A stretch of 64,000 nt of DNA, from the NCBI GenBank assembly GCA_016930085.1, contig JAFGHO010000016.1:31340-95339 (forward strand). Direction: 5' to 3'. Each line of letters starts with the position of its first letter. Positions within the stretch are counted from its first letter, which is position 1. The stretch comes from Spirochaetales bacterium (GTDB lineage Bacteria > Spirochaetota > Spirochaetia > SZUA-6 > JAFGRV01). Shown here piece after piece: positions 1-64,000 of the stretch. Position numbers and translations under genes: made by a program. The notes beneath the pieces are model-generated. The model made no database searches, was not told where the DNA came from, and worked only from the letters and a program-made list of their open reading frames with translations.

Positions 1-12
1 TCCCTTTTTTAA

Positions 13-1050
13 TCATGCACCGCTCTCTTTCCGCTTTTCCACTGTTTGTGCGACGGGAAGCATCGGGTAGCGTTTCTGCAATCCGGCGAGCCTCGAAATC
101 TGTTTTTCCATAAATAGTCTGTATTCATCGGTTTCACCGTGAAGGGGCCGGTGATTGAAGGCTTTCTTTATTTTTTCCATTTCTTCCATAAAAGCTCGCG
201 CCTCCTCCGAAAAACAGGATTCGCAGAATCTGCTCATGATATAATCCGCCGCACTGCTTGACGGATGACAAAGATCATCCGCATAATAACGGTAATCCCT
301 CAGTTCATCAAGCAGGATTTCATACGAAGGGAAATACCACGAATCGGGGAATTCGGCCAGCTTCCCTATTGAGCAGCGAAGAACCGCCTTGCTCAAGGAA
401 TTTTCTTCCGCCCTGTCCCGAAGATGCCGCACGGGACTCAACGTAAGAATGACGATGAGGTGCGGATGCGCCTTTTTGAGCGTCTTCAATGCTTCACCGA
501 GGCGAGAGGTAATCTCCGTGGTGTCTAAGCGTTTCCGTTCAAATAAGGCCGGGGACAGTTTATGGCAGTTGTTCACCACGCGGCCTGTCTCCCGGTTGAT
601 ATAGGTATACGCGGTACCGAGGGTGAGGACAATAACACCCGCGTTTTCAAGAAACGCCCGGGCTTCCTCTAGACGCCCGTTTATCGTTTCAAGAAAAAGT
701 TGTTTATCCGGCATGCACACCTTCGTGTGAAAGGCGAAATGGCGGAAAAGCCCATGGTGTTCGAAAATCTCATCGTCACCGATAACATGACGGCGACAAA
801 GCATCTCGAGTCCGGAGGCGATCGAAAGGGGATTGTAGATATTGCCGAACGGTGACGTACAACAGCGGAGGGCATGTTTTACGAGATAGTCCGAAAGATA
901 TTCCGAAAAACATGAACCGATAAAGAATATTCCCTGTTCCGGTTTTATGGCAAACGGCGGTTTTGCGACAGCGACGGGTGTTATACTTTTTTTCAGGAAT
1001 TCCCGGGTAACAGGATTCATAAGCCCCCCGATATCAAGATGTCGATCCAT
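13..1050 (-). CDS. GSCFL-family (GDSL-like) hydrolase-like protein
   Basis: 345-aa ORF with a 'FFIGSCFSEY' motif near the N-terminus, characteristic of the GSCFL family. Other conserved blocks were not verified. Confidence 0.5.
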   Translation of the reverse strand: MDRHLDIGGLMNPVTREFLKKSITPVAVAKPPFAIKPEQGIFFIGSCFSEYLSDYLVKHALRCCTSPFGNIYNPLSIASGLEMLCRRHVIGDDEIFEHHGLFRHFAFHTKVCMPDKQLFLETINGRLEEARAFLENAGVIVLTLGTAYTYINRETGRVVNNCHKLSPALFERKRLDTTEITSRLGEALKTLKKAHPHLIVILTLSPVRHLRDRAEENSLSKAVLRCSIGKLAEFPDSWYFPSYEILLDELRDYRYYADDLCHPSSSAADYIMSRFCESCFSEEARAFMEEMEKIKKAFNHRPLHGETDEYRLFMEKQISRLAGLQKRYPMLPVAQTVEKRKESGA

Positions 1051-1173
1051 TGTCCCACAAGCCGATTACTCTGTCAAGGGAGCGCCGTTTATGAGGCTGC
1101 CGGACGTGAACGGGAAAATATTCCGACATGCGATATTACCGGCCGGTTTTTTTATTAAATTCACATTGTACGT

Positions 1174-3711
1174 TTAACCCGTGGCGTTGTCCCCGGGTGA
1201 GCGATCGAGTATTTCCCGGACTTTCTTCGCGAGCATTTCAGGTGAAAAGGGTTTTTGCAAAAAATCGACGCCCCCGGACCTGATACCGTGATCGATGATC
1301 GTGTGTTCCGTGTATCCCGAAATATAGAGTATCTTTATTTCAGGGAATATGGCGGAGATTCTTTCGGTGAGGGACGTAACATTCATCTCCGGAAGAATCA
1401 CATCGGTAATAAGCATATTCACGACGTGAAGCTGTCTTTCGGCGATGATCGAAAGAGCCTCCTGTCCGGAGTGTGTATCGATAACCGTATAACCGAAACC
1501 GGAAAGTGTCCGCCGCATCACTTTTCTGAGGCTTTCATCGTCTTCGACAAGAAGCAATGTTTCAAAACCGCCCGCCGTATCGTGTCCTGTAGTTTCCTTT
1601 TGTATATCCGTTCGCTCACTTCCATGCTGCCGCGGGAAAAAAATCTTGAACGTGGTACCGTGGCCGACCTCACTGTAGACATTAATGTGGCCACCGCTTT
1701 GTCTGACAATACCGAAAACCGTCGCGAGTCCGAGTCCCGTCCCCTTTTCCCTGTCCTTGGTGGTAAAAAATGGTTCGAAGATATTCTTTATGGTTTCACC
1801 ATCCATTCCGCACCCGGTATCCGTCACGGTGATCACCACATATTCCCCGGGTTTCACATCGGCGTGCAGTTCCGTATACGATTCATCGAGGTGAACGGCG
1901 CCTGTTTCGATGATCAGTTTCCCCCCGTGCGGCATGGCATCCCGCGAGTTAACCGCTAGATTCATCACAATCTGTTCGATCTGGGACACATCGGCCCTCA
2001 GAAACAAATCTTCTTTAGCGGTGATAATTCCAAGCTCGATATCTTCTCCGATGATACGGCCCAGCATTGTATTTATATTACGGATCAGTTCATTCAGATC
2101 GAACACCTGCATCATCATAATCTGTTTTCTGCTGAAAGCGAGCAACTGCTTTGTCAGGGTTGCCGCCATTGCCGCCGAGTTCCTGATTTCCTCGAATATT
2201 TCAAGCACATTTTTCGGCAGGTGAAATTGTATTTTGGCAATGTCGCAATACCCGAATATCGTGGTGAGAAGGTTGTTGAAATCATGGGCGATACCGCCCG
2301 CCAGTCTGCCAAGGGCTTCCATTTTGACGGAGTGGTTCAACTGCTCTTCGAGTTTTTTACGTTTTCGTATATCCCTGAGAACGGCGCAATGCACCCCCGG
2401 CAGTATGTTCGATGTCGCGTTGAACTCAAACTCGGCGGTCGTCCCGTCCTTCCTGATGAGGATTCGCTCCCCGCGAATACTCCCCATCCGGTGAAACCTC
2501 CCCCACTCGTTTTCCGATGCTTCATTTTTTGTACCGCCCATTAATGTATCCCACACCGTCATGGAAAGCAGTTCTTGTTTCGAATACCCGGTCAATTCGC
2601 ATGCGGCGGGATTGACTTCGATATGCCGGGCATGATCGTCGACGAGAAAGATCGCATCCAGCGTGCTGTTAAAAACAGCCTCGAAGCGTTTTCTGCTTTC
2701 TTCGAGCGCGACGTCGATTCTCTTCTGTTCCGATATGTCGTACACGAGACCGAGGACCGAATGAGGCGTTCCGTTCGCATCGCTTGTATTCTGTATATAT
2801 TCATGAATCCACCTCGTTTTTCCGTCCTTTCGGATGATCCGGTACTCCCTGTCACATGAATAGTTCGGTATTTCGGCGACAGCCTTTATCGTGTGATACA
2901 CCCTTCTCAGATCGTCTTTCTGGATTAGTTCGTCCCACCTCACCTTCCCCGATATAAAATCATCTTCCGTATACCCCGTTATTTCCTCCACGGCCCCGTG
3001 AAAAAAGACCGGAGTGAAATCGATTTCTCCGCGGTAGGTGATCCCCTTGAAATTTTCGACAAACAAGGAATACCTTTCCTCGCTGGTTTCGAGTTCCTTC
3101 AGGGTTTGCCGCTGAAGAGTCAACGCCTTTTCCGCGGATTCGGTCGAATCTTTGAGTTCACCCACCATCATGTCGAAACTTCGCATCGAGATCCAGCAGA
3201 TAAAGGCGATCAGAAAGAAAAAGACGATCGAGGGAATATTGGGAAACCGGCCCAGCCCGACCGCGAATACCGAGATAATCAAGCCCGATACAAAGGCGAC
3301 AATATAGGCCGCATACGGTCTGATAATCACACTCGCTATGATAATGGGAAGGGAGAAAAGGAGGAGACTCCTGCCGCTTGCGAGCTGGATCGGGGCGTCC
3401 GAAAGCGCAATAAGAACGGTCAGACAAAAGGTGAAAATGACACCGGAGGCGATGCCGGAGACATAACGGTTGAGCAGAAAACAGGCCGCACAGAGGATGA
3501 ACGCAACGGCCACGATAATTCCGAGACGAACGAGTTCCTCTGCCGAAAACAGTATCGGGAAAAAAAAATGAACAAGTACTAAAAAACCAAGGAACAGAAT
3601 GCAGCATCCGGCTGTTCCGGCAAGAAGTATGGAAAGAATTTTCCGCTTCCGCCTGTCATCCGGTTCATGTGCGTTTGTTTCGAAAATCCGACAGATCAAT
3701 TCCATACTCAT
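1174..3711 (-). CDS. Hybrid sensor histidine kinase with C-terminal receiver domain
   Basis: Several hydrophobic TM segments at the N-terminus are followed by PAS-like regions. An HisKA H-box 'GGIAHDFNNLLTTIFGY' and HATPase_c G-boxes 'DTGCGM' and 'GTGLGL' follow. The C-terminus is a CheY-like receiver ('LLLVEDDESLR ... ITDVILPEMN'). Confidence 0.8.
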   Translation of the reverse strand: MSMELICRIFETNAHEPDDRRKRKILSILLAGTAGCCILFLGFLVLVHFFFPILFSAEELVRLGIIVAVAFILCAACFLLNRYVSGIASGVIFTFCLTVLIALSDAPIQLASGRSLLLFSLPIIIASVIIRPYAAYIVAFVSGLIISVFAVGLGRFPNIPSIVFFFLIAFICWISMRSFDMMVGELKDSTESAEKALTLQRQTLKELETSEERYSLFVENFKGITYRGEIDFTPVFFHGAVEEITGYTEDDFISGKVRWDELIQKDDLRRVYHTIKAVAEIPNYSCDREYRIIRKDGKTRWIHEYIQNTSDANGTPHSVLGLVYDISEQKRIDVALEESRKRFEAVFNSTLDAIFLVDDHARHIEVNPAACELTGYSKQELLSMTVWDTLMGGTKNEASENEWGRFHRMGSIRGERILIRKDGTTAEFEFNATSNILPGVHCAVLRDIRKRKKLEEQLNHSVKMEALGRLAGGIAHDFNNLLTTIFGYCDIAKIQFHLPKNVLEIFEEIRNSAAMAATLTKQLLAFSRKQIMMMQVFDLNELIRNINTMLGRIIGEDIELGIITAKEDLFLRADVSQIEQIVMNLAVNSRDAMPHGGKLIIETGAVHLDESYTELHADVKPGEYVVITVTDTGCGMDGETIKNIFEPFFTTKDREKGTGLGLATVFGIVRQSGGHINVYSEVGHGTTFKIFFPRQHGSERTDIQKETTGHDTAGGFETLLLVEDDESLRKVMRRTLSGFGYTVIDTHSGQEALSIIAERQLHVVNMLITDVILPEMNVTSLTERISAIFPEIKILYISGYTEHTIIDHGIRSGGVDFLQKPFSPEMLAKKVREILDRSPGDNATG

Positions 3712-3943
3712 TCACCATTCATTGCCTTCCACCTCGTATCAAAAGCAATGCGGAATAAAAATGAGGTATGCTTCATCGAAAAAGTTACCGCTTCATCAAT
3801 GGTTGCCGCTTATGGTTTTGCTTTTCTCTCACAATGCATAGTATACTGATATTTTTCTTACTTTCAATCTTTTTTTCCCTTGTAAGCGGCATAAGAGTTA
3901 ATGAAATATCCGTTTTCGACCATGCCCGCGAAAACCTCAGCCG

Positions 3944-6900
3944 TTATTTCACGGAAAGTTTTCCACGAGAAAAAACGGCCAAAAGCCTGCCGGAAGCCGA
4001 GTCACGCAGGATTGTACCCCCGTGAACGGCCGATCCCTTTCGGACGGGAGTCAGCATATAGGTTAACTCGAATTGACCCGCGACACTCACCAGAGAGAGA
4101 TACAGTTTCCCCCCGGAAACCCTGTATCCGGTAATCCGGTGATCTGCGAGCAGTTTTTCGAGCGAGGTCTCCATGACCGTACAGTTTGAAGGAAGGGCTT
4201 CCTCGATGAGAACCGCGGGAATGGGTGTTTTGGTCTCCAGCGAAAGTTTTACCCGTACCGGCTGGCCGATTACCGCTTCTTCCGCCGCGCTGCGTACCAC
4301 CCCGACGTTCCCGTCATCCGTTTTCACCCTGCCGCCCCACACCTTTACCTCCACGATGACTGACGCCTCGAGCTTACCCGAGTAACCGGCCGTCACCCTG
4401 TTTTCACCCGGTACTATCCACGGAGAAATATCGACATAACCGAGTGCCGCTGCCGAGAGAAAAGGATCGTCGGGATCGACTTTGACTTTCGCCGCTTCCC
4501 TGCCGTTCACCGTCAAAACGATGGTTCCCTCCTCTTCTTCCGCAAAAGCCCCTGTTTCAAGAAGCGCGCGAATTGCCTGCGCCGTTCCGATCTCATTGTG
4601 CCAGGCGCCCCATGCCTCCCTGGTAGAAAGAAGCCATGTTATCCCTTCCCGGAGGAAACCTTTATAGGAAGCCGGATCAAAGGCCGCAAGGAGAGAAAGA
4701 ATGCGCGCATTAAGCTCGACCATGCCCCCGTACGCGTGATACCAGTGAGGTTCCCAATATCCCGTCCGCTTGAGCGATATGAGGTGTTTGATGCCTTTCT
4801 GTATAATATGATCGACGGATGTATCCTGCGCGAATCGCCTCCAATACAATAGACCCTGAATAGCGGCGGCGGCCGTCATCGGTTCGTCCGGCCTTTCTTC
4901 GAGGACGTTCGTCATTGTCTCCTTGAGTTCCCTTACATCCGATTCAACGCGATAGGGATCCGCCATCCCGGTAAGGGCGAAACAAAGCACCTCGAATATC
5001 TCCGCACTCAGGGCATAGTCGGTCTTTTCATTGAATACCTCCCAGAAATATGCTCCGCGCGACGACCAGAGCCCGTCGTTTCCGCGCCGAGCAAGAATAT
5101 ATTGCACCGCCTTATCCAGTACCGCGGACTCGACGTTAAGCCCCGCGTTTCGTATATCCATAAGGGCCCTCAGGCAGGCAACCGTGTAGTAAAGACCGGC
5201 CGATTCCTTATCTTCCTGTCCGCGGCCGTTTCCGGAAACGGCGTACCACCCCCAGCCCCCCGACTGAAGCTGATTATTTACCAGAACAAGCAGGGCGTCT
5301 TTGAGCTTGTTTACAAGCAATGCCTCCTTCTCCGCGTTCCGGTCCATAACGCGGACATAATCGAGCATCGCCGCGTTTGCGATCGCGGTCGCGGCGACGG
5401 TCCACGGCGAATACCAGGGATGGATGTCGAAAGCGTACCACGCCTGGAAAGCGGGAAACACATTTGGAAGCGAAACATTTACGCTTGCCGTATAATAAAC
5501 GGCATCACGGTCGATGCTGAAGCGGTGTTCGAAAGGCATGGCTCTGCCGATGACCGCCTTTGTCACGGAGGTATCGGGAATTCCGTCCGGCAGGACCATA
5601 ATCTTCTTTTTTTCGGCATCACCATATGTACCGGTATTGACCGATACCACATAGGTTTTTTCCCCGCAGGACGAGGCCGAGACGGTCCACTCGGCGAGGC
5701 AGTTTGAGTACGGGGGGATGACACACGTGTGTTCATCATCCCCGATAACGGAAAAACCGTCCGGGGAAAGCTTTGCTTTACAGGCAAGTGCCGAATCGGT
5801 GAGGTTTCTGAGTTGCGCGTGAACCGTCAACCGGTCACCCCTCGTCATGGCCGGAGGAAATGCCGACCGTATGAAAACGGGCTGCCTTACGCTTATTTCC
5901 TTCCGCAGCATCCCGATATATCCCTGCCGGTCCGTCGCCACGATCGTCAGATTTTGTGTGGTTATTTCATCGGGAATCCGGACGCTGACGGTCGCTTTGC
6001 CGTTTTTTGTCGCGAGTGACGGTTCCCAGAGTGCGGTCTCGGGAAAGCTTGTCCTGATGATGATCGTTCCGCCGGCTTTCGCTTCACCCGGTGAGTCGTC
6101 GGCATCTCTCCTCTTCGATGTATCGCCATTCGTCGTCTCATCATCCCCCGCTTCCATGGACTCCGCGATCATGTCTTCCTTTTCCGCCATATCAATCGAT
6201 TCTTCAAGCATCATACTTTTCGATTCCATCCCCTCTTCCATATATCCCCCGGCGTCGGCTTTTGAGGGGGGGGCCGCCTTTTCCAGTTCATCGGCGCCGA
6301 ATTGAGAAGCGACGGCGGAACCCGGTGCTTTCCAGCCCCAGTTCGAGTAGGCAATATCACGCCACGGGGAACCCCAGTTCCGGTCGACCACAGGCCAGGT
6401 GAGAACGCCGGCACCGCCTGTTGCGATCACCTTGGCCTGGGGATTATAGAAATGGCCGACCGGCGGTACAATAAATGGATCGAGAAGTGAAATGACAGCA
6501 TCATCGACAACGGAAACACCCAACGATTTCTCACCCTTACCGCCCTTGACCGTGATGCGGAAGACGGCCTTTTCACCCGGGGCCGACTGGGGTTTGAAGT
6601 TTTCAATAACGATCTCGAGTTCCCTGTCCGGATAAAACGTGATATGCTGGCCTTCCGTTATGAACCCGACATTCCCGCGGGTGTATGGTTTTCCACTCTG
6701 TTCCTTCTCGACCGCGCAGCAGTAGAGGTTGGCCAGCATCGAGCCCCATGTCGGCGCCGCTACTTCCCCCTCCGCATAATACTCGTTTCCCCGTTTTTTG
6801 ACGGGAATCGTCGTTGCCTGCACCAGGGCGCCGGAGATATCGGTGAGATCGACATGCACGACCTTTTCAATCGGAATATATGAAGGATCGAAATACACGG

Positions 6901-8284
6901 TGATTTCTGTTTTCATACCCGCTTTTTTGGGCAATTCGGCGACCTTGGAACTCATCGGCTTTTTTTCCTGAAAGGGAACGGCCCGTTCTCCCAACGCCGG
7001 TTTCATGATCGGACTTGACAGGACTGCGGTAACGGACGAGGAGGGCATGACGAATTCGAATCGTGCCAGTCCTTTTTCGTCTGTTTTCGATGTCAGGTTG
7101 ACCCCTATCTCCCCCACATTCAGAACAAGCTCGATTCCGGCCGCGGGCTGGCGGTCGATATCGACCACTTTGGCCAGTAGTTGAACCGTCTCTCCCGCCG
7201 GATAGGCGTCTTTGTCCAGTTCGATCACCGCCGAATATGGCCGCGCGGTATAAAGGACATCCCAGACAACCTCATCGGACTGGCCGTAGCTGTCTATGAC
7301 GCCGAGTTTTATCGTGAAGTAGCTTTCGACCTCGAGTCCCCTCCTTATTTCATCGAGTTCGGTCTTTCCGAGTGTGACCTCATAGTCCGGTTTCCCGGAC
7401 TCGAACGTTCGTGAAAACACTACCGTTTTTTTTTCATCTTCCACTATCATGGAAAGCTTCGAAGAAGACAACCGGCCGCCGGAAAAATAACCGAGTTCGA
7501 CATGAACATCGAGTCGTGTCTGGGTGTCCGTCAAATAGCGCTTCAAGTCATGTTTGATGCTTATAATCGGGGGAACAAAACGCTTGACCCTGATCCGCGC
7601 GCTCTCACGGGCCTTACCATAGAGAACGACAAGCTCGTAATCACCCTCTCTCATGTGCGGGGGAAGGGAAAACTCGGTCCACGCGATCCCGTCATCACCC
7701 GTCCTCACGTACTCGCCGTTATAGACATTCCCGGATGTATCCCGGAAGAGAAGCTGAATGTCCGCGTCCGGTATGGCGGTATATTCGCCTGCAAGCGACC
7801 ACGCGATCATCCGGACATACACTTTCTGGCCCGGGTTGTATACCCCCCTGTCCGTATAAACATACAATCGTTCCGCTTTGAAGCTTGCCGTCCGTGAACC
7901 GCAGGAAAAAAGTTTTTCTTCCCTGTAGCGGACGCCACCTTCGACGAGCACCGCTTCAAGATGATGGCTTTCCTTATCACCCGGTACGTAATCGAAAATA
8001 CAGACCCCGTTTTTGTCCGAACGCCCGACGACCTTGCCGTTCACCTTCACTTCCGCTTTGCCGGCGGGAGAAAAATCGGGTTTGAAAAGGGTAACGTGGA
8101 TTTTGGTCGGGTCCGTCGACCAGATCTGATACGGGTAATTGATAATCATCACCAGGCGCGATTCCTCTTTTATCTCCTGTTGCCCGGTTGCATAGCTATT
8201 AAAAGCGGAAAGGAGGAACACAACAAGTAAAAGTCCTCCCGTTATTCCCCTCATACCGCTTCTTTCAATTATTGTATGCTTCAT
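3944..8284 (-). CDS. Large secreted alpha-2-macroglobulin-family protein; no canonical CxEQ thioester seen
   Basis: The ORF runs 3944-8488. The likely start is the internal Met at 8284, 'MKHTIIERSGMRGITGGLLLVVFLLSAF', which gives a Sec signal peptide. The body is long and beta-rich, like MG domains. An acidic low-complexity stretch 'EEGMESKSMMLEESIDMAEKEDMIAESMEAGDDETTNGD' looks like a bait region. The C-terminal half has alpha/alpha-toroid prenyltransferase-like repeats ('SGGWGWYAVSGNG ... GLYYTVACLRALMD'), as in A2M TED domains. No CGEQ/CLEQ thioester motif was found. Confidence 0.45.
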   Translation of the reverse strand: MKHTIIERSGMRGITGGLLLVVFLLSAFNSYATGQQEIKEESRLVMIINYPYQIWSTDPTKIHVTLFKPDFSPAGKAEVKVNGKVVGRSDKNGVCIFDYVPGDKESHHLEAVLVEGGVRYREEKLFSCGSRTASFKAERLYVYTDRGVYNPGQKVYVRMIAWSLAGEYTAIPDADIQLLFRDTSGNVYNGEYVRTGDDGIAWTEFSLPPHMREGDYELVVLYGKARESARIRVKRFVPPIISIKHDLKRYLTDTQTRLDVHVELGYFSGGRLSSSKLSMIVEDEKKTVVFSRTFESGKPDYEVTLGKTELDEIRRGLEVESYFTIKLGVIDSYGQSDEVVWDVLYTARPYSAVIELDKDAYPAGETVQLLAKVVDIDRQPAAGIELVLNVGEIGVNLTSKTDEKGLARFEFVMPSSSVTAVLSSPIMKPALGERAVPFQEKKPMSSKVAELPKKAGMKTEITVYFDPSYIPIEKVVHVDLTDISGALVQATTIPVKKRGNEYYAEGEVAAPTWGSMLANLYCCAVEKEQSGKPYTRGNVGFITEGQHITFYPDRELEIVIENFKPQSAPGEKAVFRITVKGGKGEKSLGVSVVDDAVISLLDPFIVPPVGHFYNPQAKVIATGGAGVLTWPVVDRNWGSPWRDIAYSNWGWKAPGSAVASQFGADELEKAAPPSKADAGGYMEEGMESKSMMLEESIDMAEKEDMIAESMEAGDDETTNGDTSKRRDADDSPGEAKAGGTIIIRTSFPETALWEPSLATKNGKATVSVRIPDEITTQNLTIVATDRQGYIGMLRKEISVRQPVFIRSAFPPAMTRGDRLTVHAQLRNLTDSALACKAKLSPDGFSVIGDDEHTCVIPPYSNCLAEWTVSASSCGEKTYVVSVNTGTYGDAEKKKIMVLPDGIPDTSVTKAVIGRAMPFEHRFSIDRDAVYYTASVNVSLPNVFPAFQAWYAFDIHPWYSPWTVAATAIANAAMLDYVRVMDRNAEKEALLVNKLKDALLVLVNNQLQSGGWGWYAVSGNGRGQEDKESAGLYYTVACLRALMDIRNAGLNVESAVLDKAVQYILARRGNDGLWSSRGAYFWEVFNEKTDYALSAEIFEVLCFALTGMADPYRVESDVRELKETMTNVLEERPDEPMTAAAAIQGLLYWRRFAQDTSVDHIIQKGIKHLISLKRTGYWEPHWYHAYGGMVELNARILSLLAAFDPASYKGFLREGITWLLSTREAWGAWHNEIGTAQAIRALLETGAFAEEEEGTIVLTVNGREAAKVKVDPDDPFLSAAALGYVDISPWIVPGENRVTAGYSGKLEASVIVEVKVWGGRVKTDDGNVGVVRSAAEEAVIGQPVRVKLSLETKTPIPAVLIEEALPSNCTVMETSLEKLLADHRITGYRVSGGKLYLSLVSVAGQFELTYMLTPVRKGSAVHGGTILRDSASGRLLAVFSRGKLSVK

Positions 8285-8591
8285 GGTAACCCTCTCATTC
8301 TCATTGATGTAATCCGGATGTTTCGGCGGGGGCGGAAAAGATCCGGCCTTTCCGCCTTCCCCTTTCTTCCGGATTATCACCCTTTCAACTAGTATAGATG
8401 TAATAAGGAAAATTCTCCACAGGAATTTCATTGACTCATATAGTACGGGGTTATCCGATAATAGTAACACAATCTTCGATTCTTGCATTTTTTAAAAATA
8501 TTATGCATTATATCGTTAAGGCCTTTTGTTTCGTGAAAACATTGAGGCAGCGCATGCGGCAATCGATATTCGCGCACGGGGAGGTGAACTC

Positions 8592-9251
8592 ATGGGGAAA
8601 AAATTTCCGTTTACGCTTGAAGAGAATCCGGATGAACTGGCCGGGCTTTCCTTCTGGAATGCCGATGTGTATCGCGATCTCCTTGCCTGTCAACGCGGCA
8701 CTATGACGGAAGACGAGTTTGATGTAAAATACGGAAAAAAAGCGGCAATTCTCATTCTCGATATGACGGGATTCACGAAATCGACACTCAGGATTTCTCC
8801 CCTCTATAGTTTTTTCCGGATCCTGAATGCCCAGAAAATTTGCCTTCCCGTTTTCAGGGAATATGGGGCCTATACCATTCATGCTTTTGCCGATAATTTC
8901 ACCGCCGTTTTCCATGAACCCTCTGCGGCGATCGATGCGGCATGTGAAATTCACCGGCGGATCGGGTGCTATTATGAAATCGAAAGCGAATCCGGCGAGA
9001 TAGCCCAGTGCTGTATCGGGATCGGGTACGGCAAGGTATACGCGATCGGAGCGGATAAGGCCATGGGAGATGAAATGAACCGGGCATCGAAACTCGGCGA
9101 GGATATCGCGAAAGGCTCGGAAACACTCGTGACGGAAAATGTCTATAATGAAGCGAAAAACCGGCCCGACCTCCGGTTTCACCTCCAGACACACGATGAG
9201 GTTCCCTTCCCGTTTTTTACGGTAACGAGAAAAAAAAAGAGGAAAGGCTGA
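8592..9251 (+). CDS. Minimal class-III adenylate/guanylate cyclase homology domain protein
   Basis: A GGAGG RBS lies 7 nt upstream of the ATG at 8592. Motifs 'AAILILDMTGFTKST' (first metal-binding Asp), 'HAFADNFTAVFHEPSAAIDAACEI' and 'CCIGIGYGKVYAIGADKAMGDEMNRASKLGEDIAKGSETLVTENV' match the conserved class III cyclase blocks. Confidence 0.6.
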   Translation: MGKKFPFTLEENPDELAGLSFWNADVYRDLLACQRGTMTEDEFDVKYGKKAAILILDMTGFTKSTLRISPLYSFFRILNAQKICLPVFREYGAYTIHAFADNFTAVFHEPSAAIDAACEIHRRIGCYYEIESESGEIAQCCIGIGYGKVYAIGADKAMGDEMNRASKLGEDIAKGSETLVTENVYNEAKNRPDLRFHLQTHDEVPFPFFTVTRKKKRKG

Positions 9252-9564
9252 TGGTAATATTTCCAGGCCAGCCATCCTCTTGAAACCCCTGTATTATTAT
9301 GTAGTAGCATAATACTACTATTAATCAGGATTATTTCCTGAATGCCGTTACATTGATAAATATAACAGAGAAATAGAATATTTCAACTATACCAGATGGC
9401 ATGTTTTTTTGTACCATTTGGCATATTTATATGATAAAAATTTTTACGGTACCTTACTGTCAACAGGGTCAAGAACCCTTTATTGACATAAAAAGAATAA
9501 CCTATTATTATATATAAAGAAGAAAGACGTAAAGAAACATCGAACAATACATGAGGCAGATTAT

Positions 9565-10161
9565 ATGCTTTTGAACAATAAGAAGACCGATAATGCCGAA
9601 TGGTATCTCGAAGCACAGCATAGCGGAGGTGAGGTATACAGTATACCGATTGACAAAGATCCCTTCATAATCGGCAGAAAAAACGATTGTCATCTCATAC
9701 TTCCCGCGCGTGATATTTCACGAAATCACGCAAAAATATTCAAAAAGGGAACCGCGCTTCTTATTAAAGATCTTCAAAGCACAAACGGTACCTTTATCAA
9801 TCAGAAAAGGATAAAAGAAGAAGAATCCCTGAATAACGGGGACCTTGTCCAGTTCGGTTCCATGAAATTCAGAATATGCAAAAAAGACGAAGAAGAACTG
9901 GAGCATACCGCGACCTTTTTTTCCGACAGTCCCCAGGACGAGGAAGATTTCTTCAGCTATTTCAATTTTACTTCACGTGAAAAAGAGATCTTTTTCCTTC
10001 TCATCGACGGAAAAGCGACAAAAGAAATCGCGACGACACTTTTCATCTCGCCGGGAACGGCGAAAAACCATGTCCTCAATATCTTCAAAAAAACGAATGT
10101 TCATTCGAGAATGATGCTGATGACAAAATATCTCAATTTCAAACAGCATGTGAATGAATAA
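9565..10161 (+). CDS. FHA-domain / LuxR-type HTH transcriptional regulator
   Basis: The N-terminal FHA signature is 'FIIGRKNDCHLILPARDISRNHAKI...STNGTFIN'. The C-terminal LuxR/GerE HTH is 'TSREKEIFFLLIDGKATKEIATTLFISPGTAKNHVLNIFKK'. Confidence 0.7.
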   Translation: MLLNNKKTDNAEWYLEAQHSGGEVYSIPIDKDPFIIGRKNDCHLILPARDISRNHAKIFKKGTALLIKDLQSTNGTFINQKRIKEEESLNNGDLVQFGSMKFRICKKDEEELEHTATFFSDSPQDEEDFFSYFNFTSREKEIFFLLIDGKATKEIATTLFISPGTAKNHVLNIFKKTNVHSRMMLMTKYLNFKQHVNE

Positions 10162-10252
10162 GCCGGGTATTTTTCCGGATTAAAGAGACGGGCCATCCGT
10201 ATATCGGATTTTTTGAATTGGTTTCCCTTGACTTTTACGATATACCTCCGTT

Positions 10253-11233
10253 ATGCTTTTTCCTATGAACAGCCTCAATAACCTTATACCCCTTATACAA
10301 GACGAGAAGCATGTGTTTATCCAGACACATAACTTCCCCGATCATGATTCGGTCGCTTCGGCCTTCGGGCTGCAATATCTTTTAAAGCAGCGGGGAATCA
10401 CCTCGTTTCTCATTTACGAGGGAACGGTCCAGCGTGATTCGTTACGCCAGCTCATCGAACATCTTAAAATCCCTATAGCGCATGCGGGTACCCATCATAT
10501 TACGGAAAAGGACAAGATTATTATCGTCGACGGCTGTAAGGGGAACAAAAACGTAACGGATCTTGTCGGGGACGAGGTCGCGGTCATCGACCACCATGAA
10601 GTGACTTCACCGGATGACGTCCGTTTCAGCGACATACGGCCCCACTATGGCGCCTGTTCGACGATCATTTACGAATATTTCACCGGCCTTCGTATCGTAC
10701 CTCCGGTGCCGATCGGGACGGCCCTGCTCGCCGGGCTTCTCATGGATACGGCGCTGATGAGCCGCGGGGTTTCCGAGGAGGACCTGGCCGCTTATTCCGG
10801 TCTTTATCCCGCATCCAATATCGGTTTTGTCAATTCAAACCTGAGAAATTATATTCAGACAAAGGACCTCGAGTTCTTCGAAAAGGCGATCAAAAACTCA
10901 CGGATACAGGAATCATTCGCATTCTGTTATTTCGATGAGGGCTGCAATCAGAATCTTCTTGGTATTATCGGCGATTTTTTCCTTGCCCTGCGTGAAGTCG
11001 ATCTGGTTTTTCTCTGCGCCGACAATGAGGTCCAGATCAATTTTTCACTCAGAAGCGAAGCCCCCTGCTGGAACGCCGCGCTTATCATTCAGGAGGTGCT
11101 TCGCGGAATCGGGTTCGGAGGGGGGCATGCCGATATGGCGGGAGGAATCGTCAAGGACATAGCCTTATTCAATCCGGAGGACATCTTTGTAAAGCTCGGG
11201 CGGGTACTCCGGGAATCGAAAGCCGCGGTATAA
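10253..11233 (+). CDS. DHH/DHHA1 phosphoesterase (NrnA-like bifunctional oligoribonuclease/pAp phosphatase)
   Basis: The DHH motif 'HNFPDHDSVASAFGL' and the metal site 'IIVDGCKG...IDHHE' are present. The DHHA1 motif 'GFGGGHADMAGG' is also present. Confidence 0.7.
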   Translation: MLFPMNSLNNLIPLIQDEKHVFIQTHNFPDHDSVASAFGLQYLLKQRGITSFLIYEGTVQRDSLRQLIEHLKIPIAHAGTHHITEKDKIIIVDGCKGNKNVTDLVGDEVAVIDHHEVTSPDDVRFSDIRPHYGACSTIIYEYFTGLRIVPPVPIGTALLAGLLMDTALMSRGVSEEDLAAYSGLYPASNIGFVNSNLRNYIQTKDLEFFEKAIKNSRIQESFAFCYFDEGCNQNLLGIIGDFFLALREVDLVFLCADNEVQINFSLRSEAPCWNAALIIQEVLRGIGFGGGHADMAGGIVKDIALFNPEDIFVKLGRVLRESKAAV

Positions 11234-11238
11234 GACCG

Positions 11239-11766
11239 ATGCGGCAAAAGAACGAGCGGGTATCCGGAACATTGCCCCCAAAAAAGGCACTGAGTGTCGA
11301 AACCAATGATATCGTCCTTCCCGGCGATACGAATAAATACAACACCCTCTTCGGCGGCCGTCTCATGGAAATGGTGGACAAAGCCGCGGCAATCTGTTCG
11401 GCGCGATACTGTCACGAAGAAGTGGTCACCGCGTCGATCGAGGCGGTCGATTTTCATATTCCTATCAAAGAAGGTTATTTTGTCAGGATTACGGCAACAC
11501 TCATCTTTACGGGGACATCGTCGATGCTTGTCCGGGTCCGCGTCCTTGGAGAAGAACCGGTCACCGGGAAAAGCGAACACTGCTGTACGGCCTATGTCAC
11601 GATGGTCGCTATCGATACCGGCGGAAAACCGAAAGCCGTCCCGCCTCTTCTGGTCGAAACGGAAGAAGAAAAGCTCGACCGGGAAGAAGGATACCGCATC
11701 AGGGAAAGCACGCAGAAACGCAGGAAGGGGATGGGCGAAACGCACTCAGAAAAACGGTTCGGATAG
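11239..11766 (+). CDS. Acyl-CoA thioesterase (hotdog fold, YciA-like)
   Basis: 'LPGDTNKYNTLFGGRLMEMVDKAAAICSARY' matches the hotdog acyl-CoA hydrolase block. The C-terminus is a basic tail. Confidence 0.6.
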   Translation: MRQKNERVSGTLPPKKALSVETNDIVLPGDTNKYNTLFGGRLMEMVDKAAAICSARYCHEEVVTASIEAVDFHIPIKEGYFVRITATLIFTGTSSMLVRVRVLGEEPVTGKSEHCCTAYVTMVAIDTGGKPKAVPPLLVETEEEKLDREEGYRIRESTQKRRKGMGETHSEKRFG

Positions 11767-11847
11767 CACGCATCGCATTGCGGAAATATCTTTTATGGTT
11801 TTGTTGCGATGACATAATGTGCCCGGCCGGGTTCTTCGGCGTGTCGT

Positions 11848-13542
11848 TCACAAAACAGTCGTTTTGATATACTCGCCGTTCGAGTATTCTTCTTCCTTTA
11901 TTTTTATATCGTCTTCCCAGAATTCCTGAATACCTTCTTTTTTCCCGTCGATAAAATTCACCTTTGACGACAGACTTCCGTCTTCATTCCACCATATCCA
12001 CTCGCCGTCCCGCCTGCCGTCCTTGTAGTCGCCGCAGCAGTATTTTTCTCCATTGCCGTGGTATATAACGCTTTCACCGTGCTCGAGTCCTTCTGAATAC
12101 ATTGACGTGCTGAACACATTTCCCTCGCCGTTATAGGCGACAAATTCGCCTTCAAGCCTGCCGTTTTTATAGTGTGCCTCGAGGGATTTGTTTCCGTTCT
12201 CATCGTAAACGATATAATCGCCGCTGCCGTCAGCGATCAGCAATCTTCCGCCCGCGGACCAGAACCGTATAAGTCTGATATGTTCCCCGGTATGATCGAA
12301 CTCATCCCTCATCCGGCCGCTTTCATACCATGATTTCCAGAGACCGGTTTTTCGGCCGTTTTTTATTTCACCCCGCGAGAGCAGCTCGCCGCTGTCGTAA
12401 AAAGACGAATAGATGCCGTTTGCCTCACTTACCATCGTTTCTCCGCCGACAGAATGGGCTTCGATAATCAATCGCTCCTCATCGCCTGTATATTCAACAA
12501 TTTCTTTTATTGATCCGTTTTCATACCAGTATTTCCAGACCCCGATGGGTTTGTCGAGTTCGTACTCCCCCTCGTTCGATATCGTCCCGTCATCATAATA
12601 GTTTTTCCAGACCCCTTTCTGCCTGCCGTATTCATAGGTCCCTTCCAGTGTCACGGCTCCTTCCTCGCTAAAGAGGCGCACCGGTCCGTGCAGGAGTCCC
12701 TTGCTGTAATATTCCTCCGAAGATTGTTTCCCGTTCGGATAATAAAAGTTCGCCGCGCCGTCTTTACGGTTATTTCTGAAATTGATGACCGCTATCAGCG
12801 TACCGTCTTCGTTCCAGTATCGCCATTCGCCTTCCGCCCGGTTCCACATCATTCGCCCCTGAAACTGTTTCGCCCCTGAAGGATAACAATGTGTATATTC
12901 CCTGTTGATCAAACCAAAAAGGAAAACACAAAAAGCCAGCAGGAATGCACCCATGACAAGCCCGAATATTTTTTTTAGTTTCGGATATCGCGGCGGCAGT
13001 CCATTGGTTAACTCGCCGTTCACCCTGACATCGTCCGGTTTGTTGATCGAGAATTTGAACCCCTCGTATATCGCGATCAGATAAAATAGAAAATCCATTG
13101 GTTGAGCCGATTCGGCGATTAATTGAGGGATCAAGGTGAATGGAACGGATGAAACGACATCAAGGATATTGATCTTCGCTTCTACCGCATAAAAACCGTA
13201 TTGACTGAAAACATTTCCCAAAAGACAGCCGAACAATGCAACGGCCGCCCCGACGATCCCGAAAACAGGTTTGTCGCTTTGACCGAAAAACCTGATACTC
13301 AACCCGACCAGCGCGCCGACGCCCATGGCCATGAAACCGATCTGGTATCTGGTCGCGACCGTAATGAGCGCCCAGATAAAGGCGCCCACTATACTTGCAC
13401 ATATACCACTTAAGACCGCCAAAAGCATGCTTTGCGGGATATTTATATAGTGTGTTTCCCTGACGGCGTTATTTTCGTTTTCCATATACACTCCCGTTAC
13501 CATCATAGTGGAGGCGGCCGCGAGTTGCAAGTTTTTTTTCAC
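11848..13542 (-). CDS. Membrane-anchored MORN/YwqK-type repeat protein
   Basis: The N-terminal third has several TM helices. The rest is many tandem 'G.W..YY.NG......Y.NG...G' repeats (e.g. 'GVWKYWYENGSIKEIVEY', 'GLWKSWYESGRMRDEFDH'). Confidence 0.5.
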   Translation of the reverse strand: MKKNLQLAAASTMMVTGVYMENENNAVRETHYINIPQSMLLAVLSGICASIVGAFIWALITVATRYQIGFMAMGVGALVGLSIRFFGQSDKPVFGIVGAAVALFGCLLGNVFSQYGFYAVEAKINILDVVSSVPFTLIPQLIAESAQPMDFLFYLIAIYEGFKFSINKPDDVRVNGELTNGLPPRYPKLKKIFGLVMGAFLLAFCVFLFGLINREYTHCYPSGAKQFQGRMMWNRAEGEWRYWNEDGTLIAVINFRNNRKDGAANFYYPNGKQSSEEYYSKGLLHGPVRLFSEEGAVTLEGTYEYGRQKGVWKNYYDDGTISNEGEYELDKPIGVWKYWYENGSIKEIVEYTGDEERLIIEAHSVGGETMVSEANGIYSSFYDSGELLSRGEIKNGRKTGLWKSWYESGRMRDEFDHTGEHIRLIRFWSAGGRLLIADGSGDYIVYDENGNKSLEAHYKNGRLEGEFVAYNGEGNVFSTSMYSEGLEHGESVIYHGNGEKYCCGDYKDGRRDGEWIWWNEDGSLSSKVNFIDGKKEGIQEFWEDDIKIKEEEYSNGEYIKTTVL

Positions 13543-13638
13543 GTGACTCCGGATATGAGGTAAAAGCGGCTTCGAATTCGGGCCTCATAACCGGCATTAT
13601 ATTTCGGGAAAAACAACATCCTTCGGATTTCTTAAGGA

Positions 13639-14670
13639 TTAATGATTTATATCCAAAAACGCGATACCGTACTTGTCTCTTTTATAGTGAACGATCCCGT
13701 TCCTCCCTAAAAACGCCGATATATTCGAAGCGTTCTGTCCGGCGCTGATCATCTTATCCAAAAGGGGAAAAAGATGGCTGTCACTCGGAGGTTGATTCGT
13801 ATGAATGTAGCGGCTTTTTGGATTCGGTCTGAAGACGACAAGAATTTCCTGAAGCATCCCGACGCAGAATCCCGCTTCCGAAAAAGCGGCCCCCCCCGAA
13901 CACCCCGCACGCGTCTTTTTATCCGGATCTGAAAAGAAAATCCTCGATTCCTTGTCCAGGAGAAAAAAGGTAAGTAAATCGACGGTGTGCCTCGGGTATG
14001 GAAGATGTTTTTTGGACATCGGATCGGAAATAAGGCTGGTCGTTACCGGATCGAAAAGGATGTTTTTCAGGAGTTCGTCCTGAACAAAATCCTTCGTATC
14101 CGGATTTGAAAGCATTTCATCGAGATTGTTGAAAGAGATGATTCTGTGATTGTCGCTTCGAAGGAGGAAAGCGGAAGCCAGATAGGTCCCTTCATCGGAA
14201 GCAACCAGTTCGGGAGGAACGGCACGAAAAATTATCCTTGATCGCGGTTCGAGTACGGTGTCGTCTGAGAACACGACAAAAGGTACCGGCCCCTTGTGTT
14301 CAATCGACAGAACGGCAAGATCCTTCTCCCTGTCCGTCGCAATGGTGCGGGCCGGAATAAGTGCGTTGCCGTCATTGATGAAAATCTCTATATCCTTCTC
14401 ATATTGTGTAAACTCGATCACATGAAAGGCGGTGACAAGATATCCTTCTTCATTGACAAAAAAGCCCGTTCCGCCGGTTATATAGTAATCATTCTTTAAA
14501 AGGAGGACCTGGACGATCGCGCGGTCGTTTATCTCCTGTCTGCTTAAGCCGTCCAGTGGCGAAAGGATTCGCTCCGATACACCCTTTTGCGTCATGCACG
14601 CAGATATGACGAATAATAACAATACGATCCCTGTTATGGTGAAAATTTGTTTCATTCTCACCCCCCTCAC
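13639..14670 (-). CDS. Secreted trypsin-like (S1/DegP-family) serine peptidase
   Basis: A signal peptide is present. The 'GGTGFFVNEEGYLVTAFHVI' block carries a catalytic His. A likely Ser motif 'AGCSGGAAFSEAG' is also present. Confidence 0.55.
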   Translation of the reverse strand: MRGVRMKQIFTITGIVLLLFVISACMTQKGVSERILSPLDGLSRQEINDRAIVQVLLLKNDYYITGGTGFFVNEEGYLVTAFHVIEFTQYEKDIEIFINDGNALIPARTIATDREKDLAVLSIEHKGPVPFVVFSDDTVLEPRSRIIFRAVPPELVASDEGTYLASAFLLRSDNHRIISFNNLDEMLSNPDTKDFVQDELLKNILFDPVTTSLISDPMSKKHLPYPRHTVDLLTFFLLDKESRIFFSDPDKKTRAGCSGGAAFSEAGFCVGMLQEILVVFRPNPKSRYIHTNQPPSDSHLFPLLDKMISAGQNASNISAFLGRNGIVHYKRDKYGIAFLDINH

Positions 14671-14874
14671 TTAAAAAAAATCAAGAAAATACTCTTTGTA
14701 CTTTTTCCTCCTCTATATAAAAAATACTAAAATTTCGATCCGAAATCACTAAATTTCTGTCGGGTATTTTGGTTATTAATGCTAAACAGACAAACAACAA
14801 GCGAAGTATTACGGTGTGTGAAACCGTTACAGGAATGGAATCCCGTCAATCACGTTGATTGTTCTAAAAAACCA

Positions 14875-16467
14875 TTACTGTCCGGCAGGCAATATCATAT
14901 AAAATGAAACACCCCTGCCATCGCTGTTTTTTACGTCAATACGCCCCCCGTATCCTTCGATAATCGCTTTGGCAAGCGAAAGCCCCAGACCCGTATGATC
15001 GGCCTTTTTCCCTACTCCCGGCCTGAAACTGAAATACCGGTTAAAAATACGGTGAATATTTTCTTCCGGTATCCCCGGCCCCTGATCGCTGATGATGACG
15101 GTCGCCTGCGAATCATTCCGTTCCAGTTCGAGACTGATCGTTCCTCCGGACGGAGAGAAACTCACCGCATTATCTAAAATATTTTCGAACACCTGCTGCA
15201 GGCGCTCAGGTGAAGCGGAGAGTGTCACCGGATGTTCGGGAATCGACAGATCGAAGACGACTTTGTTTGTCCTCAGCCGAAATCCCTCAACAATATGCGA
15301 AAGCAGGATCCCCACATCGAGTTCCCTGCATTCTTCCGCCTCGAGACCGGTATCGATCCTGCTTATCTCCCGCGCCCCGACCAGAAGCCGTTCCATCCTT
15401 CCGACATCCCGTAATGCCATTCTGAGAAAATGTTCCCTCTCTTTTTTATTGTCGACTTCCAGGGCAATGTCGATCGCGGACCGTATCGATGCAAGGGGGT
15501 TCTTGAACTCGTGAGAAAGGTCCGATGCGAACGATTCGATAAAACTCATATGTTTGACCAGACGCTTTGTCAGTTCTTCCAGCGACCTTGTCAGGTCCCC
15601 TATCTCGTCCATTCTTTTCGTGTGCGTAAACAGGCGGGTGAGTCTGCCCCTGCGATCGAGAATGGCCTCCGCCTCGTTTCTGAGTTTTTTAACCGGTCTG
15701 GCTATCGTGGCCGAAAGTATGAAACTCAAAATAACGGCGACAAAAATAGAACCGAGCGATATCTTGAAAATATCCAGCCTTACTTCATAAAGATTGCTGA
15801 GTATTTTATATGTCGATTGTGATACCAGAACGGCGCCGATGACTTTTCCGTTTTTCCACACAGGCAGGGCGCTGTAAAGTGTTACCGACCGCTGCCCGCC
15901 TGCCGATATCCGCCAGACCGCTTTATACCGCCCCATGAGTGCGGCCTGTACCTCCGGGCCCATAATCGGTTTATCTGCGGCATAGAACTGGGAATCTTCG
16001 ACAGCGGGCAGCGGCGGCTGAAAAAAACGGCGGTAAAGGCGAAAAGGCCAGGTCGCAATTAAATACAGCCAGTCGTCCTCATCCGTCGTCTCCGCCGCAC
16101 CGATCTCATCGCCGGCCGCTTCATCATCGGGACGGTCCGCTTCCGCCACGGTGATTTCTTCGCCTACCCTGCTTGAATCGGCAAGAAGAATGCCCTCTTT
16201 TGAGATAACCCGCAACCGCGCGTCCGTTCGCTTCTTGAGATGGAAGAGAATTTCTTCCGCCACCTCGGGCCCAAAGCCGTCCCGCTCGGAAAGTGAGGCG
16301 GCCAGAAGCCGGCCCTGCTGTACCATGGAATCTTCCTGGGCTTTCAGCATCTGTTTTTCATAAGTATCGAGAAAAAGGAAACCGGCGACGGGGAGAAAAA
16401 CGACGAGAATATTGAATCCGAGAAGACGAATCGAAATTCGCGAAAGAAAGCGGAGAAAACCCGACAT
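14875..16467 (-). CDS. Sensor histidine kinase (HAMP-HisKA-HATPase)
   Basis: Two TM segments flank a periplasmic region. The H-box is 'DLSHEFKNPLASI'. The N and G boxes are 'ENILDNAVSF' and 'DQGPGIP...GLGLSLAKAII'. The likely start is 'MSGFL' at 16467, 1 nt after the upstream RR stop. Confidence 0.8.
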   Translation of the reverse strand: MSGFLRFLSRISIRLLGFNILVVFLPVAGFLFLDTYEKQMLKAQEDSMVQQGRLLAASLSERDGFGPEVAEEILFHLKKRTDARLRVISKEGILLADSSRVGEEITVAEADRPDDEAAGDEIGAAETTDEDDWLYLIATWPFRLYRRFFQPPLPAVEDSQFYAADKPIMGPEVQAALMGRYKAVWRISAGGQRSVTLYSALPVWKNGKVIGAVLVSQSTYKILSNLYEVRLDIFKISLGSIFVAVILSFILSATIARPVKKLRNEAEAILDRRGRLTRLFTHTKRMDEIGDLTRSLEELTKRLVKHMSFIESFASDLSHEFKNPLASIRSAIDIALEVDNKKEREHFLRMALRDVGRMERLLVGAREISRIDTGLEAEECRELDVGILLSHIVEGFRLRTNKVVFDLSIPEHPVTLSASPERLQQVFENILDNAVSFSPSGGTISLELERNDSQATVIISDQGPGIPEENIHRIFNRYFSFRPGVGKKADHTGLGLSLAKAIIEGYGGRIDVKNSDGRGVSFYMILPAGQ

Positions 16468-16468
16468 A

Positions 16469-17182
16469 CTACTCCATCCTGTAGCGGTATCCCAGGCCGT
16501 ACACCGTTTCAATACAGGAAAAATCGTCGTCGACCTGGAAAAACTTCTGCCTGAGCCGTTTTATATGACTGTCGATCGTTCTGTCACTGACGAATGTATT
16601 GTGTGGATATGCCTCCCTCATCAGTTGTTCCCTGTTTTTGACATGACCCGGATATTTCACCAGCGACAGGAGAAGCATGAATTCGGTGACGGTAAGATTG
16701 ACCTTTATTCCTTTCCACGTCACGGTATAACACTGCATGTCAAGATCGAGTTCACCCAGCGTCAACAGATCCTTTTCGTCTTTCTTTTGTGTCTGGAAGA
16801 GCAGGCGGCGGAAAAGGACCTTGATCCGCATCATGAGTTCACGCATGGAAAAAGGCTTGCAGAGGTAATCGTCACCCCCGATCTGAAGCCCGAGAATCCG
16901 GTCGAACTCCTCGTCCTTTGATGTGAGAAATATAACAGGAAGTGTCTCGGAAATGTTTCGTATCTTTCTGCAGAGTTCAAGGCCGTCCATTCTCGGCATG
17001 ATGATATCCAGGACCACGAGATCAGGCATCTTATCCTTGAAAGCCTCCCACGCGACGAAGCCATCGCTATACGAGAGGGGTATATATCCCTCTTTTTTCA
17101 ATGCGTATGAGACGGTCTCCCTTATATTCTCCTCATCGTCGACAATCGCGACAAAGCGTTTTCGCGTTCCCGGATCTTCCAT
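16469..17182 (-). CDS. OmpR/PhoB-family response regulator
   Basis: The receiver is 'RFVAIVDDEENIRETV...LVVLDIIMPRMDGLEL'. The winged-helix trans_reg_C is 'VKNREQLMREAYP...RTIDSHIKRLRQKF...IETVYGLGYRY'. It is translationally coupled to the downstream kinase. Confidence 0.8.
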   Translation of the reverse strand: MEDPGTRKRFVAIVDDEENIRETVSYALKKEGYIPLSYSDGFVAWEAFKDKMPDLVVLDIIMPRMDGLELCRKIRNISETLPVIFLTSKDEEFDRILGLQIGGDDYLCKPFSMRELMMRIKVLFRRLLFQTQKKDEKDLLTLGELDLDMQCYTVTWKGIKVNLTVTEFMLLLSLVKYPGHVKNREQLMREAYPHNTFVSDRTIDSHIKRLRQKFFQVDDDFSCIETVYGLGYRYRME

Positions 17183-17399
17183 GAAAACACTATAGCATGT
17201 GAGAGAATACTGGTAAAGTAGAGACGGCAGGGCCAAAATTCCCGAATGCCTTATTTTTGCCACAATTCCTCCACATTTCAAATATAATTATAACCGATGC
17301 TCATTATGATTGTACTCGGTTATTCATGATGCGTTACGTTGAATTATTGAGGTAGTGTTGAAAACCTCAATCAGCCGTATTCAGAAGAAGGAAAAAAAT

Positions 17400-17507
17400 A
17401 TGATTATAGCAATGGCTATTCCGAGCGGTGTTTTCATGCTTCTTGGGTTTTTTGTTTTGATTATCATGGCGATCCTCATGTGGAATTCGCAGGAAGAAAA
17501 AAAGTAA
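17400..17507 (+). CDS. Putative 35-aa hydrophobic single-TM mini-protein
   Basis: An AGAAGGA RBS lies 6-7 nt upstream of the ATG. The product is MIIAMAIPSGVFMLLGFFVLIIMAILMWNSQEEKK, a hydrophobic helix with a charged C-terminal tail. It converges on the 3' end of the WYL regulator gene. Confidence 0.25.
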   Translation: MIIAMAIPSGVFMLLGFFVLIIMAILMWNSQEEKK

Positions 17508-17525
17508 GGGTATTTGGTTATTGAT

Positions 17526-17555
17526 TAAAAAGCGGAATATCTCAGACTATTCCGC
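17526..17555 (-). terminator. Rho-independent terminator downstream of the WYL regulator gene
   Basis: An 8-bp stem gcggaata/tattccgc is followed, on the minus strand, by a TTTTT run. Confidence 0.5.
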
Positions 17556-17590
17556 ACCTGAATGACACAAAAGCGGCTTCATGTGAGCTT

Positions 17591-18598
17591 TCAGACCGGC
17601 GGATAATGCTTCAGCATGCGCTGCACCTCTTCACCGATCTGCTCCGCAAGATACGACGGTTCGAGTATTTTTGCATGAGCTCCATAGGAAAGTACCCATT
17701 TTTTTACATCGAATATTCCCGAGGTGTGGAGAGAGAGAATGATCGAACCGTCCGGCTGCTCTTCGATTTTCTGCTCCGCTGCCCATTTTCTTTCCCTGAT
17801 ATAATGTGCTATTTCGGCGGAAAACCATACCCGCGCCGAAACGGGATCTCCGAATGTCAGAACATATGCGGTATCAAGGACTTCTTCCGGATCAAATCCC
17901 TGCGGATATTCAAAATGACTTTCCAATACGGCAAGTTTTCTGATCCGTTCGACAGAGAGGATGCTGATGGAATCGTATTTGACCACCCTGACAAAAACAT
18001 ACAATCCACCGCCGTGCTGAAAGAGCTTTAGCGGATCAATCTGAAACAATTTCGGTGTATCCGAAGAAAAAGAATGGTAGGTAACGATGCAGCGTTTATA
18101 CTGAACGATCGAGTCGGTGAGATCGTCCAGAATATCTTCCTTTCCCGAATAATCTTTTAATCCCTGGCTGAAGGGGATAAAAATATCGTCCAGCTTTGTG
18201 ATGGACTGCTGATTTCTCAGATTATCGGGAAGAAAAATATCGAGTTTGTTTTTGAGGGAAAGCAAATACTGTTCGAGTTTCGTTGTCTTGAAAATGCTTC
18301 CCCTGCTGAAAAGAAAGAAAAGAAGGATGATTTCTTCTTTCGTAAGCTGCAAATCGGCCAAACTCAAATTGGGGAGCTTCGAAAGATACTGTTCGTCCAG
18401 TTTCCATTTTTTTGCTATTCCGTCCTCTGTTTTTCCCTCTTTGAGGGGGAAATTGAGTTCCTGCAATGTATCCAGAAGCCGGTAGACAGATCTGCGGCTT
18501 GTTTGGAGTTGTTCCTGGAGTTCGGTAATCGTCGCGCCTTCCGGTTGAGTCAGTATATTGATCGCCTTGAAAAGTTTTATCAGGTTCTTCCCGTACAT
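17591..18598 (-). CDS. HTH-WYL-WCX transcriptional regulator (CapW/BrxR-like)
   Basis: The N-terminal HTH is 'ATITELQEQLQTSRRSVYRLLDTL'. The WYL core is 'KRCIVTYHSFSSDTPKLFQIDPLKLFQHGGGLYVFV...ISILSVERIRKLAVLE'. A C-terminal WCX-like block is 'VWFSAEIAHYI...WVLSYGAHAKILEPSYL'. The ORF extends to 18685 with a hydrophobic 29-aa extension, so the true start is uncertain. Confidence 0.65.
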   Translation of the reverse strand: MYGKNLIKLFKAINILTQPEGATITELQEQLQTSRRSVYRLLDTLQELNFPLKEGKTEDGIAKKWKLDEQYLSKLPNLSLADLQLTKEEIILLFFLFSRGSIFKTTKLEQYLLSLKNKLDIFLPDNLRNQQSITKLDDIFIPFSQGLKDYSGKEDILDDLTDSIVQYKRCIVTYHSFSSDTPKLFQIDPLKLFQHGGGLYVFVRVVKYDSISILSVERIRKLAVLESHFEYPQGFDPEEVLDTAYVLTFGDPVSARVWFSAEIAHYIRERKWAAEQKIEEQPDGSIILSLHTSGIFDVKKWVLSYGAHAKILEPSYLAEQIGEEVQRMLKHYPPV

Positions 18599-18739
18599 GG
18601 AGATAAGTATAGTAAAAAAAAGCGATTTGTAAAATAAGGAAAGGGACAAAGTTATACGAAAACAACTCCGGTCAACCTTTGCCATCCCGTTTCACGGCAT
18701 TGATAGAATTTCGTTCGCCGACGACGTTCATATTCAGCG

Positions 18740-19732
18740 TTATTTTACGATAAAAACCGGCCTTTTCATCCTGAAAATAGCCCTGTTTTCATAGGTTCCG
18801 GCAGGAACAAAATATCTTTTTATTTTCTCCGGGGTAAATGTCATGACATCGTCGGTAACATAGAAATTATCGGGTTCCGCGAATTTCCTCCCCAAATGAA
18901 ACAATGAATTGATCGTATCAGAGATTATCTCGCCGGTATCCTCGGTAAAATAGAGGAGATTACCGAGATGCAACGCGATTCTGAATGAAATAAAGTTTGG
19001 AAAGAGTGATTCTTCAACATCATGAATATATTTATTCAGCATTATCCTGAAACCGCAGAGGACTGAAAGGCAGTCGGACCCGTTAAATGGAAATAAAACG
19101 ACCCCGCCCACGCCCGACCATATCCATATTCTCCCGTCAAAGGGTGTAACGTTTCTTTCGATAAATTTTGCAAAGGTGGTAATCGCCCTTTTGAGGTTTT
19201 TTCTCCCGTATTTTTTTTCCATTTCATTTTCACCGTCGAACTCGATAAACATGATGGAAAACGCATATTCACGGCCGGATGTGATTCCTTTCCAGCCCTG
19301 CGGTGAGATGATATATCTTGATTTTTTCTTTGATTGCTCGGGTTTTTTCCGTTCGTCATAATCACGCCTGTATTGCCGTATGTATTGTATCACTTTCTGA
19401 AAACGCTTTGTCGTAAACGCGGTTTCTAAAGCGCTTTTCCCGATATAATCGACCGCGCCGTCTGAAATCAACTGTCCGTAATCTTTTACTTTCCCTTTTG
19501 TATCGATAATTCCAAAAAACACCCCTTCGCCTTTGGAGAGGTAGCGAATCTCCTTTTCATATTCGGGAAGTCCGGAAATATCGAGATATACCACAATCGG
19601 TTTTTTCTGAGTCGGTATCTTTTTTTTCATTACCTCGACGCTGAACGATGTCACTGTCAGCTTTGATCTCCGGGTGAAAGCTTCAAGACGCTTTATCAGT
19701 CTCGTATTGTCGGAAAAAATCAGCAGTTCCAT
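18740..19732 (-). CDS. Receiver (REC)-domain protein fused to class-III nucleotidyl cyclase homology domain
   Basis: The N-terminus is REC-like: 'LLIFSDN' (β1), 'IVVYLDISGLPEYEKEI' (phospho-Asp position) and 'DYIGKS' (conserved Lys). The C-terminal cyclase blocks are 'AFSIMFIEFDG', 'GRIWIWSGVGGVVLF' and 'FRIALHLGNLLY'. Confidence 0.55.
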   Translation of the reverse strand: MELLIFSDNTRLIKRLEAFTRRSKLTVTSFSVEVMKKKIPTQKKPIVVYLDISGLPEYEKEIRYLSKGEGVFFGIIDTKGKVKDYGQLISDGAVDYIGKSALETAFTTKRFQKVIQYIRQYRRDYDERKKPEQSKKKSRYIISPQGWKGITSGREYAFSIMFIEFDGENEMEKKYGRKNLKRAITTFAKFIERNVTPFDGRIWIWSGVGGVVLFPFNGSDCLSVLCGFRIMLNKYIHDVEESLFPNFISFRIALHLGNLLYFTEDTGEIISDTINSLFHLGRKFAEPDNFYVTDDVMTFTPEKIKRYFVPAGTYENRAIFRMKRPVFIVK

Positions 19733-19733
19733 T

Positions 19734-20654
19734 TTACGACTCCCACTTCAACGTGAATTGATATAGGTTCGAAGCCTTGTTTTTCGGGATCGGTTTAAAG
19801 AATTTTTCCAGTTTACGCCCGAGATCCTGATACACGCTCGGCGAAATGGTAAGGGAATCGGGTTCGGTATACTCGGAAACAAGTTCCTCGAGTTTTTGTA
19901 TCGTCTCATGTTTTATATTCCCCATATCATGATGAAACTGGCACGGCCCGGTGTGGACCGCCATTCTTATCGAAAGGGATTCATCAAGCCTGCATCTTAA
20001 TATGTTATAAAAAAGAAGGTCCAACAAAATGTCGATACCACTCAGGACCGCCATGACATTCTTGTTCTGGAAATAGAAAGCCCCCAGACCGCCGTCGCCT
20101 TCCCATCCCCATATACGGCCGTTACGCTTTTCCATGTTCTTTTTTGCCAGTTCACGTATATCCGAATATGTCCGGGAAATGATATCCATCGAATACCGGC
20201 GGACGAGTTCCGTATTGTTGACGATATCGATTGAAAGAAGTGAGAACTCGTAGCTTTTCCCTTCTTCAAGAATTCGCCAGCCTTTCGATACCTTCTCTCC
20301 CTTGTTCTCGACAAAGGTCCCGAGATCAGGATTATAATAGAGTCCCTGTGAAACGAGTTCCGAAAGGATTTGCGGCAATGCCTTGATCTGGATTTTTTTC
20401 CCCATAAATCCGTTCTGATAAACATCGATCAGCAGCGTGACAAACTGGATGAATATCTCTTCCTTGATTACGTCTTCGGTTATCTGCTGGGCGGCATGCA
20501 TGGGCGGAACCGGCATATTTTCAGGGTACCCCGTGCGTTCGTGAATATTATAGCTGGGGAATATCCGGCGGGTCAGCTTTACCATTTCCCGTGTGGACAT
20601 GGATTCATATAACGCCTTGATCATGAGCTGTGCGAGATTTCTGTTAGCCCTCAT
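19734..20654 (-). CDS. Class-III nucleotidyl cyclase homology protein with unknown N-terminal domain
   Basis: The C-terminal blocks are 'FSLLSIDIVNNTEL', 'GRIWGWEGDGGLGAF' and 'SIRMAVHTGPCQF'. They are paralogous to the downstream gene. Its stop is 1 nt from the next start, so the two form an operon. Confidence 0.55.
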   Translation of the reverse strand: MRANRNLAQLMIKALYESMSTREMVKLTRRIFPSYNIHERTGYPENMPVPPMHAAQQITEDVIKEEIFIQFVTLLIDVYQNGFMGKKIQIKALPQILSELVSQGLYYNPDLGTFVENKGEKVSKGWRILEEGKSYEFSLLSIDIVNNTELVRRYSMDIISRTYSDIRELAKKNMEKRNGRIWGWEGDGGLGAFYFQNKNVMAVLSGIDILLDLLFYNILRCRLDESLSIRMAVHTGPCQFHHDMGNIKHETIQKLEELVSEYTEPDSLTISPSVYQDLGRKLEKFFKPIPKNKASNLYQFTLKWES

Positions 20655-20872
20655 TCATCGGTCCTTTCGCCTTGATTATCGACACCTCTTATAATAGGAA
20701 AAACCAACTTTTTTCCTGTTCCCTTCGTGTTCTATCACATTCGGCCGACATTGTCATTATCATAAAATCGGGATATATTGCCATTGCATATGAACATCAG
20801 CTTCTTTTTGAATTATATAGGTATGACGGTCTTTTTCAACCGCCAGTTTATCCCGAACAGGAGAAAAGAACA

Positions 20873-22066
20873 ATGAATACACTCTCCGCCGATATTACCA
20901 GGGAAATACTCAAAAGCAATATCCGCAGGGAATACAGGACATTGAGTCCGTATGCAGAAAAAAGTACCAAAGGGGTGCGGCTGCACGGGGAAAGGGAAAT
21001 AATTCCCGACAAGCTGAATATTCGTCCGGTTTTTTTTCATGATGCCGACAGGATCATTCATTCCCTGGCATATACTCGATATATCGATAAAACACAGGTT
21101 TTTTCCCTGTTTGAAAACGATCACATCACTCACCGCGGCCTCCACGTTCAGTTTGTTTCCAAAATAGCACGGGTCATCGGGAGGTTTCTCAGGCTTAACG
21201 AGGACCTTATCGAGGCGATCGCACTCGGACATGATCTGGGTCATGTCCCCTACGGCCATGAGGGGGAACGATTTTTGAACGCTATCGCGCAGAAAAGGGG
21301 AGCCGGTTGTTTTTGCCACAACGCACAGAGTGTCAGGTGCCTCATGGAACTCGAAAATCACGGAAGAGGATGCAACCTGACCCTTCAGGTTCTCGATGGT
21401 ATCCTTTCCCATTATGGCGAGAAAGTGGAAAAAAGCTATACACCGGGTCCGGCCAAGACCTGGGACGCCTTCCTTGAGGAATACCGCAAGTGCTTCATGA
21501 TTGAAGATTATTATAAAACCTTGCGGCCCATGACCATGGAAGGCAGTGTCGTCCGTATAGCGGATATAATCGCCTATATCGGGAGGGATATCGAAGATGC
21601 GATCGAGGTAGGGCTTGTGAAGCGGGAGGATATTCCGGAACCGGTGACAAAAATACTCGGTAATACCAACAGGGAAATCATCAATAACCTCATCATTGAT
21701 ATTATCAATGAAAGCTATGAGAAAAAGTCGATCTCGTTTTCGACCGTTACGTATACTGCCCTGCACAAACTCCTCGTCTGGAATTACAGGCATATCTACA
21801 ATAACCCGAAAAAGACCAATCAGAACGACAAGATCGAATATATGATGAATTTTCTTTTTGAAAAATACATCAATGATCTGCGGATACAAAACAGGCGTTC
21901 GGCCCTTTTCACCCTCTTTCTCGACAATATGAATGCGGATTATGTAAAAAAAACAAAAAACGAACGTATCGTCTTAGATTTTATCGCGGGCATGACCGAT
22001 GATTTTTTCAATAACGAGTTCAGAAAATACATCATGCCGGTCTCCTACGGGCTGACCGTCGATTAG
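20873..22066 (+). CDS. dGTPase-family HD-domain triphosphohydrolase
   Basis: An AGGAG RBS precedes the ATG at 20873. The N-terminus is 'RPVFFHDADRIIHSLAYTRYIDKTQVF'. The HD motif is 'HITHRGLHVQFV...ALGHDLGHVPYGHEGE'. Both are typical of Dgt-like enzymes. Confidence 0.7.
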   Translation: MNTLSADITREILKSNIRREYRTLSPYAEKSTKGVRLHGEREIIPDKLNIRPVFFHDADRIIHSLAYTRYIDKTQVFSLFENDHITHRGLHVQFVSKIARVIGRFLRLNEDLIEAIALGHDLGHVPYGHEGERFLNAIAQKRGAGCFCHNAQSVRCLMELENHGRGCNLTLQVLDGILSHYGEKVEKSYTPGPAKTWDAFLEEYRKCFMIEDYYKTLRPMTMEGSVVRIADIIAYIGRDIEDAIEVGLVKREDIPEPVTKILGNTNREIINNLIIDIINESYEKKSISFSTVTYTALHKLLVWNYRHIYNNPKKTNQNDKIEYMMNFLFEKYINDLRIQNRRSALFTLFLDNMNADYVKKTKNERIVLDFIAGMTDDFFNNEFRKYIMPVSYGLTVD

Positions 22067-22174
22067 ATGTACGCAGGACGCTATTTGATTACCTTTCCGG
22101 ATGCCGCTTTCAAAACGGGATTTGTCGCTTTTAGCGAATATCGTAAACGGGACCGCTTCGATGACGCGATGAAG

Positions 22175-22510
22175 TTACTGAAGCTGTTCGATCGCCTCTT
22201 GGAGTGTCGCGGTGATGGGCAGAATATTGTTGAGTCTGCTCAATACGAACAGCTTCTTGACCGTTTCCTGGGGATGTGCATATTTCAAACCGATCGCCTG
22301 AGCTTTTGATTTCTGCCAGAGTGTGATGAGTGTTCCCAATCCGGTACTATCCATATAGGGTACCTTTTCGAGGTTGATGATGATATTCTTTTTTTTTGCG
22401 TCGATAAGCTCCATTATCACCTGTCTGAGTGAGACGGCATTGAGGTAATCCATTTCCCCTTCCATATCGACGATGACACAATTGCCTTCAATTCGTTTCT
22501 TGATTTCCAT
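22175..22510 (-). CDS. STAS-domain anti-sigma-factor antagonist (SpoIIAA-like)
   Basis: A 111-aa protein. 'VPYMDSTGLGTLITL' carries the conserved phosphorylatable Ser/Thr region. Confidence 0.7.
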   Translation of the reverse strand: MEIKKRIEGNCVIVDMEGEMDYLNAVSLRQVIMELIDAKKKNIIINLEKVPYMDSTGLGTLITLWQKSKAQAIGLKYAHPQETVKKLFVLSRLNNILPITATLQEAIEQLQ

Positions 22511-22686
22511 TTATCCCCATCTTTCCGTTTACTATAGATAGTATTGCGTCGTTTTGTCCATAGTTTTGATCAAATTTTCGTTTTCATCCCATTTTATTCA
22601 GGTATCGCACAAAACCATGGATAATGAGGGCGACAATCGGATGTTACCACATAACGGATTTATTTTCTACCTTAAATTATATCGTT

Positions 22687-23061
22687 TCAGCCGATCTCCT
22701 CAAGGATGCCGTTCACGGCGTCAAGGAGATCCCCTTTTTTGAATGGCTTGAACAGAACACGATGCGCCCCCAGCTGTTCGATCAGTATCTTGAATGCGTC
22801 CGAATCGGGAGACACCTTTCCGGTGATAACGATTATTTTTTTGTCTTTCAGTTCACTCTTCATCTCGAGTAACACGTCGACTCCCCCCTTACCGGGCATG
22901 ACGACATCGGTAATAAGAAGGTCTATTTTTTTATCGCGGATGATCTCACAGCCTTTGAGACCATTTTCCGCCGTATAGACCGTATGACCTTCTTTCTGCA
23001 AAAAATGACTGACACGCTCCCGTACGTACTCAATATCATCGATAACAAGAATTGTTGCCAT
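22687..23061 (-). CDS. Single-domain CheY-like response regulator
   Basis: An AAGGAGG RBS precedes the start. The receiver is 'MATILVIDDIEYVRE...IDLLITDVVMPGKGG...KPF'. Confidence 0.75.
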   Translation of the reverse strand: MATILVIDDIEYVRERVSHFLQKEGHTVYTAENGLKGCEIIRDKKIDLLITDVVMPGKGGVDVLLEMKSELKDKKIIVITGKVSPDSDAFKILIEQLGAHRVLFKPFKKGDLLDAVNGILEEIG

Positions 23062-23358
23062 GCCGTCCTCCTTATTAATAGAGTGGATTCCGTTACTTCG
23101 GGAGAAAAAACTCTTTATAAAAACTCTCGATATACGCCGGACCTGAATCCGGTAATATATCAAGCGGTCTGTTTTACCCTTTTCCCGGTACACCATCAAT
23201 TCTATACTATTTTTCGGAAAAATACCATATAAAACAAAGACGAAAGTACCTTGGGGGGGTACGGAAACAAAAAACTTGACTATGGCGAATTTTCAATGTA
23301 TATTTTCATCGAGAGACGAATAATCGCAAAAAAAACATTATAAAAAAGGAAAGAAGCT

Positions 23359-24426
23359 ATGAAAAGAATTATTTCTTCGTGTATCCTTGTAACAGGAATC
23401 ATATTGCTCGCCGGCTGCCCCCCGGTGGAAGAAGGCTCGGCGGACCTTTTTTCACTCAGCGTATCGACAAATACGGCGGAAGTGACGGCGGATAAAATAG
23501 AAAAAATTCCGGATAAAGCCTCCTATCGAAAGGGCGAAGAAGTCACACTAAAGGCAAACTCGATCCCCCATTACCTTTTCTCATCATGGTCGGGCGGATA
23601 TAACGGCCCGGAAAAATCGATTTCCGTGACGATAACATCCGACATGACTGTTACCGCGAACTATGATTATGTGGAGAACGTATACCCCCTTGGGATATCG
23701 ACCTTGCCCAGCGCCACCTACGGATATATCATACCGGACCCCGTCCGTACGGAAATAAACGAGGGGGAGACCGTTACCCTGACCGCCGTTCCGATGCCCG
23801 GGTTCATGTTCGTCAATTGGGATTCCGGTTCGGATGAAAGGGTCCAGGAGTTCGTGATGGAGGATGAAGTCTCCTGTACCGCCAATTTCGAGTCGAATAT
23901 AGCGTATCTTGACGTTGTCGCCGATGCTATTGATTATGTGGGCAATAACAAAGGAACAAAAATCTATGATGTCACCGATATCGACGGCAATGATATCGGC
24001 GATGTCTATCTGGTCCCTTCTCCGGAAGACGGTGAAGACGGAGACTGCCTTTTTCAGGATATAAACTGGACTGACGACAACGATACACCGGACGATGTGA
24101 CGGATGATATCCAGACGTTAATTAAAATATATGATTTCGCGCAGTTCAGACAGGGCGGCGCCATTATAACGTCTATGGAAGGACACAATTATACGTGCTA
24201 TCATAGATACAGGCCATATGATCTCTATCATTTCGAAGCTTCACTGGAAGGTTTTTTCTCGGTGGATAACGATGTCGCTTCCGTGCCTGATGAGCCCGCG
24301 GAAGTCGAATATCACATTACCTATGAAACCGGAACCAGCTGGAAAATCAACAAGGATCCCGCGGTCAGTTATTACAGAATCGAAACGGTAAAATATGATT
24401 GGGATAAAAACAAGATAGAAGAATAA
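23359..24426 (+). CDS. Lipoprotein, beta-rich repeated domains, unknown function
   Basis: The lipobox is 'ILLAGCPP'. Internal repeated 'TVTLTA / VTITSDMTVTANY' blocks are Ig-like. The C-terminal region is acidic. Confidence 0.45.
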   Translation: MKRIISSCILVTGIILLAGCPPVEEGSADLFSLSVSTNTAEVTADKIEKIPDKASYRKGEEVTLKANSIPHYLFSSWSGGYNGPEKSISVTITSDMTVTANYDYVENVYPLGISTLPSATYGYIIPDPVRTEINEGETVTLTAVPMPGFMFVNWDSGSDERVQEFVMEDEVSCTANFESNIAYLDVVADAIDYVGNNKGTKIYDVTDIDGNDIGDVYLVPSPEDGEDGDCLFQDINWTDDNDTPDDVTDDIQTLIKIYDFAQFRQGGAIITSMEGHNYTCYHRYRPYDLYHFEASLEGFFSVDNDVASVPDEPAEVEYHITYETGTSWKINKDPAVSYYRIETVKYDWDKNKIEE

Positions 24427-24472
24427 CGCGCTTAAAACAGTTCCCGCCGGTTGACTTATTAAGGCCGCGCGG

Positions 24473-25312
24473 CTACTTCTTTTTCCGTCTGGGGTCGTTT
24501 TTATTCGCTTTCGGAGCGGGGGAATCAATTTCCTCCTCCTTTTGTCCGGTTGTCGTAATATCGGACTCATATAGCTTTTCTGCGCTCACGATATACAACG
24601 TATCTCCGATTGCCGCTATCCCCGCCACGTCACTCCACATGTCACTGATTTTGGCGTAATCGCCGCTGCTCGTCGTCGCTTCGTAAAGGACCTCGGCACT
24701 TACCATATACAGCTTGTTTCCTATAGAAGTCATTCCCCTCACATCCGCCCATGTGTCACTCAGCTGTTTGTAGGCGCCGTCGGTTTTCGAAACCTCATAG
24801 AGAATTTCACCGCTTACAGCGTACAGTTTCCCCGCCGCGGAGGCCATACCGGTGACATTACTCCATGTGTCGCTGAGTTTTTTATACGCTCCATTTACTT
24901 TATTTACTTCATAGAGTATCTCTTCACTGACGATATACAGCTTGCCGTCAAGTGATGTCATTCCGGTAACATCACGCCAGGTGTCGCTGAGTTTTTTATA
25001 CGCCCCATTTGCTTTATTTGCTTCATAGAGTATCTCTTCACTGACGATATACAGCTTGCCGTCAAGGGACGTCATTCCGGTAACCTCACGCCAGGTATCG
25101 CTGAGTTTTTTATACGCTCCATTAACCTTGTTCACTTCATAAAGTATGTCTTCACTGACGATATACAGCTTACCGTCGAGTGCGGTAATACCGGTAACAT
25201 CACGCCAGGTATCACTCAGCTCCTTGTAGTCACCTGAAAAAACGGTACCGGAAATAAAAATGATCATATAGACCGCCATCGTAAAACAACCGATAACCGG
25301 GATTCTCCTCAT
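24473..25312 (-). CDS. Secreted protein built of six 37-aa tandem repeats (propeller-like)
   Basis: A signal anchor precedes 6x 'DTWRDVTGMTSLDGKLYIVSEEILYEVNKVNGAYKKLS'. The C-terminus is Lys/Pro-rich. Confidence 0.5.
   Translation of the reverse strand: MRRIPVIGCFTMAVYMIIFISGTVFSGDYKELSDTWRDVTGITALDGKLYIVSEDILYEVNKVNGAYKKLSDTWREVTGMTSLDGKLYIVSEEILYEANKANGAYKKLSDTWRDVTGMTSLDGKLYIVSEEILYEVNKVNGAYKKLSDTWSNVTGMASAAGKLYAVSGEILYEVSKTDGAYKQLSDTWADVRGMTSIGNKLYMVSAEVLYEATTSSGDYAKISDMWSDVAGIAAIGDTLYIVSAEKLYESDITTTGQKEEEIDSPAPKANKNDPRRKKK
24590..25260. repeat. Tandem ~111-bp coding repeats (about 6 copies; two adjacent copies nearly identical)
   Basis: The ~111-bp units are near-identical at about 24.94-25.05 and 25.05-25.16 kb. 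Flanking copies are more divergent. Confidence 0.6.
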
Positions 25313-25660
25313 TTTAAAATACCTCCTCGATTGATTTCAATATCTTCTCCGGGGATCGTCTTGTCTCACACCCGGATATATCCGTAATACGACAATTGTC
25401 GTAAATCCCTCGCCCGAATTTACTGATGTCCCGGACATAAAAGCGTCCCTGTGTTTGTATCCCGCGTATTATCGTCAGGCGACGCCTTCTTCCTGCACCG
25501 CTTCGGCAACACTTCTCCAAGCCTCAACCACGTTAATACTGCACTAATAGCTGCAGCGCACATGTGCTATCACAATTATAGATGAAGCAAATTCATATTA
25601 TCAAATTAATTTTGCCTGCCTGTTTCCTTATCCGTGAAAAAAAGTGTTTGACATTTTAAT

Positions 25661-25688
25661 GTAACAATGTTATATTAACTTTGTTAAA
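25661..25688. promoter_or_regulatory. Palindromic TAACAATGTTA / TTAACTTTGTTAA putative TetR operator in the tetR promoter
   Basis: Inverted repeats sit just 5' of the RBS. The same motif recurs at 26375-26400. Confidence 0.4.
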
Positions 25689-25700
25689 CAAAGGAGTATC

Positions 25701-26303
25701 ATGACCAGGCGGCCGAACAGTGAATTACCGGAACAAATACTCGGAGAAGCGGAAGCGATCGTCGTTTCATCCGGATACGAGGCGGTCAATATGCGGACGA
25801 TTGCAAAACGGGCGGGGGTAAGCGCGACGATCATCTACCACTATTTTAAAAGCAAGGACGATCTCCTGTACCGGCTGCAGTTGATCACGGCGGAAAAACT
25901 CAATGCCCGCATCCGGCATCTGGAAAACCACCCGGACCCCCATGAAGCCCTCCATCTTTTGGGAAAAGAGTATATTGCCTTTGCGGAAAACAATCCTGAA
26001 CTCTACCGCCTCCTTTTAAGCAATATGGGCGGAGGCAGTCTGACCGAGGAAAATCAGCCGGTCATTTTTTACACCTACAATATCGCCCGTCAATGTCTTC
26101 AAAGGATGGCTGAAATGCACGAAACACGCGTCAATCCGTCCTATGCCGCCATGATGGGCTGGGTAATGCTTCACGGGTTTTCATCGCTTCTTCTGGCGGG
26201 TAACCTCGAACTTGCCGAGGGACTGGACAGGGAAAAATTGAAACGGATATTTTTCGATTTTTATACATCGGGTCCGCAAACGCGGAAGTATGAGACCGAT
26301 TGA
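25701..26303 (+). CDS. TetR/AcrR-family transcriptional regulator
   Basis: The HTH is 'NMRTIAKRAGVSATIIYHYFKSKDDLL'. Confidence 0.8.
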   Translation: MTRRPNSELPEQILGEAEAIVVSSGYEAVNMRTIAKRAGVSATIIYHYFKSKDDLLYRLQLITAEKLNARIRHLENHPDPHEALHLLGKEYIAFAENNPELYRLLLSNMGGGSLTEENQPVIFYTYNIARQCLQRMAEMHETRVNPSYAAMMGWVMLHGFSSLLLAGNLELAEGLDREKLKRIFFDFYTSGPQTRKYETD

Positions 26304-26374
26304 AACACCCGGAAACCATTCCGGCGAACACAGGCAAACGGCACCAGATAAGGTGGTTTTTTTATAGCAAAAAC

Positions 26375-26400
26375 TTAACATTGTTAAGTTAACTATGTTA
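26375..26400. promoter_or_regulatory. Second copy of the TetR-type palindrome (CTTAACATTGTTAAG) upstream of the oxidoreductase gene
   Basis: A near-perfect 15-bp palindrome shares its TAACAnTGTTA core with the site at 25661. Confidence 0.4.
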
Positions 26401-26412
26401 AAGGAGTACGAC

Positions 26413-27792
26413 ATGAATATCATTGTCATAAACGGAAGCCCGAAAGGGAAGCAGAGTATCACCATGCAGTATACAGCCTATCTGGCAAAAAAGAGGGGCG
26501 GACACACATTCAACACCCTGCATGTTGCCGCAATGATAGGCCGTCTGGAAAATAACATCGACGCATTCAAGGCCGCGATAACGAAAATAAGAAGTGCGGA
26601 TGCCGTTCTCTGGGCGTTTCCCGTCTATTATCTTCTTGTCTCCTCCCAGTACAAACGCTTTATCGAACTTGTCTTCGAGCGAAACGCCGAATCGGCGTTT
26701 TCGGGGAAACCGGCGGTTTCCCTGTCCACCTCGATCAGATTTTTCGACAACATGGCGCATCAGTACATGAGATCGATCATGGATGACCTCGGGATGCGCT
26801 GCGGCGGCAATTATTCGGCGTATATGTCCGATTTGACCGACAGCCGGGAACGTGCGCGTCTACTCGCTTTTTTTGACGTGTTTCTGCTTTTCACCGAATC
26901 GCCTGCGCCCTTCATTCCCGCCTTTCAGCCGGTCGTCCATTGTCAACGCCCCTATATTCCGGAAAGACCGGTCGTAAAAGTCGATACCAAAGGTAAACGC
27001 ATCGCCTGTATTACCGATGCCCGGCCCGGAGACGAAAACCTGAAGGCGATGATCGAACGATTTTCTGCGGCAGTCTCGGAAAAAGCGGAAATCGTCAACC
27101 TCCGCGAAATCGATTTTACGGGCGGATGCCTCGGCTGCCTGCGGTGCGGACAAAACAACCGCTGTGTCTATGAGGGCAGGGATGATTTTATCGGGCTGTA
27201 CAGGAATATCGTCGAAAAGGCCGATATTCTCGTTTTTGCGGGGACGATTGCCGGTCGGCAATTGAGTGCCGTCTGGAGGCGTTTTTTCGACCGGAGTTTT
27301 TTCAACAATCATACCCCTACCCTGATGAACAAACAGATCGCCTTTCTCGTTTCGGGCCCCCTCAAGCAGCTTCCCGACATCAGACGGCCGTATGAGGCAT
27401 GGCTGGAAATCCAGCGGGCTAATCTCATCGATTTTATATCGGACGATATGATCACATCCCCGGCACTCGACGCGGCGATCGATCAGTGCGCCCGGCGGCT
27501 CGTCCTTTGTGCGGACAGCGGTTATGTAGCGCCGCGCACCTTTTACGGGATCGCGGGGATGAAACTCTTCCGCGACGAAATCTGGGGCGGTCTGCGCTTT
27601 ATATTCCGTGCCGATCACAAGGCCTACAAACGCATGGGGTTCTACGATTTCCCGCAAAAGCGAATCGCTTCCAGGCTGAAAATATTTATCGCCACCCTCA
27701 TAACCGGACTGCCCGTGATCCGAAAACATTTTCCTTCCAGGATCAAAAGCGGCATGCTTGAACCCTTCAAGAAAGTGGTGAACGAAGCATGA
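26413..27792 (+). CDS. Tandem flavodoxin-like NAD(P)H-dependent oxidoreductase (FMN-reductase-like)
   Basis: 'MNIIVINGSPKGKQS' is the classic NADPH-dependent FMN reductase N-terminus. A second flavodoxin-like half has a 'CLGCLRCGQNNRC' cluster. AAGGAG precedes the ATG at 26413. Confidence 0.5.
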   Translation: MNIIVINGSPKGKQSITMQYTAYLAKKRGGHTFNTLHVAAMIGRLENNIDAFKAAITKIRSADAVLWAFPVYYLLVSSQYKRFIELVFERNAESAFSGKPAVSLSTSIRFFDNMAHQYMRSIMDDLGMRCGGNYSAYMSDLTDSRERARLLAFFDVFLLFTESPAPFIPAFQPVVHCQRPYIPERPVVKVDTKGKRIACITDARPGDENLKAMIERFSAAVSEKAEIVNLREIDFTGGCLGCLRCGQNNRCVYEGRDDFIGLYRNIVEKADILVFAGTIAGRQLSAVWRRFFDRSFFNNHTPTLMNKQIAFLVSGPLKQLPDIRRPYEAWLEIQRANLIDFISDDMITSPALDAAIDQCARRLVLCADSGYVAPRTFYGIAGMKLFRDEIWGGLRFIFRADHKAYKRMGFYDFPQKRIASRLKIFIATLITGLPVIRKHFPSRIKSGMLEPFKKVVNEA

Positions 27793-28002
27793 AACATACA
27801 TAACTCCGTGGATACGGGCTCGCTTTATAGGTATCTTGTCGTGAGGTACAATGCCGTCTGCAAAGGACATTCTCCGGACTACGGCGATATGGTTGATATA
27901 ACTTTATCGCTGCTATAACGAAAAAGACTCTATTATTTATTGCGGGTAATAACTCAGACGGTATTCCGAAGTATCTGTTATACCGATGTATTAACCTTTT
28001 TT

Positions 28003-28983
28003 TTATTCATTTTGAATCAGAACCGGTTCCCCGTCACCGTGTTCCTTTTCGTAGATAATGAGAATTCGGCACTCCTGAAGCATCCTTCTGTTCGATTCCC
28101 TTTTCGTCAGCTTTTTTACCGCATCGTCGGGGAGGATGATATCACCGTTATGCTTTCCGAATATCCGGTTCGCCGTCGTTCGCAGCGGATCGATACCGAT
28201 TCTCCTGGTAAACGGGATCTCATTCAGGGATTCCGTATACAACGCCATCCCCCACCTCTTCAGGTATCCTGGATCACACGTGTGTTTATCCAGGATAACG
28301 TTCATATTCACGTCATACAGGGTCGGAAACAGGACGGGATTCAACATCCCGGGCGAATCCTTGCCGTGCATCATATATTCTCCTTTTACATAGATGACAA
28401 GACCCGTATAGTCTCTCGAAGGGACGAATCCTAGTATTCTTCTTACCGGATTCGCACGTTCATGCCTGATAAATACGCAGGCGATTCCTTTTTCACCATA
28501 CAGCGGATATGAATATGAGACGATAATGTTGTTCAAATCCTCGGAGAGGCAGGCATACTCCTTTTTTCCCCCGATCATCACCTTCTTTAATCCCGACAAA
28601 CCGTTTCGTTCCCGTTGAAGCATATCCCCCAGGGTATAATATGAATCGATCCTCAAATCCAGGACAGACGAGATGAATATATCCGGCATCATTTCCTGAA
28701 TCTGCATCTCCGCCGAATATCTGCCGTCCGGCTGCCGTTCACCTGCTGAGACAACCGGCGTTGAGAGATTGAGGGATAAAACCCCTTTTTCCCAATCCAC
28801 CTCTTTCCTGACACGGATCGAGTCGACACTCACATTCGATGCGGAAGTAAGTAAAAATAACGCGGATAATAAAATCATCGTGCATATCAAACCGGAAAGA
28901 ACGGACGCGTTACCCTTCTCGGCGCATCGATAAAAAAACAAACGTAAATTCCGTTTTCCGGAGAAAACCTTTTTTTCTTGCAT
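28003..28983 (-). CDS. Hypothetical secreted/membrane-anchored protein
   Basis: The ORF runs to 29076. The start was chosen at a Met followed by a basic stretch and a hydrophobic signal-like region, 'MQEKKVFSGKRNLR...MILLSALFLLTSA'. No recognisable motif was found. Confidence 0.3.
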   Translation of the reverse strand: MQEKKVFSGKRNLRLFFYRCAEKGNASVLSGLICTMILLSALFLLTSASNVSVDSIRVRKEVDWEKGVLSLNLSTPVVSAGERQPDGRYSAEMQIQEMMPDIFISSVLDLRIDSYYTLGDMLQRERNGLSGLKKVMIGGKKEYACLSEDLNNIIVSYSYPLYGEKGIACVFIRHERANPVRRILGFVPSRDYTGLVIYVKGEYMMHGKDSPGMLNPVLFPTLYDVNMNVILDKHTCDPGYLKRWGMALYTESLNEIPFTRRIGIDPLRTTANRIFGKHNGDIILPDDAVKKLTKRESNRRMLQECRILIIYEKEHGDGEPVLIQNE

Positions 28984-29139
28984 AACCGGACGTAACGATT
29001 CAGCCGCTTTGACTGAAATCTTTCTCCCCCTCTCCCGTAACAACAGGTTATCTATGTATATAATGATTTTCGTCATTCATGAGAAAGTGACTTGAGAGTT
29101 TTATTACGAAGGTTGCCTCAACGGAAATTGTGATTCGAT

Positions 29140-29763
29140 TCACTTACAGGTTTGACACCCGTTATTCACAAATTCTTCGATTGCCTCCAGAGCTTCTTTC
29201 GCTTCCCGGCCGGTAGCGATAAACTCCAGTTTCTCTCCTTTACAGGCGGCAAGCGTAAGCACCCCCAGCACGGACTTGACATTCATATATTTCTGTCCAT
29301 TCAGGACAAAATTATAATGCTCCATCCCGTCTTTATGGACATAGACATCACAATCGTACCTGCTGGTGAGAACGGCCAGTGTCGACGACGGCCGCATATG
29401 AAGTCCCTTCTCGTTTTGGACTATGACATTAATCTTTGCGAATCCGTTTTTTTCAAGCGATTCCTTTTCCGCACGCCAGATATGCGCGTACTGGGTCCGC
29501 CATTCCTCCGCCGCGGTCAATTCCCCGATCGTCTGCCCCATTTCCTCCGATCGCATATGCATATATTTCTTTATTTCTTCTATCTGTTCGAGATTCTCAT
29601 TTTTCTGTTTTTCCTTGATCCAGGCTTCCTTGTAATGACGGATAAAATCCTCGATCGCCTCCTCAATCGTGACTTCACGATTCTGCCGTTGAGACATATA
29701 ATACTTGTGTTCCTCAATGGCTTTGAGTTCGGCAGGAGTAATGTCTATTTCCTTTATATCCAT
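29140..29763 (-). CDS. HPr-family phosphocarrier domain fused to an N-terminal coiled-coil/charged domain
   Basis: The C-terminal ~90 aa, 'GLHMRPSSTLAVLTSRYDCDVYV...NVKSVLGVLTLAACKGEKLEFIATGREAKEALEAIEEFV', matches the HPr fold, with the active His in 'GLHMRP'. The N-terminal 110 aa are Glu/Lys-rich. Confidence 0.5.
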   Translation of the reverse strand: MDIKEIDITPAELKAIEEHKYYMSQRQNREVTIEEAIEDFIRHYKEAWIKEKQKNENLEQIEEIKKYMHMRSEEMGQTIGELTAAEEWRTQYAHIWRAEKESLEKNGFAKINVIVQNEKGLHMRPSSTLAVLTSRYDCDVYVHKDGMEHYNFVLNGQKYMNVKSVLGVLTLAACKGEKLEFIATGREAKEALEAIEEFVNNGCQTCK

Positions 29764-30131
29764 ATCCTTCTCCCCCTCATCCCATACCCGTTCCCGAGAT
29801 TCAAAAACCTTTCTTGATAATAGTCAGACATTTCAGGTTGTAAGAGAAATGTTGTTTTTCTGGTCCGAATCACAGAACCCTCTATATTTCTCATTTTCTT
29901 CACCTGTCTGTTAAATTTACATTTTTTTTATAAAAAAAACCACTCCTTTTTTAATTTCGGTGTAAATTTTACGCAAAAAGAGGCTTTTCAAACAAGAAAA
30001 AATGTTATTTTCACTTGCCGATTTTCTACGTTCATCGACAATTTTAACCGTCTATCTCATCGTCCGGGCTTCGTGTCGCTTTTCCTTGAGGGAAGAAGAT
30101 GGTATTGTATGTTCATTCAGGTGATATATTG

Positions 30132-31661
30132 ATGAAAGCGGCAGTTGTTGTTCCCCCACTCAGAGATTTTTATATGACACGGCACCGGTTTTCCATTCTG
30201 GGAGCAAAAACCGTCACCGCGATCCTTCAAAAAAATAATATCGAGCCGGTGCTTTTTAATTTCCCGGTGATGAGAAATAAACCGGCGGTTATTCCGCTTC
30301 CCCTCGATCTATCCTACCTCGAGCGGTTTATCATTCCGAACGAAACGGGAAAAGCGAGTTTTTTTACATCGTACAAACATTTCGGACCTTCCTTTGAGAA
30401 TGCCGCACGGATCGTGGCCTCCTCCCGGCCGGACATCCTTTTTCTCTGCTGTTTTGCTTTCTGTTACGCGGGAGACCTGCTTGAGACGGCAGCGGCACTC
30501 AAGAACATCATTCCGCGTGTTCCTGTCACGGCGGGGGGAAACGGGGTTTCGGTGTATCCCCATTATTTCCTCGAACATCCCTGTATCGATTATGTACTGA
30601 CCGGTGAAGCGGAAGTCTCTCTTGCCGCATTCATACACGCCATAGAACACAAAACCGGCATGCGTCATGTTCCCAATCTCTATCGGAAAGAGGGGAACCG
30701 GATAGTCGCCCCTCCGCTTCAGGGAAAATCAAGCGGCGACGACCTCCTCTGCATTTTCAACAAAACACACGAAACTGAAAACTCACTCTTTTTTTCCACC
30801 GCGGTGACGCGCGGTTGTACGAAAAAGTGCCGGTTTTGCGTACACTACCATGAAACCACCCTCAGAACAGTCCCCTATAAAAAAATCCTGAAAGAAAGCG
30901 AGAAAGCATTCGATACGGAATGCCGCGAAAAGGAGATCGCCCTCAATTTTGAGGACGACAATCTGCTTCTCCGCTCTTCTTACTTTCTCCGTCTCCTCAG
31001 GGGCCTCGCCTCCCCGCGGAGGAAGACTTCATTTTATATCGAAAGCGGTATCGACTATACGCTGCTTACCCCTTTCCTGGTAAATACCCTTGTCGCCCAT
31101 GGCCTGTCACGGTTCAATCTCTCCCTTGCTTCGACCGATCCGGAATGCTGCGAGGCGGAAGGAAGGTCCCTTGATCTTCCCCGTTACGAAACGATTATCG
31201 GAGTGCTGAACGGACTCGATATCCCGTCCGTGACCTACTTTATCTGCGGACTTGAAAACGATACAAAGGAGTCCGTCGCGGAAAGCCTGCTTTATCTCGC
31301 GCGGCAGCCGACGGTTTGCGGAATCTCCCTTTTCTATCCGGTTCCGGGACTTCCCGGATTCGAGAATATGAACCGCTTCATGACCCGTTCCCCCGCCCTG
31401 ACGGCAGGATCGTCGGCATATCCCTGGAACGGTTCGCTTTCGACATCCACCCTCATCACCGCATTCAGGCTTAGCAGGTACATCAATGCCGCGAAAGCCC
31501 TTGTCCGCACCGATATCGAGAGGGAACTTCTTTTGAGGATTGCCGGAAAAAAACGCCTTCATACGATCGTGAACGACAAAAAGAAAAAACGGATCGTCGA
31601 AGTACCGGAAATGGATACGGAACTCGAGAACATTTTTTTCAGCAGACTGGCTACATTGTAA
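30132..31661 (+). CDS. B12-binding-domain radical SAM protein
   Basis: An N-terminal B12-binding-like region precedes the CxxxCxxC motif 'TRGCTKKCRFCVHY'. Confidence 0.55.
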   Translation: MKAAVVVPPLRDFYMTRHRFSILGAKTVTAILQKNNIEPVLFNFPVMRNKPAVIPLPLDLSYLERFIIPNETGKASFFTSYKHFGPSFENAARIVASSRPDILFLCCFAFCYAGDLLETAAALKNIIPRVPVTAGGNGVSVYPHYFLEHPCIDYVLTGEAEVSLAAFIHAIEHKTGMRHVPNLYRKEGNRIVAPPLQGKSSGDDLLCIFNKTHETENSLFFSTAVTRGCTKKCRFCVHYHETTLRTVPYKKILKESEKAFDTECREKEIALNFEDDNLLLRSSYFLRLLRGLASPRRKTSFYIESGIDYTLLTPFLVNTLVAHGLSRFNLSLASTDPECCEAEGRSLDLPRYETIIGVLNGLDIPSVTYFICGLENDTKESVAESLLYLARQPTVCGISLFYPVPGLPGFENMNRFMTRSPALTAGSSAYPWNGSLSTSTLITAFRLSRYINAAKALVRTDIERELLLRIAGKKRLHTIVNDKKKKRIVEVPEMDTELENIFFSRLATL

Positions 31662-32060
31662 TATCGAGCGGCATACAACGCGGTGCCGTTTCGACGCCTC
31701 GCCGAGAACCGGGTAGCGGACGGGACAGCCCGTTCAGTCTAGTAAGCGGCAAGGACAGTCCCGGTGTCATCCGATCTGCCGCCCCATTTCATTCCCGTCT
31801 GTCCCCGTCCGTTATCCCGTCGATTCCAGAAAATAACCCTTGTGAAAAAAATCCCACACTCAATCGATCCCGGCATCACCTCTCCCTTGACACAAAACTC
31901 CAAAGTTGTATACATTATTGTCGGAGGGGATATGGGATATCCGCTGAAAATACTTCGTATCCTCCATGAAAAGAGGGAATCCTTTTAAGGAAAAACAAGT
32001 TTTTTCAGGGAAGCTACCTATCCTTATCCATTGATAATAATACAAGTGCAGGAGAAACGT

Positions 32061-33050
32061 GTGAAAGTTCTTTTTTCCGGAATACAGCCCACCGGTTCGC
32101 TTCATATCGGTAATTATTTTGGCGCGATAAAAAACTGGGTCAAAATACAGTATTCCTATAAAACATTTATCAGTGTGGTCGACTACCATGCAATCACCGT
32201 GGAATATGAGCCGTCGGCGATGCCCGACAGAGTGATGGACATGGCCGTCAATCTTTTTGCCTGCGGGATAGATCTTGAAAAAACTATTCTCTTTATCCAG
32301 TCCGAAGTACCGGGCCATGCCGACCTTACCTGGATATTCAATACTATTACTCCGCTGGGCGAACTCGAGAGAATGACGCAATTCAAGGAAAAGGCGAGCC
32401 AGCACAGAAAAAATATCAATGTGGGGCTTCTTGATTATCCCGTACTCCAGGCCGCCGATATCCTCCTTTATAAGGCTGAACTCGTCCCCGTTGGAGAAGA
32501 CCAGGTGCAGCACATCGAGTTCACGCGGGAAATTGCGCGCTATTTCAACAAGCGATACGGGGAAACTTTTCCCGAATGCCAGGCCCTTCTCACAAAAACA
32601 CCGCGTATCATGGGGCTCGACGGTGAAACAAAAATGAGTAAAAGCAAAAACAATTATATCGGAATTCTGGAAACGGAAAACGAGATATGGAATAGGGTAT
32701 CCGTGGCCAAAACAGATCCCGCACGGATCAAACGGTCGGATCCGGGAAATCCGAATATATGCAATATCTTCTATTACCATAAACTCGTCACCCCCGAGGA
32801 AGAACGTGAAGAGGTCGCCGAAGGCTGCATGAACGCGACAATCGGGTGTCTCGACTGTAAAAAGGTATTCATGAAGCACCTCATGAATGTCCTCAACCCC
32901 ATCAGGGAACGGTACGAGAATCTCATGAAAAACAAGCACAGCATTCGCGAGATATTAACGAACAACGCGGAAAAATGCAGACACATCGCCAAACAGACAA
33001 TACTTGAGACAAAAGAAAAAATGGGGATAAACCCGGTATGGAAGATTTGA
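32061..33050 (+). CDS. trpS: Tryptophan--tRNA ligase
   Basis: The HIGH motif is 'QPTGSLHIGNYFG' and KMSKS is 'KMSKSKNN'. The probable GTG start at 32061 follows an AGGAG. Confidence 0.9.
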   Translation: MKVLFSGIQPTGSLHIGNYFGAIKNWVKIQYSYKTFISVVDYHAITVEYEPSAMPDRVMDMAVNLFACGIDLEKTILFIQSEVPGHADLTWIFNTITPLGELERMTQFKEKASQHRKNINVGLLDYPVLQAADILLYKAELVPVGEDQVQHIEFTREIARYFNKRYGETFPECQALLTKTPRIMGLDGETKMSKSKNNYIGILETENEIWNRVSVAKTDPARIKRSDPGNPNICNIFYYHKLVTPEEEREEVAEGCMNATIGCLDCKKVFMKHLMNVLNPIRERYENLMKNKHSIREILTNNAEKCRHIAKQTILETKEKMGINPVWKI

Positions 33051-34399
33051 ACATAAATGAAGAAGATCTTCATATAGAGTCGCTCGGAACCCCTGCACTG
33101 CGATCGCCGCTCAAGCTTTCGACGGTATACGGCGACCAGATAGCCAATTATGTCGAGGATACCGAATCCGTGCTGTTTTACTCGGATAAAAACATGATCC
33201 TCGAGAAAATCAAAGAAAACGAACAACTTCCGGCTTTCGAGAAGGCGGGCCCCCGATACAATATCTTTTTCGAACCCTCGAACACAAAAGCCGCCATCGT
33301 CACCTGCGGGGGGCTTTGTCCGGGCATCAACAATGTCATCAGGTCCCTGGTCATGGAACTCTTTTACCGGTATGGGGTGCCCGTCACGTATGGTATCAGA
33401 TACGGGTATCAGGGATTCATTCCCGAATACGGCTACGAACCTCTTCTCCTGACACCGGACCTTGTCAAGGATATTCATATGCAGGGCGGGAGTATTCTCG
33501 CATCGTCACGCGGGAAACAGGACGTCGGGAAAATCGTCGACACCCTCTCGAAACTCGGGGTATCCATCCTCTTTACCATCGGCGGGGACGGAACCCTGCG
33601 CGGGGCGCATGCGATTCATGAAGAAGTGAAAAAGCGGCGCATGTCAATGTCAATCATCGGTGTACCGAAAACCATCGACAACGATATCTCTTTTGTCGAA
33701 CAGACCTTCGGGCTCGAGACCGCTTTTTCCATTGCCGGCTTTGCCATCCGCAGCGCGCATACGGAAGCGATCGGGGCCCCGAACGGGATCGGTCTGGTAA
33801 AGGTCATGGGCAGGTTATCCGGTTTTATCGCGGCCAATGCCGCACTCGCACTGAACGAAGTCAATTTCGTCCTGGTTCCGGAAATTCCCTTTGACCTTGA
33901 AGGCCCGAACGGTCTCTACACCCATCTCGAAACACGTTTGAAAAAAAAGGGACATGCGGTCATCGTTGTCGCCGAAGGGGCGGGCCAGGAATTGCTGGCA
34001 ACCGCATCCTCCGAACGGGACGCTTCCGGCAATCCGAAACTGGGCGACATCGGTATATTTCTGAAGACCGCGATCAAGGAATATTTCACGAAAAAAATAT
34101 CGATGGAAGTCAATCTCAAGTACATCGATCCTTCCTATATGATCCGTTCCGTACCGGCGAATGCCCATGATGCGATCTTTTGTATGCAACTCGCACAGAA
34201 TGCCGTCCACGCGGGTATGGCCGGGAAATCGGGTATGGTTGTCGGGATATGGAACGGAAAGTTCACCCATATCCCTCTCGCGCTCGTGACAAGCAGGAAT
34301 AAGTATCTTTCTCCGGAAGATTCCCTCTGGTTGTCCGTTCTCGAGGCGACAGGACAACCATATATAATGAAGAACGGTGAGGGTACGGCGGGCCGCTGA
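33038..34399 (+). CDS. 6-phosphofructokinase (long-type; ATP/PPi specificity ambiguous)
   Basis: 'TCGGLCPGINNVIRS', 'IGGDGTLRGA' and 'PKTIDNDI' are present. The K in PKTIDND suggests PPi-type, while GGDG suggests ATP-type. Confidence 0.85.
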   Translation: MEDLNINEEDLHIESLGTPALRSPLKLSTVYGDQIANYVEDTESVLFYSDKNMILEKIKENEQLPAFEKAGPRYNIFFEPSNTKAAIVTCGGLCPGINNVIRSLVMELFYRYGVPVTYGIRYGYQGFIPEYGYEPLLLTPDLVKDIHMQGGSILASSRGKQDVGKIVDTLSKLGVSILFTIGGDGTLRGAHAIHEEVKKRRMSMSIIGVPKTIDNDISFVEQTFGLETAFSIAGFAIRSAHTEAIGAPNGIGLVKVMGRLSGFIAANAALALNEVNFVLVPEIPFDLEGPNGLYTHLETRLKKKGHAVIVVAEGAGQELLATASSERDASGNPKLGDIGIFLKTAIKEYFTKKISMEVNLKYIDPSYMIRSVPANAHDAIFCMQLAQNAVHAGMAGKSGMVVGIWNGKFTHIPLALVTSRNKYLSPEDSLWLSVLEATGQPYIMKNGEGTAGR

Positions 34400-34484
34400 G
34401 AAGGCCGGACGGACGCAAGGTATTGAGGGGGGCTTTCTGGGAAAAGCCCCGGATACTTCGATAACAAACAGGAGATGATGAAGA

Positions 34485-34862
34485 ATGAGTATCAGCAAAT
34501 ACCTGGATACACAAACGATTCATGACATCGTAAAATACAACAGGAAGCAGGATTATTCAAAAGGGAATGTTTCTTTTACCGGTGCACCCCGAAAACACCC
34601 CTATGACCCGAAGAAACTCCTTCTCGTTTCCGATCCGTTCAGTTCGAACACCATTTTTTTCGAGTTCAATCTCAAGGATATCACCCATCTGGAAGAACTT
34701 TCCCAGATCGCATCGGAAAAAGGAGATATCCTGAAATTAATAAAAATCTGGGTAAAAAAAGGAAGCCTCGGCGTCAGATACGAACCGTTTATCGTTGAGG
34801 ACACACTCAATTACCTGAAAGATACCGAGGTCCTGCTTCAGCGTGAGAATAAGGGTACTTGA
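34485..34862 (+). CDS. Hypothetical protein
   Basis: 125-aa ORF with an upstream AGGAG. No recognisable motifs. Confidence 0.35.
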   Translation: MSISKYLDTQTIHDIVKYNRKQDYSKGNVSFTGAPRKHPYDPKKLLLVSDPFSSNTIFFEFNLKDITHLEELSQIASEKGDILKLIKIWVKKGSLGVRYEPFIVEDTLNYLKDTEVLLQRENKGT

Positions 34863-34960
34863 GTGCGATAAAGTCGCCTGTACGCGATTAAAGCCCCGCC
34901 TGAATGCGATAAAGAGTTCGCTTGAACACGATAAAGCCGCCTGATACACGATAAAGCCGG
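34863..34960. repeat. Five phased direct repeats of CGATAAAG(N)CGCCTG (~20-21 bp period) upstream of metK
   Basis: The copies are tgcgataaagtcgcctg, cgcgattaaagccccgcctg, tgcgataaagagttcgcttg, cacgataaagccgcctg and cacgataaagccggc. Confidence 0.55.
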
Positions 34961-35087
34961 CACTTTATACTTGACCTTTTCAACAACTTCTGGTATTCAG
35001 TAGTGTTATCAAAAGGAAATTACCAGTAACCCGCCATACACGAGTAATTTCCCGACAATCTATAATACATCGGGAGGATATAAACCA

Positions 35088-36251
35088 TTGAACAAAAGAG
35101 AGCATTTTGTATTCACGTCCGAAAGCGTCGGCGAAGGCCACCCGGATAAAGTATGCGATCAGATTTCAGACGCCATTTTAGACAACGCGATCAGCCAGGA
35201 TGAAAACTCGCATGTTGCCTGTGAAACCTTTACCACCACCGGGTTCGTACTGGTCGGTGGAGAAATAACAACCCGCGGTTTTATCGATATTCAGCGTATT
35301 GTCCGCGGCGTTCTCAAATCCATAGGATACGACGATCCATCTTACGGCATCGATTTCGAATCATGTGCCGTTGTCTCGACGATTCACCCCCAATCCCCGG
35401 ATATCGCCATGGGTGTGGACCCGGACGATTGCCATCACAAGGAACAGGGGGCGGGAGACCAGGGGATGATGTTCGGATACGCGACAAACGAAACACCGCA
35501 CCTCATGCCTGCACCCATTTATTACGCCCACCAGATCATGCTGAAAGCCGCCGAAGTCAGAAAAAATGGATTGTTGCCCTTCCTCAGACCGGACGGCAAA
35601 TGCCAGGTAACGGTCGAATACAAAAACGATAAGCCGGTGAATATACCGACCGTCGTTCTCTCACATCAGCACTCGGAAGAAATCAGCCGCGAGGAATTGT
35701 GTGAAAGCCTGATTGAAACGATTATCAAAAAGGCGCTGCCGCCGGAAATGCTCAAGGGAAATGTGACCTATCATATAAACCCAACGGGCAGATTCGTCAT
35801 CGGCGGGCCGCACGGCGATTCGGGGCTGACGGGAAGAAAAATCATCGTCGATACCTACGGTGGTATGGCACGGCATGGCGGCGGCGCGTTTTCGGGAAAA
35901 GATCCCTCGAAGGTCGACCGATCCGCCGCGTACATGACCAGGTATATCGCCAAAAACCTCGTCGCAGCGGGCGTCTGCGACAAATGCGAGGTTGAACTCG
36001 CCTATGCGATCGGTGTCGCCGAACCGGTCTCGGTATTTGTCACCACATTCGGAACGGGTAAAATCGAAGATGAAAAAATCGAAGGCGCGGTCCGGGAAGT
36101 TTTCGAACTCAAACCGGCCGGCATCATATCGTCACTCAATCTGAAAAAACCCATTTACCAGCAGACGGCCTCCTACGGCCACTTCGGGAGGGACATCTTC
36201 TCCTGGGAAAAAACAGATAAAGTCGAAGCGATAAAAGCCAAACTCATGTAA
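35088..36251 (+). CDS. metK: S-adenosylmethionine synthetase
   Basis: 'GEGHPDK', 'GAGDQG' and '[19 protein letters not shown]' are hallmarks. A TTG start follows GGGAGG. Confidence 0.95.
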
Positions 36252-36256
36252 TACGG

Positions 36257-36296
36257 CGCGGCTGTTCGCGGAGCTGCGGACAGCCGCTTTTTTTTT
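36257..36296 (+). terminator. Rho-independent terminator after metK
   Basis: The stem gcggctgt...acagccgc is followed by T9. Confidence 0.7.
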
Positions 36297-36318
36297 CAAA
36301 CGTTATTTCATAATATCG

Positions 36319-37395
36319 ATGAAAACGACATTGCCAGAGAAATATTCTGTTTTTGCAGTCATATGCCTGTTCTTGCCGCTTCTCGCAGGCTGCTATCTTC
36401 TCAAACAGGGAAGCTACATTATCTCCTATAACATGAGGGCGAAGAAAATCGACACCCTCATCGAAGACCCCTCCATTTCACCGGAGAAAAGGGAAATGCT
36501 TTCGCTGGTTACAAAAATCAAATCCTATGCCGTTTCCACCCTCGGTCTTGCCGATGATAAAAATTACACCACCTATGTAGCAATCGACAGGGATTACTGC
36601 GCCGATGTGGTTTCGGCATCCAAAAAGGATTGCTTTGAACCGTACACATGGTGGTATCCCTTTTTCGGATCATTTCCCTACAAGGGATTTTTCGAACGGG
36701 AGGACGCACTCAGGGAAGCCGAAGCGCTTGGGAAAAAGGGCCTCGACGTTCTCTTGAGAAAGGTCGATGCGTTCAGCACACTCGGTTTTTTCACCGATCC
36801 CGTCTACTGTTACATGGCCGACTATTCACCTTACGCCCTCGCATCGCTTATTATCCACGAACAGACGCATGCGACGATCTGGCTTTCCGGCCGCATTCAG
36901 TTCAACGAAGAACTTGCGACATTCGTCGGCAGGGAAGGCGCGCTCGCATTTATAAGTGAAACCTACGGGGAAGACTCACCCCACTACAAGGAAGCGGTTG
37001 CCGTCATCGATGATTCATCAAGATTCGTCCGGCTTATCAAGTCCCTGTACAAGGACCTCGAAATCCTTTACGAAAAGGACATCGGAAGACAGTACAAACT
37101 TTCAGCGCGCGGACGGATCATACATGCCTTCAAGGAACGCTACAGACTCTTTTACCGGAAGGAGTTTCAATCGGAGGGCTACCGTGTCCCCCTCACCTTC
37201 CCCATCAACAATGCCTATATCATGCTTTTTATCACCTATACGGAAGATCTTTCCCTTTACTATGACCTCTTCAGGCGGCAGGGGGAAGATCTGCCGTCGA
37301 CGATAGCGCTTCTCAAACAGGTTAAAACGGTTGGTGGCGATCCGAAGGAATATATCAGGAACGTGCTGCTCGCCGATAATCGAAATGACGAGTGA
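36319..37395 (+). CDS. Lipoprotein, predicted Zn-dependent aminopeptidase-like (HExxH)
   Basis: The lipobox is 'LLAGC'. 'LIIHEQTHATIW' is an HExxH zincin motif, as in the predicted-aminopeptidase (DUF2265-like) family. Confidence 0.5.
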   Translation: MKTTLPEKYSVFAVICLFLPLLAGCYLLKQGSYIISYNMRAKKIDTLIEDPSISPEKREMLSLVTKIKSYAVSTLGLADDKNYTTYVAIDRDYCADVVSASKKDCFEPYTWWYPFFGSFPYKGFFEREDALREAEALGKKGLDVLLRKVDAFSTLGFFTDPVYCYMADYSPYALASLIIHEQTHATIWLSGRIQFNEELATFVGREGALAFISETYGEDSPHYKEAVAVIDDSSRFVRLIKSLYKDLEILYEKDIGRQYKLSARGRIIHAFKERYRLFYRKEFQSEGYRVPLTFPINNAYIMLFITYTEDLSLYYDLFRRQGEDLPSTIALLKQVKTVGGDPKEYIRNVLLADNRNDE

Positions 37396-37649
37396 AAGGA
37401 GAAAGGCTATCAGAATAAGAGGAAAAAAAGAAAAAATCAGAGAAGCCGTCAATGTGAGCCGCCGGAACGGCGAGAAAGCGCCCGCCAAAAAAACATTGAT
37501 TTTGAAGCGATTCCATGTCATAATGAGTCAGGCGGTTAACAAAAATATTCAATCTAGCCATAATAAACGAATAATTTTTTTTGTCATAATAGACGTGTTG
37601 ACATCTGTTAAAAAACCATTGGCAAAAATCAAAAGGAGGTTTTTATAAC

Positions 37650-39533
37650 ATGAAAAGAAACCTGTTGTTTCTCTGGATTATTCTGTTGATGTGCGCAATA
37701 CTGCACACGGGCGCGGCCCTCGATTTTATCGGGAACGTTTTTCTAAACGAGTCCGTACCGGAAGAATTCGGGTCCTACTGGAACCAGGTCACCCCTGAAA
37801 ACGGGGGAAAATGGGGCGTCGCGGAATCGAAACGCGACAGCTTTTCATGGGGATGGCTCGACGGGGCATACAATTATGCGAAAAGCAATGGCATCCCCTT
37901 CAAGGAACACACATTCGTGTGGGGTAATCAGGAACCGAGCTGGATCAGTTCACTGTCCAGCAGCGAAAAAGCGGCCGAAGTCGAAGAATGGATAAAGGCC
38001 TACGGCCAGCGGTACACGGACACGGATTATATCGAGGTCGTCAACGAACCGTTACACGATCCTCCGTCGTTCGCGGACGCCCTCGGGGGTTCGGGCTCGA
38101 GTGGATGGGACTGGGTTATCTGGAGTTTCGAGAAGGCCCGCCAGTACTGTCCGAACGCACGCCTTCTCATAAACGATTACGGCATTATCAGCGATCCGGG
38201 GGCCGCAAACAATTATCTCAATATCATCAATTTACTGAAAAACGAAAACCTCATCGACGGGATCGGTATCCAATGCCATTCGTTCAACATGGACGGTGCG
38301 TCGACAAGCACCATGAACCAGGTACTCGATTCACTGGCCGCCACCGGCCTGCCCATATACGCGTCCGAACTCGATATGACCGGAGACGACAATACGCAAT
38401 TACAGCGTTACCGGGAGAAATTTCCCGTTTTGGCGGATAATTCGTCTGTCAGGGGAATTACCTGCTGGGGATATATCGAAGGATCGATATGGGAGGAAGA
38501 GGCGTACCTTCTCAGATCGAGCGGTTCCGAACGTCCCGCCCTTACCTGGCTCAAGACCAACTATCTGCTTAAAACGGACGCCTCACCGGCCCCGGCCCAA
38601 ACGCCGATTCCCACCGATGTTCCGACCCCGACACCTGACCCCCAGAATGCGTATAATACGGTGGAAGCCGAATTGTTCGTCGACATGAACGGTATCATGG
38701 TGGAAAGCTGTGATGAAGGCGGTGAAGGGATCGGATATATCGAAGACGGCGATTATTCGGCATATCTTGTCGACTTTACCGACGGGGCCTCCCGTATTGA
38801 AGTACGGGCGGCGAGTGAAAACTCCGGCGGAACCCTCGAAGTAAGGCTCGACGGCGTGTCGGGGACACTCCTGGGCACCGTGAATATCAGCGGTACCGGC
38901 GGATGGCAGTCATGGCAGACCTTCAGCGCGGACGTCGGAACCGTCAACGGCCTCAACACGATATACATGGTCTACAAGGGAGGAAGCGGCTACCTTTACA
39001 ACATCAACTGGTTCAATTTTACCGCAGGAAGCGGCTCGACGCCGCAGCCGACGGATGTGACCACGGCGCCTCCCGGACAGGAAACGCCCGTCCCGACCGG
39101 CCCGCCTGCGGGCGGAGATTGTACCAATGTTCCCGTTTGGACCGCCGACGCCGTTTATGAAACCGCCGGTATGCGGGTTCAGTACAACGGGAATCTGTAT
39201 GAAAACAACTGGTATTCAAAGAACCAGAATCCCGAACAGAACTCCGGTGAATACCAGGTCTGGACGCTTATCGGGCCCTGCGACGGCGGCGTCACTCCTG
39301 TCCCGGACCAGACCCCGGTCCCCACGCAAGCGGGGGGGCTTATCGGGGACGTGAACGGCAATGGAACGATCGATATTGTCGATGCGTTGCTTGTCGCCCA
39401 ATACTATGTGGGACTCGAACCCGCGAATTTCACCTCAGCCAGCGCGGACGCCAACTGCAGCGGGAATATCGATATCGTCGATGCCCTGCTCATCGCGCAA
39501 TATTACGTCGGGTTGATCGATCAATTCTGTTGA
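37650..39533 (+). CDS. Secreted GH10 endo-xylanase with CBM(s) and C-terminal type-I dockerin
   Basis: A signal peptide is present. The GH10 catalytic motifs are 'IEVVNEP' (acid/base) and 'ASELDMT' (nucleophile). A beta-sandwich CBM6/35-like region and a Cys-flanked CBM5/10-like module 'CTNVPVWTADAVYETAGMRVQYNGNLYENNWYSKNQNP...C' follow. Two dockerin repeats are 'DVNGNGTIDIVDALLVAQYYVGL' and 'DANCSGNIDIVDALLIAQYYVGL'. Confidence 0.8.
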   Translation: MKRNLLFLWIILLMCAILHTGAALDFIGNVFLNESVPEEFGSYWNQVTPENGGKWGVAESKRDSFSWGWLDGAYNYAKSNGIPFKEHTFVWGNQEPSWISSLSSSEKAAEVEEWIKAYGQRYTDTDYIEVVNEPLHDPPSFADALGGSGSSGWDWVIWSFEKARQYCPNARLLINDYGIISDPGAANNYLNIINLLKNENLIDGIGIQCHSFNMDGASTSTMNQVLDSLAATGLPIYASELDMTGDDNTQLQRYREKFPVLADNSSVRGITCWGYIEGSIWEEEAYLLRSSGSERPALTWLKTNYLLKTDASPAPAQTPIPTDVPTPTPDPQNAYNTVEAELFVDMNGIMVESCDEGGEGIGYIEDGDYSAYLVDFTDGASRIEVRAASENSGGTLEVRLDGVSGTLLGTVNISGTGGWQSWQTFSADVGTVNGLNTIYMVYKGGSGYLYNINWFNFTAGSGSTPQPTDVTTAPPGQETPVPTGPPAGGDCTNVPVWTADAVYETAGMRVQYNGNLYENNWYSKNQNPEQNSGEYQVWTLIGPCDGGVTPVPDQTPVPTQAGGLIGDVNGNGTIDIVDALLVAQYYVGLEPANFTSASADANCSGNIDIVDALLIAQYYVGLIDQFC

Positions 39534-39546
39534 CATATGGTTATCG

Positions 39547-39584
39547 CGGCCGCCCCGGACGAGGGTATCGGGGCGGCCGTTTTA
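39547..39584 (+). terminator. Rho-independent terminator after the xylanase gene
   Basis: The stem gcggccgcccc...ggggcggccg is followed by TTTTA. Confidence 0.65.
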
Positions 39585-39640
39585 CATACACCCCCGAAAC
39601 AAAGCGATCACCGGGACGACCATATAAGGCGGTATCGTTA

Positions 39641-40708
39641 TCAGGCGATCGTCACCTCTTTTGATAAATAGACATCCTGTATCGCGTTCAGGATTTTGAT
39701 TCCTTCCGCCATGGGTTTCTGGAAGGCCTTCCGGCCTGAAATAAGGCCCATACCTCCCGCCCGCTTGTTGATGACAGCCGTCCGGACGGCATCCGCGAGG
39801 TCGTTGGTGCCGGATGCGCCGCCCGAATTGATGAGACCGGCGCGCCCCATGTAGCAGTTGGCCACCTGGTAGCGGGTGAGATCGATCGGGTTGTCCGCGG
39901 CAAGCCGCTCGTACATCAGCTTGTCGAACTTGCCGTAACCGACCCCGCCTGAGTTCAGGGCGATATAACCGCCGTTGTTTTCCGGCAGCTTCTGTTTGAT
40001 GATGTCCGCCTCGATGGTGACACCGATATGGTTTGCCTGGCCGGTAAGGTCCGCCGAAACATGAAAATCGGCTTCCTTTGTTTTAAAGGCGGCGTTTCGC
40101 GTATAACACCAGAGGATGGTCGCCATGCCCAGATTGTGGGCTTCCTTGAACATTTGACTTACCTCCCAAATCTGCCGCCTTGATTCCGGAGAACCGAAGT
40201 AAATCGTGGCGCCAACGGCAGTGCACCCCATATCGAATGCCTGTTCGATATCGGCATACAGCGTCTGATCGTGGGTATTCGGGTACGACAATAATTCGTT
40301 GTGGTTGAACTTGAGGATGAAAGGGATTTTGTGTGAGTATTTCCGCGCGACCGAGCCCAGCACGCCGAGCGTCGAAGCGACGGCGTTGCACCCCCCTTCG
40401 ATAGCCAGCCTGACGATATTTTCGCCGTCAAAGTAGGAGGGGTTTTTCGCGAACGAAGCGCCCCCCGAATGTTCGATGCCCTGATCGACGGGGAGGATGG
40501 AAAGGTACCCCGTGCCCGCAAGGCGCCCGTGATTGAAAAGCTGTTCGAGGTTTTTCAGGACCGGAACCGGCCGGTCCGAATCAATAAAGACATCATCCAC
40601 GAAGGTGGGAGACGGGACATGAATAGAACCGGCCGGAATCGTTTTGCAAGTATGGGTAAGCAGGCTTTCCGCCTCCGCGCCGAGAACTTTTTCGATGTTA
40701 ATTGACAT
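39641..40708 (-). CDS. fbaB: Class I fructose-bisphosphate aldolase (DhnA/FbaB-type)
   Basis: An AAGGAGG RBS precedes 'MSINIEKV'. The body is a DhnA-family TIM barrel ('[12 protein letters not shown]', 'ILKFNHNEL'). Confidence 0.7.
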
Positions 40709-40904
40709 ACATTCCTCCTTTTTGTCGTCTCCCCGGTGCGGCCCGCCGCACCGGGGCATAACCACAATCGCTCCTCCATCCGTTATTTATACCGAGGCCG
40801 TATTTATATACATTACCGTTCACTTCCGTGACAAACAAGGATCATTTTCCACATAATCATTACCGTTTTATGCTTTCGCTATCTTTCCGGCTGCGTTACC
40901 ACCG

Positions 40905-41642
40905 TCATCGCATTCCCGTTTTCCGGCGGTAATTCTGAAAGACATGGCCGTGTCCCGGTATGATATAGTCCGATGATTCGATAATGGCGTTCATCGCTTC
41001 CGCGCACTTTTCCTTTCCCATATTACCGGCGTTATACGGCCACGCCTCCCCCCGTTCGTAATACGATTGCGAAACGATCGCGTCCCCGGCGATACAGAAA
41101 ACCCATCCCCCGTATTCCGCGAGAAGGGAGCAATGATCCGGTGTATGTCCCGGTGTCGGCAGCAAGGTGCAGCCCGCAAAGGTATCCCCTGCTCCGCAAT
41201 AACTCGGCGGCATCATGTGCGTAAAACCGCACTTTTCGGCAAGCACCTCGAGGTTCAGCCCCTTCTCCGGCCCGGTGGTGTAAAGCCGCGCGTTCGGGAA
41301 AAACGGGAGGTTGCCGAAATGATCGTGATGCCAGTGCGTGATAAAGATGCCCGCGATACTTTCGAAAGAGAGCCGTTGAAGCGTCAGATGGTAATTCAGC
41401 ATCGCTTTGTTCAATTCCCTCGAAGCGGGCTCCAGATTCCACTCATCGGCATAGCCGGTGTCGACCAGATAATGCTTTCCCCCGAAGGTAATCCGGACGA
41501 CCGACGAGTCGCCCGATTTCAGGAACTGCTTCCGGTACTCTGTGAAATCGGGATTATAACGCTCCCCCGCTTCGATACCAAGGGTTCCCGTTTTCACGAG
41601 GGCGAGTGTCTCTATCAATTGATTTCTTTTTTTTATCTTCAT
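40905..41642 (-). CDS. MBL-fold metallo-hydrolase
   Basis: 'ITHWHHDHFGN' is the HxHxDH motif, and a downstream 'PGHTPDH' is present. Its start overlaps the stop of the upstream PHP-UvrD gene by 4 nt. Confidence 0.7.
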   Translation of the reverse strand: MKIKKRNQLIETLALVKTGTLGIEAGERYNPDFTEYRKQFLKSGDSSVVRITFGGKHYLVDTGYADEWNLEPASRELNKAMLNYHLTLQRLSFESIAGIFITHWHHDHFGNLPFFPNARLYTTGPEKGLNLEVLAEKCGFTHMMPPSYCGAGDTFAGCTLLPTPGHTPDHCSLLAEYGGWVFCIAGDAIVSQSYYERGEAWPYNAGNMGKEKCAEAMNAIIESSDYIIPGHGHVFQNYRRKTGMR

Positions 41643-44600
41643 TGCGTATAATCCTTGAACAGCAAACGCTGGCGGTAATCTTCATCGGCCGTTTTTTTTC
41701 TTGCACCCTCCGCATCACTTGTCAATCGCGCGGGGATATCCCGAAGATACCTGCTTTGTTCGTTCTCCTTCCATTTTCCGAAAACCTTGCGGCGTTTGCT
41801 CCATGAAAGATACAGCAGATCTTTCGCCCTTGTTAGGGCGACATAAAAAAGCCTTCGTTCTTCATCGGGATCGCTCGACGGACCGGTCAGGGGGGTAATT
41901 CCCTCTTCGCAGCCCGCGACAAACACAACGGGAAACTCGAGACCCTTCGAAGCGTGGAAGGTAAGCAGCCGTACCGTATCCGTTTTAAAAGGGCACCCGC
42001 TTTCGTTCGGGCCGATCATACAATAGGTGAGAAATCCTTCGAGATCGGATTGAAACCGCCCGGCCGATTCGAGAAGGGCGTCCTTTTTCATGACGATCGT
42101 CTGGTCCGTCACCGGGAAACAGGGAAATGTGTCGAAAATACACTCTAAAACTGCGGGGACCCCTTTTTCTTGAAGCAGCTTGCAAAGGTCACCGTGAAAA
42201 GCCAGCAACTCATCCGTCTTCCGCTGCTGCTTCTCCGTCAAAAGCCCGCTTTCAGCGAGTCCCCTCATCAGACACCGGTCTTCCGTCTGTTTCGCGTTTT
42301 CATCAAGAAATGGAAGCGGTTCATTTTCCGAAAACACCCCGTAAAGATGAACCAGCACATCACGCAGAGAAACGATATCATTTTCGTTCAAAAGAAGGTG
42401 GAGAAGGCTGCCCGCGCAGGAGAACGGTTTTTCCGAAAAAACCGGCCGTGCGGCCCCCCCGCTAACCGGTACGCCGGCTCCCGCCAGAAACGGTACGAGT
42501 GCTTCACCCGCCGCTTTGGTCCGTGTCAGTACGGCAATGTCGGAAAACGAATACTCGCATTTTCCCGCAAAGGCGGAATCCACGGAGGTAAAACTCATTC
42601 CGCCGACGAGTTCCTCTATCCGTGAAGCAATAAAAGCCCCTTCTTCAACCGGTTCTCCCGCCCTGAAAATCAGCACTTGTTCACCCCTGCCCCTGACCGG
42701 TACGAGTGTTTTCTTCCCCGTTGCCCCGTTTTTTCCGATAACGGAAGCCGCCGAACGGAGGATTTCCTCAGTGGAACGGTAGTGATTAATGAGTGTGATC
42801 GAAACGGGTGAATATTCCCGCCCGAGGCGGAAAAACAGCTTCACGTCGGACCCCCTGAATCCGTAAATTGCCTGATCCGGATCACCGATCGCGAAAAGAC
42901 ACCGCCTGAGTCCGTCGTCTGTTTCATGATACCGCGGAAAGAGCGTCGAAACCAGCTCATACTGTCCCGGATTGATGTCCTGAAACTCGTCGATGGCGAT
43001 AAACCTGTATCGCATCCTCAGGGATTGAAGAAGTTCGGGATCTTTTTGGAGGCAGGCGCACGTGCCCGTAATGAGCGACGAAAGGTCGAATCCGCCGTAC
43101 GCCTTGACCGCATCGAGGTAGCGTTGCGCAAGGGAACGGAGCCGTTTATCTGAGGATTCCCGCGGATTCATAAAAAGCCGCTCCATCCTGTCAGCCAGAC
43201 GAAGTACCTCCTTTTTTTTCATATCGGGATTGAGTATGCAAAGCAACTCGATCCGCCTGTATTTATCGTAGATGTTCCTGATTCGTGGGAATCTCTCCCT
43301 GATAATGTCAAGGCAAAAACCGTGAAACGTACAGACCTTGATACCGCCTGAAGACTTCCCCAGCATGACCGAGAGCCTCGATGCCAGTTCCTTTGACGCC
43401 CTGTTGGTGAAGGTGATCGCAAGAACCTGGCCCGATGAGGCCTGCCCGGTTTCGATGAGGCGTGCGATCCACGATGTGAGGGTTTTTGTCTTGCCGGTCC
43501 CAGGCCCGGCCGTAATTAGGAGCGCCCCTTCGGTCGTATTCAGAACCTCCCGCTGCTCCCGGTTGAGGGTATCCTTACTTTCGGGTTCACCGCTTCTTTC
43601 GCTTTTCCCCTTTTCCCCTTTCCGGATTCCCTTGTGCCCGGATGACCGCCGTGGAGAAAATTTTTTTCTTTCCGGAAGATTGCCGGCCTCAAAAAGGCTT
43701 TCCTGGCCGAGCAGGGCTTCGAGTTCATCGGCATCGAATACCCGTATAACACCAAACTCACCGTCGAAACCCGGCTTCGGGCGAATTCTTCCTTCCCTCA
43801 TCCGTCCGATCGCCTCTCGATAAACGGGACCGAACCTTTGTTCGATATCCGGAAGCGGAACATCGAGAAGAAAGGTGAACTCGTTTCCCCCGAATCCGAC
43901 GAGTTCGGCATAGGTCGAGAGAACCCCTTTCGAGCCCGGGCCGGTTCCCGTGATTTCGGAAACGATTTCGGGCAGGGGGATACAATATCTGAAGCCCGCG
44001 GAAGCTGCCGGCTTTATTCCCTTTTCCCTGTCAGCACATTCCAGAACACGGTGCATCACCCCCACGGTAAGCTTTCCCCCGCAGACCGGACACTCACCCG
44101 AGAGTCTCCTGGTTTCTTCCGGATCGCAGCAAATCCCGCATTTCCTGTGACCGTCGAGATGGTATTTCCCTTCTTCCGGATAAAATTCGATCGTTCCCTC
44201 GAAGCCTTCTCCGGTTTTAAGGGCCCGGAACATCGCGTCATAGGTGAGACCGGTTGAAAAAATATTTGCTTCCCGGCCGAGTTTTTGGGGCGAGTGGGCG
44301 TCCGAATTGGAAATCAGGGTATAGCGGTCGAGGGCGCTCCACCGCCAGTTCATTTCCGGATCGGATGAAAGCCCCGTCTCGAGGGCGAAAATATACCCGC
44401 TTAAATCTTCGAAACATTCCTCGATCGTATCGAACCCGCTTTTCGATCCGAAAAGAGAAAACCACGGCGTCCAGACATGGGCTGGAACGAGATACGCGTC
44501 CTCCGACGCATCGAGGACGATCTCGAGCAGGTGTTTGACGTCGAGTCCGAGGATTGGCCTTCCATCGGACGAAATATTTCCGATGGCATCGAGTTTTCTG

Positions 44601-44977
44601 TTTATCTTTTCGGCAACGGCAAAGTCCGGGGCGAAAAGCACGGAATGCACCTTTCTCGTCCGGTCGCCCTTTTTATAGATCGAACTGATTTCCGCCGAAA
44701 GGCAGAAACGGATATCGATATTCCCGCACCCGGCATCGTTGAACGGAAGATTCTCCGGGAGGTCGTCCGGCGGATCTTTCAGGATGAAAAAACCGTTCGA
44801 ATCCGGTTTCAGTTTTTCCTTGAGTTCGGAAAACCAGACGGGGTGAGTAAAATCCCCGGTCCCGATCAGATTAATGCCCTTGACCCTCGCCCACCGGTAA
44901 AACCCTTCGAGGTTCGACGCTTTGCTCGTCGCGCGTGAATGACATGAATGAACGTGAAGATCCGCTATATAATTCAT
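41639..44977 (-). CDS. PHP-domain phosphoesterase fused to UvrD/PcrA-like superfamily-1 DNA helicase
   Basis: The N-terminus 'MNYIADLHVHSCHSRATS' is a PHP His-cluster. A Cys4 cluster 'CGICCDPE...CPVCGG' follows. The UvrD Walker A is 'ITAGPGTGKTKT', with 'AITFTNRASKEL', 'DEFQDINPGQYEL' (motif II) and C-terminal helicase motifs. Confidence 0.7.
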   Translation of the reverse strand: MNYIADLHVHSCHSRATSKASNLEGFYRWARVKGINLIGTGDFTHPVWFSELKEKLKPDSNGFFILKDPPDDLPENLPFNDAGCGNIDIRFCLSAEISSIYKKGDRTRKVHSVLFAPDFAVAEKINRKLDAIGNISSDGRPILGLDVKHLLEIVLDASEDAYLVPAHVWTPWFSLFGSKSGFDTIEECFEDLSGYIFALETGLSSDPEMNWRWSALDRYTLISNSDAHSPQKLGREANIFSTGLTYDAMFRALKTGEGFEGTIEFYPEEGKYHLDGHRKCGICCDPEETRRLSGECPVCGGKLTVGVMHRVLECADREKGIKPAASAGFRYCIPLPEIVSEITGTGPGSKGVLSTYAELVGFGGNEFTFLLDVPLPDIEQRFGPVYREAIGRMREGRIRPKPGFDGEFGVIRVFDADELEALLGQESLFEAGNLPERKKFSPRRSSGHKGIRKGEKGKSERSGEPESKDTLNREQREVLNTTEGALLITAGPGTGKTKTLTSWIARLIETGQASSGQVLAITFTNRASKELASRLSVMLGKSSGGIKVCTFHGFCLDIIRERFPRIRNIYDKYRRIELLCILNPDMKKKEVLRLADRMERLFMNPRESSDKRLRSLAQRYLDAVKAYGGFDLSSLITGTCACLQKDPELLQSLRMRYRFIAIDEFQDINPGQYELVSTLFPRYHETDDGLRRCLFAIGDPDQAIYGFRGSDVKLFFRLGREYSPVSITLINHYRSTEEILRSAASVIGKNGATGKKTLVPVRGRGEQVLIFRAGEPVEEGAFIASRIEELVGGMSFTSVDSAFAGKCEYSFSDIAVLTRTKAAGEALVPFLAGAGVPVSGGAARPVFSEKPFSCAGSLLHLLLNENDIVSLRDVLVHLYGVFSENEPLPFLDENAKQTEDRCLMRGLAESGLLTEKQQRKTDELLAFHGDLCKLLQEKGVPAVLECIFDTFPCFPVTDQTIVMKKDALLESAGRFQSDLEGFLTYCMIGPNESGCPFKTDTVRLLTFHASKGLEFPVVFVAGCEEGITPLTGPSSDPDEERRLFYVALTRAKDLLYLSWSKRRKVFGKWKENEQSRYLRDIPARLTSDAEGARKKTADEDYRQRLLFKDYTQ

Positions 44978-45258
44978 CCCCGCCAGATTAACAGATTCGG
45001 GGGTGATTGTACAGGGACTTTTTTTCCTGTTTCGCCGGGAGTGTATCCCCGCATCGAACGGCGGATTGACGATATCGCCGGCCCTTAGCGGCTTTGCTTC
45101 GTTACACGTTGAAGCCGCGCGTTCATGGCGTGTTTCTCCATGATTGTGCGGAAAACCGCCTGTGTTACTGCGTCTTTTCGTATTGTTTTAACGAAAAAAA
45201 AATTATAAATGTCATTTTTTTGTTTTTTTTTTATTGACTCTTTTGGAATTGTATTTTA

Positions 45259-45274
45259 CGATTTGCGCAAATCG
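45259..45274. promoter_or_regulatory. Perfect 16-bp palindrome CGATTTGCGCAAATCG in the promoter region of the precursor operon
   Basis: It lies about 110 bp upstream of the precursor ATG, between a TTGACT -35-like hexamer (45234) and the RBS. An extra CAAATCG half-site follows. Confidence 0.3.
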
Positions 45275-45382
45275 TAATGATTTACACAAATCGCAAGCGC
45301 CCGGCGATGCCGTTTTTATTCATTTGGATGACATTACCTATGCTCGTTGAGCATTGACATTTTTACGAAAGGAGGAAACCTT

Positions 45383-45529
45383 ATGTACGAATCTCCATCA
45401 ATTGAAATGCTGGGTGATTCCCAGATGAACAACGTAATGGGAGCCTTTGTTTGGGCAATAGGTCCTGTTTTTGTTGCAGTAGCAGCCGTTGTATTACTCA
45501 TTTTGTCAGTAATTGATATCACTCCGTAA
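45383..45529 (+). CDS. RiPP/bacteriocin precursor peptide (48 aa): double-glycine-type leader with a Cys-free hydrophobic core
   Basis: An AGGAGG RBS lies 7 nt upstream. The leader is MYESPSIEMLGDSQMNNVMGA and the core is FVWAIGPVFVAVAAVVLLILSVIDITP. Leader positions L-12, M-7, V-4 and G-2/A-1 fit the GG-leader consensus. Confidence 0.6.
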   Translation: MYESPSIEMLGDSQMNNVMGAFVWAIGPVFVAVAAVVLLILSVIDITP

Positions 45530-45552
45530 CTGATTATCAATTAACTGAGCCA

Positions 45553-45587
45553 CGGTCGGAATTGAGATATTATCTCTTTTCCGACCG
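45553..45587 (+). terminator. Partial terminator/attenuator hairpin between the precursor and the maturase genes
   Basis: A 9-bp stem cggtcggaa...ttccgaccg has a ~17-nt loop and is followed by a weak T-rich tract. Confidence 0.4.
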
Positions 45588-45665
45588 ATTTACATTTGTA
45601 AAAGCTCATTATCGTATAATAAAATACTGATGAAATTATAATACAAATCAGGAAAGGAGTCAACT

Positions 45666-46712
45666 ATGGCGGAATTGCAATTGCCGGTGAATACATCGAT
45701 ACAGATCAAGCATGCAGAAATCGTAAAAGGGCCCACACAAATCGCTTTCGATATCACGAACAAATGCAATTTTAGGTGCCTTCACTGTTTTAATCGAAGC
45801 AGCGAGAACGACCGGATGAACGATGAATTAACCGACAAACAGGTAAAATATTTTATAAAAGATATAATCAAAATGAAACCGTTTAATATCTGTCTGTGCG
45901 GGGGAGAACCCCTGATCAGGTTTCATTTGATATGCGACATCTCCTCGATGCTCAAGGAGAACGACATCATGGTTTCCATGGTGACGAACGGATACCTGCT
46001 GACGGAGGAAAAGGCGGAAAAATTGTTCGCTTCCGGCGTACGCCGCGTCCAGGTAAGCCTCGATGGGGCCTGTCCGGAAACCCATGAGCGATTGAGAGTG
46101 AAAAAGGGAAGTTTTAATAAAGCGATCGAGGCGATAAAAATATTCAAGACTGCGGGATTCGACGATGTCGGTGTGGCGTTCACCCCGACCAATTTCAATT
46201 GTCACGAGGCAAGCGATGTGATCGCTTTATGCCGGAACCTCGGTGTCAGGGATTTCAGGGTACAGCCATTGATGTGTATCGGCCGGGCGAAGACGAACAT
46301 GGGAAATATACTTCCTTCGAATTACCAATACCGCAACCTCGTCAAGACACTCAATGAATCAAAGACCGAATATACAGACATTAAGATCGAATGGGGCGAT
46401 CCGATCGACCATTTGATTCGCTTCCGTACCGTCACACAACACCTGAACGTCTTTCTCGTCGTTCAGGCGAACGGAGATATAGCGGCTTCCCCGTATTTGC
46501 CGATAACGATCGGCAATATTAAAAAACACTCGATTCTGAAATACTGGAAAAAGGGATTGCCGAAAGTCTGGCAGTTCGAACCGATAAAAAAAATAGCGAA
46601 TAACATCAAATGCATGTCCGATTTCTCCAAAGAACACAAGGATTTGCCGATTGTTTGGTTCGATCAGAATATTCGATACGATGTTATCGACGACAAACTT
46701 ATCAGTTCATAA
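45666..46712 (+). CDS. Radical SAM peptide-modifying enzyme (partial SPASM/twitch-like C-terminal region)
   Basis: The radical SAM motifs are 'FDITNKCNFRCLHCF' (CxxxCxxC) and 'CLCGGEPL'. 'SLDGACPETHERL' is also present. The C-terminus has only scattered Cys (NFNCHE, IALCRN, LMCIG, IKCMS), so no full seven-Cys SPASM. Confidence 0.8.
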   Translation: MAELQLPVNTSIQIKHAEIVKGPTQIAFDITNKCNFRCLHCFNRSSENDRMNDELTDKQVKYFIKDIIKMKPFNICLCGGEPLIRFHLICDISSMLKENDIMVSMVTNGYLLTEEKAEKLFASGVRRVQVSLDGACPETHERLRVKKGSFNKAIEAIKIFKTAGFDDVGVAFTPTNFNCHEASDVIALCRNLGVRDFRVQPLMCIGRAKTNMGNILPSNYQYRNLVKTLNESKTEYTDIKIEWGDPIDHLIRFRTVTQHLNVFLVVQANGDIAASPYLPITIGNIKKHSILKYWKKGLPKVWQFEPIKKIANNIKCMSDFSKEHKDLPIVWFDQNIRYDVIDDKLISS

Positions 46713-46744
46713 TATTTTAGTTATAATAAAATGGAGATGTAATC

Positions 46745-47653
46745 ATGAAAAAAGGAACACCGCACTTTAAAAGTGAAAATCTGCTTTACATGAGGGAGGA
46801 AAACAAAGGTTGTGTCACACTGTTATCCAAATTCCACCCCGAACTGAGAGAATTGGTGATAAACAAAACAACGAAAGAAATCATCGATTTATGCGACGGT
46901 CAAAACACGATCGAAGACATCATTTCAAAAATGAAAGCGAAATATCCGATGGTCCAGTCGGCCATCATTACAAATGACGTACACAAAATTCTCGCTAGTA
47001 CCTCCAGATTGATGTTGATTCAATGGGAACACGAGAACCCGTACCTTTTTCTGAGAGAAGAAATCATAGACGATACGTACGGATTGAGAATCGGCGTCGA
47101 AGACGATTTGTTGAAGATAAAGAAATTTATTATGGACAGCGATATTCTTACAAATGGGAACGACGTTTCTTCCTCGCATTTTTATTATAAAAATGTTTAT
47201 GTCAACACATATGAATACGACGAAGTTTTATTGCGGCAGAAAATATTCAATTTTAACGAGGAGTTCTTCTTTTTAACAAAAAACGGGGAAATAGAAGGAT
47301 TATTATCCTTTCAGCTGCCCATTCCCCCGTCAAAGGCCGCCGTATTGAAGATGTGCATTTGTGCAAAAGAATATTTCAGGGAATTGTTTCGCTATGCATC
47401 GGACAATCTCCCGCACATATCCGTTTCGCAGCTTTCGAAAATTAAATTTATTATCAGTTCGAAGGAGCCTGTTGACGACTCCCTGGTTGAATTGCTAATA
47501 TCTGAAGGATTCGGGGACGAGGGATTGTTCAGGGACGAACTGGGTTTTGATCATGATATTTCCGTCATGGGCTTGAGCTACGATCCCGTCCTTATCGATG
47601 AGATCGAAAAAAACAGGAAAGCGGCTACCGCTATCGGCGGACTGGCGCAGTAG
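46745..47653 (+). CDS. PqqD-like RiPP recognition element (RRE) fused to a ~200-aa domain of unknown function
   Basis: The N-terminal block 'VTLLSKFHPELRELVINKTTKEIIDLCDGQNTIEDIISKMKAKYP...ITNDVHKIL' matches the PqqD/RRE consensus ('ln.ta..iw.l.dG..t..ei...l...y......DV..fl'). Confidence 0.5.
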   Translation: MKKGTPHFKSENLLYMREENKGCVTLLSKFHPELRELVINKTTKEIIDLCDGQNTIEDIISKMKAKYPMVQSAIITNDVHKILASTSRLMLIQWEHENPYLFLREEIIDDTYGLRIGVEDDLLKIKKFIMDSDILTNGNDVSSSHFYYKNVYVNTYEYDEVLLRQKIFNFNEEFFFLTKNGEIEGLLSFQLPIPPSKAAVLKMCICAKEYFRELFRYASDNLPHISVSQLSKIKFIISSKEPVDDSLVELLISEGFGDEGLFRDELGFDHDISVMGLSYDPVLIDEIEKNRKAATAIGGLAQ

Positions 47654-47721
47654 AAACGGGACCGGCGCACAATCGGACGGATTTACCGAAATATCACAAG
47701 GGGAGTGACAGGAATCGAACC

Positions 47722-48486
47722 ATGTATCGACGTTATATGTTAAACGTATCGTTTTTCGTTTTGAGTTTCTTTTTCTCGCATTGTTTCATTTTCGCGGAAC
47801 CGGCCCTGGGGAAAATCGTTTCGGATATAAAAAACAGTAAAAAGGAAATGAGCGGCAAAATCGCCGATATAACGATCATACAGGAAAGCGAAATATATTC
47901 GGAGAAGGGAACGATGCACCTCCGGTCGACGATTTACAAAAAGTCAGATAAATTCCGGGTCGAGAATTCCTGTGAGTTCGCCGGCGCAATTACCGAAGAA
48001 ACAATCATCTATGACGGCCGCGATTACTGGAAAATAGGAAGCGGCCTGAAACAGAAAATAAACAGGGACGAAATGCTGGAGAAGAACAAAACGATTGCCT
48101 TGCAGAAAAACTGGTGGGAAATAATTTCGGAGGAATCACGGCTTGAACAAGCCGACGATGAGGTAACGAACTGCTATATCATCCTGAGTGATAACAACAA
48201 TGAAACATATCGGTGCTGGGTTAACAGGGACAATCTGCTTCTCGAAAAAATCGAAATCATGTTTTCCGAAGACGACAGCATCATTATCGTCTACGGCGGT
48301 TTTGAATCAGTTGTCGACGGGCACGAAATGGCGACGAAAATCGAGCTGTACAGAAACGGTATATTGGACTCGAGAATTTCAATCAAAAAGATCGACATAA
48401 ATACCGGCGTCTCCGACGAGTTATTCGATCCGGACAGGGAAAAAAGTTTCGACCTGAATCGTATATTAAAGGATCTTTTTCAATAA
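47722..48486 (+). CDS. Secreted protein, LolA-like / unknown function
   Basis: A signal peptide 'MYRRYMLNVSFFVLSFFFSHCFIFA' is present. The length and composition suggest a beta-rich lipoprotein-carrier-like fold. The fold assignment is weak. Confidence 0.35.
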   Translation: MYRRYMLNVSFFVLSFFFSHCFIFAEPALGKIVSDIKNSKKEMSGKIADITIIQESEIYSEKGTMHLRSTIYKKSDKFRVENSCEFAGAITEETIIYDGRDYWKIGSGLKQKINRDEMLEKNKTIALQKNWWEIISEESRLEQADDEVTNCYIILSDNNNETYRCWVNRDNLLLEKIEIMFSEDDSIIIVYGGFESVVDGHEMATKIELYRNGILDSRISIKKIDINTGVSDELFDPDREKSFDLNRILKDLFQ

Positions 48487-48563
48487 ATCGGTATAGCGAA
48501 TACCCGAACAATAAACCATTGTTTATATGATCGATAAAAAATTACAATCAGAGAGGATGTTAT

Positions 48564-49055
48564 ATGAGATTATCCAGAATAATCGGATTCCTGAACAGGA
48601 GAAAGGAAAATGAAATGACGGGGGCCGGATTTATCGCCGGAACCGTCCTGGGAATTATCATCGGGCTGTATATCTTTCTTTCGGTACTTATTCTGAAAGA
48701 GGTCACATTAAACCAGCTCGAACTCTCACTCAAGCCGTACGAACGGCTTATCAGCATGGACCCGGTTACCATTTATTATATTACCCTCATCGCGACCCCG
48801 CTTATCGTGGTCTTCATTCATATGATAATCGGTGTGGTGATCGGGATCGGTGTCAATAAACTGAAAAAACCGTCCGCCTGGAAGATCTTGCTCGGCGGGG
48901 CCGCTCTGGGGACGCTTTTCGGCTTTATCACGAGTGCCCCGGCCCCGAGGATTGTTACGTTTATAGTCTGTTTGGCGGCGTGGATTGTTTTTTCCCTTGT
49001 TTTTCTCCTGACCGTTCGTTTATCGAACAGGGAACCGGAGGATAAAACGGCCTGA
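48564..49055 (+). CDS. Small 4-TM membrane protein (candidate immunity protein)
   Basis: Four hydrophobic helices are present. The RBS is 'gagagga'. No catalytic motifs were found. Confidence 0.4.
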   Translation: MRLSRIIGFLNRRKENEMTGAGFIAGTVLGIIIGLYIFLSVLILKEVTLNQLELSLKPYERLISMDPVTIYYITLIATPLIVVFIHMIIGVVIGIGVNKLKKPSAWKILLGGAALGTLFGFITSAPAPRIVTFIVCLAAWIVFSLVFLLTVRLSNREPEDKTA

Positions 49056-49172
49056 TGCCCTGAAGGGAAAAGACAGAGAGATAATGAAAAGCGGCGGGGC
49101 GTATTTCCCGGCGACACCCGAGTCGATTGCGGTCTCCGCGGAAATGCGGATGGAAATATAACTCATGGAAAA

Positions 49173-50948
49173 ATGGAAGAACCGATGAATAAAACTATAC
49201 TGGCGTATAAGGATTTAAAACGGTTACTCGGAATTTTTACGACCTATATTAAAGGGAAAAAGGGGTTATTGTTCCTCGGCGTATTTCTGGGGATAATAAG
49301 CCGGTTATGTGCGTTATCCATCCCCTTGTTTTCGAAATTTATTATCGACACCGTCATCTTCAAAGGTTTTGACAGTTACCTCAACATAACGATACTCTCC
49401 GGGATCGTCATTCTCATTCTTCTTGCGGGGTCATCGATTCTGTCGAATTATCTTCTCTTTAAGGTAAACGGTCTGGGCGGGATCAAGTTCAAGTATTCTT
49501 TTTTCAGAAAACTGCAATATGCGCCATTTACCTTTTTTACCACTATTCAAAAAGGCGCGATCGCCCACAGAATATTGACGGACACCGAACGGATTATCGG
49601 TTTCTGGACGCAGACCGTCGCGACATTGCCGCTGATCGTTATCCTGGGCGCGGGCGGGGCGATAATGCTTCATTACAATCCCGTTCTCTCCTACTTTATC
49701 TTTAGTATTATTTTGCTTCAAATCCTTATCATCGTCGTCTTCAAGGGCCCGATCATGCGGTCCTCATTTTCAATCAAGGAAAACATGGAAAAGCTCACTT
49801 CCTATACCGTGGAGTTTTTTACAAAAATAGAACTGGTGAGAACCCATTCCACCGAAAAAAGCGAACAAAAGAAATTTCTGGGTTCAGTACGGAAATTGTT
49901 CCGGGCGGCATTCAGAAACTTCATGCTCAACAAGGGATATAACAACATCATCGCCTTTCTTTCCTATCTGTGGATCTTCGTCGTGCTCTGGTACGGCGGC
50001 ACACAGATACTGGCGGGTAACATGACAATAGGGACGCTTTCCGCGTTTTTACTCCTTGTCAATATCCTCAACACTCCCATTTTCATGCTGACCGAACTGG
50101 TCCTTTCATTTCAACAAATACGAACCAGCCTTTACCGGTACGAGGAATTCGCAAGGGTCGGAAGATATCTGCCGCCACCTTCCGGCGGCAGGCCCCTGAA
50201 ACCATACAAACCCCAGGAAGGCAGGATCGAATTGAAAGGCGTATCGTTCGGCTACAATGACCATTACGTTCTCAGAAACATCAATGAAGTCATCGAACCG
50301 AATTCCATAACTGCCCTGGTCGGCAGGACCGGCGCAGGTAAATCCACCTTTTGCCGGCTACTGATTAGACTGTTCGATCCGCAATCGGGCTCCATCTATC
50401 TGGACAACAGGGACATCAGGGAAATCAAAATACCTTCTTTAAGAAAATCGATTCATCTCTCTCTGCAGAACAACCATGTGATGAACGGCACACTCTGGGA
50501 AAATCTGACATACGGTACCGGTCATGTCGATAAAAAGGATGTCCTTCTGGCAATGAAAAAAGCGGGAATCGATTTTCATTATAAAATGCCGGCCGGATTC
50601 GACACGTTGATCGGTGTTCACGGATTGAATCTGTCAGGCGGGGAATGCCAGCGGATCGCCATAGCGAGGGCATTGCTTTTAAATCCGAAGGTTTTCATAT
50701 TCGACGAAACGACGGCATATATCGACAACAGGACGGAAGAAAAGATCAAGGATGTATTATGCGAATTGAAACGATCGGGCACCGTTATTCTCATCACGCA
50801 CCGCAGCTCGACGCTGGATGTCGTCGATAATGTCCTGTTATTCGATAATGGAACGATAACGGAATCCGCACCCTCGCATGTTCTGAAACGGGACAGGGGA
50901 AGCGAGTTTTTTAAATCTTTTTATTCAAAAGGAGGCACCCCGGAATGA
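49173..50948 (+). CDS. ABC transporter, fused permease/ATPase (peptide/bacteriocin exporter type; no fused C39)
   Basis: Six N-terminal TM helices precede Walker A 'GRTGAGKST', the signature 'LSGGECQRIAIARAL' and Walker B 'IFIFDETTAYID'. Confidence 0.85.
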   Translation: MEEPMNKTILAYKDLKRLLGIFTTYIKGKKGLLFLGVFLGIISRLCALSIPLFSKFIIDTVIFKGFDSYLNITILSGIVILILLAGSSILSNYLLFKVNGLGGIKFKYSFFRKLQYAPFTFFTTIQKGAIAHRILTDTERIIGFWTQTVATLPLIVILGAGGAIMLHYNPVLSYFIFSIILLQILIIVVFKGPIMRSSFSIKENMEKLTSYTVEFFTKIELVRTHSTEKSEQKKFLGSVRKLFRAAFRNFMLNKGYNNIIAFLSYLWIFVVLWYGGTQILAGNMTIGTLSAFLLLVNILNTPIFMLTELVLSFQQIRTSLYRYEEFARVGRYLPPPSGGRPLKPYKPQEGRIELKGVSFGYNDHYVLRNINEVIEPNSITALVGRTGAGKSTFCRLLIRLFDPQSGSIYLDNRDIREIKIPSLRKSIHLSLQNNHVMNGTLWENLTYGTGHVDKKDVLLAMKKAGIDFHYKMPAGFDTLIGVHGLNLSGGECQRIAIARALLLNPKVFIFDETTAYIDNRTEEKIKDVLCELKRSGTVILITHRSSTLDVVDNVLLFDNGTITESAPSHVLKRDRGSEFFKSFYSKGGTPE

Positions 50949-51595
50949 GATATGGGCCGTATCGGCGTCTTGCGTGCTCCCTCCTTTTTCTTGCCGTCAC
51001 ACTCAATGCCGCCTCGGGCGGCCAGACCGTCGTCACACCGTATTACCGGCTGAAGTTCGAATCGATGGACCGGCAGATATCCGAGTATGCGTGCGGCATC
51101 GCCGTGTTGACGACGTTATTCAATCATTACTTCGAGATAAACCTTTCACAACAAGAAGTCATCGATCGATATGTCGCACAAATTATGGAAGAAAGGCGAG
51201 GAATTAGTTTTTTAGACTTAAAAAAAATCGCCGCCGACCGGGGATTTACCGCAAAGGGATTTAAAATCAACCTCGCCGCCCTGCTGGAATTTTTGAAAGT
51301 CAATACCGTGCCGCTTATCATTCATCTGAATGTCAGGTACGGCGCGGAGAAGGTCGGTCACTTCTGCCTGTTGCTTGGTGAAACGGACGGTTATTTCATT
51401 ATCCAGGACCCGGCATACGGCAATTGCGTTTATACGAAAAGCCAGTTGCTCGATAAATGGAGCGGCAATATCCTCGTTATCGTTCCGCCGGAAAACGACA
51501 AGACGACCGTTGAACGCAGCCGGGAGAATATGGAAAAAGTCATCGAACGGGGAATAGAACGAATACAAAGGATGTTATATTATGAATCATACTAA
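50945..51595 (+). CDS. Standalone C39-like cysteine peptidase (double-glycine leader peptidase type)
   Basis: A signal/anchor is present. The catalytic Cys lies in 'SEYACGIAVLTTLFNHY'. The His is in 'VGHFCLLLG' and the Asp in 'IIQDPAYG'. It overlaps the ABC stop by 4 nt. Confidence 0.6.
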   Translation: MRYGPYRRLACSLLFLAVTLNAASGGQTVVTPYYRLKFESMDRQISEYACGIAVLTTLFNHYFEINLSQQEVIDRYVAQIMEERRGISFLDLKKIAADRGFTAKGFKINLAALLEFLKVNTVPLIIHLNVRYGAEKVGHFCLLLGETDGYFIIQDPAYGNCVYTKSQLLDKWSGNILVIVPPENDKTTVERSRENMEKVIERGIERIQRMLYYESY

Positions 51596-52493
51596 AAACC
51601 CTCTCTTCATCATACTTTGCGCGTCTATTTCGCTCTGTACCGCAAACGATATACACGCGCAATCGGAGAATTCATTATTCAAATTCGGTCTGGAAAAAGC
51701 TTTGGTCCTTTCGGATTCGCTCCATTACAGAAGCGCGACGTCAACGGATGTACAGGAACGGACGATCACAAACACGTTTCAGGCGGGCTATTTCTTTACC
51801 GATGCCTTGTCTCTGTTTCTTACCGTTCCTTTTTCATGCGCTATCTATTCGATTAAAAACATCAATAAAGAAGCAGCCTATGAAACCCAGGCGTTCCTTC
51901 GACTTGAAAACAGCAGCGCGGCCCTTCATTATAAACTCGATTTTTCCCGTATGACCCTCAAAGTCATAGCGGGCCTTGAAATTCCGTCGATGGCCGCCGT
52001 CTGTGACTATTCATCGATCGACAATCCGGGCGACGTTCTCATATCATTCGATTCCGAGTATTCCGATGCCGCACTCGATGATCTCAGAATGTTGACATTG
52101 CTTGCCGGTGAGACATGCTGTTTCACCATAGACCCCGTCATATTGTTCGTATCCCTGAATATTTCATACCCCCTTTGGCGGGAGAAGGATACCGAAGCCA
52201 TCTACACGACGTTCAAGAGCCAGTTGATTCAATCATTGTATTTCATCGTCAACGACTCGATCAGTCTTTTTTACGATATCGGCATCATGCTATACAAGGG
52301 AGAAAATGCCGCCATGATTGAAACCTATGTTGTAAACGGCGGATGCAATATATTGATCTCCCCGACGACGGAAATCGGATTAAATGTAATGACCGCTTTC
52401 AGCGGAAACACGGCCTTCCCGGGTCTCGGCGTCACGCTGACAAAAATAATCAAGGCGGAAGGAAGCGACGCCGGTATTCCTGAAAGCCGTTAA
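51582..52493 (+). CDS. Secreted hypothetical protein
   Basis: A signal peptide 'MNHTKNPLFIILCASISLCTANDIHA' is present. It overlaps the upstream gene by 14 nt. Beta-rich, no motifs. Confidence 0.35.
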   Translation: MNHTKNPLFIILCASISLCTANDIHAQSENSLFKFGLEKALVLSDSLHYRSATSTDVQERTITNTFQAGYFFTDALSLFLTVPFSCAIYSIKNINKEAAYETQAFLRLENSSAALHYKLDFSRMTLKVIAGLEIPSMAAVCDYSSIDNPGDVLISFDSEYSDAALDDLRMLTLLAGETCCFTIDPVILFVSLNISYPLWREKDTEAIYTTFKSQLIQSLYFIVNDSISLFYDIGIMLYKGENAAMIETYVVNGGCNILISPTTEIGLNVMTAFSGNTAFPGLGVTLTKIIKAEGSDAGIPESR

Positions 52494-52556
52494 CCGTCCG
52501 AAGTCCAGGCCGGCGGCGGACGGCCGTTTCCGGAACCGGTTGTCGTGAGAGGGAGT

Positions 52557-53411
52557 ATGAATAAAAAAATCATCCTCTATATTCTCGTCAATTGCATACT
52601 CATCGGAATAGTGGCGGCCGTTTCCGTTATCCTCCATACCGAAATCCGTTATTTCGCGGCGCTTTATATGTTTTTCCCGTTCATTGCGACACTCGTCGCC
52701 GCCGTAAAATACCGGATACCGGCAGCCGACCTGGGATTGAAAATAAGCATCGGTCCGTGGTACGCGGCGGCGTGGATACTCCCCTTTTTTCTCGCCGTTC
52801 TCTCGATCCTCATCAGTCTGATGATGGGACCCGGCATGTCGTTTTCCCCCGGCATGGAAGGACTCGAACGTTTCGGCATCGCCCCCGATGCATTGCCGTC
52901 AAACGGGGGGCTTTCCGTTTGCGGTTGGATCGGCCGTATTTTCCTTGCGTTTGCCGGGGGAATCACCGTCAACGCGATATTCGCGCTCGGAGAGGAAATC
53001 GGATGGAGGGGGCTTCTCTACAAGGAATTGCGCGGCCTCGGTTTCTGGAAATCGTCGCTTGCCGCGGGACTCCTCTGGGGCGTCTGGCACGCGCCGGTCA
53101 TTCTTTCCGGCTACAATTACCCGAACCACCCCGAAATCGGTGTTTTCATGATGACCGCATTCTGCATTCTGCTTTCCCCCCTCATGCAGTTCTTGCGGGA
53201 AAAAACGGGTTCCGTCATACCCCCCGCCGTTTTTCACGGCACTATCAACGCCTTTGCGGGATATACCGTCATATTGATCAAAGGCGGAAACGACTTGCTG
53301 ACCGGCATGACCGGACTGAGCGGGATGATCGTTTTCCTGCTTATGGACGGCCTTTTGTTCGTTTATATGCGGACAGGGAAAGCGGATGGAGAGGGCAACC
53401 GGGAAGTTTGA
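52557..53411 (+). CDS. CPBP-family (CAAX/Abi) intramembrane metalloprotease, bacteriocin-immunity-like
   Basis: Multiple TM helices are present. Motif 1 is 'FALGEEIGWRGLLY' (EExxxR), with 'FWKSSLAAGLLWGVWH' and 'VFHGTINAF' (His motif). Confidence 0.7.
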   Translation: MNKKIILYILVNCILIGIVAAVSVILHTEIRYFAALYMFFPFIATLVAAVKYRIPAADLGLKISIGPWYAAAWILPFFLAVLSILISLMMGPGMSFSPGMEGLERFGIAPDALPSNGGLSVCGWIGRIFLAFAGGITVNAIFALGEEIGWRGLLYKELRGLGFWKSSLAAGLLWGVWHAPVILSGYNYPNHPEIGVFMMTAFCILLSPLMQFLREKTGSVIPPAVFHGTINAFAGYTVILIKGGNDLLTGMTGLSGMIVFLLMDGLLFVYMRTGKADGEGNREV

Positions 53412-53794
53412 TTTATAGAGAAACATATTTTCGGGCGAGGACAACTCTTCGCAGGAGTTACGGAAAAACAAGGGAAATAAAGAATAATAGATTATAAAAT
53501 CGGAAACAGCCATTTTTCAGAATATCTTGCTGATATGCCTTGTATCATTGCTGTACAAAACAGGGTAGATTAATTGCCTGATCTCCATTGTATATTGAAG
53601 CTGAAAAACAAACAAATCATTATATCAAAAGGAGATCAAGAATGTAAAAAAATATCACGATAATAATGCAATTTTGACAGCCTATTTAGCCATGCGAACC
53701 TATAAAGTCGAAAAGAATGCGAAAGGTTTTTCTTCATGGAAACGGTTTATTGAGATGGTTTTAGGTCAGATTCAATATCTTAAAGGTAAGCGGC

Positions 53795-53832
53795 CTTACA
53801 AACCGCCTCCAAAGGAGGCGGTTTGCTTTTGT
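53795..53832 (+). terminator. Strong GC hairpin terminator in the intergenic region after the RiPP operon
   Basis: An 11-12-bp stem caaaccgcctcc-aaa-ggaggcggtttg is followed by CTTTTGTT. Confidence 0.55.
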
Positions 53833-53883
53833 TAATCGACAGCGCTTTCGGGGGAGATTATTCCCATGAATAAGGTCTCCCTA

Positions 53884-54327
53884 TTACAGAAGCACCACAC
53901 CCGGAAAAATCAGATGGATAACCGCGACCGACATACCGGTTATCCCTATCAGTACATGGTACTTCTTGATGGTCGATCTTATTTTTCCGGTATCTTGTTT
54001 AACAATCTCCCCTTCCACTTCTTTATCCTTTTTTGTAAACACGGCGAGCAGCAGGCTTCCGCCTATTGCACAACCCGTCAGTGCGGGGAGCAGGTCTTCC
54101 AGAATAAAAATCCCTCCCGGTTTGATAAACACGAAAAACTGAAGAATCCCGACAGCCAGTGCCGTGATCCCTAATACGGTTTGTATACCCTTGTTGACCA
54201 AAATTCTCCTTATCGGATTAAGCAGCTTAATATCGGTTTCTATATTTCTGAACATGAGAGCCAATCCCCCCAGGAATAGCGTTAGAATGGAAATAAAATA
54301 TAATTGCAGCATGTTTGACTCCTCCAC
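53884..54327 (-). CDS. Hypothetical 4-TM membrane protein
   Basis: Hydrophobic helices throughout. No motifs. Confidence 0.4.
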   Translation of the reverse strand: MEESNMLQLYFISILTLFLGGLALMFRNIETDIKLLNPIRRILVNKGIQTVLGITALAVGILQFFVFIKPGGIFILEDLLPALTGCAIGGSLLLAVFTKKDKEVEGEIVKQDTGKIRSTIKKYHVLIGITGMSVAVIHLIFPGVVLL

Positions 54328-54538
54328 TTTATATTAAAATACCTATTTGTTATGGCTATATACCGTATTCTTATTTTTTAATAGTTATAATGACACATAT
54401 CCTCTTTTTACTGCTTTTTTTCACTTCTGCGGCTCCACGGGATTTTGCCGCCCGTTCTCTTTTTATATTGATTTTTTTATCCGGAATCAATAATCCGCTT
54501 GTCTAAAAATTATCCAGGGTGTAATATGATACGCTGTC

Positions 54539-55249
54539 ATGCCGTATAGTATTTTAATTGTGGATGATGATAAAGATTTCAGAGTCGAGTTCCGTGATAT
54601 ACTGGAAGAAGAATATGATGTATATGAAGCAGCAAGCGGAGAAAAGGCTATTGAAATCATAAAAAAACCGAATATTGTCGATCTCGCCATTCTGGATGTT
54701 AAAATGCCGGGAATACAGGGAACAGAGGTTTTAAAACAATTAAAGCAACTGGTACCGGACTTGATAATCATAATTGTTACCGGTTATGGTTCAAAGGATG
54801 TCATAATTGAATCCTTAAGAAGGCATGCCGATGATTTTCTGGAAAAACCTTTGAAAATAGAAACGGCGCTGCAAAGAATCAAACAGCTTTTATACAACAA
54901 ACAATGTGAAGTAAAAGGCGTCATTGAAAAATTAAAGCATTTTATCGAAAAAAATTTTCACAAGAAAATAAGTCTAAAGGATGCTTCAAACGTTGTCTGT
55001 TTGAGTCCCAAATATATCTCAAAAATATTTAAAGACGAGGTCGGGATTGGATTCAATGAATATAAACTCAGGTTAAAAATGGAGAGGGCAAAAGAATTAC
55101 TGGGTTTGCATACGTACAATATCAATGAGATTGCCGGTAAAATAGGATATCTGAATATCGAATCCTTTGCAAGGATATTTAAACACCTGACAGGTGTTAC
55201 TCCCTCTGAATATAGACAGCTTTTATTTCATGGAGAAAAACATGAATAA
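54539..55249 (+). CDS. Response regulator with AraC-type HTH output
   Basis: The receiver is 'ILIVDDDKDFRVEF...LAILDVKMPGIQG'. The C-terminal AraC HTH is 'LKDASNVVCLSPKYISKIFKDEVG ... IAGKIGYLNIESFARIFKHLTGVTPSEYR'. Confidence 0.8.
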   Translation: MPYSILIVDDDKDFRVEFRDILEEEYDVYEAASGEKAIEIIKKPNIVDLAILDVKMPGIQGTEVLKQLKQLVPDLIIIIVTGYGSKDVIIESLRRHADDFLEKPLKIETALQRIKQLLYNKQCEVKGVIEKLKHFIEKNFHKKISLKDASNVVCLSPKYISKIFKDEVGIGFNEYKLRLKMERAKELLGLHTYNINEIAGKIGYLNIESFARIFKHLTGVTPSEYRQLLFHGEKHE

Positions 55250-56840
55250 ATTGTTAAAAACCATATTTAGTAAAAACCGGTATCATCCCGACGAATGTGA
55301 TGTGATATTCAATGCTTTTACCGATCCCGTCATTGTCTATAATGCTTTAGGATGTATTATAAAAGCAAACAAGGCAGCAGAAGATTTTTTACAATTCAAT
55401 CCGATAGGATTACATACCATCGGACTTGCCGAAATTCCCGCATCCGGTTTATCGACCGGGAAACCGGATGCGGTCGAGACTCTTTTATCAAAGGCTTTAA
55501 AAGGAGAAATCGGCAAAGATGTATCGTGTCAATTTACGGATAAAAACGGAAATAAAAGGTTTTGCAGCTGTTCAGCCGCGCCAATCCTCGATCGTACCGT
55601 TGTAGCCGGAATTATCCTTGTTTGGCATGACATTACAGAAATAACAGAAAAAGAAAAACAATTGGAAATAAACAATAAAAAGCTGGAAAACCTGGTTAGC
55701 GAAATAAATGAAAAGCAAAAAGTATCGGATAAACAGATAATAAACGATAAGAAAGAAATTGATACAAAAGATTCACAGATAATGGTTTCAAATAAACTGC
55801 TGGAAATAATATTTTCCAATACTCACTTTCTGATTGCTTACTTATCCACGGACTTTACTTTTATCCAGGTGAATGATGCTTATGCAAGGGCATTTAATCG
55901 GTCGCCTGATTTTTTTGCGGGAAAAAATCATTTTGATTTATTTCCCAACGAAGAAAACAAGGCTGTCTTCTCTCACGTTGTAAAATCGGGAGTTTCCTAT
56001 ATAACATATGTAAAGCCGTTTTTTCATCCCGACAAATCGGAATCCGATGCTACCTATTGGGATTGGAGTCTTCAGCCTATAAAAAACAATAATAAAGTTG
56101 AAGGAATCATTTTAGTCCTCATCGATGTGACCAGAAGGAAAAAAGCGGAAGAAGATTTATTTAATGCAAAAAGATTATCGGATATCGGAACACTGGCGGC
56201 GACGGTGGCCCATGAACTCCGCAATCCCCTTGCGGTCATTCAGGCAGCTATTTATAATATCAAGAGAAAAAGTCGGAATAGCGATATTGAGAAACATATA
56301 GAAAATATCAACGCAAAAGTCGAAGAGAGTGAACAGATTATCAATAATCTGCTTGGTTATTCGAAGTTTAAAATTCCTCAAAAGACGGACGTTTCAATTT
56401 ATAATTTTTTAAATGATCTGTTTGATGACATCCAGGGCAAAATGACTAAAGACACTATTATCATCAACAGAAAATACGAATCCCTAAAAGATACGATTAT
56501 TCATATCGATCCCGTCCAAATTCGTGAAGTACTCAATAATATAGTGAATAATGCATATCAAGCCATACCGCAGGTTAACGGCCGTATTGAAATTCAGGGG
56601 AATCTCTCAGGTAACAATCGATTGAATTTATACATTACGGATAACGGAAACGGAATAGAAAATGAAGATTTGGAAAAAATATTTAATCCCTTTTTTACAA
56701 ATAAGTCCAAGGGCACGGGATTGGGGCTAACCATCTGTAAAGAGTTGATCAAACTGCATAATGGAAATATAGAAATACTTAGTCAAAAGGGAGAGGGCAC
56801 TATTGTGAGGATTTCCCTTCCTCTAAACGTGATACCATGA
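55242..56840 (+). CDS. Cytoplasmic PAS-domain sensor histidine kinase
   Basis: Two PAS-like regions and a coiled-coil precede the H-box 'ATVAHELRNPLAVI'. The N/G boxes are 'NNIVNNAYQAI' and 'DNGNGIE...GTGLGLTICKELI'. The start MNKLLKT follows a GGAGAAAAAC RBS and overlaps the upstream RR's last codons. Confidence 0.8.
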   Translation: MNKLLKTIFSKNRYHPDECDVIFNAFTDPVIVYNALGCIIKANKAAEDFLQFNPIGLHTIGLAEIPASGLSTGKPDAVETLLSKALKGEIGKDVSCQFTDKNGNKRFCSCSAAPILDRTVVAGIILVWHDITEITEKEKQLEINNKKLENLVSEINEKQKVSDKQIINDKKEIDTKDSQIMVSNKLLEIIFSNTHFLIAYLSTDFTFIQVNDAYARAFNRSPDFFAGKNHFDLFPNEENKAVFSHVVKSGVSYITYVKPFFHPDKSESDATYWDWSLQPIKNNNKVEGIILVLIDVTRRKKAEEDLFNAKRLSDIGTLAATVAHELRNPLAVIQAAIYNIKRKSRNSDIEKHIENINAKVEESEQIINNLLGYSKFKIPQKTDVSIYNFLNDLFDDIQGKMTKDTIIINRKYESLKDTIIHIDPVQIREVLNNIVNNAYQAIPQVNGRIEIQGNLSGNNRLNLYITDNGNGIENEDLEKIFNPFFTNKSKGTGLGLTICKELIKLHNGNIEILSQKGEGTIVRISLPLNVIP

Positions 56841-57217
56841 AAAAGCGCATACTGATAATCGACGACGATATTCAGCTTTGTGAAGAATTTCAGGATATTT
56901 TAGTAGCTGAAGGGTTTTGTGTAAACATAGTTCACAACGGACTTTCCGGGAAGAAAATCCTGGAAAATGAAGTATTTGATATACTCCTTTTGGATATAAA
57001 AATTCCCGGTTTATCTGGTTTTGAAATTCTGAAATGGCTAAAGGATAATCATTATCAGTTGAGAATAATTATATTAACGGGAAGGCCTTTGTACAGGGCA
57101 GGGTATATAACGGATAAGAACGACGTGGAAGAAATATTGCTGGATTATGCCGATGAAGTCATCAACAAACCATCAACCATTGAAAATATAATAAATAAAA
57201 TCAAACACTATCAATAA
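56837..57217 (+). CDS. Single-domain response regulator receiver
   Basis: 'ILIIDDDIQLCEEF...ILLLDIKIPGLSG'. It overlaps the kinase stop by 4 nt. Confidence 0.7.
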   Translation: MKKRILIIDDDIQLCEEFQDILVAEGFCVNIVHNGLSGKKILENEVFDILLLDIKIPGLSGFEILKWLKDNHYQLRIIILTGRPLYRAGYITDKNDVEEILLDYADEVINKPSTIENIINKIKHYQ

Positions 57218-57342
57218 AAGCCGGCGCGGCCATTGTCAAAGGTAATAGAAAAACGGAAAACAGACAGAAGAAACAGGAAACACCTGATGTTAATTGACCG
57301 TAATTCGTCTAGAATTGGAACGTTCCCAATAAATGGAGGGTC

Positions 57343-57660
57343 ATGATGAGTTTTGTCGATCGAATGAAAAAAATTATCCAAAAAAGCCTTGAAGACTCGC
57401 CGGTTTCTTCAGAGCAGCAATTGATAAAGACTAAAGAATACGGAAAGAAGAATTTTTTAATCCGCGACATTAGTCGGTTGGAAAAAGCAATGGAAAATAA
57501 ATTTATAATTATCGGGAATGAAGTTTATTCGGCCTTAATGGAGAAACACCTGGGTACTATCGACAAAGAGACACCGGAAATAAAGGATATTCTTCTTGAC
57601 ATTATGAACCTTGAAAAACTGATATCAGCGAAAAAAATTCTATTAAAAAAAGTGGATTAA
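57343..57660 (+). CDS. Hypothetical protein
   Basis: 105-aa ORF with an AT-rich context and a GGAGGG RBS. No motifs. Confidence 0.3.
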   Translation: MMSFVDRMKKIIQKSLEDSPVSSEQQLIKTKEYGKKNFLIRDISRLEKAMENKFIIIGNEVYSALMEKHLGTIDKETPEIKDILLDIMNLEKLISAKKILLKKVD

Positions 57661-57898
57661 AATGCACCAATCACGGATATGGAAATAGATCAATAAAAAA
57701 GGGAAATCCGCTCTTGAGTTAAATGCGGTTTTGAATGAGAATGTATGTATGAGAATTCAAGGTATTCTCGGATGAGCTTAGTGAGCCGACATTTGCATGT
57801 ATATTGTTTTCATTTGTAATTAGAATACTTTTTAAGCACATAAAAATGTTTTAATTGTAGTAAAATCTTAATTGTTCTTCACATGAGGAGAAAAGAGT

Positions 57899-58216
57899 AT
57901 GATCACAAAAGATGAATTTGTCAACGACTTGAAAAATCAACTTGATGAACTGAATACCGGAATCGACAATATCGAAAAGAAGGTCAAAGTAGTCAGGGAA
58001 GGATCCAAAGCGAGGCTTCAAGCACGGATAACGTATCTTCGTGAAAAGCGTGACGCTGCCCTGTCAAAGCTTCAGGAAGTAAAAAATACGAGCGAAGAGA
58101 CATGGCAGGACATGAAAAAGGGAACGATCAATATCATTAATTCTCTTAAGAACGCTATATTGAAAACAAAGTCGCATTTCAAAAAAAGGAAAGACGATAT
58201 CATCGTCGAGAATTAA
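57899..58216 (+). CDS. Hypothetical coiled-coil protein
   Basis: 105 aa, Lys/Glu-rich. A GAGGAG RBS is present. Confidence 0.3.
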   Translation: MITKDEFVNDLKNQLDELNTGIDNIEKKVKVVREGSKARLQARITYLREKRDAALSKLQEVKNTSEETWQDMKKGTINIINSLKNAILKTKSHFKKRKDDIIVEN

Positions 58217-58270
58217 TCGGACGGGACGGTAATCTACCGTTATCTTTCGGGTGCAATTGGAATACAATTA

Positions 58271-59695
58271 TCACCCGACATATTTTATGATCCCTTCCGC
58301 CGCCCGTTTCCCCGCTTCGATGGCGCGGACGACCAGGGAGGGACCGCTTGCCATGTCGCCGGCCGAGAAAACGCCTTTGACATTCGTCATCCCCTCCTCA
58401 TCGGTCTTTATGAATCCGTTCGGGGATACCTCGATTCCCATGGATTCGACGAGCCGCCCGTTGCCGTGGCCTGAAAATCCCATGGCCAGGATCACCAGGT
58501 CCGCCTCGAGGTCGAATTCGGTTCCGGGTTTTTCTTTCATCCGTGCCGGGAGCCCGTTTTCTCCGGCAGACCATTCGACACGGACCGCTTGCAATCCCGT
58601 CAATTTCCCTTTTTTCCCGGAAAACCCGGTCGTCTTGACCGACCAGAGCCGGGTTCCGCCCTCTTTGTGGCTGCTCGACTCGCGGAGCTGATACGGCCAC
58701 TTCGGCCATGGTGTGAACTCCGATCTCGCAGCCGGGGGTTCGGGAAGGATCTCGAGTTGATGAATCCGTGCGGCACGCTGGCGTATCGCGGTGCCGAGGC
58801 AGTCGGCGCCGGTATCGCCCCCGCCGATAACGACCGTCTTTTTCCCGGTCGCGAGAATCTGCCTGATACCGCTTACATCCTCTCCGGCCACACGCCGGTT
58901 CTGCTGAATCAGGTACTCCATCGCGAAGTGAATCCCGTCGAGGTTTCTTCCAGGCACATCGATATCCCGCGGCGCTTCGGCCCCGCAGGCCAGGCATATC
59001 GCGTCGTATCTGCTTTCGAGATAATGAAACGAAATATCGGTTCCCGCCTCGATACCGGTTTCGAAGACGATCCCTTCGGCCTTCATGAGATCGACCCGCC
59101 GTTCGACGATGTTTTTCTCCAGTTTGAAATCCGGAATCCCGTACCGCAAGATACCTCCCGCCCGATGGGCTTTCTCGAATACGGTAACGGTATATCCCGC
59201 CCTGTTGAGAAAGAGGGCGGCGGCGAGTCCCGCCGGTCCCGAACCGACAACCGCCACCGACAACCCGTTTCTTTCCGCCGGGGGTTCCGGGAAGATATAT
59301 CCTTCCCTGAATCCCTTTTCGATAAGCGCGAGTTCTATCTGGCGGATCGTCACCGCATCATCGTTGATGGCGAGCACGCAGGATGTCTCACAGAGCGCAG
59401 GACAAATTCTCCCGGTAAACTCGGGAAACGGGTTTGTCGAAAGGATGAGCCTGATCCCTTCCCGCCATTTTTTCCGGTACACGAGTTCGTTCATTTCGGG
59501 TATGATATTTTCAACGGGGCACCCGTAACCGTGGCAGAAGGGGGTCCCGCATTCCATACAACGCGCCGCCTGGACGTGGAGCGTTTCTTCGTCGAGCATC
59601 CGCTCCACCTCTCTGAAATCCCTGACCCGCTCCTCCGGTTCGCGGTACACCGGATCGGTCCTGTCGTATTCGAGAAAACCGCCCTGTTTACCCAT
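58271..59695 (-). CDS. gltD: Glutamate synthase (NADPH) small subunit
   Basis: The Fe-S Cys cluster is 'CMECGTPFCHGYGCP'. The FAD/NAD Rossmann motifs are 'VAVVGSGPAGLAAA' and 'VVIGGGDTGADC'. Confidence 0.9.
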   Translation of the reverse strand: MGKQGGFLEYDRTDPVYREPEERVRDFREVERMLDEETLHVQAARCMECGTPFCHGYGCPVENIIPEMNELVYRKKWREGIRLILSTNPFPEFTGRICPALCETSCVLAINDDAVTIRQIELALIEKGFREGYIFPEPPAERNGLSVAVVGSGPAGLAAALFLNRAGYTVTVFEKAHRAGGILRYGIPDFKLEKNIVERRVDLMKAEGIVFETGIEAGTDISFHYLESRYDAICLACGAEAPRDIDVPGRNLDGIHFAMEYLIQQNRRVAGEDVSGIRQILATGKKTVVIGGGDTGADCLGTAIRQRAARIHQLEILPEPPAARSEFTPWPKWPYQLRESSSHKEGGTRLWSVKTTGFSGKKGKLTGLQAVRVEWSAGENGLPARMKEKPGTEFDLEADLVILAMGFSGHGNGRLVESMGIEVSPNGFIKTDEEGMTNVKGVFSAGDMASGPSLVVRAIEAGKRAAEGIIKYVG

Positions 59696-62600
59696 GGACC
59701 ACCTCCTCTCGCTGAACCTTCTCATCCTCCCGCATCATTTTCCCCAGAACGCGCCGGTATTCCATGGGAAATACCTTGACAAACGATGGAAGACACGCCT
59801 CCCAGTTGTCAAGGATGTGGCACGCTTTGGCGCTTCCCGTCAGGGCCGCGTGACGGCCGATCATCTCCTTCAGTTCTTCACAATCACCGGATTCCGTCAC
59901 AATCTCCAGATCGACCATGGCGAGGTTGCACCGTTCATCGAAAAGCCTGTCTTCATCGTAAACGTAAGCGATGCCCCCGCTCATACCGGCTCCAAAGTTG
60001 ACCCCCGTTTTCCCGAGTACGACCACAACGCCGCCGGTCATGTATTCGCACCCGTGATCGCCGACCCCCTCGACAACGGCGCGCGCGCCGCTGTTCCGTA
60101 TGCCGAAGCGCTCCCCCGCGACGCCGTTCAGGTATACTTCTCCCGCGGTCGCTCCGTAAAGATTGACGTTTCCGGAAATGATGTTTCCTGAGGGATCGAA
60201 ACTGCTTCCCTCCGGGGGTTTGACGATAATCTTCGCGCCGCTCAACCCCTTGCCCAGATAATCATTCGCCTCGCCTTCCAGAACGAACGTAATACCGTGC
60301 GCGCCGAACGCCCCGAAACTCTGACCCGCCGGGCCGGAAAATCGAAGGGTAATCGTATCGTCCGGAAGCCCGGCATACCCGTACCGCCTGGCGATAATTC
60401 CCGAAAGCATGGCACCGACGGTTCGGTGAATGTTTTTTATATCCAGACCGATCGTGACCTTCTCCCTTTTTTCGATCGCCTTCCGTGCCTTTTCGATAAT
60501 TTTCGCATCCAGGATACCGTTCAATCCGTGATCCTGCTTCTCCGTACACCGCACGGCCTGAAGCGTCCCTTCTGGGTGTGAAAAAATTCGCGAGAAATCC
60601 ATTCCTTTCGATTTCCAGAAATCGACAGCCTTGTTGGCCGAAAGAAGATCACTTCTGCCGATTATTTCATCGAGCGTTCTGAAACCGAGTTGCGCAAGAT
60701 ATTCCCTCACTTCGGAAGCGATCATATGAAAAAAATTGACGATATATTCCGGTTTTCCGCTGAACCGCCTTCTGAGCCGTTCGTCCTGTGTCGCGACCCC
60801 GACGGGACATGTGTTCTTGTGACATTGGCGCATCATCACGCATCCGCACACGACAAGCGGCGCCGTCGCGAACCCGAACTCCTCCGCGCCCAGCATCGCG
60901 GCGATAATGACATCGCGTCCGGTCTTCATCTGCCCGTCGGCCTGCACCCGTATCCTGTTCCGAAGGTTGTTCAGCACCAGTGTCTGGTGTGTTTCGGCGA
61001 GGCCGAGTTCCCACGGTACACCGGCGTGGCGAATCGACGAAAGGGGGGATGCACCCGTGCCGCCGTCGTAACCGCTGATCAGAACCATATCAGCCCGCGC
61101 CTTGGCAACGCCGGCCGCGATCGTTCCAACCCCGATTTCCGAAACGAGTTTCACCGAGATTCTTGCTTCCGGATTGACATTTTTCAGGTCAAAGATCAGT
61201 TGTGCGATATCCTCGATCGAGTAGATGTCGTGGTGCGGAGGCGGTGAAATAAGAGTAACCCCGGGCGTCGAGTGGCGTACTCTGGCTATCTCGGCATTGA
61301 CCTTGTGACCGGGCAGTTGCCCCCCCTCGCCCGGCTTCGCGCCCTGTGCTATCTTGATCTGAAGTTCTCTTGCATTGACCAAATATTCGGTGGTCACACC
61401 GAACCGCCCGCTCGCCACCTGTTTTATCATACTGCACCGGGAGTCCCCGTTCGGCAGCTTTCCGTACCGTTCCGGGTCTTCCCCCCCCTCACCGCTGTTG
61501 CTTGCCGCCCCGAGTCTGTTCATCGCAATGGCGAGCGTCTCGTGGGTTTCCCTGCTTATCGAACCGAACGACATCGCGCCGGTGACAAAGCGTTTGATGA
61601 TGGCTTCCGCGGGTTCGACCTCGGCCAGGGGGATAGGTTTTGTTTCCCTGAAAGAAAACATCCCCCGAATGGTCGAAAGGGCCCCCGCCTGTTCATTAAT
61701 CAATGCCGAATACCGCCGGTAGAGCTTCATATCGAAAGTTCGCGTTGCCTGTTGAAGACAGTGAATGGATTCCGGCGTCCAGAGATGGCGCTCCCCGTCT
61801 TTACGATAACGGAAATGTCCCCCCGAAGGAAGCAGATCCGCGGCAAACGAAAAAGGCAATGCCGTTGTTTCATAGCGCGATTCTATTTCCGCGCATATTT
61901 CCCTGAGTCCGATACCCCCGATGCGTGTCGGCGTTCCGCGAAAATATGAATCCACGAACGCTTCACTCAAACCGATCGCTTCGAATATTTTCGCCCCGCG
62001 GTAACTTCGCAATGTCGAAATCCCCATTTTCGACATGATTTTCAGCAATCCCTTGCAGAGCGCCTTGATATAATTCTCAAGGGCCGTTGTAACGCTTCGT
62101 TTTTCACTCAGTTCATCATTGCCTGCCATTGCCGCGATCGATTCAAAAGCGAGATAAGGATTGACGGCCGTCGCCCCGTAGCCCAGAAGCAAAGCGATAT
62201 GCATGACCTCACGGGGTTCTCCCGATTCGACGATGATTCCGGCCTCTGTCCTGAGTCCTTTATTTATAAGATGCTGATGTATTGCGGAGACGGCAAGGAG
62301 TGCCGGGATCGGGGTGAGATGGTCGGGCAGATCGCGGTCGCTTACGATAAGCAGGTTATCGCCGTACGATACCGCGGCCTCCGCCTTGTTGCGGAGATAG
62401 CGGAGGGCCTCTTCCAGGTCCGCCTCCGTCCCGTGGCGAGGATACGCCATGCGGATAAGCCGTGTGCGGAAATCCTTATGGTTCAGGTTCCGTATACGGT
62501 CGATGTCCTCATTCGAGAGGATCGGATGCTTGAGTTTGATGAGCCGGGCATGCTGCGGGGTTTCGGTAAGAATATTCGCGGGATTTCCGATAAAGGTCAT

Positions 62601-64000
62601 GAGGGACATGACAAGTTCCTCCCTGATCGGATCGATAGCCGGATTGGTAATCTGCGCGAAAAGCTGTTTGAAATAGTTGTAGAGCAATTGCGGTTGTTCC
62701 GAAAAAACCGCGAGGGGCACATCATGCCCCATGGACCCGACAGGTTCGTGTCCGGTGACCGCCATGGGCCCGAGTATGCCGGAAAGATCCTCGCGGGTGT
62801 AACCGAAACGCTTCTGACGAAGCAGGAGGGTTCCGGTGTCGGGGGTTATCGGTGCTATCGCGGAATAAAAACCGTGCAGTTCGATTTTATTTTCCTGCAC
62901 CCACCGTCTGTAAGGCTTGTTTCGCGCACAGCCCGCCTTTATCTCCCCGTCTTTGAGTACCCGCTTTTTTCCGAGGTCAACGAGAATCATTTCACCGGGC
63001 TGCAGGGCTCCTTTTTCTTCGACATCTTCCGGTTTCACGTCAAAAACGCCCACTTCGGACGCCAGAACAACGAGACCGTCTTTGGTGACCGTATACCGCG
63101 CGGGTCTGAGGCCGTTTCTGTCAAGAAGCGCACCCACTTTCACACCGTCGGTAAAAACAACGGTCGCCGGACCGTCCCAGGGTTCGATAATACCGGCGTG
63201 GTATTCGAAAAACCCGCGTACATCGGGCCCCATCCTGTACTTCTCTCCCCACGCCTGGGGAATCAGCATGAGCATCGCGTGTTCGATCGAACGCCCCCCG
63301 GCGACAAGCAGTTCGAGGGCGTTATCCAGACAGGCTGAATCGCTTCCCCCTTCATCGATCACCGGCAGAATCTTTTCAATCTCAAATCCCGGAATCGCCG
63401 TGGAAAGCTTCTGCTCGCGGGATTTCATATGGTTGATATTTCCCCTGATTGTATTGATCTCTCCGTTATGAGCCAGATATCTGAACGGCTGGGCGAGGCT
63501 CCATGAGGGAAAGGTGTTGGTGCTGTAGCGTTGATGGACAACGGCAAGGGCACTGGCGAAATCTTTTTCGCCAAGATCGGGGAAATACCCCTTCAACTGG
63601 GGGGCGATAAAAAGGCCCTTGTAACAGATCGTTCTGCATGAAAGACTCGGAATGTAAAAACGCTCCCCGGCAGGAAGCTGAGCCCCGCATGTTTTTTCGG
63701 CCGTCCTCCGGATGATGTAAAGCCGGCGGTCGAAATCTTCCGGCACAGGTATATCCGCCCGTATAAAACATTGCATGACAACGGGCTGCTCATCCCTGGC
63801 TTTCCCCTCGATCGCACTGTCATCAACAGGAACCCGGCGCCATCCGCACACTTCACACCCTGAAGCCGACGCGATACGCTCGAACCGTTCGATACACTCA
63901 TCGCGATACCGGACATCCTGCGGCAGAAAGAACATCCCCACACCGTAAGGGCCTTTTTCCGGCAGTTTAATGGAAGATTCCTGGGCGATTCTCCGGAAAA
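59688..64000 (-). CDS. gltB: Glutamate synthase large subunit (N-terminus lies beyond the window end)
   Basis: The central FMN/Fe-S domain ('GGSNSGEGGE', 'ISPPPHHDIYSIEDL') and a C-terminal GXGXG-repeat domain are present. The GATase-II region 'GMFFLPQD' sits near the window edge. The true N-terminal Cys start would lie past 64000. Confidence 0.9.
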   Translation of the reverse strand, partial: FRRIAQESSIKLPEKGPYGVGMFFLPQDVRYRDECIERFERIASASGCEVCGWRRVPVDDSAIEGKARDEQPVVMQCFIRADIPVPEDFDRRLYIIRRTAEKTCGAQLPAGERFYIPSLSCRTICYKGLFIAPQLKGYFPDLGEKDFASALAVVHQRYSTNTFPSWSLAQPFRYLAHNGEINTIRGNINHMKSREQKLSTAIPGFEIEKILPVIDEGGSDSACLDNALELLVAGGRSIEHAMLMLIPQAWGEKYRMGPDVRGFFEYHAGIIEPWDGPATVVFTDGVKVGALLDRNGLRPARYTVTKDGLVVLASEVGVFDVKPEDVEEKGALQPGEMILVDLGKKRVLKDGEIKAGCARNKPYRRWVQENKIELHGFYSAIAPITPDTGTLLLRQKRFGYTREDLSGILGPMAVTGHEPVGSMGHDVPLAVFSEQPQLLYNYFKQLFAQITNPAIDPIREELVMSLMTFIGNPANILTETPQHARLIKLKHPILSNEDIDRIRNLNHKDFRTRLIRMAYPRHGTEADLEEALRYLRNKAEAAVSYGDNLLIVSDRDLPDHLTPIPALLAVSAIHQHLINKGLRTEAGIIVESGEPREVMHIALLLGYGATAVNPYLAFESIAAMAGNDELSEKRSVTTALENYIKALCKGLLKIMSKMGISTLRSYRGAKIFEAIGLSEAFVDSYFRGTPTRIGGIGLREICAEIESRYETTALPFSFAADLLPSGGHFRYRKDGERHLWTPESIHCLQQATRTFDMKLYRRYSALINEQAGALSTIRGMFSFRETKPIPLAEVEPAEAIIKRFVTGAMSFGSISRETHETLAIAMNRLGAASNSGEGGEDPERYGKLPNGDSRCSMIKQVASGRFGVTTEYLVNARELQIKIAQGAKPGEGGQLPGHKVNAEIARVRHSTPGVTLISPPPHHDIYSIEDIAQLIFDLKNVNPEARISVKLVSEIGVGTIAAGVAKARADMVLISGYDGGTGASPLSSIRHAGVPWELGLAETHQTLVLNNLRNRIRVQADGQMKTGRDVIIAAMLGAEEFGFATAPLVVCGCVMMRQCHKNTCPVGVATQDERLRRRFSGKPEYIVNFFHMIASEVREYLAQLGFRTLDEIIGRSDLLSANKAVDFWKSKGMDFSRIFSHPEGTLQAVRCTEKQDHGLNGILDAKIIEKARKAIEKREKVTIGLDIKNIHRTVGAMLSGIIARRYGYAGLPDDTITLRFSGPAGQSFGAFGAHGITFVLEGEANDYLGKGLSGAKIIVKPPEGSSFDPSGNIISGNVNLYGATAGEVYLNGVAGERFGIRNSGARAVVEGVGDHGCEYMTGGVVVVLGKTGVNFGAGMSGGIAYVYDEDRLFDERCNLAMVDLEIVTESGDCEELKEMIGRHAALTGSAKACHILDNWEACLPSFVKVFPMEYRRVLGKMMREDEKVQREEVVHG

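Follow-up and report, generated by a model that had tools for sequence, protein, structure and literature searches.

A conserved two-gene operon of Spirochaetota encodes paralogous proteins with complementary class III cyclase residues and a probable heterodimeric mode of action

In the head-to-tail dimers of class III nucleotidyl cyclases, an active site draws its metal-binding Asp pair from one chain, and the Asn/Arg transition-state pair, the base contacts and the gamma-phosphate Lys from the other chain. The mammalian membrane adenylyl cyclase domains C1/C2 and the soluble guanylyl cyclase alpha/beta chains split this labour between unlike partners and keep one dead pocket, the same division as is predicted below for a pair of spirochaete proteins, C and B. 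A review describes bacterial class III cyclases as homodimers with two productive, equivalent centres and regards asymmetric heterodimers, among them adenylyl cyclase C1/C2 and soluble guanylyl cyclase, as having developed in eukaryotes (PMC9552081). In the homodimeric bacterial enzymes 3mr7 (Silicibacter/Ruegeria pomeroyi), Ma1120, Cya2, CyaC, CyaB and Rv1900c, all catalytic residues lie in one chain and two equivalent sites are formed (PMC9552081), whereas in C and B the catalytic residues are divided between two paralogous chains. Because bacterial class III cyclases are described as homodimers (PMC9552081), a natural split heterodimer would be an unusual variant. A search of the literature, coverage of which was incomplete, turned up neither a natural class III cyclase heterodimer encoded by two bacterial genes nor paired Pycsar cyclases; the statement in an earlier, sequence-only reading of this DNA that paired cyclases had been noted for some Pycsar PycC enzymes found no support in the same literature.

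The window, that is, the whole 64,000-nt stretch of contig that was analysed, contains the four ORFs picked out by that reading, each where it had been placed. Three are on the minus strand: gene C (19734–20654, 306 aa), the putative metal-binding, 'C1-like' cyclase subunit; gene B (18740–19732, 330 aa), the putative 'C2-like' subunit; and a YafY-type HTH-WYL-WCX regulator gene (17591–18598; Pfam WCX 2.4e-22, WYL 2e-9, HTH_11 4.7e-5). The fourth, on the plus strand and divergent from gene C, encodes a dGTPase-family HD triphosphohydrolase (20870–22066; Pfam HD and HD_assoc). The stop codon of C is indeed 1 nt from the start of B (the junction reads ...GAGTCG TAA A ATG GAA...), and a GGGAG Shine-Dalgarno-like motif precedes the B start. 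Consensus scanning also gave a putative minus-strand promoter-like site upstream of gene C, TTGAAA-16-TATAAT with 11/12 matches (20812–20839), within the 215-bp divergent spacer between C and the dGTPase gene, and a minus-strand terminator-like hairpin with T-run (17532–17555) just 3′ of the WYL stop codon.

The proposed homology of the two proteins held over their C-terminal ~166 aa (BLASTP 28% identity, E 9e-26; hhalign probability 99.7%, E 2.6e-27), and the sequence blocks quoted for them were present, DGRIWIWSGVGG and FRIALHLG in B and NGRIWGWEGDGG and IRMAVHTG in C. Both have the palm-type beta-alpha-beta-beta-alpha-beta cyclase fold. The class III cyclase-homology domain of C spans residues ~129–306 (19737–20270, minus strand), with Asp143 at 20226–20228 and Asp187 at 20094–20096. 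That of B spans residues ~145–330 (18743–19300, minus strand), with Asn275 at 18908–18910, His279 at 18896–18898 and Arg316, and carries Glu164 and Val208 at the metal positions. Neither window protein matched Pfam PF00211 at E<0.1, and an orthologue of C from another locus (L041) scored 20.0 bits against it, below the cut-off of 21.9. Single-sequence PDB searches were non-significant (E 0.2–0.35) and family profiles were required, the family profile matching PDB cyclases (3mr7, 9e-8). B and C drew almost no matches from Pfam, NCBIfam or PADLOC, the one exception being a weak PycC match to C. C and B define two protein families that lack annotation; most of their members are labelled 'hypothetical', and hundreds of genomes of uncultured spirochaetes contain them.

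The pair was found in 340 species-level genomes, and 80 loci, all from Spirochaetota MAGs, were inspected. In all 79 loci in which the contig is long enough to tell, C is followed immediately by B, mostly with a gap of −3 to +5 nt, and mean C–C identity in the cyclase domain across the 79 loci is 49%, indicating deep divergence. Neighbours of the pair vary and are of housekeeping type, including ribosomal proteins, PEPCK, acetate kinase and RNase H among others. No homologue of C was found in phage and plasmid collections. The C–B pair is a translationally coupled, conserved two-gene operon of Spirochaetota that has been inherited vertically across the phylum.

Five canonical catalytic positions were compared across 79 C–B species pairs, and the alignment of the two cyclase-homology domains placed the Asp pair in C and not in B. 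In C, the first metal Asp (Asp143), the second (Asp187) and the beta4 Arg are each present in 79/79; at the Asn position C has R/K in 66/79, its Arg position is variable and N/S occupies the Lys position. In B, the first metal Asp is replaced by Glu in 70 of 79 sequences and the second by Phe/Tyr/Leu in 72, and the residues of the second set are retained: Asn in 78/79, His at the Arg position in 77/79 and a basic R/K at the gamma-phosphate Lys position in 66/79. A complementary split of catalytic residues between two always co-occurring paralogous chains is thus confirmed in 79 pairs. This split across 79 species points to a heterodimer in which one site is composite and the other dead, and the C–B pair probably encodes both chains of an asymmetric class III nucleotidyl cyclase that is an obligate heterodimer. 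In such a dimer, C would supply only the metal Asp set (Asp143 and Asp187) and B only the second set (Asn275, His279 in place of Arg, and Arg316 in place of Lys), so that a single composite site would be competent and the pseudo-symmetric pocket dead. The heterodimeric cyclase proposed from the sequence is accordingly retained, with a head-to-tail pair as its most likely form given the residues kept in 79 species. The accompanying idea of one degenerate subunit needs rewording: one site would be dead, but neither subunit is simply degenerate, as each lacks what the other keeps.

The same conservation bears on whether C and B could be a non-catalytic complex, a pair of pseudoenzymes in which the cyclase fold binds a nucleotide, senses an NTP or other ligand and uses the receiver-like and N-terminal domains to pass the signal on. 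We consider this unlikely, since the metal Asp residues of C are invariant (79/79) and the Asn and His of B nearly so (78/79 and 77/79) at only ~40–49% overall identity, as would be expected if the active site works, and since a solo relative keeps the complete catalytic set. Less likely still is that the two proteins act separately, with C a homodimeric, low-efficiency cyclase and B an inactive paralogue with a fused receiver, which would either only regulate or titrate C or have an unrelated function. That C retains the metal-binding and beta4 Arg residues and that class III cyclases normally homodimerise (PMC9552081) would suit separate action, but neither site of a C homodimer would have the Asn, the Arg/His or the gamma-phosphate Lys; the Asn, the His and the basic residue are exactly what B conserves, and an inactive protein would have no use for them; and the genes are never apart where the contig allows and are translationally coupled.

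The solo relative, P0092/P0093, has both Asp, the Arg, the Asn and His and an EGR motif in one chain, and no B neighbour lies beside it. From these residues it appears to be the expected homodimer-type ancestor of the C–B pair. The complete set in P0092 includes the His; in this clade, therefore, His in place of Arg is part of a full catalytic set. The pair differs from mammalian C1/C2 and soluble guanylyl cyclase alpha/beta in being bacterial and encoded by two separate, translationally coupled genes, in having His in place of the transition-state Arg, and in an apparently independent origin from a solo P0092-type ancestor. Together with the surviving solo relative, it would be a natural case of duplication followed by complementary degeneration and, if the heterodimer is real, a simple bacterial model for the origin of asymmetric cyclases by duplication and complementary loss.

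The canonical base-specifying residues, Lys/Asp for ATP and Glu/Cys for GTP, are absent from both B and C. In a further difference from the mammalian enzymes, B has M/I and C has S/N/G where Lys/Glu would be expected, with invariant Trp on either side (W-x-W); the Asp/Cys position is variable in the pair. A W-x-W hairpin stands where Lys/Asp or Glu/Cys would select the base, so that no product can be read from these positions, and the His in place of Arg together with these non-canonical positions means that neither cyclase activity nor substrate follows from precedent. A C–B heterodimer would produce a cyclic nucleotide that serves as second messenger in ordinary cell signalling. More tentatively, and with rather less confidence than we place in the heterodimer itself, Spirochaetota may have independently evolved a two-gene obligate heterodimeric class III cyclase of C1/C2-like organization, with an Asn–His pair and a W-x-W base pocket, whose product may be a non-canonical cyclic nucleotide, or which may answer a ligand in the dead pocket in a forskolin-like manner. 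Such a pair would offer a tractable system for the role of a degenerate pocket and of an Asn–His catalytic pair.

The regulatory domains also differ from those of the mammalian cyclases, consisting of a receiver-like domain in B (residues 1–~125, 19358–19732, minus strand) and a helical, family-specific N-terminal domain in C (residues 1–128, 20271–20654, minus strand); both are likely regulatory inputs. The receiver assigned to B from sequence is receiver-like and has Asp51, but its beta1 acidic pair is missing in most members (Asp8 in 28/79) and Asp occupies position 87 where Thr/Ser is expected, and phosphorylation of B is doubtful for these two reasons. In 29–32 of ~80 loci, a multi-pass membrane HATPase_c (histidine-kinase-like) gene lies directly 3′ of B, suggesting a phosphorylation or protein–protein input. 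Only about half of this neighbour family has the H-box His, and the gene is absent from the window. The adjacency co-occurs with RNase H and a 522-aa gene in one genome set and so may reflect inherited synteny. An OmpR-type regulator and kinase downstream in the window (14875–17281) were considered as partners of B and rejected, being a standard pair of their own and not syntenic in relatives.

The sequence-only reading had taken the WYL regulator, the dGTPase and an AT-rich block around the cyclase homologues as possible signs of a signalling-based defence module. On that account, all four genes would form a WYL-controlled anti-phage system, an interpretation to which we assign very little probability. 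Some defence operons are controlled by HTH-WYL-WCX regulators, and the 17591–18598 gene has the domain architecture of CapW, BrxR and YafY-type proteins. PADLOC gave a weak PycC match to C (E 2.8e-7) and matches of its dGTPase and WYL models, but B matches no PycC model. The conserved linkage that would mark a WYL-regulated defence operon of the CapW-CBASS or BrxR-BREX kind is missing: a WYL gene adjoins the pair in 0/80 related loci, all of which show varied housekeeping or signalling contexts, and among the genomes sampled the linkage is unique to the source genome. Such contexts are what the sequence-only reading had itself named as grounds for giving up the defence account. In a related MAG (JAFGQK01), the WYL orthologue (71% identical) and that genome's C–B pair are on separate contigs. 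Only two relatives have a dGTPase gene close to the pair: L086, the closest relative (84% identical) and the only one in which the gene is syntenic, and L008, where it is 3.5 kb away. The dGTPase scores 128.5 bits against NCBIfam antiphage_dGTPase (NF041026), for which the cut-off is 400.

The absence of an effector, already remarked on from the sequence, was borne out in the window and among the recurrent neighbours in ~80 loci. A Pycsar system has a PycC with an adjacent cNMP-activated effector (TIR, TM or similar), whereas the C–B pair has none, and its vertical inheritance across the phylum outside any defence-island context is a further difference. The housekeeping neighbours and the lack of phage or plasmid homologues likewise argue against a defence role, as do the absence of tRNAs from the window (tRNA and Rfam scans found nothing), the absence of integrase or transposase domains from the neighbouring ORFs scanned against Pfam, and the lack of an operator-like motif common to the B–WYL and C–dGTPase spacers. 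An 8-bp inverted repeat at 20696–20717 was rejected as a conserved element because it is not kept in L086. The AT-richness is mild (GC 0.436 against a window mean of 0.479, sd 0.038); 9% of equal-sized windows have lower GC than the four-gene block, and the low GC is not confined to the four genes, continuing to ~26 kb.

In the source genome, the WYL and dGTPase genes happen to lie beside the conserved module and are not part of it, and as the two are chance neighbours the C–B pair is not a phage-defence module. A WYL regulator and a dGTPase beside a cyclase homologue did not, in this case, signal a defence system, which is a caution for similar readings. The best match of the dGTPase is the equivalog PRK01286.1-2 (289 bits, also under its cut-off of 393), and it passes the subfamily model TIGR01353 (162.6 bits, cut-off 152.35); its longest ORF starts at 20672. 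The longest WYL ORF runs to 18685, with Met30 at 18598 as the probable start, and its homologues are ~331–335 aa long, belong to a family named YafY-type and occur in varied contexts.

All four genes that the sequence-only reading had described between positions 17282 and 22066 were present as open reading frames. Gene A (17591–18685, − strand) carries the Pfam domains HTH_11, WYL and WCX, with Met30 at 18598 as its probable true start, and gene D (20672–22066, + strand) carries HD and HD_assoc, with a probable start at 20870, and falls in the NCBIfam family TIGR01353. Between them lie gene B (18740–19732, − strand, 330 aa) and gene C (19734–20654, − strand, 306 aa), in neither of which the Pfam scan found a domain. 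At the C/B junction the sequence is TAA-A-ATG, preceded by a GGGAG motif, an arrangement which indicates that the two genes are translationally coupled. A promoter-like site upstream of C (20812–20839, 11/12 match) and a terminator-like hairpin after the WYL gene (17532–17555) are candidates by consensus match. An 8-bp perfect inverted repeat (AGGAAAAA-N6-TTTTTCCT, 20696–20717) lies in the divergent spacer between C and the dGTPase-family gene, ~40 nt upstream of the C start. A relative with 84 % identity (L086) does not keep the repeat; short stretches of the spacer (GATTTT..ATAAT.ACAATGT and TGTCGATAATCA) are conserved. The two intergenic regions compared had no motif in common, and tRNA and Rfam scans of the window found no element. 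The description of the region as an AT-rich block was accurate (GC 0.436 against a window mean of 0.479, sd 0.038) but unremarkable, since 9 % of windows of the same size have a lower GC and the depression extends as far as ~26 kb.

B and C are very divergent cyclase homologues. As single sequences they barely matched PDB cyclases (E 0.2–0.35), and PADLOC matched C weakly to the defence pyrimidine cyclase PycC (E 2.8e-7), with generic WYL and dGTPase matches for A and D. A profile of the C family (60 members) matched 3mr7 (9e-8), Ma1120 (1.6e-5) and the cUMP synthase 7r65, and AlphaFold2 models built from the family alignments were confident (pLDDT 89.7 and 90.2). The C-terminal ~166 aa of the two proteins are paralogous (BLASTP 28 % identity, E 9e-26; hhalign probability 99.7 %, E 2.6e-27). 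Residues 1–128 of C had no match in Pfam or the PDB. Searched exhaustively with phmmer against 1.84 billion representatives, this N-terminal domain had 74 matches; those of full length are all 305–326 aa, indicating that it exists only in this architecture.

Screening one genome per species found relatives of C in 340 genomes, and the 80 loci kept for inspection are all from Spirochaetota MAGs; the window itself comes from a ‘Spirochaetales bacterium’ MAG (P0094). Neither family occurs outside uncultured Spirochaetota (C, 93 clusters; B, 41 clusters), and plasmid and phage collections searched with C held no homologue. Wherever the contig extends far enough among the 80 loci, C is immediately followed on the same strand by an orthologue of B, and most of the 79 pairs are separated by −3 to +5 nt. 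The surrounding genes are ordinary and vary by clade, one set comprising ribosomal proteins S6/S18/L9, SSB, DnaB and NUDIX, another methylmalonyl-CoA mutase and PEPCK, and a third a TrkA-type channel and LigT. Among the ORF families counted within 7 kb, only B and C themselves were universally linked. The MAG DATKUF01 (isolate SMAG_U14100) has two separate C–B pairs, L069 and L078. In these two loci and in L074, L079 and L084, B gave longer tblastn alignments (366–375 aa), and the B proteins of all five may have insertions. Such cases suggest that the pair was further duplicated and diversified in some lineages.

The cyclase domains of the 79 C–B pairs were aligned to 3mr7, with the register checked against RhGC and Cya2, and the residue comparison was extended to the gamma-phosphate Lys position. 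C has both metal-binding Asp residues in 79/79 pairs; at these positions B has Glu (70/79) and Phe, Tyr or Leu (72/79) respectively. The beta4 Arg is found in both subunits (C 79/79, B 64/79). The transition-state Asn is present in 78 of the 79 B proteins and is Arg or Lys in 66 of the C proteins, the transition-state Arg position is His in B (77/79) and variable in C, and the gamma-phosphate Lys position is Arg or Lys in B (66/79) and Asn or Ser in C (52/79). Active sites of class III cyclases lie at a head-to-tail dimer interface and draw the Asp pair from one chain and the rest from the other, as in the eukaryotic AC C1/C2 and sGC alpha/beta. A complete site would therefore form only in a C–B heterodimer, which would have one such site and a dead symmetric second pocket, C playing the part of ‘C1’ and B that of ‘C2’. 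The proposal that the paired genes encode a heterodimeric cyclase thus holds at the level of sequence, with predicted catalytic residues complementary over the 79 pairs. Our favoured reading, held with moderate confidence, is a conserved spirochaete operon for an asymmetric two-subunit class III cyclase in ordinary second-messenger signalling; the main rival, a sensor complex that uses the cyclase fold without catalysis, is less likely. A W-x-W hairpin is invariant in both families at the base-selecting Lys/Glu position, so the substrate is not predictable.

Mechanistically, the pair would be a counterpart of mammalian AC C1/C2 and sGC alpha/beta, from which it differs in being bacterial and split into two genes, in its Asn-His combination and in its regulatory domains. 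Bacterial class III cyclases are reviewed as homodimers with two productive centres (PMC9552081), whereas the proposed C–B heterodimer would have one. Full-text searches of the literature, with incomplete coverage, found no account of a two-gene heterodimer occurring naturally in bacteria, so that absence is not proven.

A distant solo relative of 313 aa (P0092 at L088:2181–3122; a P0093-like protein in L089) combines the C-type N-terminal domain with a cyclase domain that holds Asp, Asp, Arg, Asn, His and an EGR motif in one chain. His at the Arg position is here part of the full catalytic residue set of the clade. The locus has no adjoining B-type gene, its neighbours being a peptidase M48 gene and an acetyltransferase-like gene. 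P0092/P0093 probably represents the homodimer-type ancestor of the split pair, and it supports a history in which duplication would have been followed by complementary loss. A cleanly complementary, phylum-wide gene pair with a solo ancestor-like relative merits biochemical test.

In the receiver-like domain of B, the acceptor Asp51 (74/79) and Lys/Arg99 (64/79) are retained, a conserved beta1 acidic pair is missing, and the position expected to be Thr or Ser is an invariant Asp77; the domain may be an atypical or pseudo-receiver. Directly 3′ of B, after 13–36 nt, 29–32 of ~80 loci have a gene for a ~700–720-aa protein (e.g. L041:9928–12090, + strand), which is absent from the window. The protein is rich in transmembrane segments, shows a weak match of PDZ-like type and has HATPase_c at its C-terminus, with the H-box consensus GIAHRLNxPVN, in which only about half of the members have the His (L041 has Asn). 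It could be a sensor partner of the receiver-like domain, or the link could be inherited synteny rather than functional coupling, since an RNase H gene and a 522-aa gene are also syntenic in the genomes that carry it.

The wider proposal of a WYL/dGTPase/cyclase defence module was not supported. Homologues of the pair occur consistently among ordinary genes, the pattern that the sequence-only reading had itself named as refuting the proposal, with a WYL gene nearby in 0/80 loci and a dGTPase gene in only two relatives, L008 (3.5 kb away) and L086. Synteny with L086 runs REC-STAS-dGTPase-C-B, the order of the window, and there is nothing in it specific to defence. The STAS (anti-sigma antagonist-type) and single-domain receiver genes lie beyond the dGTPase gene in both (window 22175–23199, − strand; L086:1196–2417), with order kept. 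The WYL gene belongs to a separate family, called YafY-type in the sources, that is found in Spirochaetales and Deltaproteobacteria; in the MAG JAFGQK01 a 71 %-identical orthologue is beside unrelated genes on a different contig from the C–B pair, and further members occupy assorted contexts. A WYL-controlled defence operon was rejected as an identity for the pair. Membership of D in an antiphage family was likewise discarded, its score against the NCBIfam antiphage_dGTPase model (128 bits) being far below the cut-off of 400. With no effector and no defence context, the locus is not a Pycsar system, in agreement with the earlier view that it was not a canonical one.

Elsewhere in the window, a segment of lower GC (45666–50948, 0.41–0.45) encodes a radical SAM enzyme, a PqqD-like-domain protein, an unassigned 254-aa protein and an ABC exporter, and resembles a cluster for the maturation and export of a RiPP-type peptide. 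The lowest-GC segment (54000–58000, 0.34–0.37 against a mean of 0.48, with an abrupt rise to 0.55 at ~58 kb) holds genes for an AraC-type response regulator (54539–55249) and a double-PAS histidine kinase (55194–56840), and is a stronger foreign-DNA candidate than 17282–22066. A 279-aa protein (24473–25312, − strand) with a signal-like N-terminus, about six tandem ~37-aa repeats (…YKKLSDTWRDVTGMTSLDGKLYIVSEEILYE…) and weak Kelch-like matches is probably a small beta-propeller.

Follow-up and report, generated by a model that had tools for sequence, protein, structure and literature searches.

What might a run of nine plus-strand genes in a spirochaete, among them a radical SAM enzyme and a 48-aa open reading frame, produce? 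The genes occupy 45383-53411 of the window, by which we mean the whole 64,000-nt stretch of DNA analyzed here. The initial annotation had proposed that they form a RiPP cluster containing every component class of such a system; all nine ORFs were found where it had placed them, and profile searches of the ORFs matched each class. We consider it very likely that this radical-SAM-containing gene set is a RiPP biosynthetic cluster, and our best reading is that it belongs to a new RRE-dependent family of radical SAM peptide clusters, joined here to a two-membrane export set. To judge from the genes, the product would be a small, extremely hydrophobic ribosomal peptide, accompanied by genes for making, modifying and exporting it, and it may act as a bacteriocin. 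The view that no such cluster is documented agrees with our search of the open-access literature, which yielded no description of a cluster of this kind, of the enzyme family or of its chemistry; one in a subscription journal may have been missed. The features are as follows.

45234..45262, +, sigma-70-like promoter candidate (TTGACT, 17 nt, TACGAT; 9/12 matches in a consensus scan whose number of sites equals the shuffle expectation, so weak alone)
45256..45277, no strand assigned, perfect 22-bp palindrome (TTACGATTTGC and GCAAATCGTAA, 100% complementary) overlapping the -10, candidate operator
45383..45529, +, precursor peptide, 48 aa (leader codons 1-21, 45383-45445; core codons 22-48, 45446-45526)
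45553..45587, +, stem-loop between the precursor and enzyme genes (17-nt arms, 88% complementary)
45666..46712, +, radical SAM enzyme, 348 aa (PF04055, 1.5e-27)
46745..47653, +, RRE-GNAT-like protein, 302 aa (PF05402, 1e-5, residues 39-85)
47722..48486, +, secreted LolA-like protein, 254 aa (N-terminal signal sequence; PF17131 at 0.0064 and 16.6 bits, under the Pfam cut-off of 30 bits)
48564..49055, +, small membrane protein, 163 aa (about four hydrophobic helices)
49173..50948, +, ABC exporter, half-transporter (PF00664, 7.9e-33; PF00005, 1.4e-28)
50945..51595, +, stand-alone C39 cysteine peptidase (PF03412, 1.4e-19; N-terminal signal sequence)
51582..52493, +, secreted protein, 303 aa, always directly 3' of the C39 gene
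52545..53411, +, CPBP/Rce1-like intramembrane protease (PF02517, 4.8e-15)
53799..53825, +, terminator-like hairpin (12-bp stem, 8 G-C pairs; consensus scan)

GC content is 43-48% in the cluster and 53-57% in the flanks. Gene overlaps of 4-14 nt exist as had been noted, but in two pairs rather than several: the ABC and C39 genes share 4 nt, and the C39 gene shares 14 nt with that of the secreted protein. The palindrome, of which a repeat search found an imperfect second copy at 45279-45296, is an operator candidate by inference. The hairpin reported 3' of the precursor is real: the 85-nt region containing it folds with an MFE of -28.6 kcal/mol, against -11.1 +/- 2.6 for shuffles (z = -6.8), and two related loci (L081, L083) carry a hairpin of different sequence at the same place. 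It has no Rfam match and is a candidate attenuator or mRNA stabilizer. The hairpin at 53799-53825, which sits between the cluster and a convergent gene, probably marks the operon end.

Precursor peptide and modifying enzymes

The precursor gene starts at an ATG (45383) with an AGGAGG ribosome-binding site 7 nt upstream. Its proposed GG leader holds in the form of a double-glycine site, G20-A21, preceded by V, M, L and I at -4, -7, -12 and -15, and nine related leaders agree: all ten leaders of the window's subfamily (five confirmed beside a C39 gene, the surroundings of the other five unchecked) have G at -2 and hydrophobic residues at these four positions, with A, G or S at -1 in 8/10 and E in 2/10. 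The leader also carries a Y2-x-x-P5 motif; when 27 precursors are compared, no column other than this Y and this P is invariant. PqqD-type RREs are documented to recognize W/Y/L-x-x-P/L/I (PMC12710340). The 27-aa core, FVWAIGPVFVAVAAVVLLILSVIDITP, is Val/Ala-rich and contains no Cys. Whether the peptide is instead the N-terminus of a membrane protein was a doubt raised at the outset, and the homology check came out in favor of a precursor. The membrane-protein reading is ruled out by a stand-alone conserved family of 44-70 aa, members of which are encoded next to radical SAM homologues at many loci. Pfam and NCBIfam have no model for the precursor, and a search among 1.84 billion representative proteins gave 6 matches. 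Nor does the composition look like that of an ordinary transmembrane helix: Val, Ala and Leu make up 25%, 20% and 9.5% of the hydrophobic segments of the precursors, whereas in the transmembrane segments of the cluster's own membrane proteins Val amounts to 8.6% and Leu to 16% (odds ratio 4.9, p = 1e-11).

The radical SAM enzyme has one CxxxCxxC cluster (C34/C38/C41), a conserved N74-x-C76-x-C78-GGE motif, whose two Cys lie next to the SAM-binding GGE, and a C-terminal region that aligns to SPASM-family models, in which a 26-sequence alignment shows no conserved Cys. Pfam and NCBIfam give it no identity beyond the generic radical SAM domain. Its best NCBIfam match is AhbD (136 bits against a cut-off of 500), with MftC, SkfB and PqqE at 112, 87 and 84 bits; no housekeeping or known maturase family reaches its curated cut-off, scores falling 2- to 5-fold short, and this speaks against the orthology to a housekeeping enzyme that had been raised as a concern. 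The nearest solved structure by sequence in the PDB is SkfB (95 bits), and YydG is only marginally similar (34 bits, confined to the N-terminal 100 residues). The 302-aa protein following the enzyme had been described as a PqqD-like RRE fusion. The RRE is matched by PF05402 (domain at residues ~17-90), and to this can be added the fusion partner, residues ~110-260, which is a GNAT-fold domain according to a mediocre model (pLDDT 57.5) and lacks a CoA-binding motif.

We propose that the PqqD-type RRE binds the 48-aa precursor through the Y-x-x-P leader motif, and that the GNAT-fold domain probably holds the hydrophobic core or docks onto the enzyme. The enzyme, with one [4Fe-4S] cluster, would then abstract hydrogen from aliphatic residues of the core. 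The argument that it cannot be a thioether synthase is sound, as the Cys-free core excludes the sactionine and ranthipeptide types and the SPASM-like region has no conserved Cys. A Treponema core (L016) consists solely of G, F, V, A, M, L and I, and one core of another locus (L015) lacks aromatic residues, Cys and Lys; with such cores, lacking Cys, Lys or aromatics, thioether, Lys-linked and aromatic cross-links cannot define the family. Judged from these sequences, the targets of the chemistry must be aliphatic residues or the peptide backbone. By analogy with proteusin maturation, C-alpha epimerization to D-residues would be the likeliest outcome and is our best guess, albeit a tentative one; proteusin epimerases also lack an auxiliary cluster (PMC13012085).

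The same RiPP cluster could perform a site-specific modification in place of epimerization, which we regard as unlikely though worth serious attention: a C-C or C-O cross-link, a desaturation, a change at the C-terminal I-D-I-T-P or at W-L-W-x-E-T or, as a possibility, cysteine-mediated methyl transfer through the conserved C76/C78. Conserved core motifs could mark such a site, namely the C-terminal (I/V)(D/E)(I/V)TP, found in different phyla as (S/T)x-I-D-(I/V/A)-T-P (this spirochaete, Paenibacillus, Cellulosilyticum and Anaerococcus), and the W-L-W/E-T motif, which as W-L-(W/Y)-x-E-T opens many cores. The nearest relatives by sequence, SkfB, MftC, PqqE and AhbD, are cross-linking or oxidizing enzymes, and glycine-spacing parity gave no sign of D/L alternation (15 even vs 13 odd). 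However, L016 and 2/4 L015 peptides, apparently genuine members, have neither motif and no heteroatom side chains in the core. Oxidative reactions in the SPASM/twitch superfamily normally use auxiliary clusters, and this enzyme has no conserved Cys to hold one, nor did profile searches find a B12 domain for C-methylation.

Proposed export and cleavage, and the role of the product

The ABC exporter comprises a membrane domain and an ATPase, without a peptidase domain; its best NCBIfam matches, all under cut-off, are the HlyB type (287 bits), an MsbA-related family (286) and the NHLP-bacteriocin exporter (277). In the C39 peptidase, the catalytic Q44, C50, H139 and D155 are invariant in the family alignment and in an alignment to the ComA peptidase domain. 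Cleavage probably follows export, because the peptidase has a signal peptide and its nearest NCBIfam profiles are of the periplasmic type, FilB (68.7 bits against a cut-off of 475) and FapD (64.5 against 330). The neighboring 303-aa secreted protein, conserved in L002, L003, L035, L081 and L083, shows weak, scattered matches to porins, FilC and FapF (E ~0.001-0.09, in single family members) and no PDB match; its sequence suggests a possible outer-membrane partner. The LolA-like protein is conserved in L003, L081 and L083, and 4/4 members of its family match PF17131 (best 1.1e-8). Homologues of the 163-aa membrane protein, which has about four helices by eye and three segments after merging in a Kyte-Doolittle scan, occur in L081, L082 and L083 only; with no Pfam or NCBIfam match, it is a candidate immunity protein or export accessory. 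The CPBP protein, in whose translation we read the motifs EEIGWR, WGVWH and FHGTIN, is conserved in L081 and L083 and is, by inference, a candidate immunity or processing protein.

In the scheme that these genes suggest, the ABC transporter would export the product with its leader still attached, and the secreted C39 peptidase would cut after G20-A21 in the periplasm; we give this order of export and cleavage an even chance. The LolA-like protein may then take the 27-aa product as far as the outer membrane or across it, with the 303-aa protein perhaps serving as the route, while the four-helix membrane protein and the CPBP protease would shield the producer or trim the peptide. Membranes of other cells are the probable target of the product. 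As an overall explanation, a RiPP cluster with modification, export, cleavage, carriage and protection is the one that we favor, with moderate confidence.

An improbable alternative is that the product is not an antimicrobial but a peptide of the producer's envelope (surface-active, an amyloid-like fiber subunit or inserted in the outer membrane), delivered by a Fap/Fil-like route. The best C39 matches belong to a pilus system (FilB) and an amyloid system (FapD), and the weak FilC, FapF and porin matches of the adjoining protein point the same way, as do the Val/Ala/Thr/Gly/Ile-rich sequences, which favor beta-sheet, and the LolA-like carrier, which suggests outer-membrane delivery. Hydrophobic RiPP surfactants also provide a precedent, e.g. 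the clavusporins (bioRxiv 10.1101/2024.01.23.576971). The FilB and FapD scores, however, lie far under their curated cut-offs. An ABC exporter, a double-glycine leader and a CPBP gene together are the standard bacteriocin gene set, and the cluster has it. An accessory competition trait fits better than an envelope component because of the family's patchy, island-like distribution, the GC contrast and the flanking genes, which differ in L081 and L083 relative to the window.

Distribution across genomes

The preferred reading of a RiPP cluster also draws on co-conservation, and here the genes proved strongly linked in other genomes, contrary to the absence that had been named as a possible objection. 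A scan of species-representative genomes found relatives of the radical SAM enzyme at 256 loci in many phyla, and the core genes are present in 256 bacterial species or more, some of them common in the human gut; the cluster is thus not a one-off but a member of a widespread family. Nearly all of the 80 loci fetched have an RRE-GNAT-like gene and a Y-x-x-P precursor beside the radical SAM gene. At 51 loci, ~35 of them near-identical Collinsella loci, at least 3 kb of sequence flanks each side; among these 51, the RRE-GNAT-like gene is adjacent in 46, a hydrophobic Y-x-x-P precursor lies within 3 kb in 47 and an ABC gene is present in 38. In Caldisericum (L009), the enzyme and the RRE-GNAT-like protein are fused as one ORF, and seven loci add B12-dependent radical SAM genes. 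The full nine-gene set is found in three metagenome contigs, in the same order but between other flanking genes in L081 and L082 and permuted in L083, and because of this recurrence the grouping is more than chance.

That the 48-aa ORF encodes nothing more than a small membrane protein, with the radical SAM/PqqD pair acting on another substrate, is hardly credible: the core does resemble a single hydrophobic helix, the product is known here from genes alone and the enzyme's best profiles include the cofactor-biosynthesis enzymes AhbD, NirJ and MoaA, but the peptide combines the RRE recognition motif with a double-glycine site, its gene accompanies the enzyme pair across phyla and rearrangements, L015 has up to four tandem variable copies, as is typical of RiPP precursors, and no cofactor-pathway genes were found near the cluster.

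Comparison with known systems

The proteusins (polytheonamide and landornamide, with PoyD and OspD) resemble this system in using a radical SAM enzyme without an auxiliary Fe-S cluster on a Val/Ala/Ile/Gly/Thr-rich ribosomal peptide, and a membrane-active hydrophobic peptide would be expected here as well. PoyD is paired with PoyB/C in the polytheonamide pathway, and the B12-dependent radical SAM genes of some related loci recall this pairing. In place of the ~90-aa NHLP or Nif11 leader of proteusins stands a 21-aa leader bearing Y-x-x-P and a double-glycine site, which would be recognized by a PqqD-type RRE on a protein of its own, joined to a GNAT-fold domain. By sequence, the enzyme falls in with the SPASM-type enzymes AhbD, MftC, PqqE and SkfB. 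Epipeptides (YydF/YydG, or EpeX/EpeE, of Bacillus subtilis) share the small cluster, a precursor of ~49 aa, radical SAM action on Val/Ile C-alpha, a membrane protease with an ABC transporter and a membrane-perturbing product, the action and the product being putative here. YydG/EpeE, however, has a twitch-type auxiliary [4Fe-4S] cluster (PMC13012085), for which the window's enzyme has no conserved Cys; in addition, an RRE protein would be required here, and the cores are much more hydrophobic.

The SPASM/twitch maturases with PqqD-type RREs (PqqE/PqqD, MftC/MftB, SkfB and the sactipeptide and ranthipeptide synthases) belong to the same clade by profile, with a PF05402 partner and a leader motif of the W/Y/L-x-x-P type. 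They differ in that the SPASM-like region here has no conserved Cys, the core has neither Cys nor a conserved Tyr/Glu pair, the RRE is fused to the putative GNAT-fold domain and the curated cut-offs are missed. The Fap/Fil systems, with periplasmic C39 proteins (FapD/FilB) and outer-membrane FapF/FilC, share a stand-alone secreted C39 peptidase beside a secreted, possibly outer-membrane protein, but the C39 scores are far under cut-off, the 303-aa partner reaches E ~0.04-0.09 to FilC/FapF, and radical SAM, RRE and ABC genes stand here in place of amyloid subunit genes. The double-glycine bacteriocin exporters (ComA, LagD and PCAT1-type C39-ABC proteins) with Abi/CPBP immunity share the G-(A/G/S) site and its hydrophobic positions, the Q/C/H/D residues aligned to ComA, the ABC half-transporter and a CPBP gene at the operon end. 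In those transporters, the peptidase is the N-terminal cytoplasmic domain, whereas here it is separate, bears a signal peptide and is invariably accompanied by a secreted 300-aa protein, joined in the window's subfamily by the LolA-like protein; together, these three proteins form an export set suited to two-membrane bacteria.

Gene content and genomic setting

The window belongs to a Spirochaetales metagenome-assembled genome; an NCBI entry under that name is 100% identical to the radical SAM protein. The nine + strand open reading frames that the initial annotation had placed in the window are all present there, and profile searches against Pfam and NCBIfam bore out the domains that it had assigned to them.

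Genes of the cluster in order, with window coordinates, strand and profile matches
45383-45529, + strand: precursor peptide
45666-46712, + strand: 348-aa radical SAM enzyme (rSAM); Radical_SAM PF04055, 1.5e-27
46745-47653, + strand: 302-aa RRE-GNAT-like protein; PqqD PF05402 at residues 39-85, 1e-5
Next in order, + strand: LolA-like protein
48564-49055, + strand: small 4-helix membrane protein
Next in order, + strand: ABC exporter; membrane domain 7.9e-33, ATPase 1.4e-28
50945-51595, + strand: C39 peptidase; Peptidase_C39 PF03412, 1.4e-19
51582-52493, + strand: 303-aa secreted protein
52545-53411, + strand: CPBP protease; Rce1-like/CPBP PF02517, 4.8e-15 (56.1 bits against a cut-off of 22.4)

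Read in translation, the last gene carries EEIGWR, WGVWH and FHGTIN, the EExxxR/FxxxH/HxxxN pattern of CPBP/Rce1-like proteases. Two gene pairs of the cluster overlap, by 4 and 14 nt. The precursor gene, which starts at ATG 45383 with AGGAGG 7 nt upstream, is followed at its 3' side by a stem-loop (45553-45587); for the 85-nt stem-loop region the folding energy is -28.6 kcal/mol, compared with -11.1 +/- 2.6 in shuffled sequences (z = -6.8), and hairpins occupy the equivalent position in two related clusters, with sequences unrelated to this one. An Rfam scan of 44900-53900 found no known RNA element. Upstream of the precursor there is a perfect palindrome of 22 bp, TTACGATTTGC–GCAAATCGTAA, which overlaps with the -10 of a promoter-like site and is followed 19 nt later by an imperfect second copy (palindrome and copy, window 45256-45296); it looks like a candidate repressor operator.

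The GC content of the cluster is 43-48%, versus 53-57% in flanking housekeeping genes; the neighbors are genes for a DeoC aldolase, an MBL hydrolase and a UvrD-type helicase on one side and glutamate synthase genes on the other. The helicase domain occupies residues 471-1061 of a 1112-aa protein (41639-44977, - strand), the N-terminal part of which (approximately 450 aa) has no Pfam match at 1e-4; the protein starts with a DLHVHS motif reminiscent of PHP phosphoesterases. Directly after the cluster, an AraC-type response regulator, a double-PAS histidine kinase and a single-domain receiver are encoded at 54539-57217, with a GC content of only 35-37%; this stretch and the GC contrast of the cluster fit a horizontally acquired island. 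We considered this adjacent two-component system (54.5-57.2 kb) as a regulator of the cluster and dropped it, because it is not conserved beside the cluster in L081 or L083, two of the metagenome contigs with the full gene set; its absence there indicates that the two-component genes are probably a separate insertion.

Precursor peptides and their proposed export

Small ORFs homologous to the precursor adjoin rSAM homologues in many phyla, as found by phmmer and by a motif search of the fetched loci, and scanning 1.84 billion representative proteins in full with HMMER added six homologues. In an alignment of 27 precursors, the N-terminal leader carries the motif Y-x-x-P-x-(I/V)-x-x-(L/V/I/M)-(G/N/D), in which the Y and P of Y-x-x-P are the only invariant columns, and beyond scattered chance-level matches these 27 sequences match nothing in Pfam or NCBIfam. 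The documented recognition sequence of PqqD-type RREs is W/Y/L-x-x-P/L/I (PMC12710340); the leader Y-x-x-P matches this motif type, and binding is predicted from the match. In ten leaders of the window's subfamily, counted from the predicted cut, position -2 is G and positions -4/-7/-12/-15 are hydrophobic; position -1 is A/G/S in 8/10 and E in 2/10, and adjacency of a C39 gene was confirmed for five of the ten. Going by ComA- and LahT-type peptidases, we take this pattern to be a classical double-glycine leader. The predicted cut in the window's precursor, after G20-A21, would give a 21-aa leader and a 27-aa core, FVWAIGPVFVAVAAVVLLILSVIDITP (2821.68 Da); the monoisotopic mass calculated for the full-length peptide without modification is 5106.62 Da. 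A second precursor copy was looked for in the window, and none was found.

Across the precursor family, the cores contain 22.5% Val and 18% Ala and less than 2% Lys, Arg and His together. Val makes up 25% of the precursor hydrophobic segments versus 8.6% of the transmembrane segments of the cluster's own membrane proteins, and Leu 9.5% versus 16% (odds ratio 4.9, p = 1e-11). Many cores, though not all, have W-L-(W/Y)-x-E-T at the start and (I/V)(D/E)(I/V)TP at the end, and Cys is absent from the window's core as it is from 23 of the 29 curated precursors. A termite-gut Clostridiales metagenome-assembled genome (L015, 11087-11773) has four tandem precursor genes with near-identical leaders and differing cores, two of which have SQID(V/A)TP ends and two purely Val/Ala/Thr tails. 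The core part of one other precursor (L001, 2099-2260) is a run of N, read as X, and its sequence is unreadable.

The ABC protein has no peptidase domain, and its membrane domain begins at residue 33, so that it does not have the PCAT architecture. The C39 peptidase has an ORF of its own, and in all six homologues the N-terminus resembles a signal sequence; its Q44, C50, H139 and D155, invariant in the six sequences, correspond in the alignment to the catalytic residues of ComA's peptidase domain, and its best NCBIfam matches are two periplasmic stand-alone peptidases, FilB (68.7 bits against a cut-off of 475) and FapD (64.5 against 330). The gene that overlaps it downstream encodes a signal-peptide protein, the 303-aa secreted protein, with faint porin, FilC and FapF matches (E 0.036-0.089 for FilC/FapF). 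The LolA-like protein reaches 16.6 bits against PF17131, for which the cut-off is 30, and all four of the family members match this model (best, 1.1e-8). Searched by sequence against the PDB, the RRE, 303-aa secreted and LolA-like proteins gave no useful match. We infer from this gene set that the leader-bearing peptide would be exported first, that its leader would be cleaved in the periplasm after export, and that the hydrophobic product would be carried by the LolA-like protein.

The radical SAM enzyme, its partner and their distribution

In 26 aligned rSAM family members (42-64% identity; bacteria and one archaeon), C34, C38 and C41 of the CxxxCxxC motif are invariant, and a conserved segment reads N74-x-C76-x-C78-G-G-E; after residue 78, that is, in the C-terminal 270 residues, the alignment contains no conserved Cys. 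Profile alignments to MftC, PqqE, GeoRSP and NirJ2 reach approximately residue 295, and with the missing cysteines this leads us to read the C-terminal part as SPASM/twitch-type without cluster-binding cysteines. The best NCBIfam match is AhbD (136 bits against a cut-off of 500); the scores for MftC (112 against 265), SkfB (87 against 300) and PqqE (84 against 381) are also far too low, no curated NCBIfam cut-off is approached, and Pfam (2025) and NCBIfam (June 2026) give nothing more specific than the generic Radical_SAM and Fer4_12 domains. The closest solved structure by sequence in the PDB is SkfB (95 bits), and profile search found no B12 domain.

PF05402 matches 28/28 members of the RRE-GNAT-like family. 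The domain fused to the RRE has a GNAT fold in the AlphaFold model built with a 5-sequence alignment (pLDDT 57.5); the model from the single sequence had a pLDDT of 41 and was unusable. The window protein (…CICAKEYFRELF…) does not have the acyl-CoA pyrophosphate-binding motif Q/R-x-x-G-x-G/A that would follow strand 4, the 28-sequence alignment does not show it either, and no GNAT Pfam family matches any of the 28 members. Word-indexed homology searches found only 3-5 proteins, the 28-sequence profile included. In Caldisericum sp. AR60 (L009, 9995-11938), rSAM and the RRE-GNAT-like protein form one 647-aa ORF, a natural 'Rosetta stone' fusion that supports the notion of the two proteins working together.

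Scanned by pattern, 185,579 species-representative genomes yielded 256 loci that encode an rSAM relative, and 80 of the matching loci were fetched. Flanks of 3 kb or more on each side are available for 51 loci; among these, the RRE-GNAT-like gene is adjacent to rSAM in 46, a Y-x-x-P hydrophobic precursor lies at most 3 kb from the rSAM gene in 47, and an ABC transporter gene is present in 38, although the independent sample is nearer 40 because some 35 loci are near-identical Collinsella. The hosts include Paenibacillus, Clostridium, Faecalibacterium prausnitzii, Bacteroides, Collinsella, Atopobium, Anaerococcus, Treponema, Nitrospira, Caldisericum, Holophagae and Pirellulaceae. Three metagenome contigs have all nine genes; in L081 and L082 these stand in the window's gene order between unrelated flanking genes, and in L083 the ABC, C39, secreted, CPBP and small membrane protein genes come before those for the precursor, rSAM, RRE and LolA-like proteins. 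The association of precursor and enzyme thus persists through gene rearrangement. The genes for the secreted C39, the 300-aa secreted, the LolA-like, the 4-helix and the CPBP proteins occur only in the window's subfamily.

Other loci have further genes beside the core genes. One or two B12-binding class-B radical SAM genes are found in L022, L023, L026, L029, L030, L032 and L034 (the four proteins scanned, which come from L022, L029 and L032, match both PF02310 and PF04055), which suggests extra C-methylation of the hydrophobic peptides in those lineages. L017, L018, L021 and L033 have a second, longer radical SAM gene (approximately 440-495 aa) and a second PqqD-like gene, and the Trp/Cys-rich precursor tails in L017 and L018 (…AAWVWCDPYW) suggest an additional cross-linking step. 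A DUF3108 protein is encoded beside the core pair in L001, L017, L018 and L031 (Pfam match checked on L001). L002 and L003 encode a membrane protein that contains a bacterial PH domain (checked on L002).

Candidate chemistry and relation to known systems

The Treponema core (L016) consists only of G, F, V, A, M, L and I, and one L015 core only of V, A, T, E, L, G, P and Q; whatever reaction defines the family must therefore act on the backbone or on aliphatic side chains. We rejected thioether, Lys-Trp and aromatic cyclophane chemistry in this role, because the cores of some members do not contain the needed residues. As such substrates offer only unactivated C-H bonds, a new lineage of enzymes would be catalysing epimerisation, or else the reaction would be one unseen so far in RiPPs. 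To our knowledge, the only precedent for a single-cluster radical SAM enzyme acting on aliphatic residues is C-alpha epimerisation by proteusin enzymes. Those enzymes, too, lack an auxiliary cluster (PMC13012085). By this analogy, we tentatively propose C-alpha epimerisation, at confidence clearly short of even, and the conserved cysteines beside the GGE motif could serve as the hydrogen donor. Chemistry other than epimerisation we regard as only slightly less probable, and the rest of the probability falls to an unmodified peptide or to some further outcome. Glycine spacing, considered as a sign of D/L alternation, is all-even in L016 and L017; over the whole precursor set it is negative (15 even versus 13 odd, not significant), and we dropped it.

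Taking epimerisation further, we speculate that the enzyme may be a third, independently evolved radical SAM peptide epimerase, single-cluster and guided by the RRE-GNAT-like protein, which would produce D/L Val/Ala-rich channel peptides similar to gramicidin or polytheonamide, ferried across the periplasm by the LolA-like chaperone in two-membrane bacteria; as a whole, we consider this scenario improbable. If it is true, many anaerobes would make such peptides, among them Collinsella, Faecalibacterium and Bacteroides, genera abundant in the human gut. At least 256 species-level genomes contain the rSAM family, common human gut bacteria among them, and given this wide occurrence the product could be a membrane-active peptide that is widespread but unrecognised and that matters for competition within the microbiome. 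The modification step would need few components, a precursor plus two genes.

No model for the precursor exists in Pfam (2025) or in NCBIfam (June 2026), and we found no published description of the rSAM peptide family in the full-text literature, mostly open-access papers. We did not find described together a SPASM-clade enzyme without SPASM-region Cys, an RRE with a modelled GNAT fold lacking the CoA site, and near-all-aliphatic cores, nor these with a two-membrane export set of secreted C39 peptidase and LolA-like carrier.

Judged by the defining features of each class, the cluster falls outside sactipeptides, ranthipeptides, PQQ, mycofactocin, epipeptides and proteusins. Unlike SPASM/twitch maturases, which have a C-terminal Cys motif for one or two auxiliary [4Fe-4S] clusters, its rSAM has no such motif. 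Sactipeptides and ranthipeptides have Cys donors in the core, and the window's core has none; the view of the initial annotation that rSAM is not a sactionine or ranthipeptide thioether synthase thus holds. Proteusins have a long NHLP or Nif11-type leader, whereas the leader here is of 21 aa, and the likeness of their PoyD/OspD epimerases to rSAM is one of property, the absence of an auxiliary cluster (PMC13012085). The polytheonamide pathway has B12 radical SAM partners, as do seven related loci here. The epipeptide enzyme YydG/EpeE has a twitch auxiliary cluster, whereas rSAM, which aligns with YydG at 34 bits over residues 21-117 only, has no conserved Cys at that site. In PCAT transporters the peptidase is fused to the ABC N-terminus, whereas here C39 is a separate ORF; the C39 protein lies below both the FapD and the FilB cut-offs, and the partner FapF/FilC matches are only faint. 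With GNAT acyltransferases, the RRE-fused domain would share the modelled fold without the CoA motif or a GNAT profile match. Radical SAM RiPP clusters are an already known kind of system, and the generic features of an RRE-dependent one are present here (precursor, CxxxCxxC enzyme, PqqD-like RRE and leader motif), as are those of double-glycine/C39 processing (G at -2, hydrophobic -4/-7/-12/-15 and the Q/C/H/D set); as far as sequence can tell, the cluster would function in the manner of an RRE-dependent radical SAM RiPP system whose peptide undergoes double-glycine processing.

Follow-up and report, generated by a model that had tools for sequence, protein, structure and literature searches.

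Does the DNA between 45 and 58 kb of the window, that is, of the whole stretch of 64,000 nt analyzed here, constitute a single acquired island in which a peptide operon travels with its own regulator? A preliminary description had proposed so: an AT-rich accessory island with a RiPP operon followed by an AraC-type response regulator, a PAS kinase and a receiver protein, which would act as a dedicated quorum- or stress-responsive regulator of the operon. All the genes named there are present (Table 1). However, we consider it likely that three independent units, and not one island, lie side by side in this region: a self-contained, long-resident peptide-antibiotic-type operon (the cassette, 45.2-53.8 kb), a single native gene for a membrane protein, and a low-GC signalling block of 3.8 kb (54.35-58.2 kb).

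Table 1. Features of the 45-58 kb region, with positions in the window, strand and basis of the assignment
Feature	Position	Strand	Basis
Candidate cassette promoter, TTGACT-17-TACGAT	45234..45296	+	Palindrome and repeated 14-mer
48-aa precursor peptide, MYESPSIEMLGDSQMNNVMGAFVWAIGPVFVAVAAVVLLILSVIDITP	45383..45529	+	Homologous small ORFs beside radical-SAM gene
Hairpin between precursor and enzyme genes	45553..45587	+	17-nt arms, 88% complementary
Radical SAM enzyme	45666..46712	+	Pfam Radical_SAM 1.5e-27, Fer4_12
PqqD-type peptide-recognition domain (residues ~37-88) + ~200-aa C-terminal domain, no assigned fold	46745..47653	+	Pfam PqqD 1e-5
Secreted protein/lipoprotein, LolA-like/TP_0789-like	47722..48486	+	Weak LolA_like match 0.0064, N-terminal hydrophobic segment
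163-aa membrane protein, ~4 TM segments	48564..49055	+	Hydropathy; kept in cassette of other carriers
ABC exporter, membrane domain + ATPase	49173..50948	+	Pfam/NCBIfam
Stand-alone C39 cysteine peptidase	50945..51595	+	Pfam Peptidase_C39 1.4e-19; signal-peptide-like N-terminus by eye
303-aa secreted protein	51582..52493	+	Position kept in cassette; 5 orthologues aligned
CPBP/Rce1-like intramembrane protease (Abi type)	52545..53411	+	Pfam Rce1-like 4.8e-15
Intrinsic terminator closing the cassette (stem-loop 53799-53825)	53799..53835	+	12-bp stem, 8 G-C pairs, 3-nt loop, T-rich tail
TP_0070-family membrane protein, 4 TM-like segments	53884..54327	-	PF27362 on identical gene in L001
Upstream region of signalling block	54462..54538	+	Conserved with L087 and L088
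Response regulator, receiver + AraC-type HTH	54539..55249	+	Pfam Response_reg 6.5e-26, HTH_18 4.6e-19
Soluble PAS-PAS-HisKA-HATPase_c histidine kinase, 532 aa	55242..56840	+	Pfam
Stand-alone receiver-domain protein, 126 aa	56837..57217	+	Pfam Response_reg 8.9e-19
105-aa protein travelling with the module	57343..57660	+	53-56% aa identity to same-position ORF in L087/L088
sll1863-family stress-response protein, right-hand end of low-GC block	57899..58216	+	NCBIfam NF052504, 80.1 bits (cut-off 35)

Composition and layout of the region

The flanks are GC-rich, as had been described (PHP-UvrD 0.534, gltD 0.584, gltB 0.554), and the window has a mean GC of 0.482. Total GC per kb is 0.41-0.51 at 45-54 kb and falls to 0.34-0.37 at 54-58 kb, in agreement with the AT-richness noted by eye. 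However, the GC of the cassette genes (0.41-0.54; z from -0.1 to -1.9, and +1.2 for the CPBP gene) lies inside the spread of the other genes, and equally low values occur elsewhere in the window, at 9-10 kb and 17-26 kb. Moreover, the codons of the peptide operon are not dominated by A or T at third positions, as had been claimed: against a GC3 background of 0.576 ± 0.056 over 35 genes of the window, the eight long cassette genes have GC3 values of 0.51-0.66 (z -1.1 to +1.6) and codon-usage likelihoods with z between -1.4 and +0.9. The cassette owes its GC deficit to codon positions 1 and 2, where several genes are low, down to z -2.3; the precursor gene, of 48 codons, has a GC3 of 0.347.

The sole statistical outlier is the block at 54.35-58.2 kb, with GC3 values of 0.33-0.39 (z -3.4 to -4.4). 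Also, the L1 distance in tetranucleotide usage reaches 0.475 at 54-58 kb and 0.30 in the overlapping 52-56 kb window, being 0.17-0.25 for the cassette and the remaining windows that avoid the block. The compositional deviation, and the horizontal acquisition read from it, thus hold for the 54.35-58.2 kb part, which looks acquired, whereas the codon usage of the peptide operon matches the rest of the window.

The strong terminator reported after the operon is real, but the AT-rich gap described behind it is occupied by a minus-strand gene of the TP_0070 family with an intermediate, near-host composition (GC3 0.507, z -1.2), an ordinary native membrane gene that separates the cassette from the signalling block. 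Because the two parts belong to different compositional regimes and are divided by a terminator and an oppositely oriented near-host gene, they are better described as separate units. Both are accessory by distribution and both have a total GC below that of the immediate flanks, as expected for one island; nonetheless, given the difference in composition, the elements in between and the data on the module described below, a single island governed by a dedicated regulator appears improbable.

The peptide cassette

The RiPP-type operon is present as a nine-gene cassette. The precursor gene is followed by those for the radical-SAM enzyme, the PqqD fusion, the LolA-like lipoprotein and the four-TM protein, and then by those for the ABC exporter, the C39 peptidase, the outer-membrane-like protein and the CPBP protein. 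The precursor combines a conserved YxSPxxExLG leader with a hydrophobic core that has no cysteine and ends in IDITP. Its homologues adjoin the radical-SAM gene in six loci (L082, L084, L085, L172, L173 and L174), it has matches in only 6 representative clusters among 1.84 billion proteins, and the family has no Pfam or NCBIfam match. The cassette belongs to a so far uncharacterised group of radical-SAM peptides that are hydrophobic and have no cysteine.

The candidate promoter overlaps a perfect 22-bp palindrome (TTACGATTTGC-GCAAATCGTAA, 45256-45277), whose 14-mer is repeated at 45279-45292. The 14-mer pattern has four strand-wise matches in the window (1.19 expected), three of them at the cassette promoter. 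The palindrome and the extra copy look like the operator of a dimeric regulator, and the hairpin that follows the precursor gene may be an intra-operon attenuator.

The radical-SAM enzyme, from a family with 490 homologues at E <= 1e-10, carries a CX3CX2C motif at C34/C38/C41, supported by cysteine conservation. For the PqqD fusion, all six orthologues match PqqD and nothing else was matched consistently; against PDB profiles, PqqD proteins were the only matches, although weak (E = 0.055 and 0.67). The LolA-like protein, a putative periplasmic carrier, has an orthologue in L173 with a faint match to PF17131 (TP_0789-like), and its gene is kept in the cassette of other carriers. The ABC exporter has no N-terminal C39 domain according to Pfam and NCBIfam. 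The 303-aa secreted protein has no family match in these two databases and could be an outer-membrane beta-barrel or an export component. Finally, the CPBP protein would be a putative self-immunity or processing protein, the immunity role being suggested by analogy because Abi proteins occur in bacteriocin loci.

In the pathway we propose, the PqqD-type domain would bind the YxSPxxExLG leader, and the radical-SAM enzyme would act on the hydrophobic core, which is free of cysteine; the peptide would then cross the inner membrane through the ABC exporter and lose its leader to the secreted C39 peptidase. The LolA-like carrier, together with the outer-membrane-like protein, would take the greasy product out of the diderm cell, and the CPBP protein would shield the producer. 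With a promoter and a terminator of its own, the former bearing a palindromic operator, the cassette would be self-contained.

This organization resembles the radical-SAM/RRE RiPP clusters of ranthipeptides (e.g., PapA/PapB), sactipeptides, mycofactocin (MftABC) and PQQ (PqqADE) in the short precursor, whose N-terminal leader is conserved, the PqqD-type domain, and the ABC exporter and C39 peptidase encoded in the operon; the best NCBIfam matches of the enzyme, all far under their family cut-offs, are AhbD/NirJ, GeoRSP, MftC, PqqE, SkfB and PapB-type maturases. However, the cassette enzyme reaches no curated family cut-off and lacks both the SPASM cysteine motif and a Pfam SPASM match, the PqqD domain is fused to a ~200-aa domain of no assigned identity, and the precursor family is absent from Pfam and NCBIfam. 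Also, in contrast to sactipeptides and ranthipeptides, the core contains no cysteine, and thus no thioether links are possible.

In the epipeptide system YydFGHIJ/EpeXEPAB, a radical-SAM epimerase acts on a small hydrophobic peptide; the modification of aliphatic residues is independent of cysteine, the peptide is membrane-active, and a protease and an ABC transporter are encoded as well. The cassette would share these traits, and the system is a plausible model for its chemistry; epimerisation by the cassette enzyme would be a guess. Nonetheless, epipeptide operons lack a PqqD partner and are composed differently, and YydG/EpeE is not among the listed NCBIfam matches of the enzyme, with no specific sequence relationship found.

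The closest named relatives of the C39 peptidase are the periplasmic C39-like peptidases FilB and FapD, the latter from the Fap amyloid system, which match at 69 and 65 bits, far below their NCBIfam cut-offs of 475 and 330. They share with it the stand-alone C39 domain, the signal peptide and a gene adjoining that of a putative outer-membrane protein; unlike FapD, the cassette peptidase would act on a 48-aa peptide with a leader and not on an amyloid subunit.

As a unit, the nine genes are found again in five further genomic contexts. The cassette is conserved in L082/L083, L084, L085/L086 and L173, whereas L172 and a megaplasmid of Clostridium felsineum carry a monoderm-style variant. Since the distribution is patchy and the neighbourhood differs in every carrier examined, the cassette is accessory. 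The amino acid identity to relatives is 35-65%, and GC3 tracks each host, being 0.23-0.43 in the other carriers vs 0.51-0.66 here; this host composition at synonymous sites argues for long residence.

A reading that complements, and does not contradict, long residence is that the cassette is an old island acquired horizontally from a low-GC lineage, in which synonymous sites were ameliorated and an AT-biased amino acid make-up was kept. The patchy distribution with a different context in each carrier points this way, as do the low GC of four of the five other metagenomic loci (0.24-0.39, with 0.47 in L173 and the C. felsineum locus outside the count), the occurrence of one family member on a megaplasmid and the GC-poor codon positions 1 and 2. 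The low GC3 of the precursor gene, which a fully ameliorated cassette leaves unexplained, would fit as well. On the other hand, membrane and secreted proteins are often GC-poor at positions 1 and 2 whatever their origin, no boundary marks were found, and the collections searched hold no relative without the cassette at this site. An old acquisition is then a possibility that we hold tentatively, at somewhat short of even chances.

Origin of the signalling block

The three-gene two-component module described at 54539-57217 is real, but the block holds five genes, as it includes the 105-aa ORF, with no family match in Pfam or NCBIfam, and the sll1863-family gene. The kinase is cytoplasmic, as it had appeared in the preliminary description: its maximal 19-residue Kyte-Doolittle mean is 1.54, under the threshold of 1.6, and no TM-like segment is present. 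Upstream of the block, an inverted repeat (ATTGAT-N13-ATCAAT, 54467-54491) with no other occurrence within the window precedes promoter-like hexamers (TTGTCT/TAATAT, 54499-54527) read from the sequence; both may have a regulatory function.

The module and the downstream small ORF recur in the metagenomic loci L087 and L088, and in L089 the contig ends inside the third gene. Nucleotide identity with L087/L088 is 78-80% over 2.75 kb, including ~75 nt upstream of the regulator, and the block is collinear with these low-GC loci from Spirochaetales MAGs, the small ORFs lying in the same order. At the protein level, the module is 73-81% identical to sampled relatives: 81% for the response regulator (GC3 0.329) and 76% for the stand-alone receiver in both loci, whereas the kinase orthologues span 58-74%, the named ones belonging to Spirochaetales MAGs. 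The sll1863-family protein is 68% identical to the product of L087 11464-11790. Moreover, the L087 and L088 loci have the same GC as the block (0.33-0.39 in each), and its GC3 equals that of the low-GC homologues. Based on this nucleotide identity and collinearity, the block was probably acquired horizontally from a low-GC lineage of Spirochaetales. Since the nearest sampled copy is only ~80% identical, the donor would be unsampled and the transfer not necessarily recent.

Could the low GC instead reflect an assembly or binning chimera with a low-GC relative, or a vertically inherited segment held AT-rich by local constraints? Neither integrase, tRNA nor convincing flanking direct repeats were found at the block, and all sampled relatives of its lineage are low-GC. 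Also, the block is slightly AT-richer than its own neighbours in low-GC hosts too, and for this reason part of the bias may be intrinsic. Two independent Logan contigs of run SRR13394437 break inside the block, at 54733 and 55865, so that its interior is covered by the MAG assembly alone. However, both junctions are present in these contigs at 100% identity, one running from TP_0070 into the regulator and the other from the kinase through to gltD, and the full kinase lies on the NCBI MAG contig. A vertical segment would be expected to show the GC3 of the host, which is seen in the cassette and in the 35 background genes, and the agreement with the GC3 of low-GC homologues also speaks against these alternatives, to which we give little credence.

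Horizontal acquisition also agrees with other atypical transferred blocks without mobility genes, in that GC, GC3 and tetranucleotide usage break sharply at both ends and composition-matched close homologues exist in another lineage. Among such blocks, this one is set apart by its size of 3.8 kb, its five genes, and the lack of integrase, tRNA target and flanking repeats. No close relative of the host, in which TP_0070 and gltD might lie side by side, exists in the collections searched (best matches of 53% for PHP-UvrD and 75% for GltD).

Relation of the signalling module to the peptide operon

The proposal of a regulator dedicated to the peptide operon draws on the module being the sole regulator gene set within ~10 kb of a cassette that contains none, and the sll1863-type stress protein of the block would suit a stress regulator. 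However, it finds no support in the comparative data, because the cassette (five other contexts) and the block (three) both recur but are never adjacent there: the cassette is absent from all three module loci (L087, L088 and L089), and no AraC-type regulator/PAS-kinase neighbour exists at the other cassette contexts examined. The divergence of the two units also differs sharply (35-65% amino acid identity to relatives for the cassette vs 73-81% for the module), and the repeat upstream of the module is missing from the cassette promoter, which bears the palindromic operator. The position of the block next to the cassette would then be secondary, although the absent co-location elsewhere is compatible with a link newly arisen in this genome.

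Moreover, the architecture departs from that of classical bacteriocin quorum regulators. These three-component systems consist of a peptide pheromone, a membrane HPK10 kinase and a LytTR response regulator. The module resembles them in pairing a kinase with a response regulator close to a peptide operon, but its kinase is a soluble protein that contains two PAS domains, its regulator has an AraC-type HTH instead of LytTR, the block contains no pheromone gene, and module and cassette are not conserved together. The most likely role of the signalling block is to control targets in response to a signal from inside the cell.

Composition and gene order between 45 and 58 kb

The 45-58 kb region is an ordinary genomic mosaic. 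A peptide operon that is accessory but long resident is followed by a native gene and then by a small two-component/stress block, which was probably imported. The gene map, based on the ORF listing and on domain scans with Pfam and NCBIfam, is given in the table. The strong terminator of the preliminary description is real, and the AT-rich gap that was placed behind it holds an overlooked minus-strand gene of the TP_0070 family, with a GC3 of 0.51. Small ORFs in 53412-53880, one of them crossing the terminator hairpin, were judged non-coding.

Features of the 45-58 kb region and its flanks, in window coordinates
Feature	Position	Strand	Evidence or remark
PHP-UvrD	41639-44977	-	
Promoter-like site	45234-45262		upstream of cassette
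Precursor, 48-aa ORF	45383-45529	+	
Hairpin	45553-45587		3' of precursor gene
Radical-SAM enzyme	45666-46712	+	Pfam Radical_SAM 1.5e-27
PqqD-domain fusion	46745-47653	+	PqqD match in 6/6 orthologues
LolA-like secreted protein	47722-48486	+	
4-TM protein	48564-49055	+	
ABC exporter	49173-50948	+	
Secreted C39 peptidase	50945-51595	+	C39 domain 1.4e-19
303-aa secreted protein, without family match	51582-52493	+	
CPBP/Rce1-like protease	52545-53411	+	
Terminator	53799-53825	+	12-bp stem, 8 G-C pairs
TP_0070-family membrane protein	53884-54327	-	precomputed PF27362 on identical gene in L001, a Logan contig
REC + AraC-HTH regulator	54539-55249	+	Response_reg 6.5e-26, HTH_18
PAS-PAS-HisKA-HATPase kinase	55242-56840	+	HisKA 2.4e-11, HATPase_c 2.5e-25
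Stand-alone REC	56837-57217	+	Response_reg 8.9e-19
105-aa ORF	57343-57660	+	
sll1863-family stress protein	57899-58216	+	NF052504, 80 bits vs cut-off 35
gltD	58271-59725	-	
gltB	59688-63941	-	

The immediate flanks are GC-rich, as had been stated, with values per kilobase of 0.53-0.58, whereas the GC content is 0.41-0.51 at 45-54 kb and 0.34-0.37 at 54-58 kb (window mean, 0.482). Total GC is therefore lowered over the whole 45-58 kb, as the preliminary description had proposed, but synonymous sites are atypical in 54.35-58.2 kb only. Moreover, DNA as low in GC as the peptide operon occurs elsewhere in the window, at 9-10 kb (0.40) and 17-26 kb (0.42-0.47); in the corresponding stretches, 9565-10161 and 17591-25312, a GC of 0.40-0.47, comparable to that of the cassette, goes with a GC3 of 0.47-0.57.

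The third codon positions of the operon had been described as dominated by A/T, and this is wrong. The eight long genes of the cassette have a GC3 of 0.51-0.66 (z -1.1 to +1.6), against 0.576 ± 0.056 in 35 background genes outside the region, of which the lowest has 0.467, and their synonymous-codon likelihood is background-like (z -1.4 to +0.9), the lower total GC being accounted for by the first two codon positions, where z falls as low as -2.3. In the three genes of the two-component module and the small ORF, GC3 falls to 0.33-0.39 (z -3.4 to -4.4). Also, 54-58 kb has a tetranucleotide distance of 0.475 from the rest of the window, compared with 0.17-0.25 for the cassette and at most 0.25 in all windows that avoid 54-58 kb. 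The GC3 of the sll1863-family gene, 0.47, lies between those of the low-GC block and the host.

A composition that is uniformly atypical, synonymous sites included, does not extend over 45-58 kb, and the proposal of one acquired island is not upheld. An AT-rich island recognized by eye can lump units of different history; in this case, they were separated by GC3 and tetranucleotide statistics together with the recurrence of each module elsewhere.

The low-GC signalling block and its relation to the cassette

The kinase has HisKA and HATPase_c domains and receiver partners encoded by genes that overlap or abut, which makes the module a two-component system; as previously noted, the protein has no TM-like segment. 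Full-length orthologues of the kinase share 58-74% identity with it, the named ones belonging to Spirochaetales MAGs, and no plasmid match to it was found. In two contigs with relatives of the block, L087 (GCA_016935735.1) and L088, the regulator, kinase and REC genes follow each other in the order of the window and precede a 104-aa ORF, and window positions 54462-57204 align to both at 78-80% nucleotide identity, a stretch that takes in about 75 nt in front of the regulator gene. A third such contig, L089, ends within the REC gene, behind the regulator and the kinase, and its upstream genes are different again. The sll1863-family gene also has a counterpart in L087 (11464-11790, 68% amino acid identity).

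The block has a GC content of 0.33-0.39 in the window and its homologous genes in L087, L088 and L089 one of 0.28-0.39, in loci that are themselves at 0.33-0.39. Thus, for 54.35-58.2 kb alone, an atypical composition coincides with that of a collinear homologous segment in another lineage, as in a transferred block. The simplest reading is a transfer of the five genes in which a low-GC spirochaete was the donor and a host of higher GC the recipient; the block has no integrase, tRNA or flanking repeats. Domain scans of the 45-58 kb region turned up neither integrase nor transposase domains, the window contains no tRNA genes and no Rfam families, and around 54.3-58.3 kb the repeats, direct or inverted, are short and at chance level. 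The transition from the block to higher-GC DNA is present at 100% identity on either side, in separate Logan contigs of run SRR13394437: L001 extends as far as 54733, L171 begins at 55865, and 54734-55864 is left to the MAG contig alone. That both of these independent contigs stop inside the block could be due to low coverage of AT-rich DNA or to strain heterogeneity.

The surroundings of the block in L087 and L088 are unrelated to the cassette, and a B12-binding radical-SAM gene lies downstream. This gene, of 532 aa, comes right after the small ORF of the module (L087 8508-11161; L088 3382-4980). In L087 it separates the homologues of the two small ORFs of the window, where it is absent, so that the copies differ by an indel of about 2.8 kb.

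Regarding the insertion site, no close relatives of the host were found by PHP-UvrD scans of genome and metagenome contigs or by a GltD search. The best full-length PHP-UvrD match is 53% identical (L002, GC 0.374, a contig cut off on the upstream side), with nothing nearer over the full length in the metagenome scan, and the best GltD match, at 75%, is on a 4.8-kb contig (L170) with different neighbours and RloB-type genes downstream. The PHP-domain/UvrD-helicase fusion is a protein of 1112 aa, and its full-length relatives, merely 36-53% identical, are patchily distributed among Thermodesulfobacteriota, Latescibacterota, Bacteroidota, an Asgard archaeon MAG and others.

The preliminary description took the module for a plausible dedicated regulator of the peptide operon. 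The two do lie near each other, and proximity is all that this pairing has in its favour, but they do not occur together at any of nine other loci: neither an AraC-type regulator nor a PAS kinase adjoins the cassette in the six other contexts (L082/L083, L084, L085/L086, L172, L173 and L174), and the cassette is absent next to the module in three of three module loci (L087, L088 and L089). In L172, an unrelated OmpR-type pair is found near the cassette. Moreover, cassette and block have different histories and are separated in the window by the terminator and an opposite-strand gene, and the conserved element upstream of the block, ATTGAT-N13-ATCAAT (54467-54491), has no other copy in the window when up to three mismatches are allowed. 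Membrane-kinase/LytTR systems are known to control bacteriocins, and a PAS kinase that is soluble and paired with an AraC-type regulator is unlike those; the HPK10/LytTR regulators join a membrane sensor kinase to LytTR, whereas the window has a TM-less two-PAS kinase and an AraC-type HTH_18 domain. A new wiring of the block to the cassette in this one genome is improbable. The tests that resolved the mosaic also removed an attractive but unsupported pairing of regulator and target.

The cassette promoter has an element of another kind. A perfect 22-bp palindrome, TTACGATTTGCGCAAATCGTAA, occupies 45256-45277, and a second copy of its 14-mer is found 19 bp downstream (45279-45292), both (45256-45296) overlapping the -10 of the promoter. 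The only other match to the 14-mer in the window, with one mismatch, is inside gltB. Palindrome and repeat look like a putative tandem operator of a dimeric regulator. The upstream regions of the cassette from four loci do not align.

A conserved peptide cassette in other genomes

The mosaic itself is ordinary, and the useful lead is the peptide cassette. A search with its radical-SAM enzyme gave 490 homologues at E ≤ 1e-10; for five of them the cassette context was compared, together with the one on a megaplasmid of Clostridium felsineum. L082/L083 (65% identity) and L085/L086 (56%) have all nine genes in unchanged order; in L084 (61%) the cassette genes are present in a rearranged order, and L173 (56%) has most of them. 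A monoderm-style version is found in L172 (53%; 11981-16488), where six tandem precursors, 'MEKYESPTIEQVGG...', interspersed with bPH-domain and SdpI-like genes, accompany an ABC exporter. On the 330-kb megaplasmid of C. felsineum (L174 7094-11259), the PqqD fusion, a radical-SAM enzyme of 49% identity, a 51-aa precursor (MDYESPMIQSLG...) and an ABC transporter carry generic annotation only.

The genes flanking the cassette differ in every context examined, and the window proteins are 35-65% identical to those of the other copies. The cassette is, then, a conserved, self-contained and patchily distributed unit. Its GC3 follows the host, being 0.23-0.43 in the other carriers and at host level in the window; because synonymous sites have taken on the composition of the host, the cassette has long been in this lineage. 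Full-text literature searches found no description of it, and a 2014 survey lists Spirochaetes with LAP clusters only. The family is widespread and unnamed, with monoderm and diderm versions, and is marked by the YxSPxxExLG leader, by a radical-SAM enzyme that lacks SPASM, and by the PqqD fusion.

Precursor, maturase and predicted route of the peptide

The precursor leader has the consensus M-x-Y-x-S-P-x-(I/V)-E-x-L-G. In the window, in L082, L084, L085, L172, L173 and L174, and in the proteins P0361-P0366, the leader (YxSPxxExLG) is kept and the hydrophobic core varies, the latter being transmembrane-like and cysteine-free, often with IDITP at the end. Searching 1.84 billion proteins with the window peptide gave six representative clusters, a lower bound because small ORFs are under-called. 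The window precursor lacks cysteine altogether, as most family members do in the core, in contrast to sactipeptides and ranthipeptides, whose core cysteines serve for thioether links.

In the radical-SAM enzyme, the CX3CX2C motif (C34/C38/C41) is invariant, and so are C76 and C78. SPASM-domain peptide maturases have a C-terminal seven-cysteine motif for auxiliary Fe-S clusters, whereas the window enzyme has a single cysteine (C316) beyond residue 204, no Pfam match to SPASM, and belongs to a family in which CX2CX5CX3C is not conserved; its NCBIfam matches (AhbD, GeoRSP, MftC, PqqE, SkfB, PapB and others) are all far under the cut-offs. The partner protein joins PqqD to a further conserved domain, about 200 aa long. 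For this C-terminal domain, scanning six orthologues against Pfam at E ≤ 5 gave no consistent match other than PqqD, and a PDB profile search gave PqqD proteins only, with weak E-values; a single-sequence AlphaFold2 model (pLDDT 41) was discarded. A leader-bearing short precursor adjoining its maturase, and a CX3CX2C enzyme with a PqqD-type element, are as in radical-SAM/RRE-dependent RiPP clusters, and judged by its sequences the cassette is an uncharacterised variant among these, the modification itself being predicted.

The C39 peptidase is a stand-alone protein, seemingly secreted according to a signal-like N terminus seen by eye, and is closest to FapD and FilB in NCBIfam, under the cut-off. 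C39 peptidases cut double-glycine leaders at a terminal GG-type site. In the diderm-type precursors a G-[A/S/E] pair stands about 20 residues from the start, and cleavage after GA would place hydrophobic residues at -4, -7, -12 and -15; in the L172 precursors a GG comes earlier, at residues 13-14. From this parts list, the PqqD domain would bind the precursor leader and the radical-SAM enzyme would modify aliphatic or aromatic residues of the core. The peptide would then leave the cytoplasm via the ABC exporter and lose its leader in the periplasm, the product being carried out by the LolA-like and outer-membrane-like proteins, and the CPBP protein may provide self-protection.

It is possible, although we put it forward tentatively, that the cassette represents a new class of radical-SAM-modified peptides, with a cysteine-free, transmembrane-like core and, given a maturase without SPASM clusters, new or epimerase-like chemistry. 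In diderm spirochaetes, this class would have a dedicated exit, in which the ABC exporter works with a C39 peptidase in the periplasm, a LolA-like carrier and a protein of the outer membrane. Characterisation of the cassette would contribute a further class of hydrophobic modified peptides and show by example how diderm bacteria secrete them.

Finally, the precursor gene is the only one of the cassette with a low GC3: across its 48 codons the value is 0.347, which lies about 3 binomial SD under the mean of the host. The nucleotide identity of this gene to the L082 precursor, 71%, is higher than that of every enzyme gene (51-62%).
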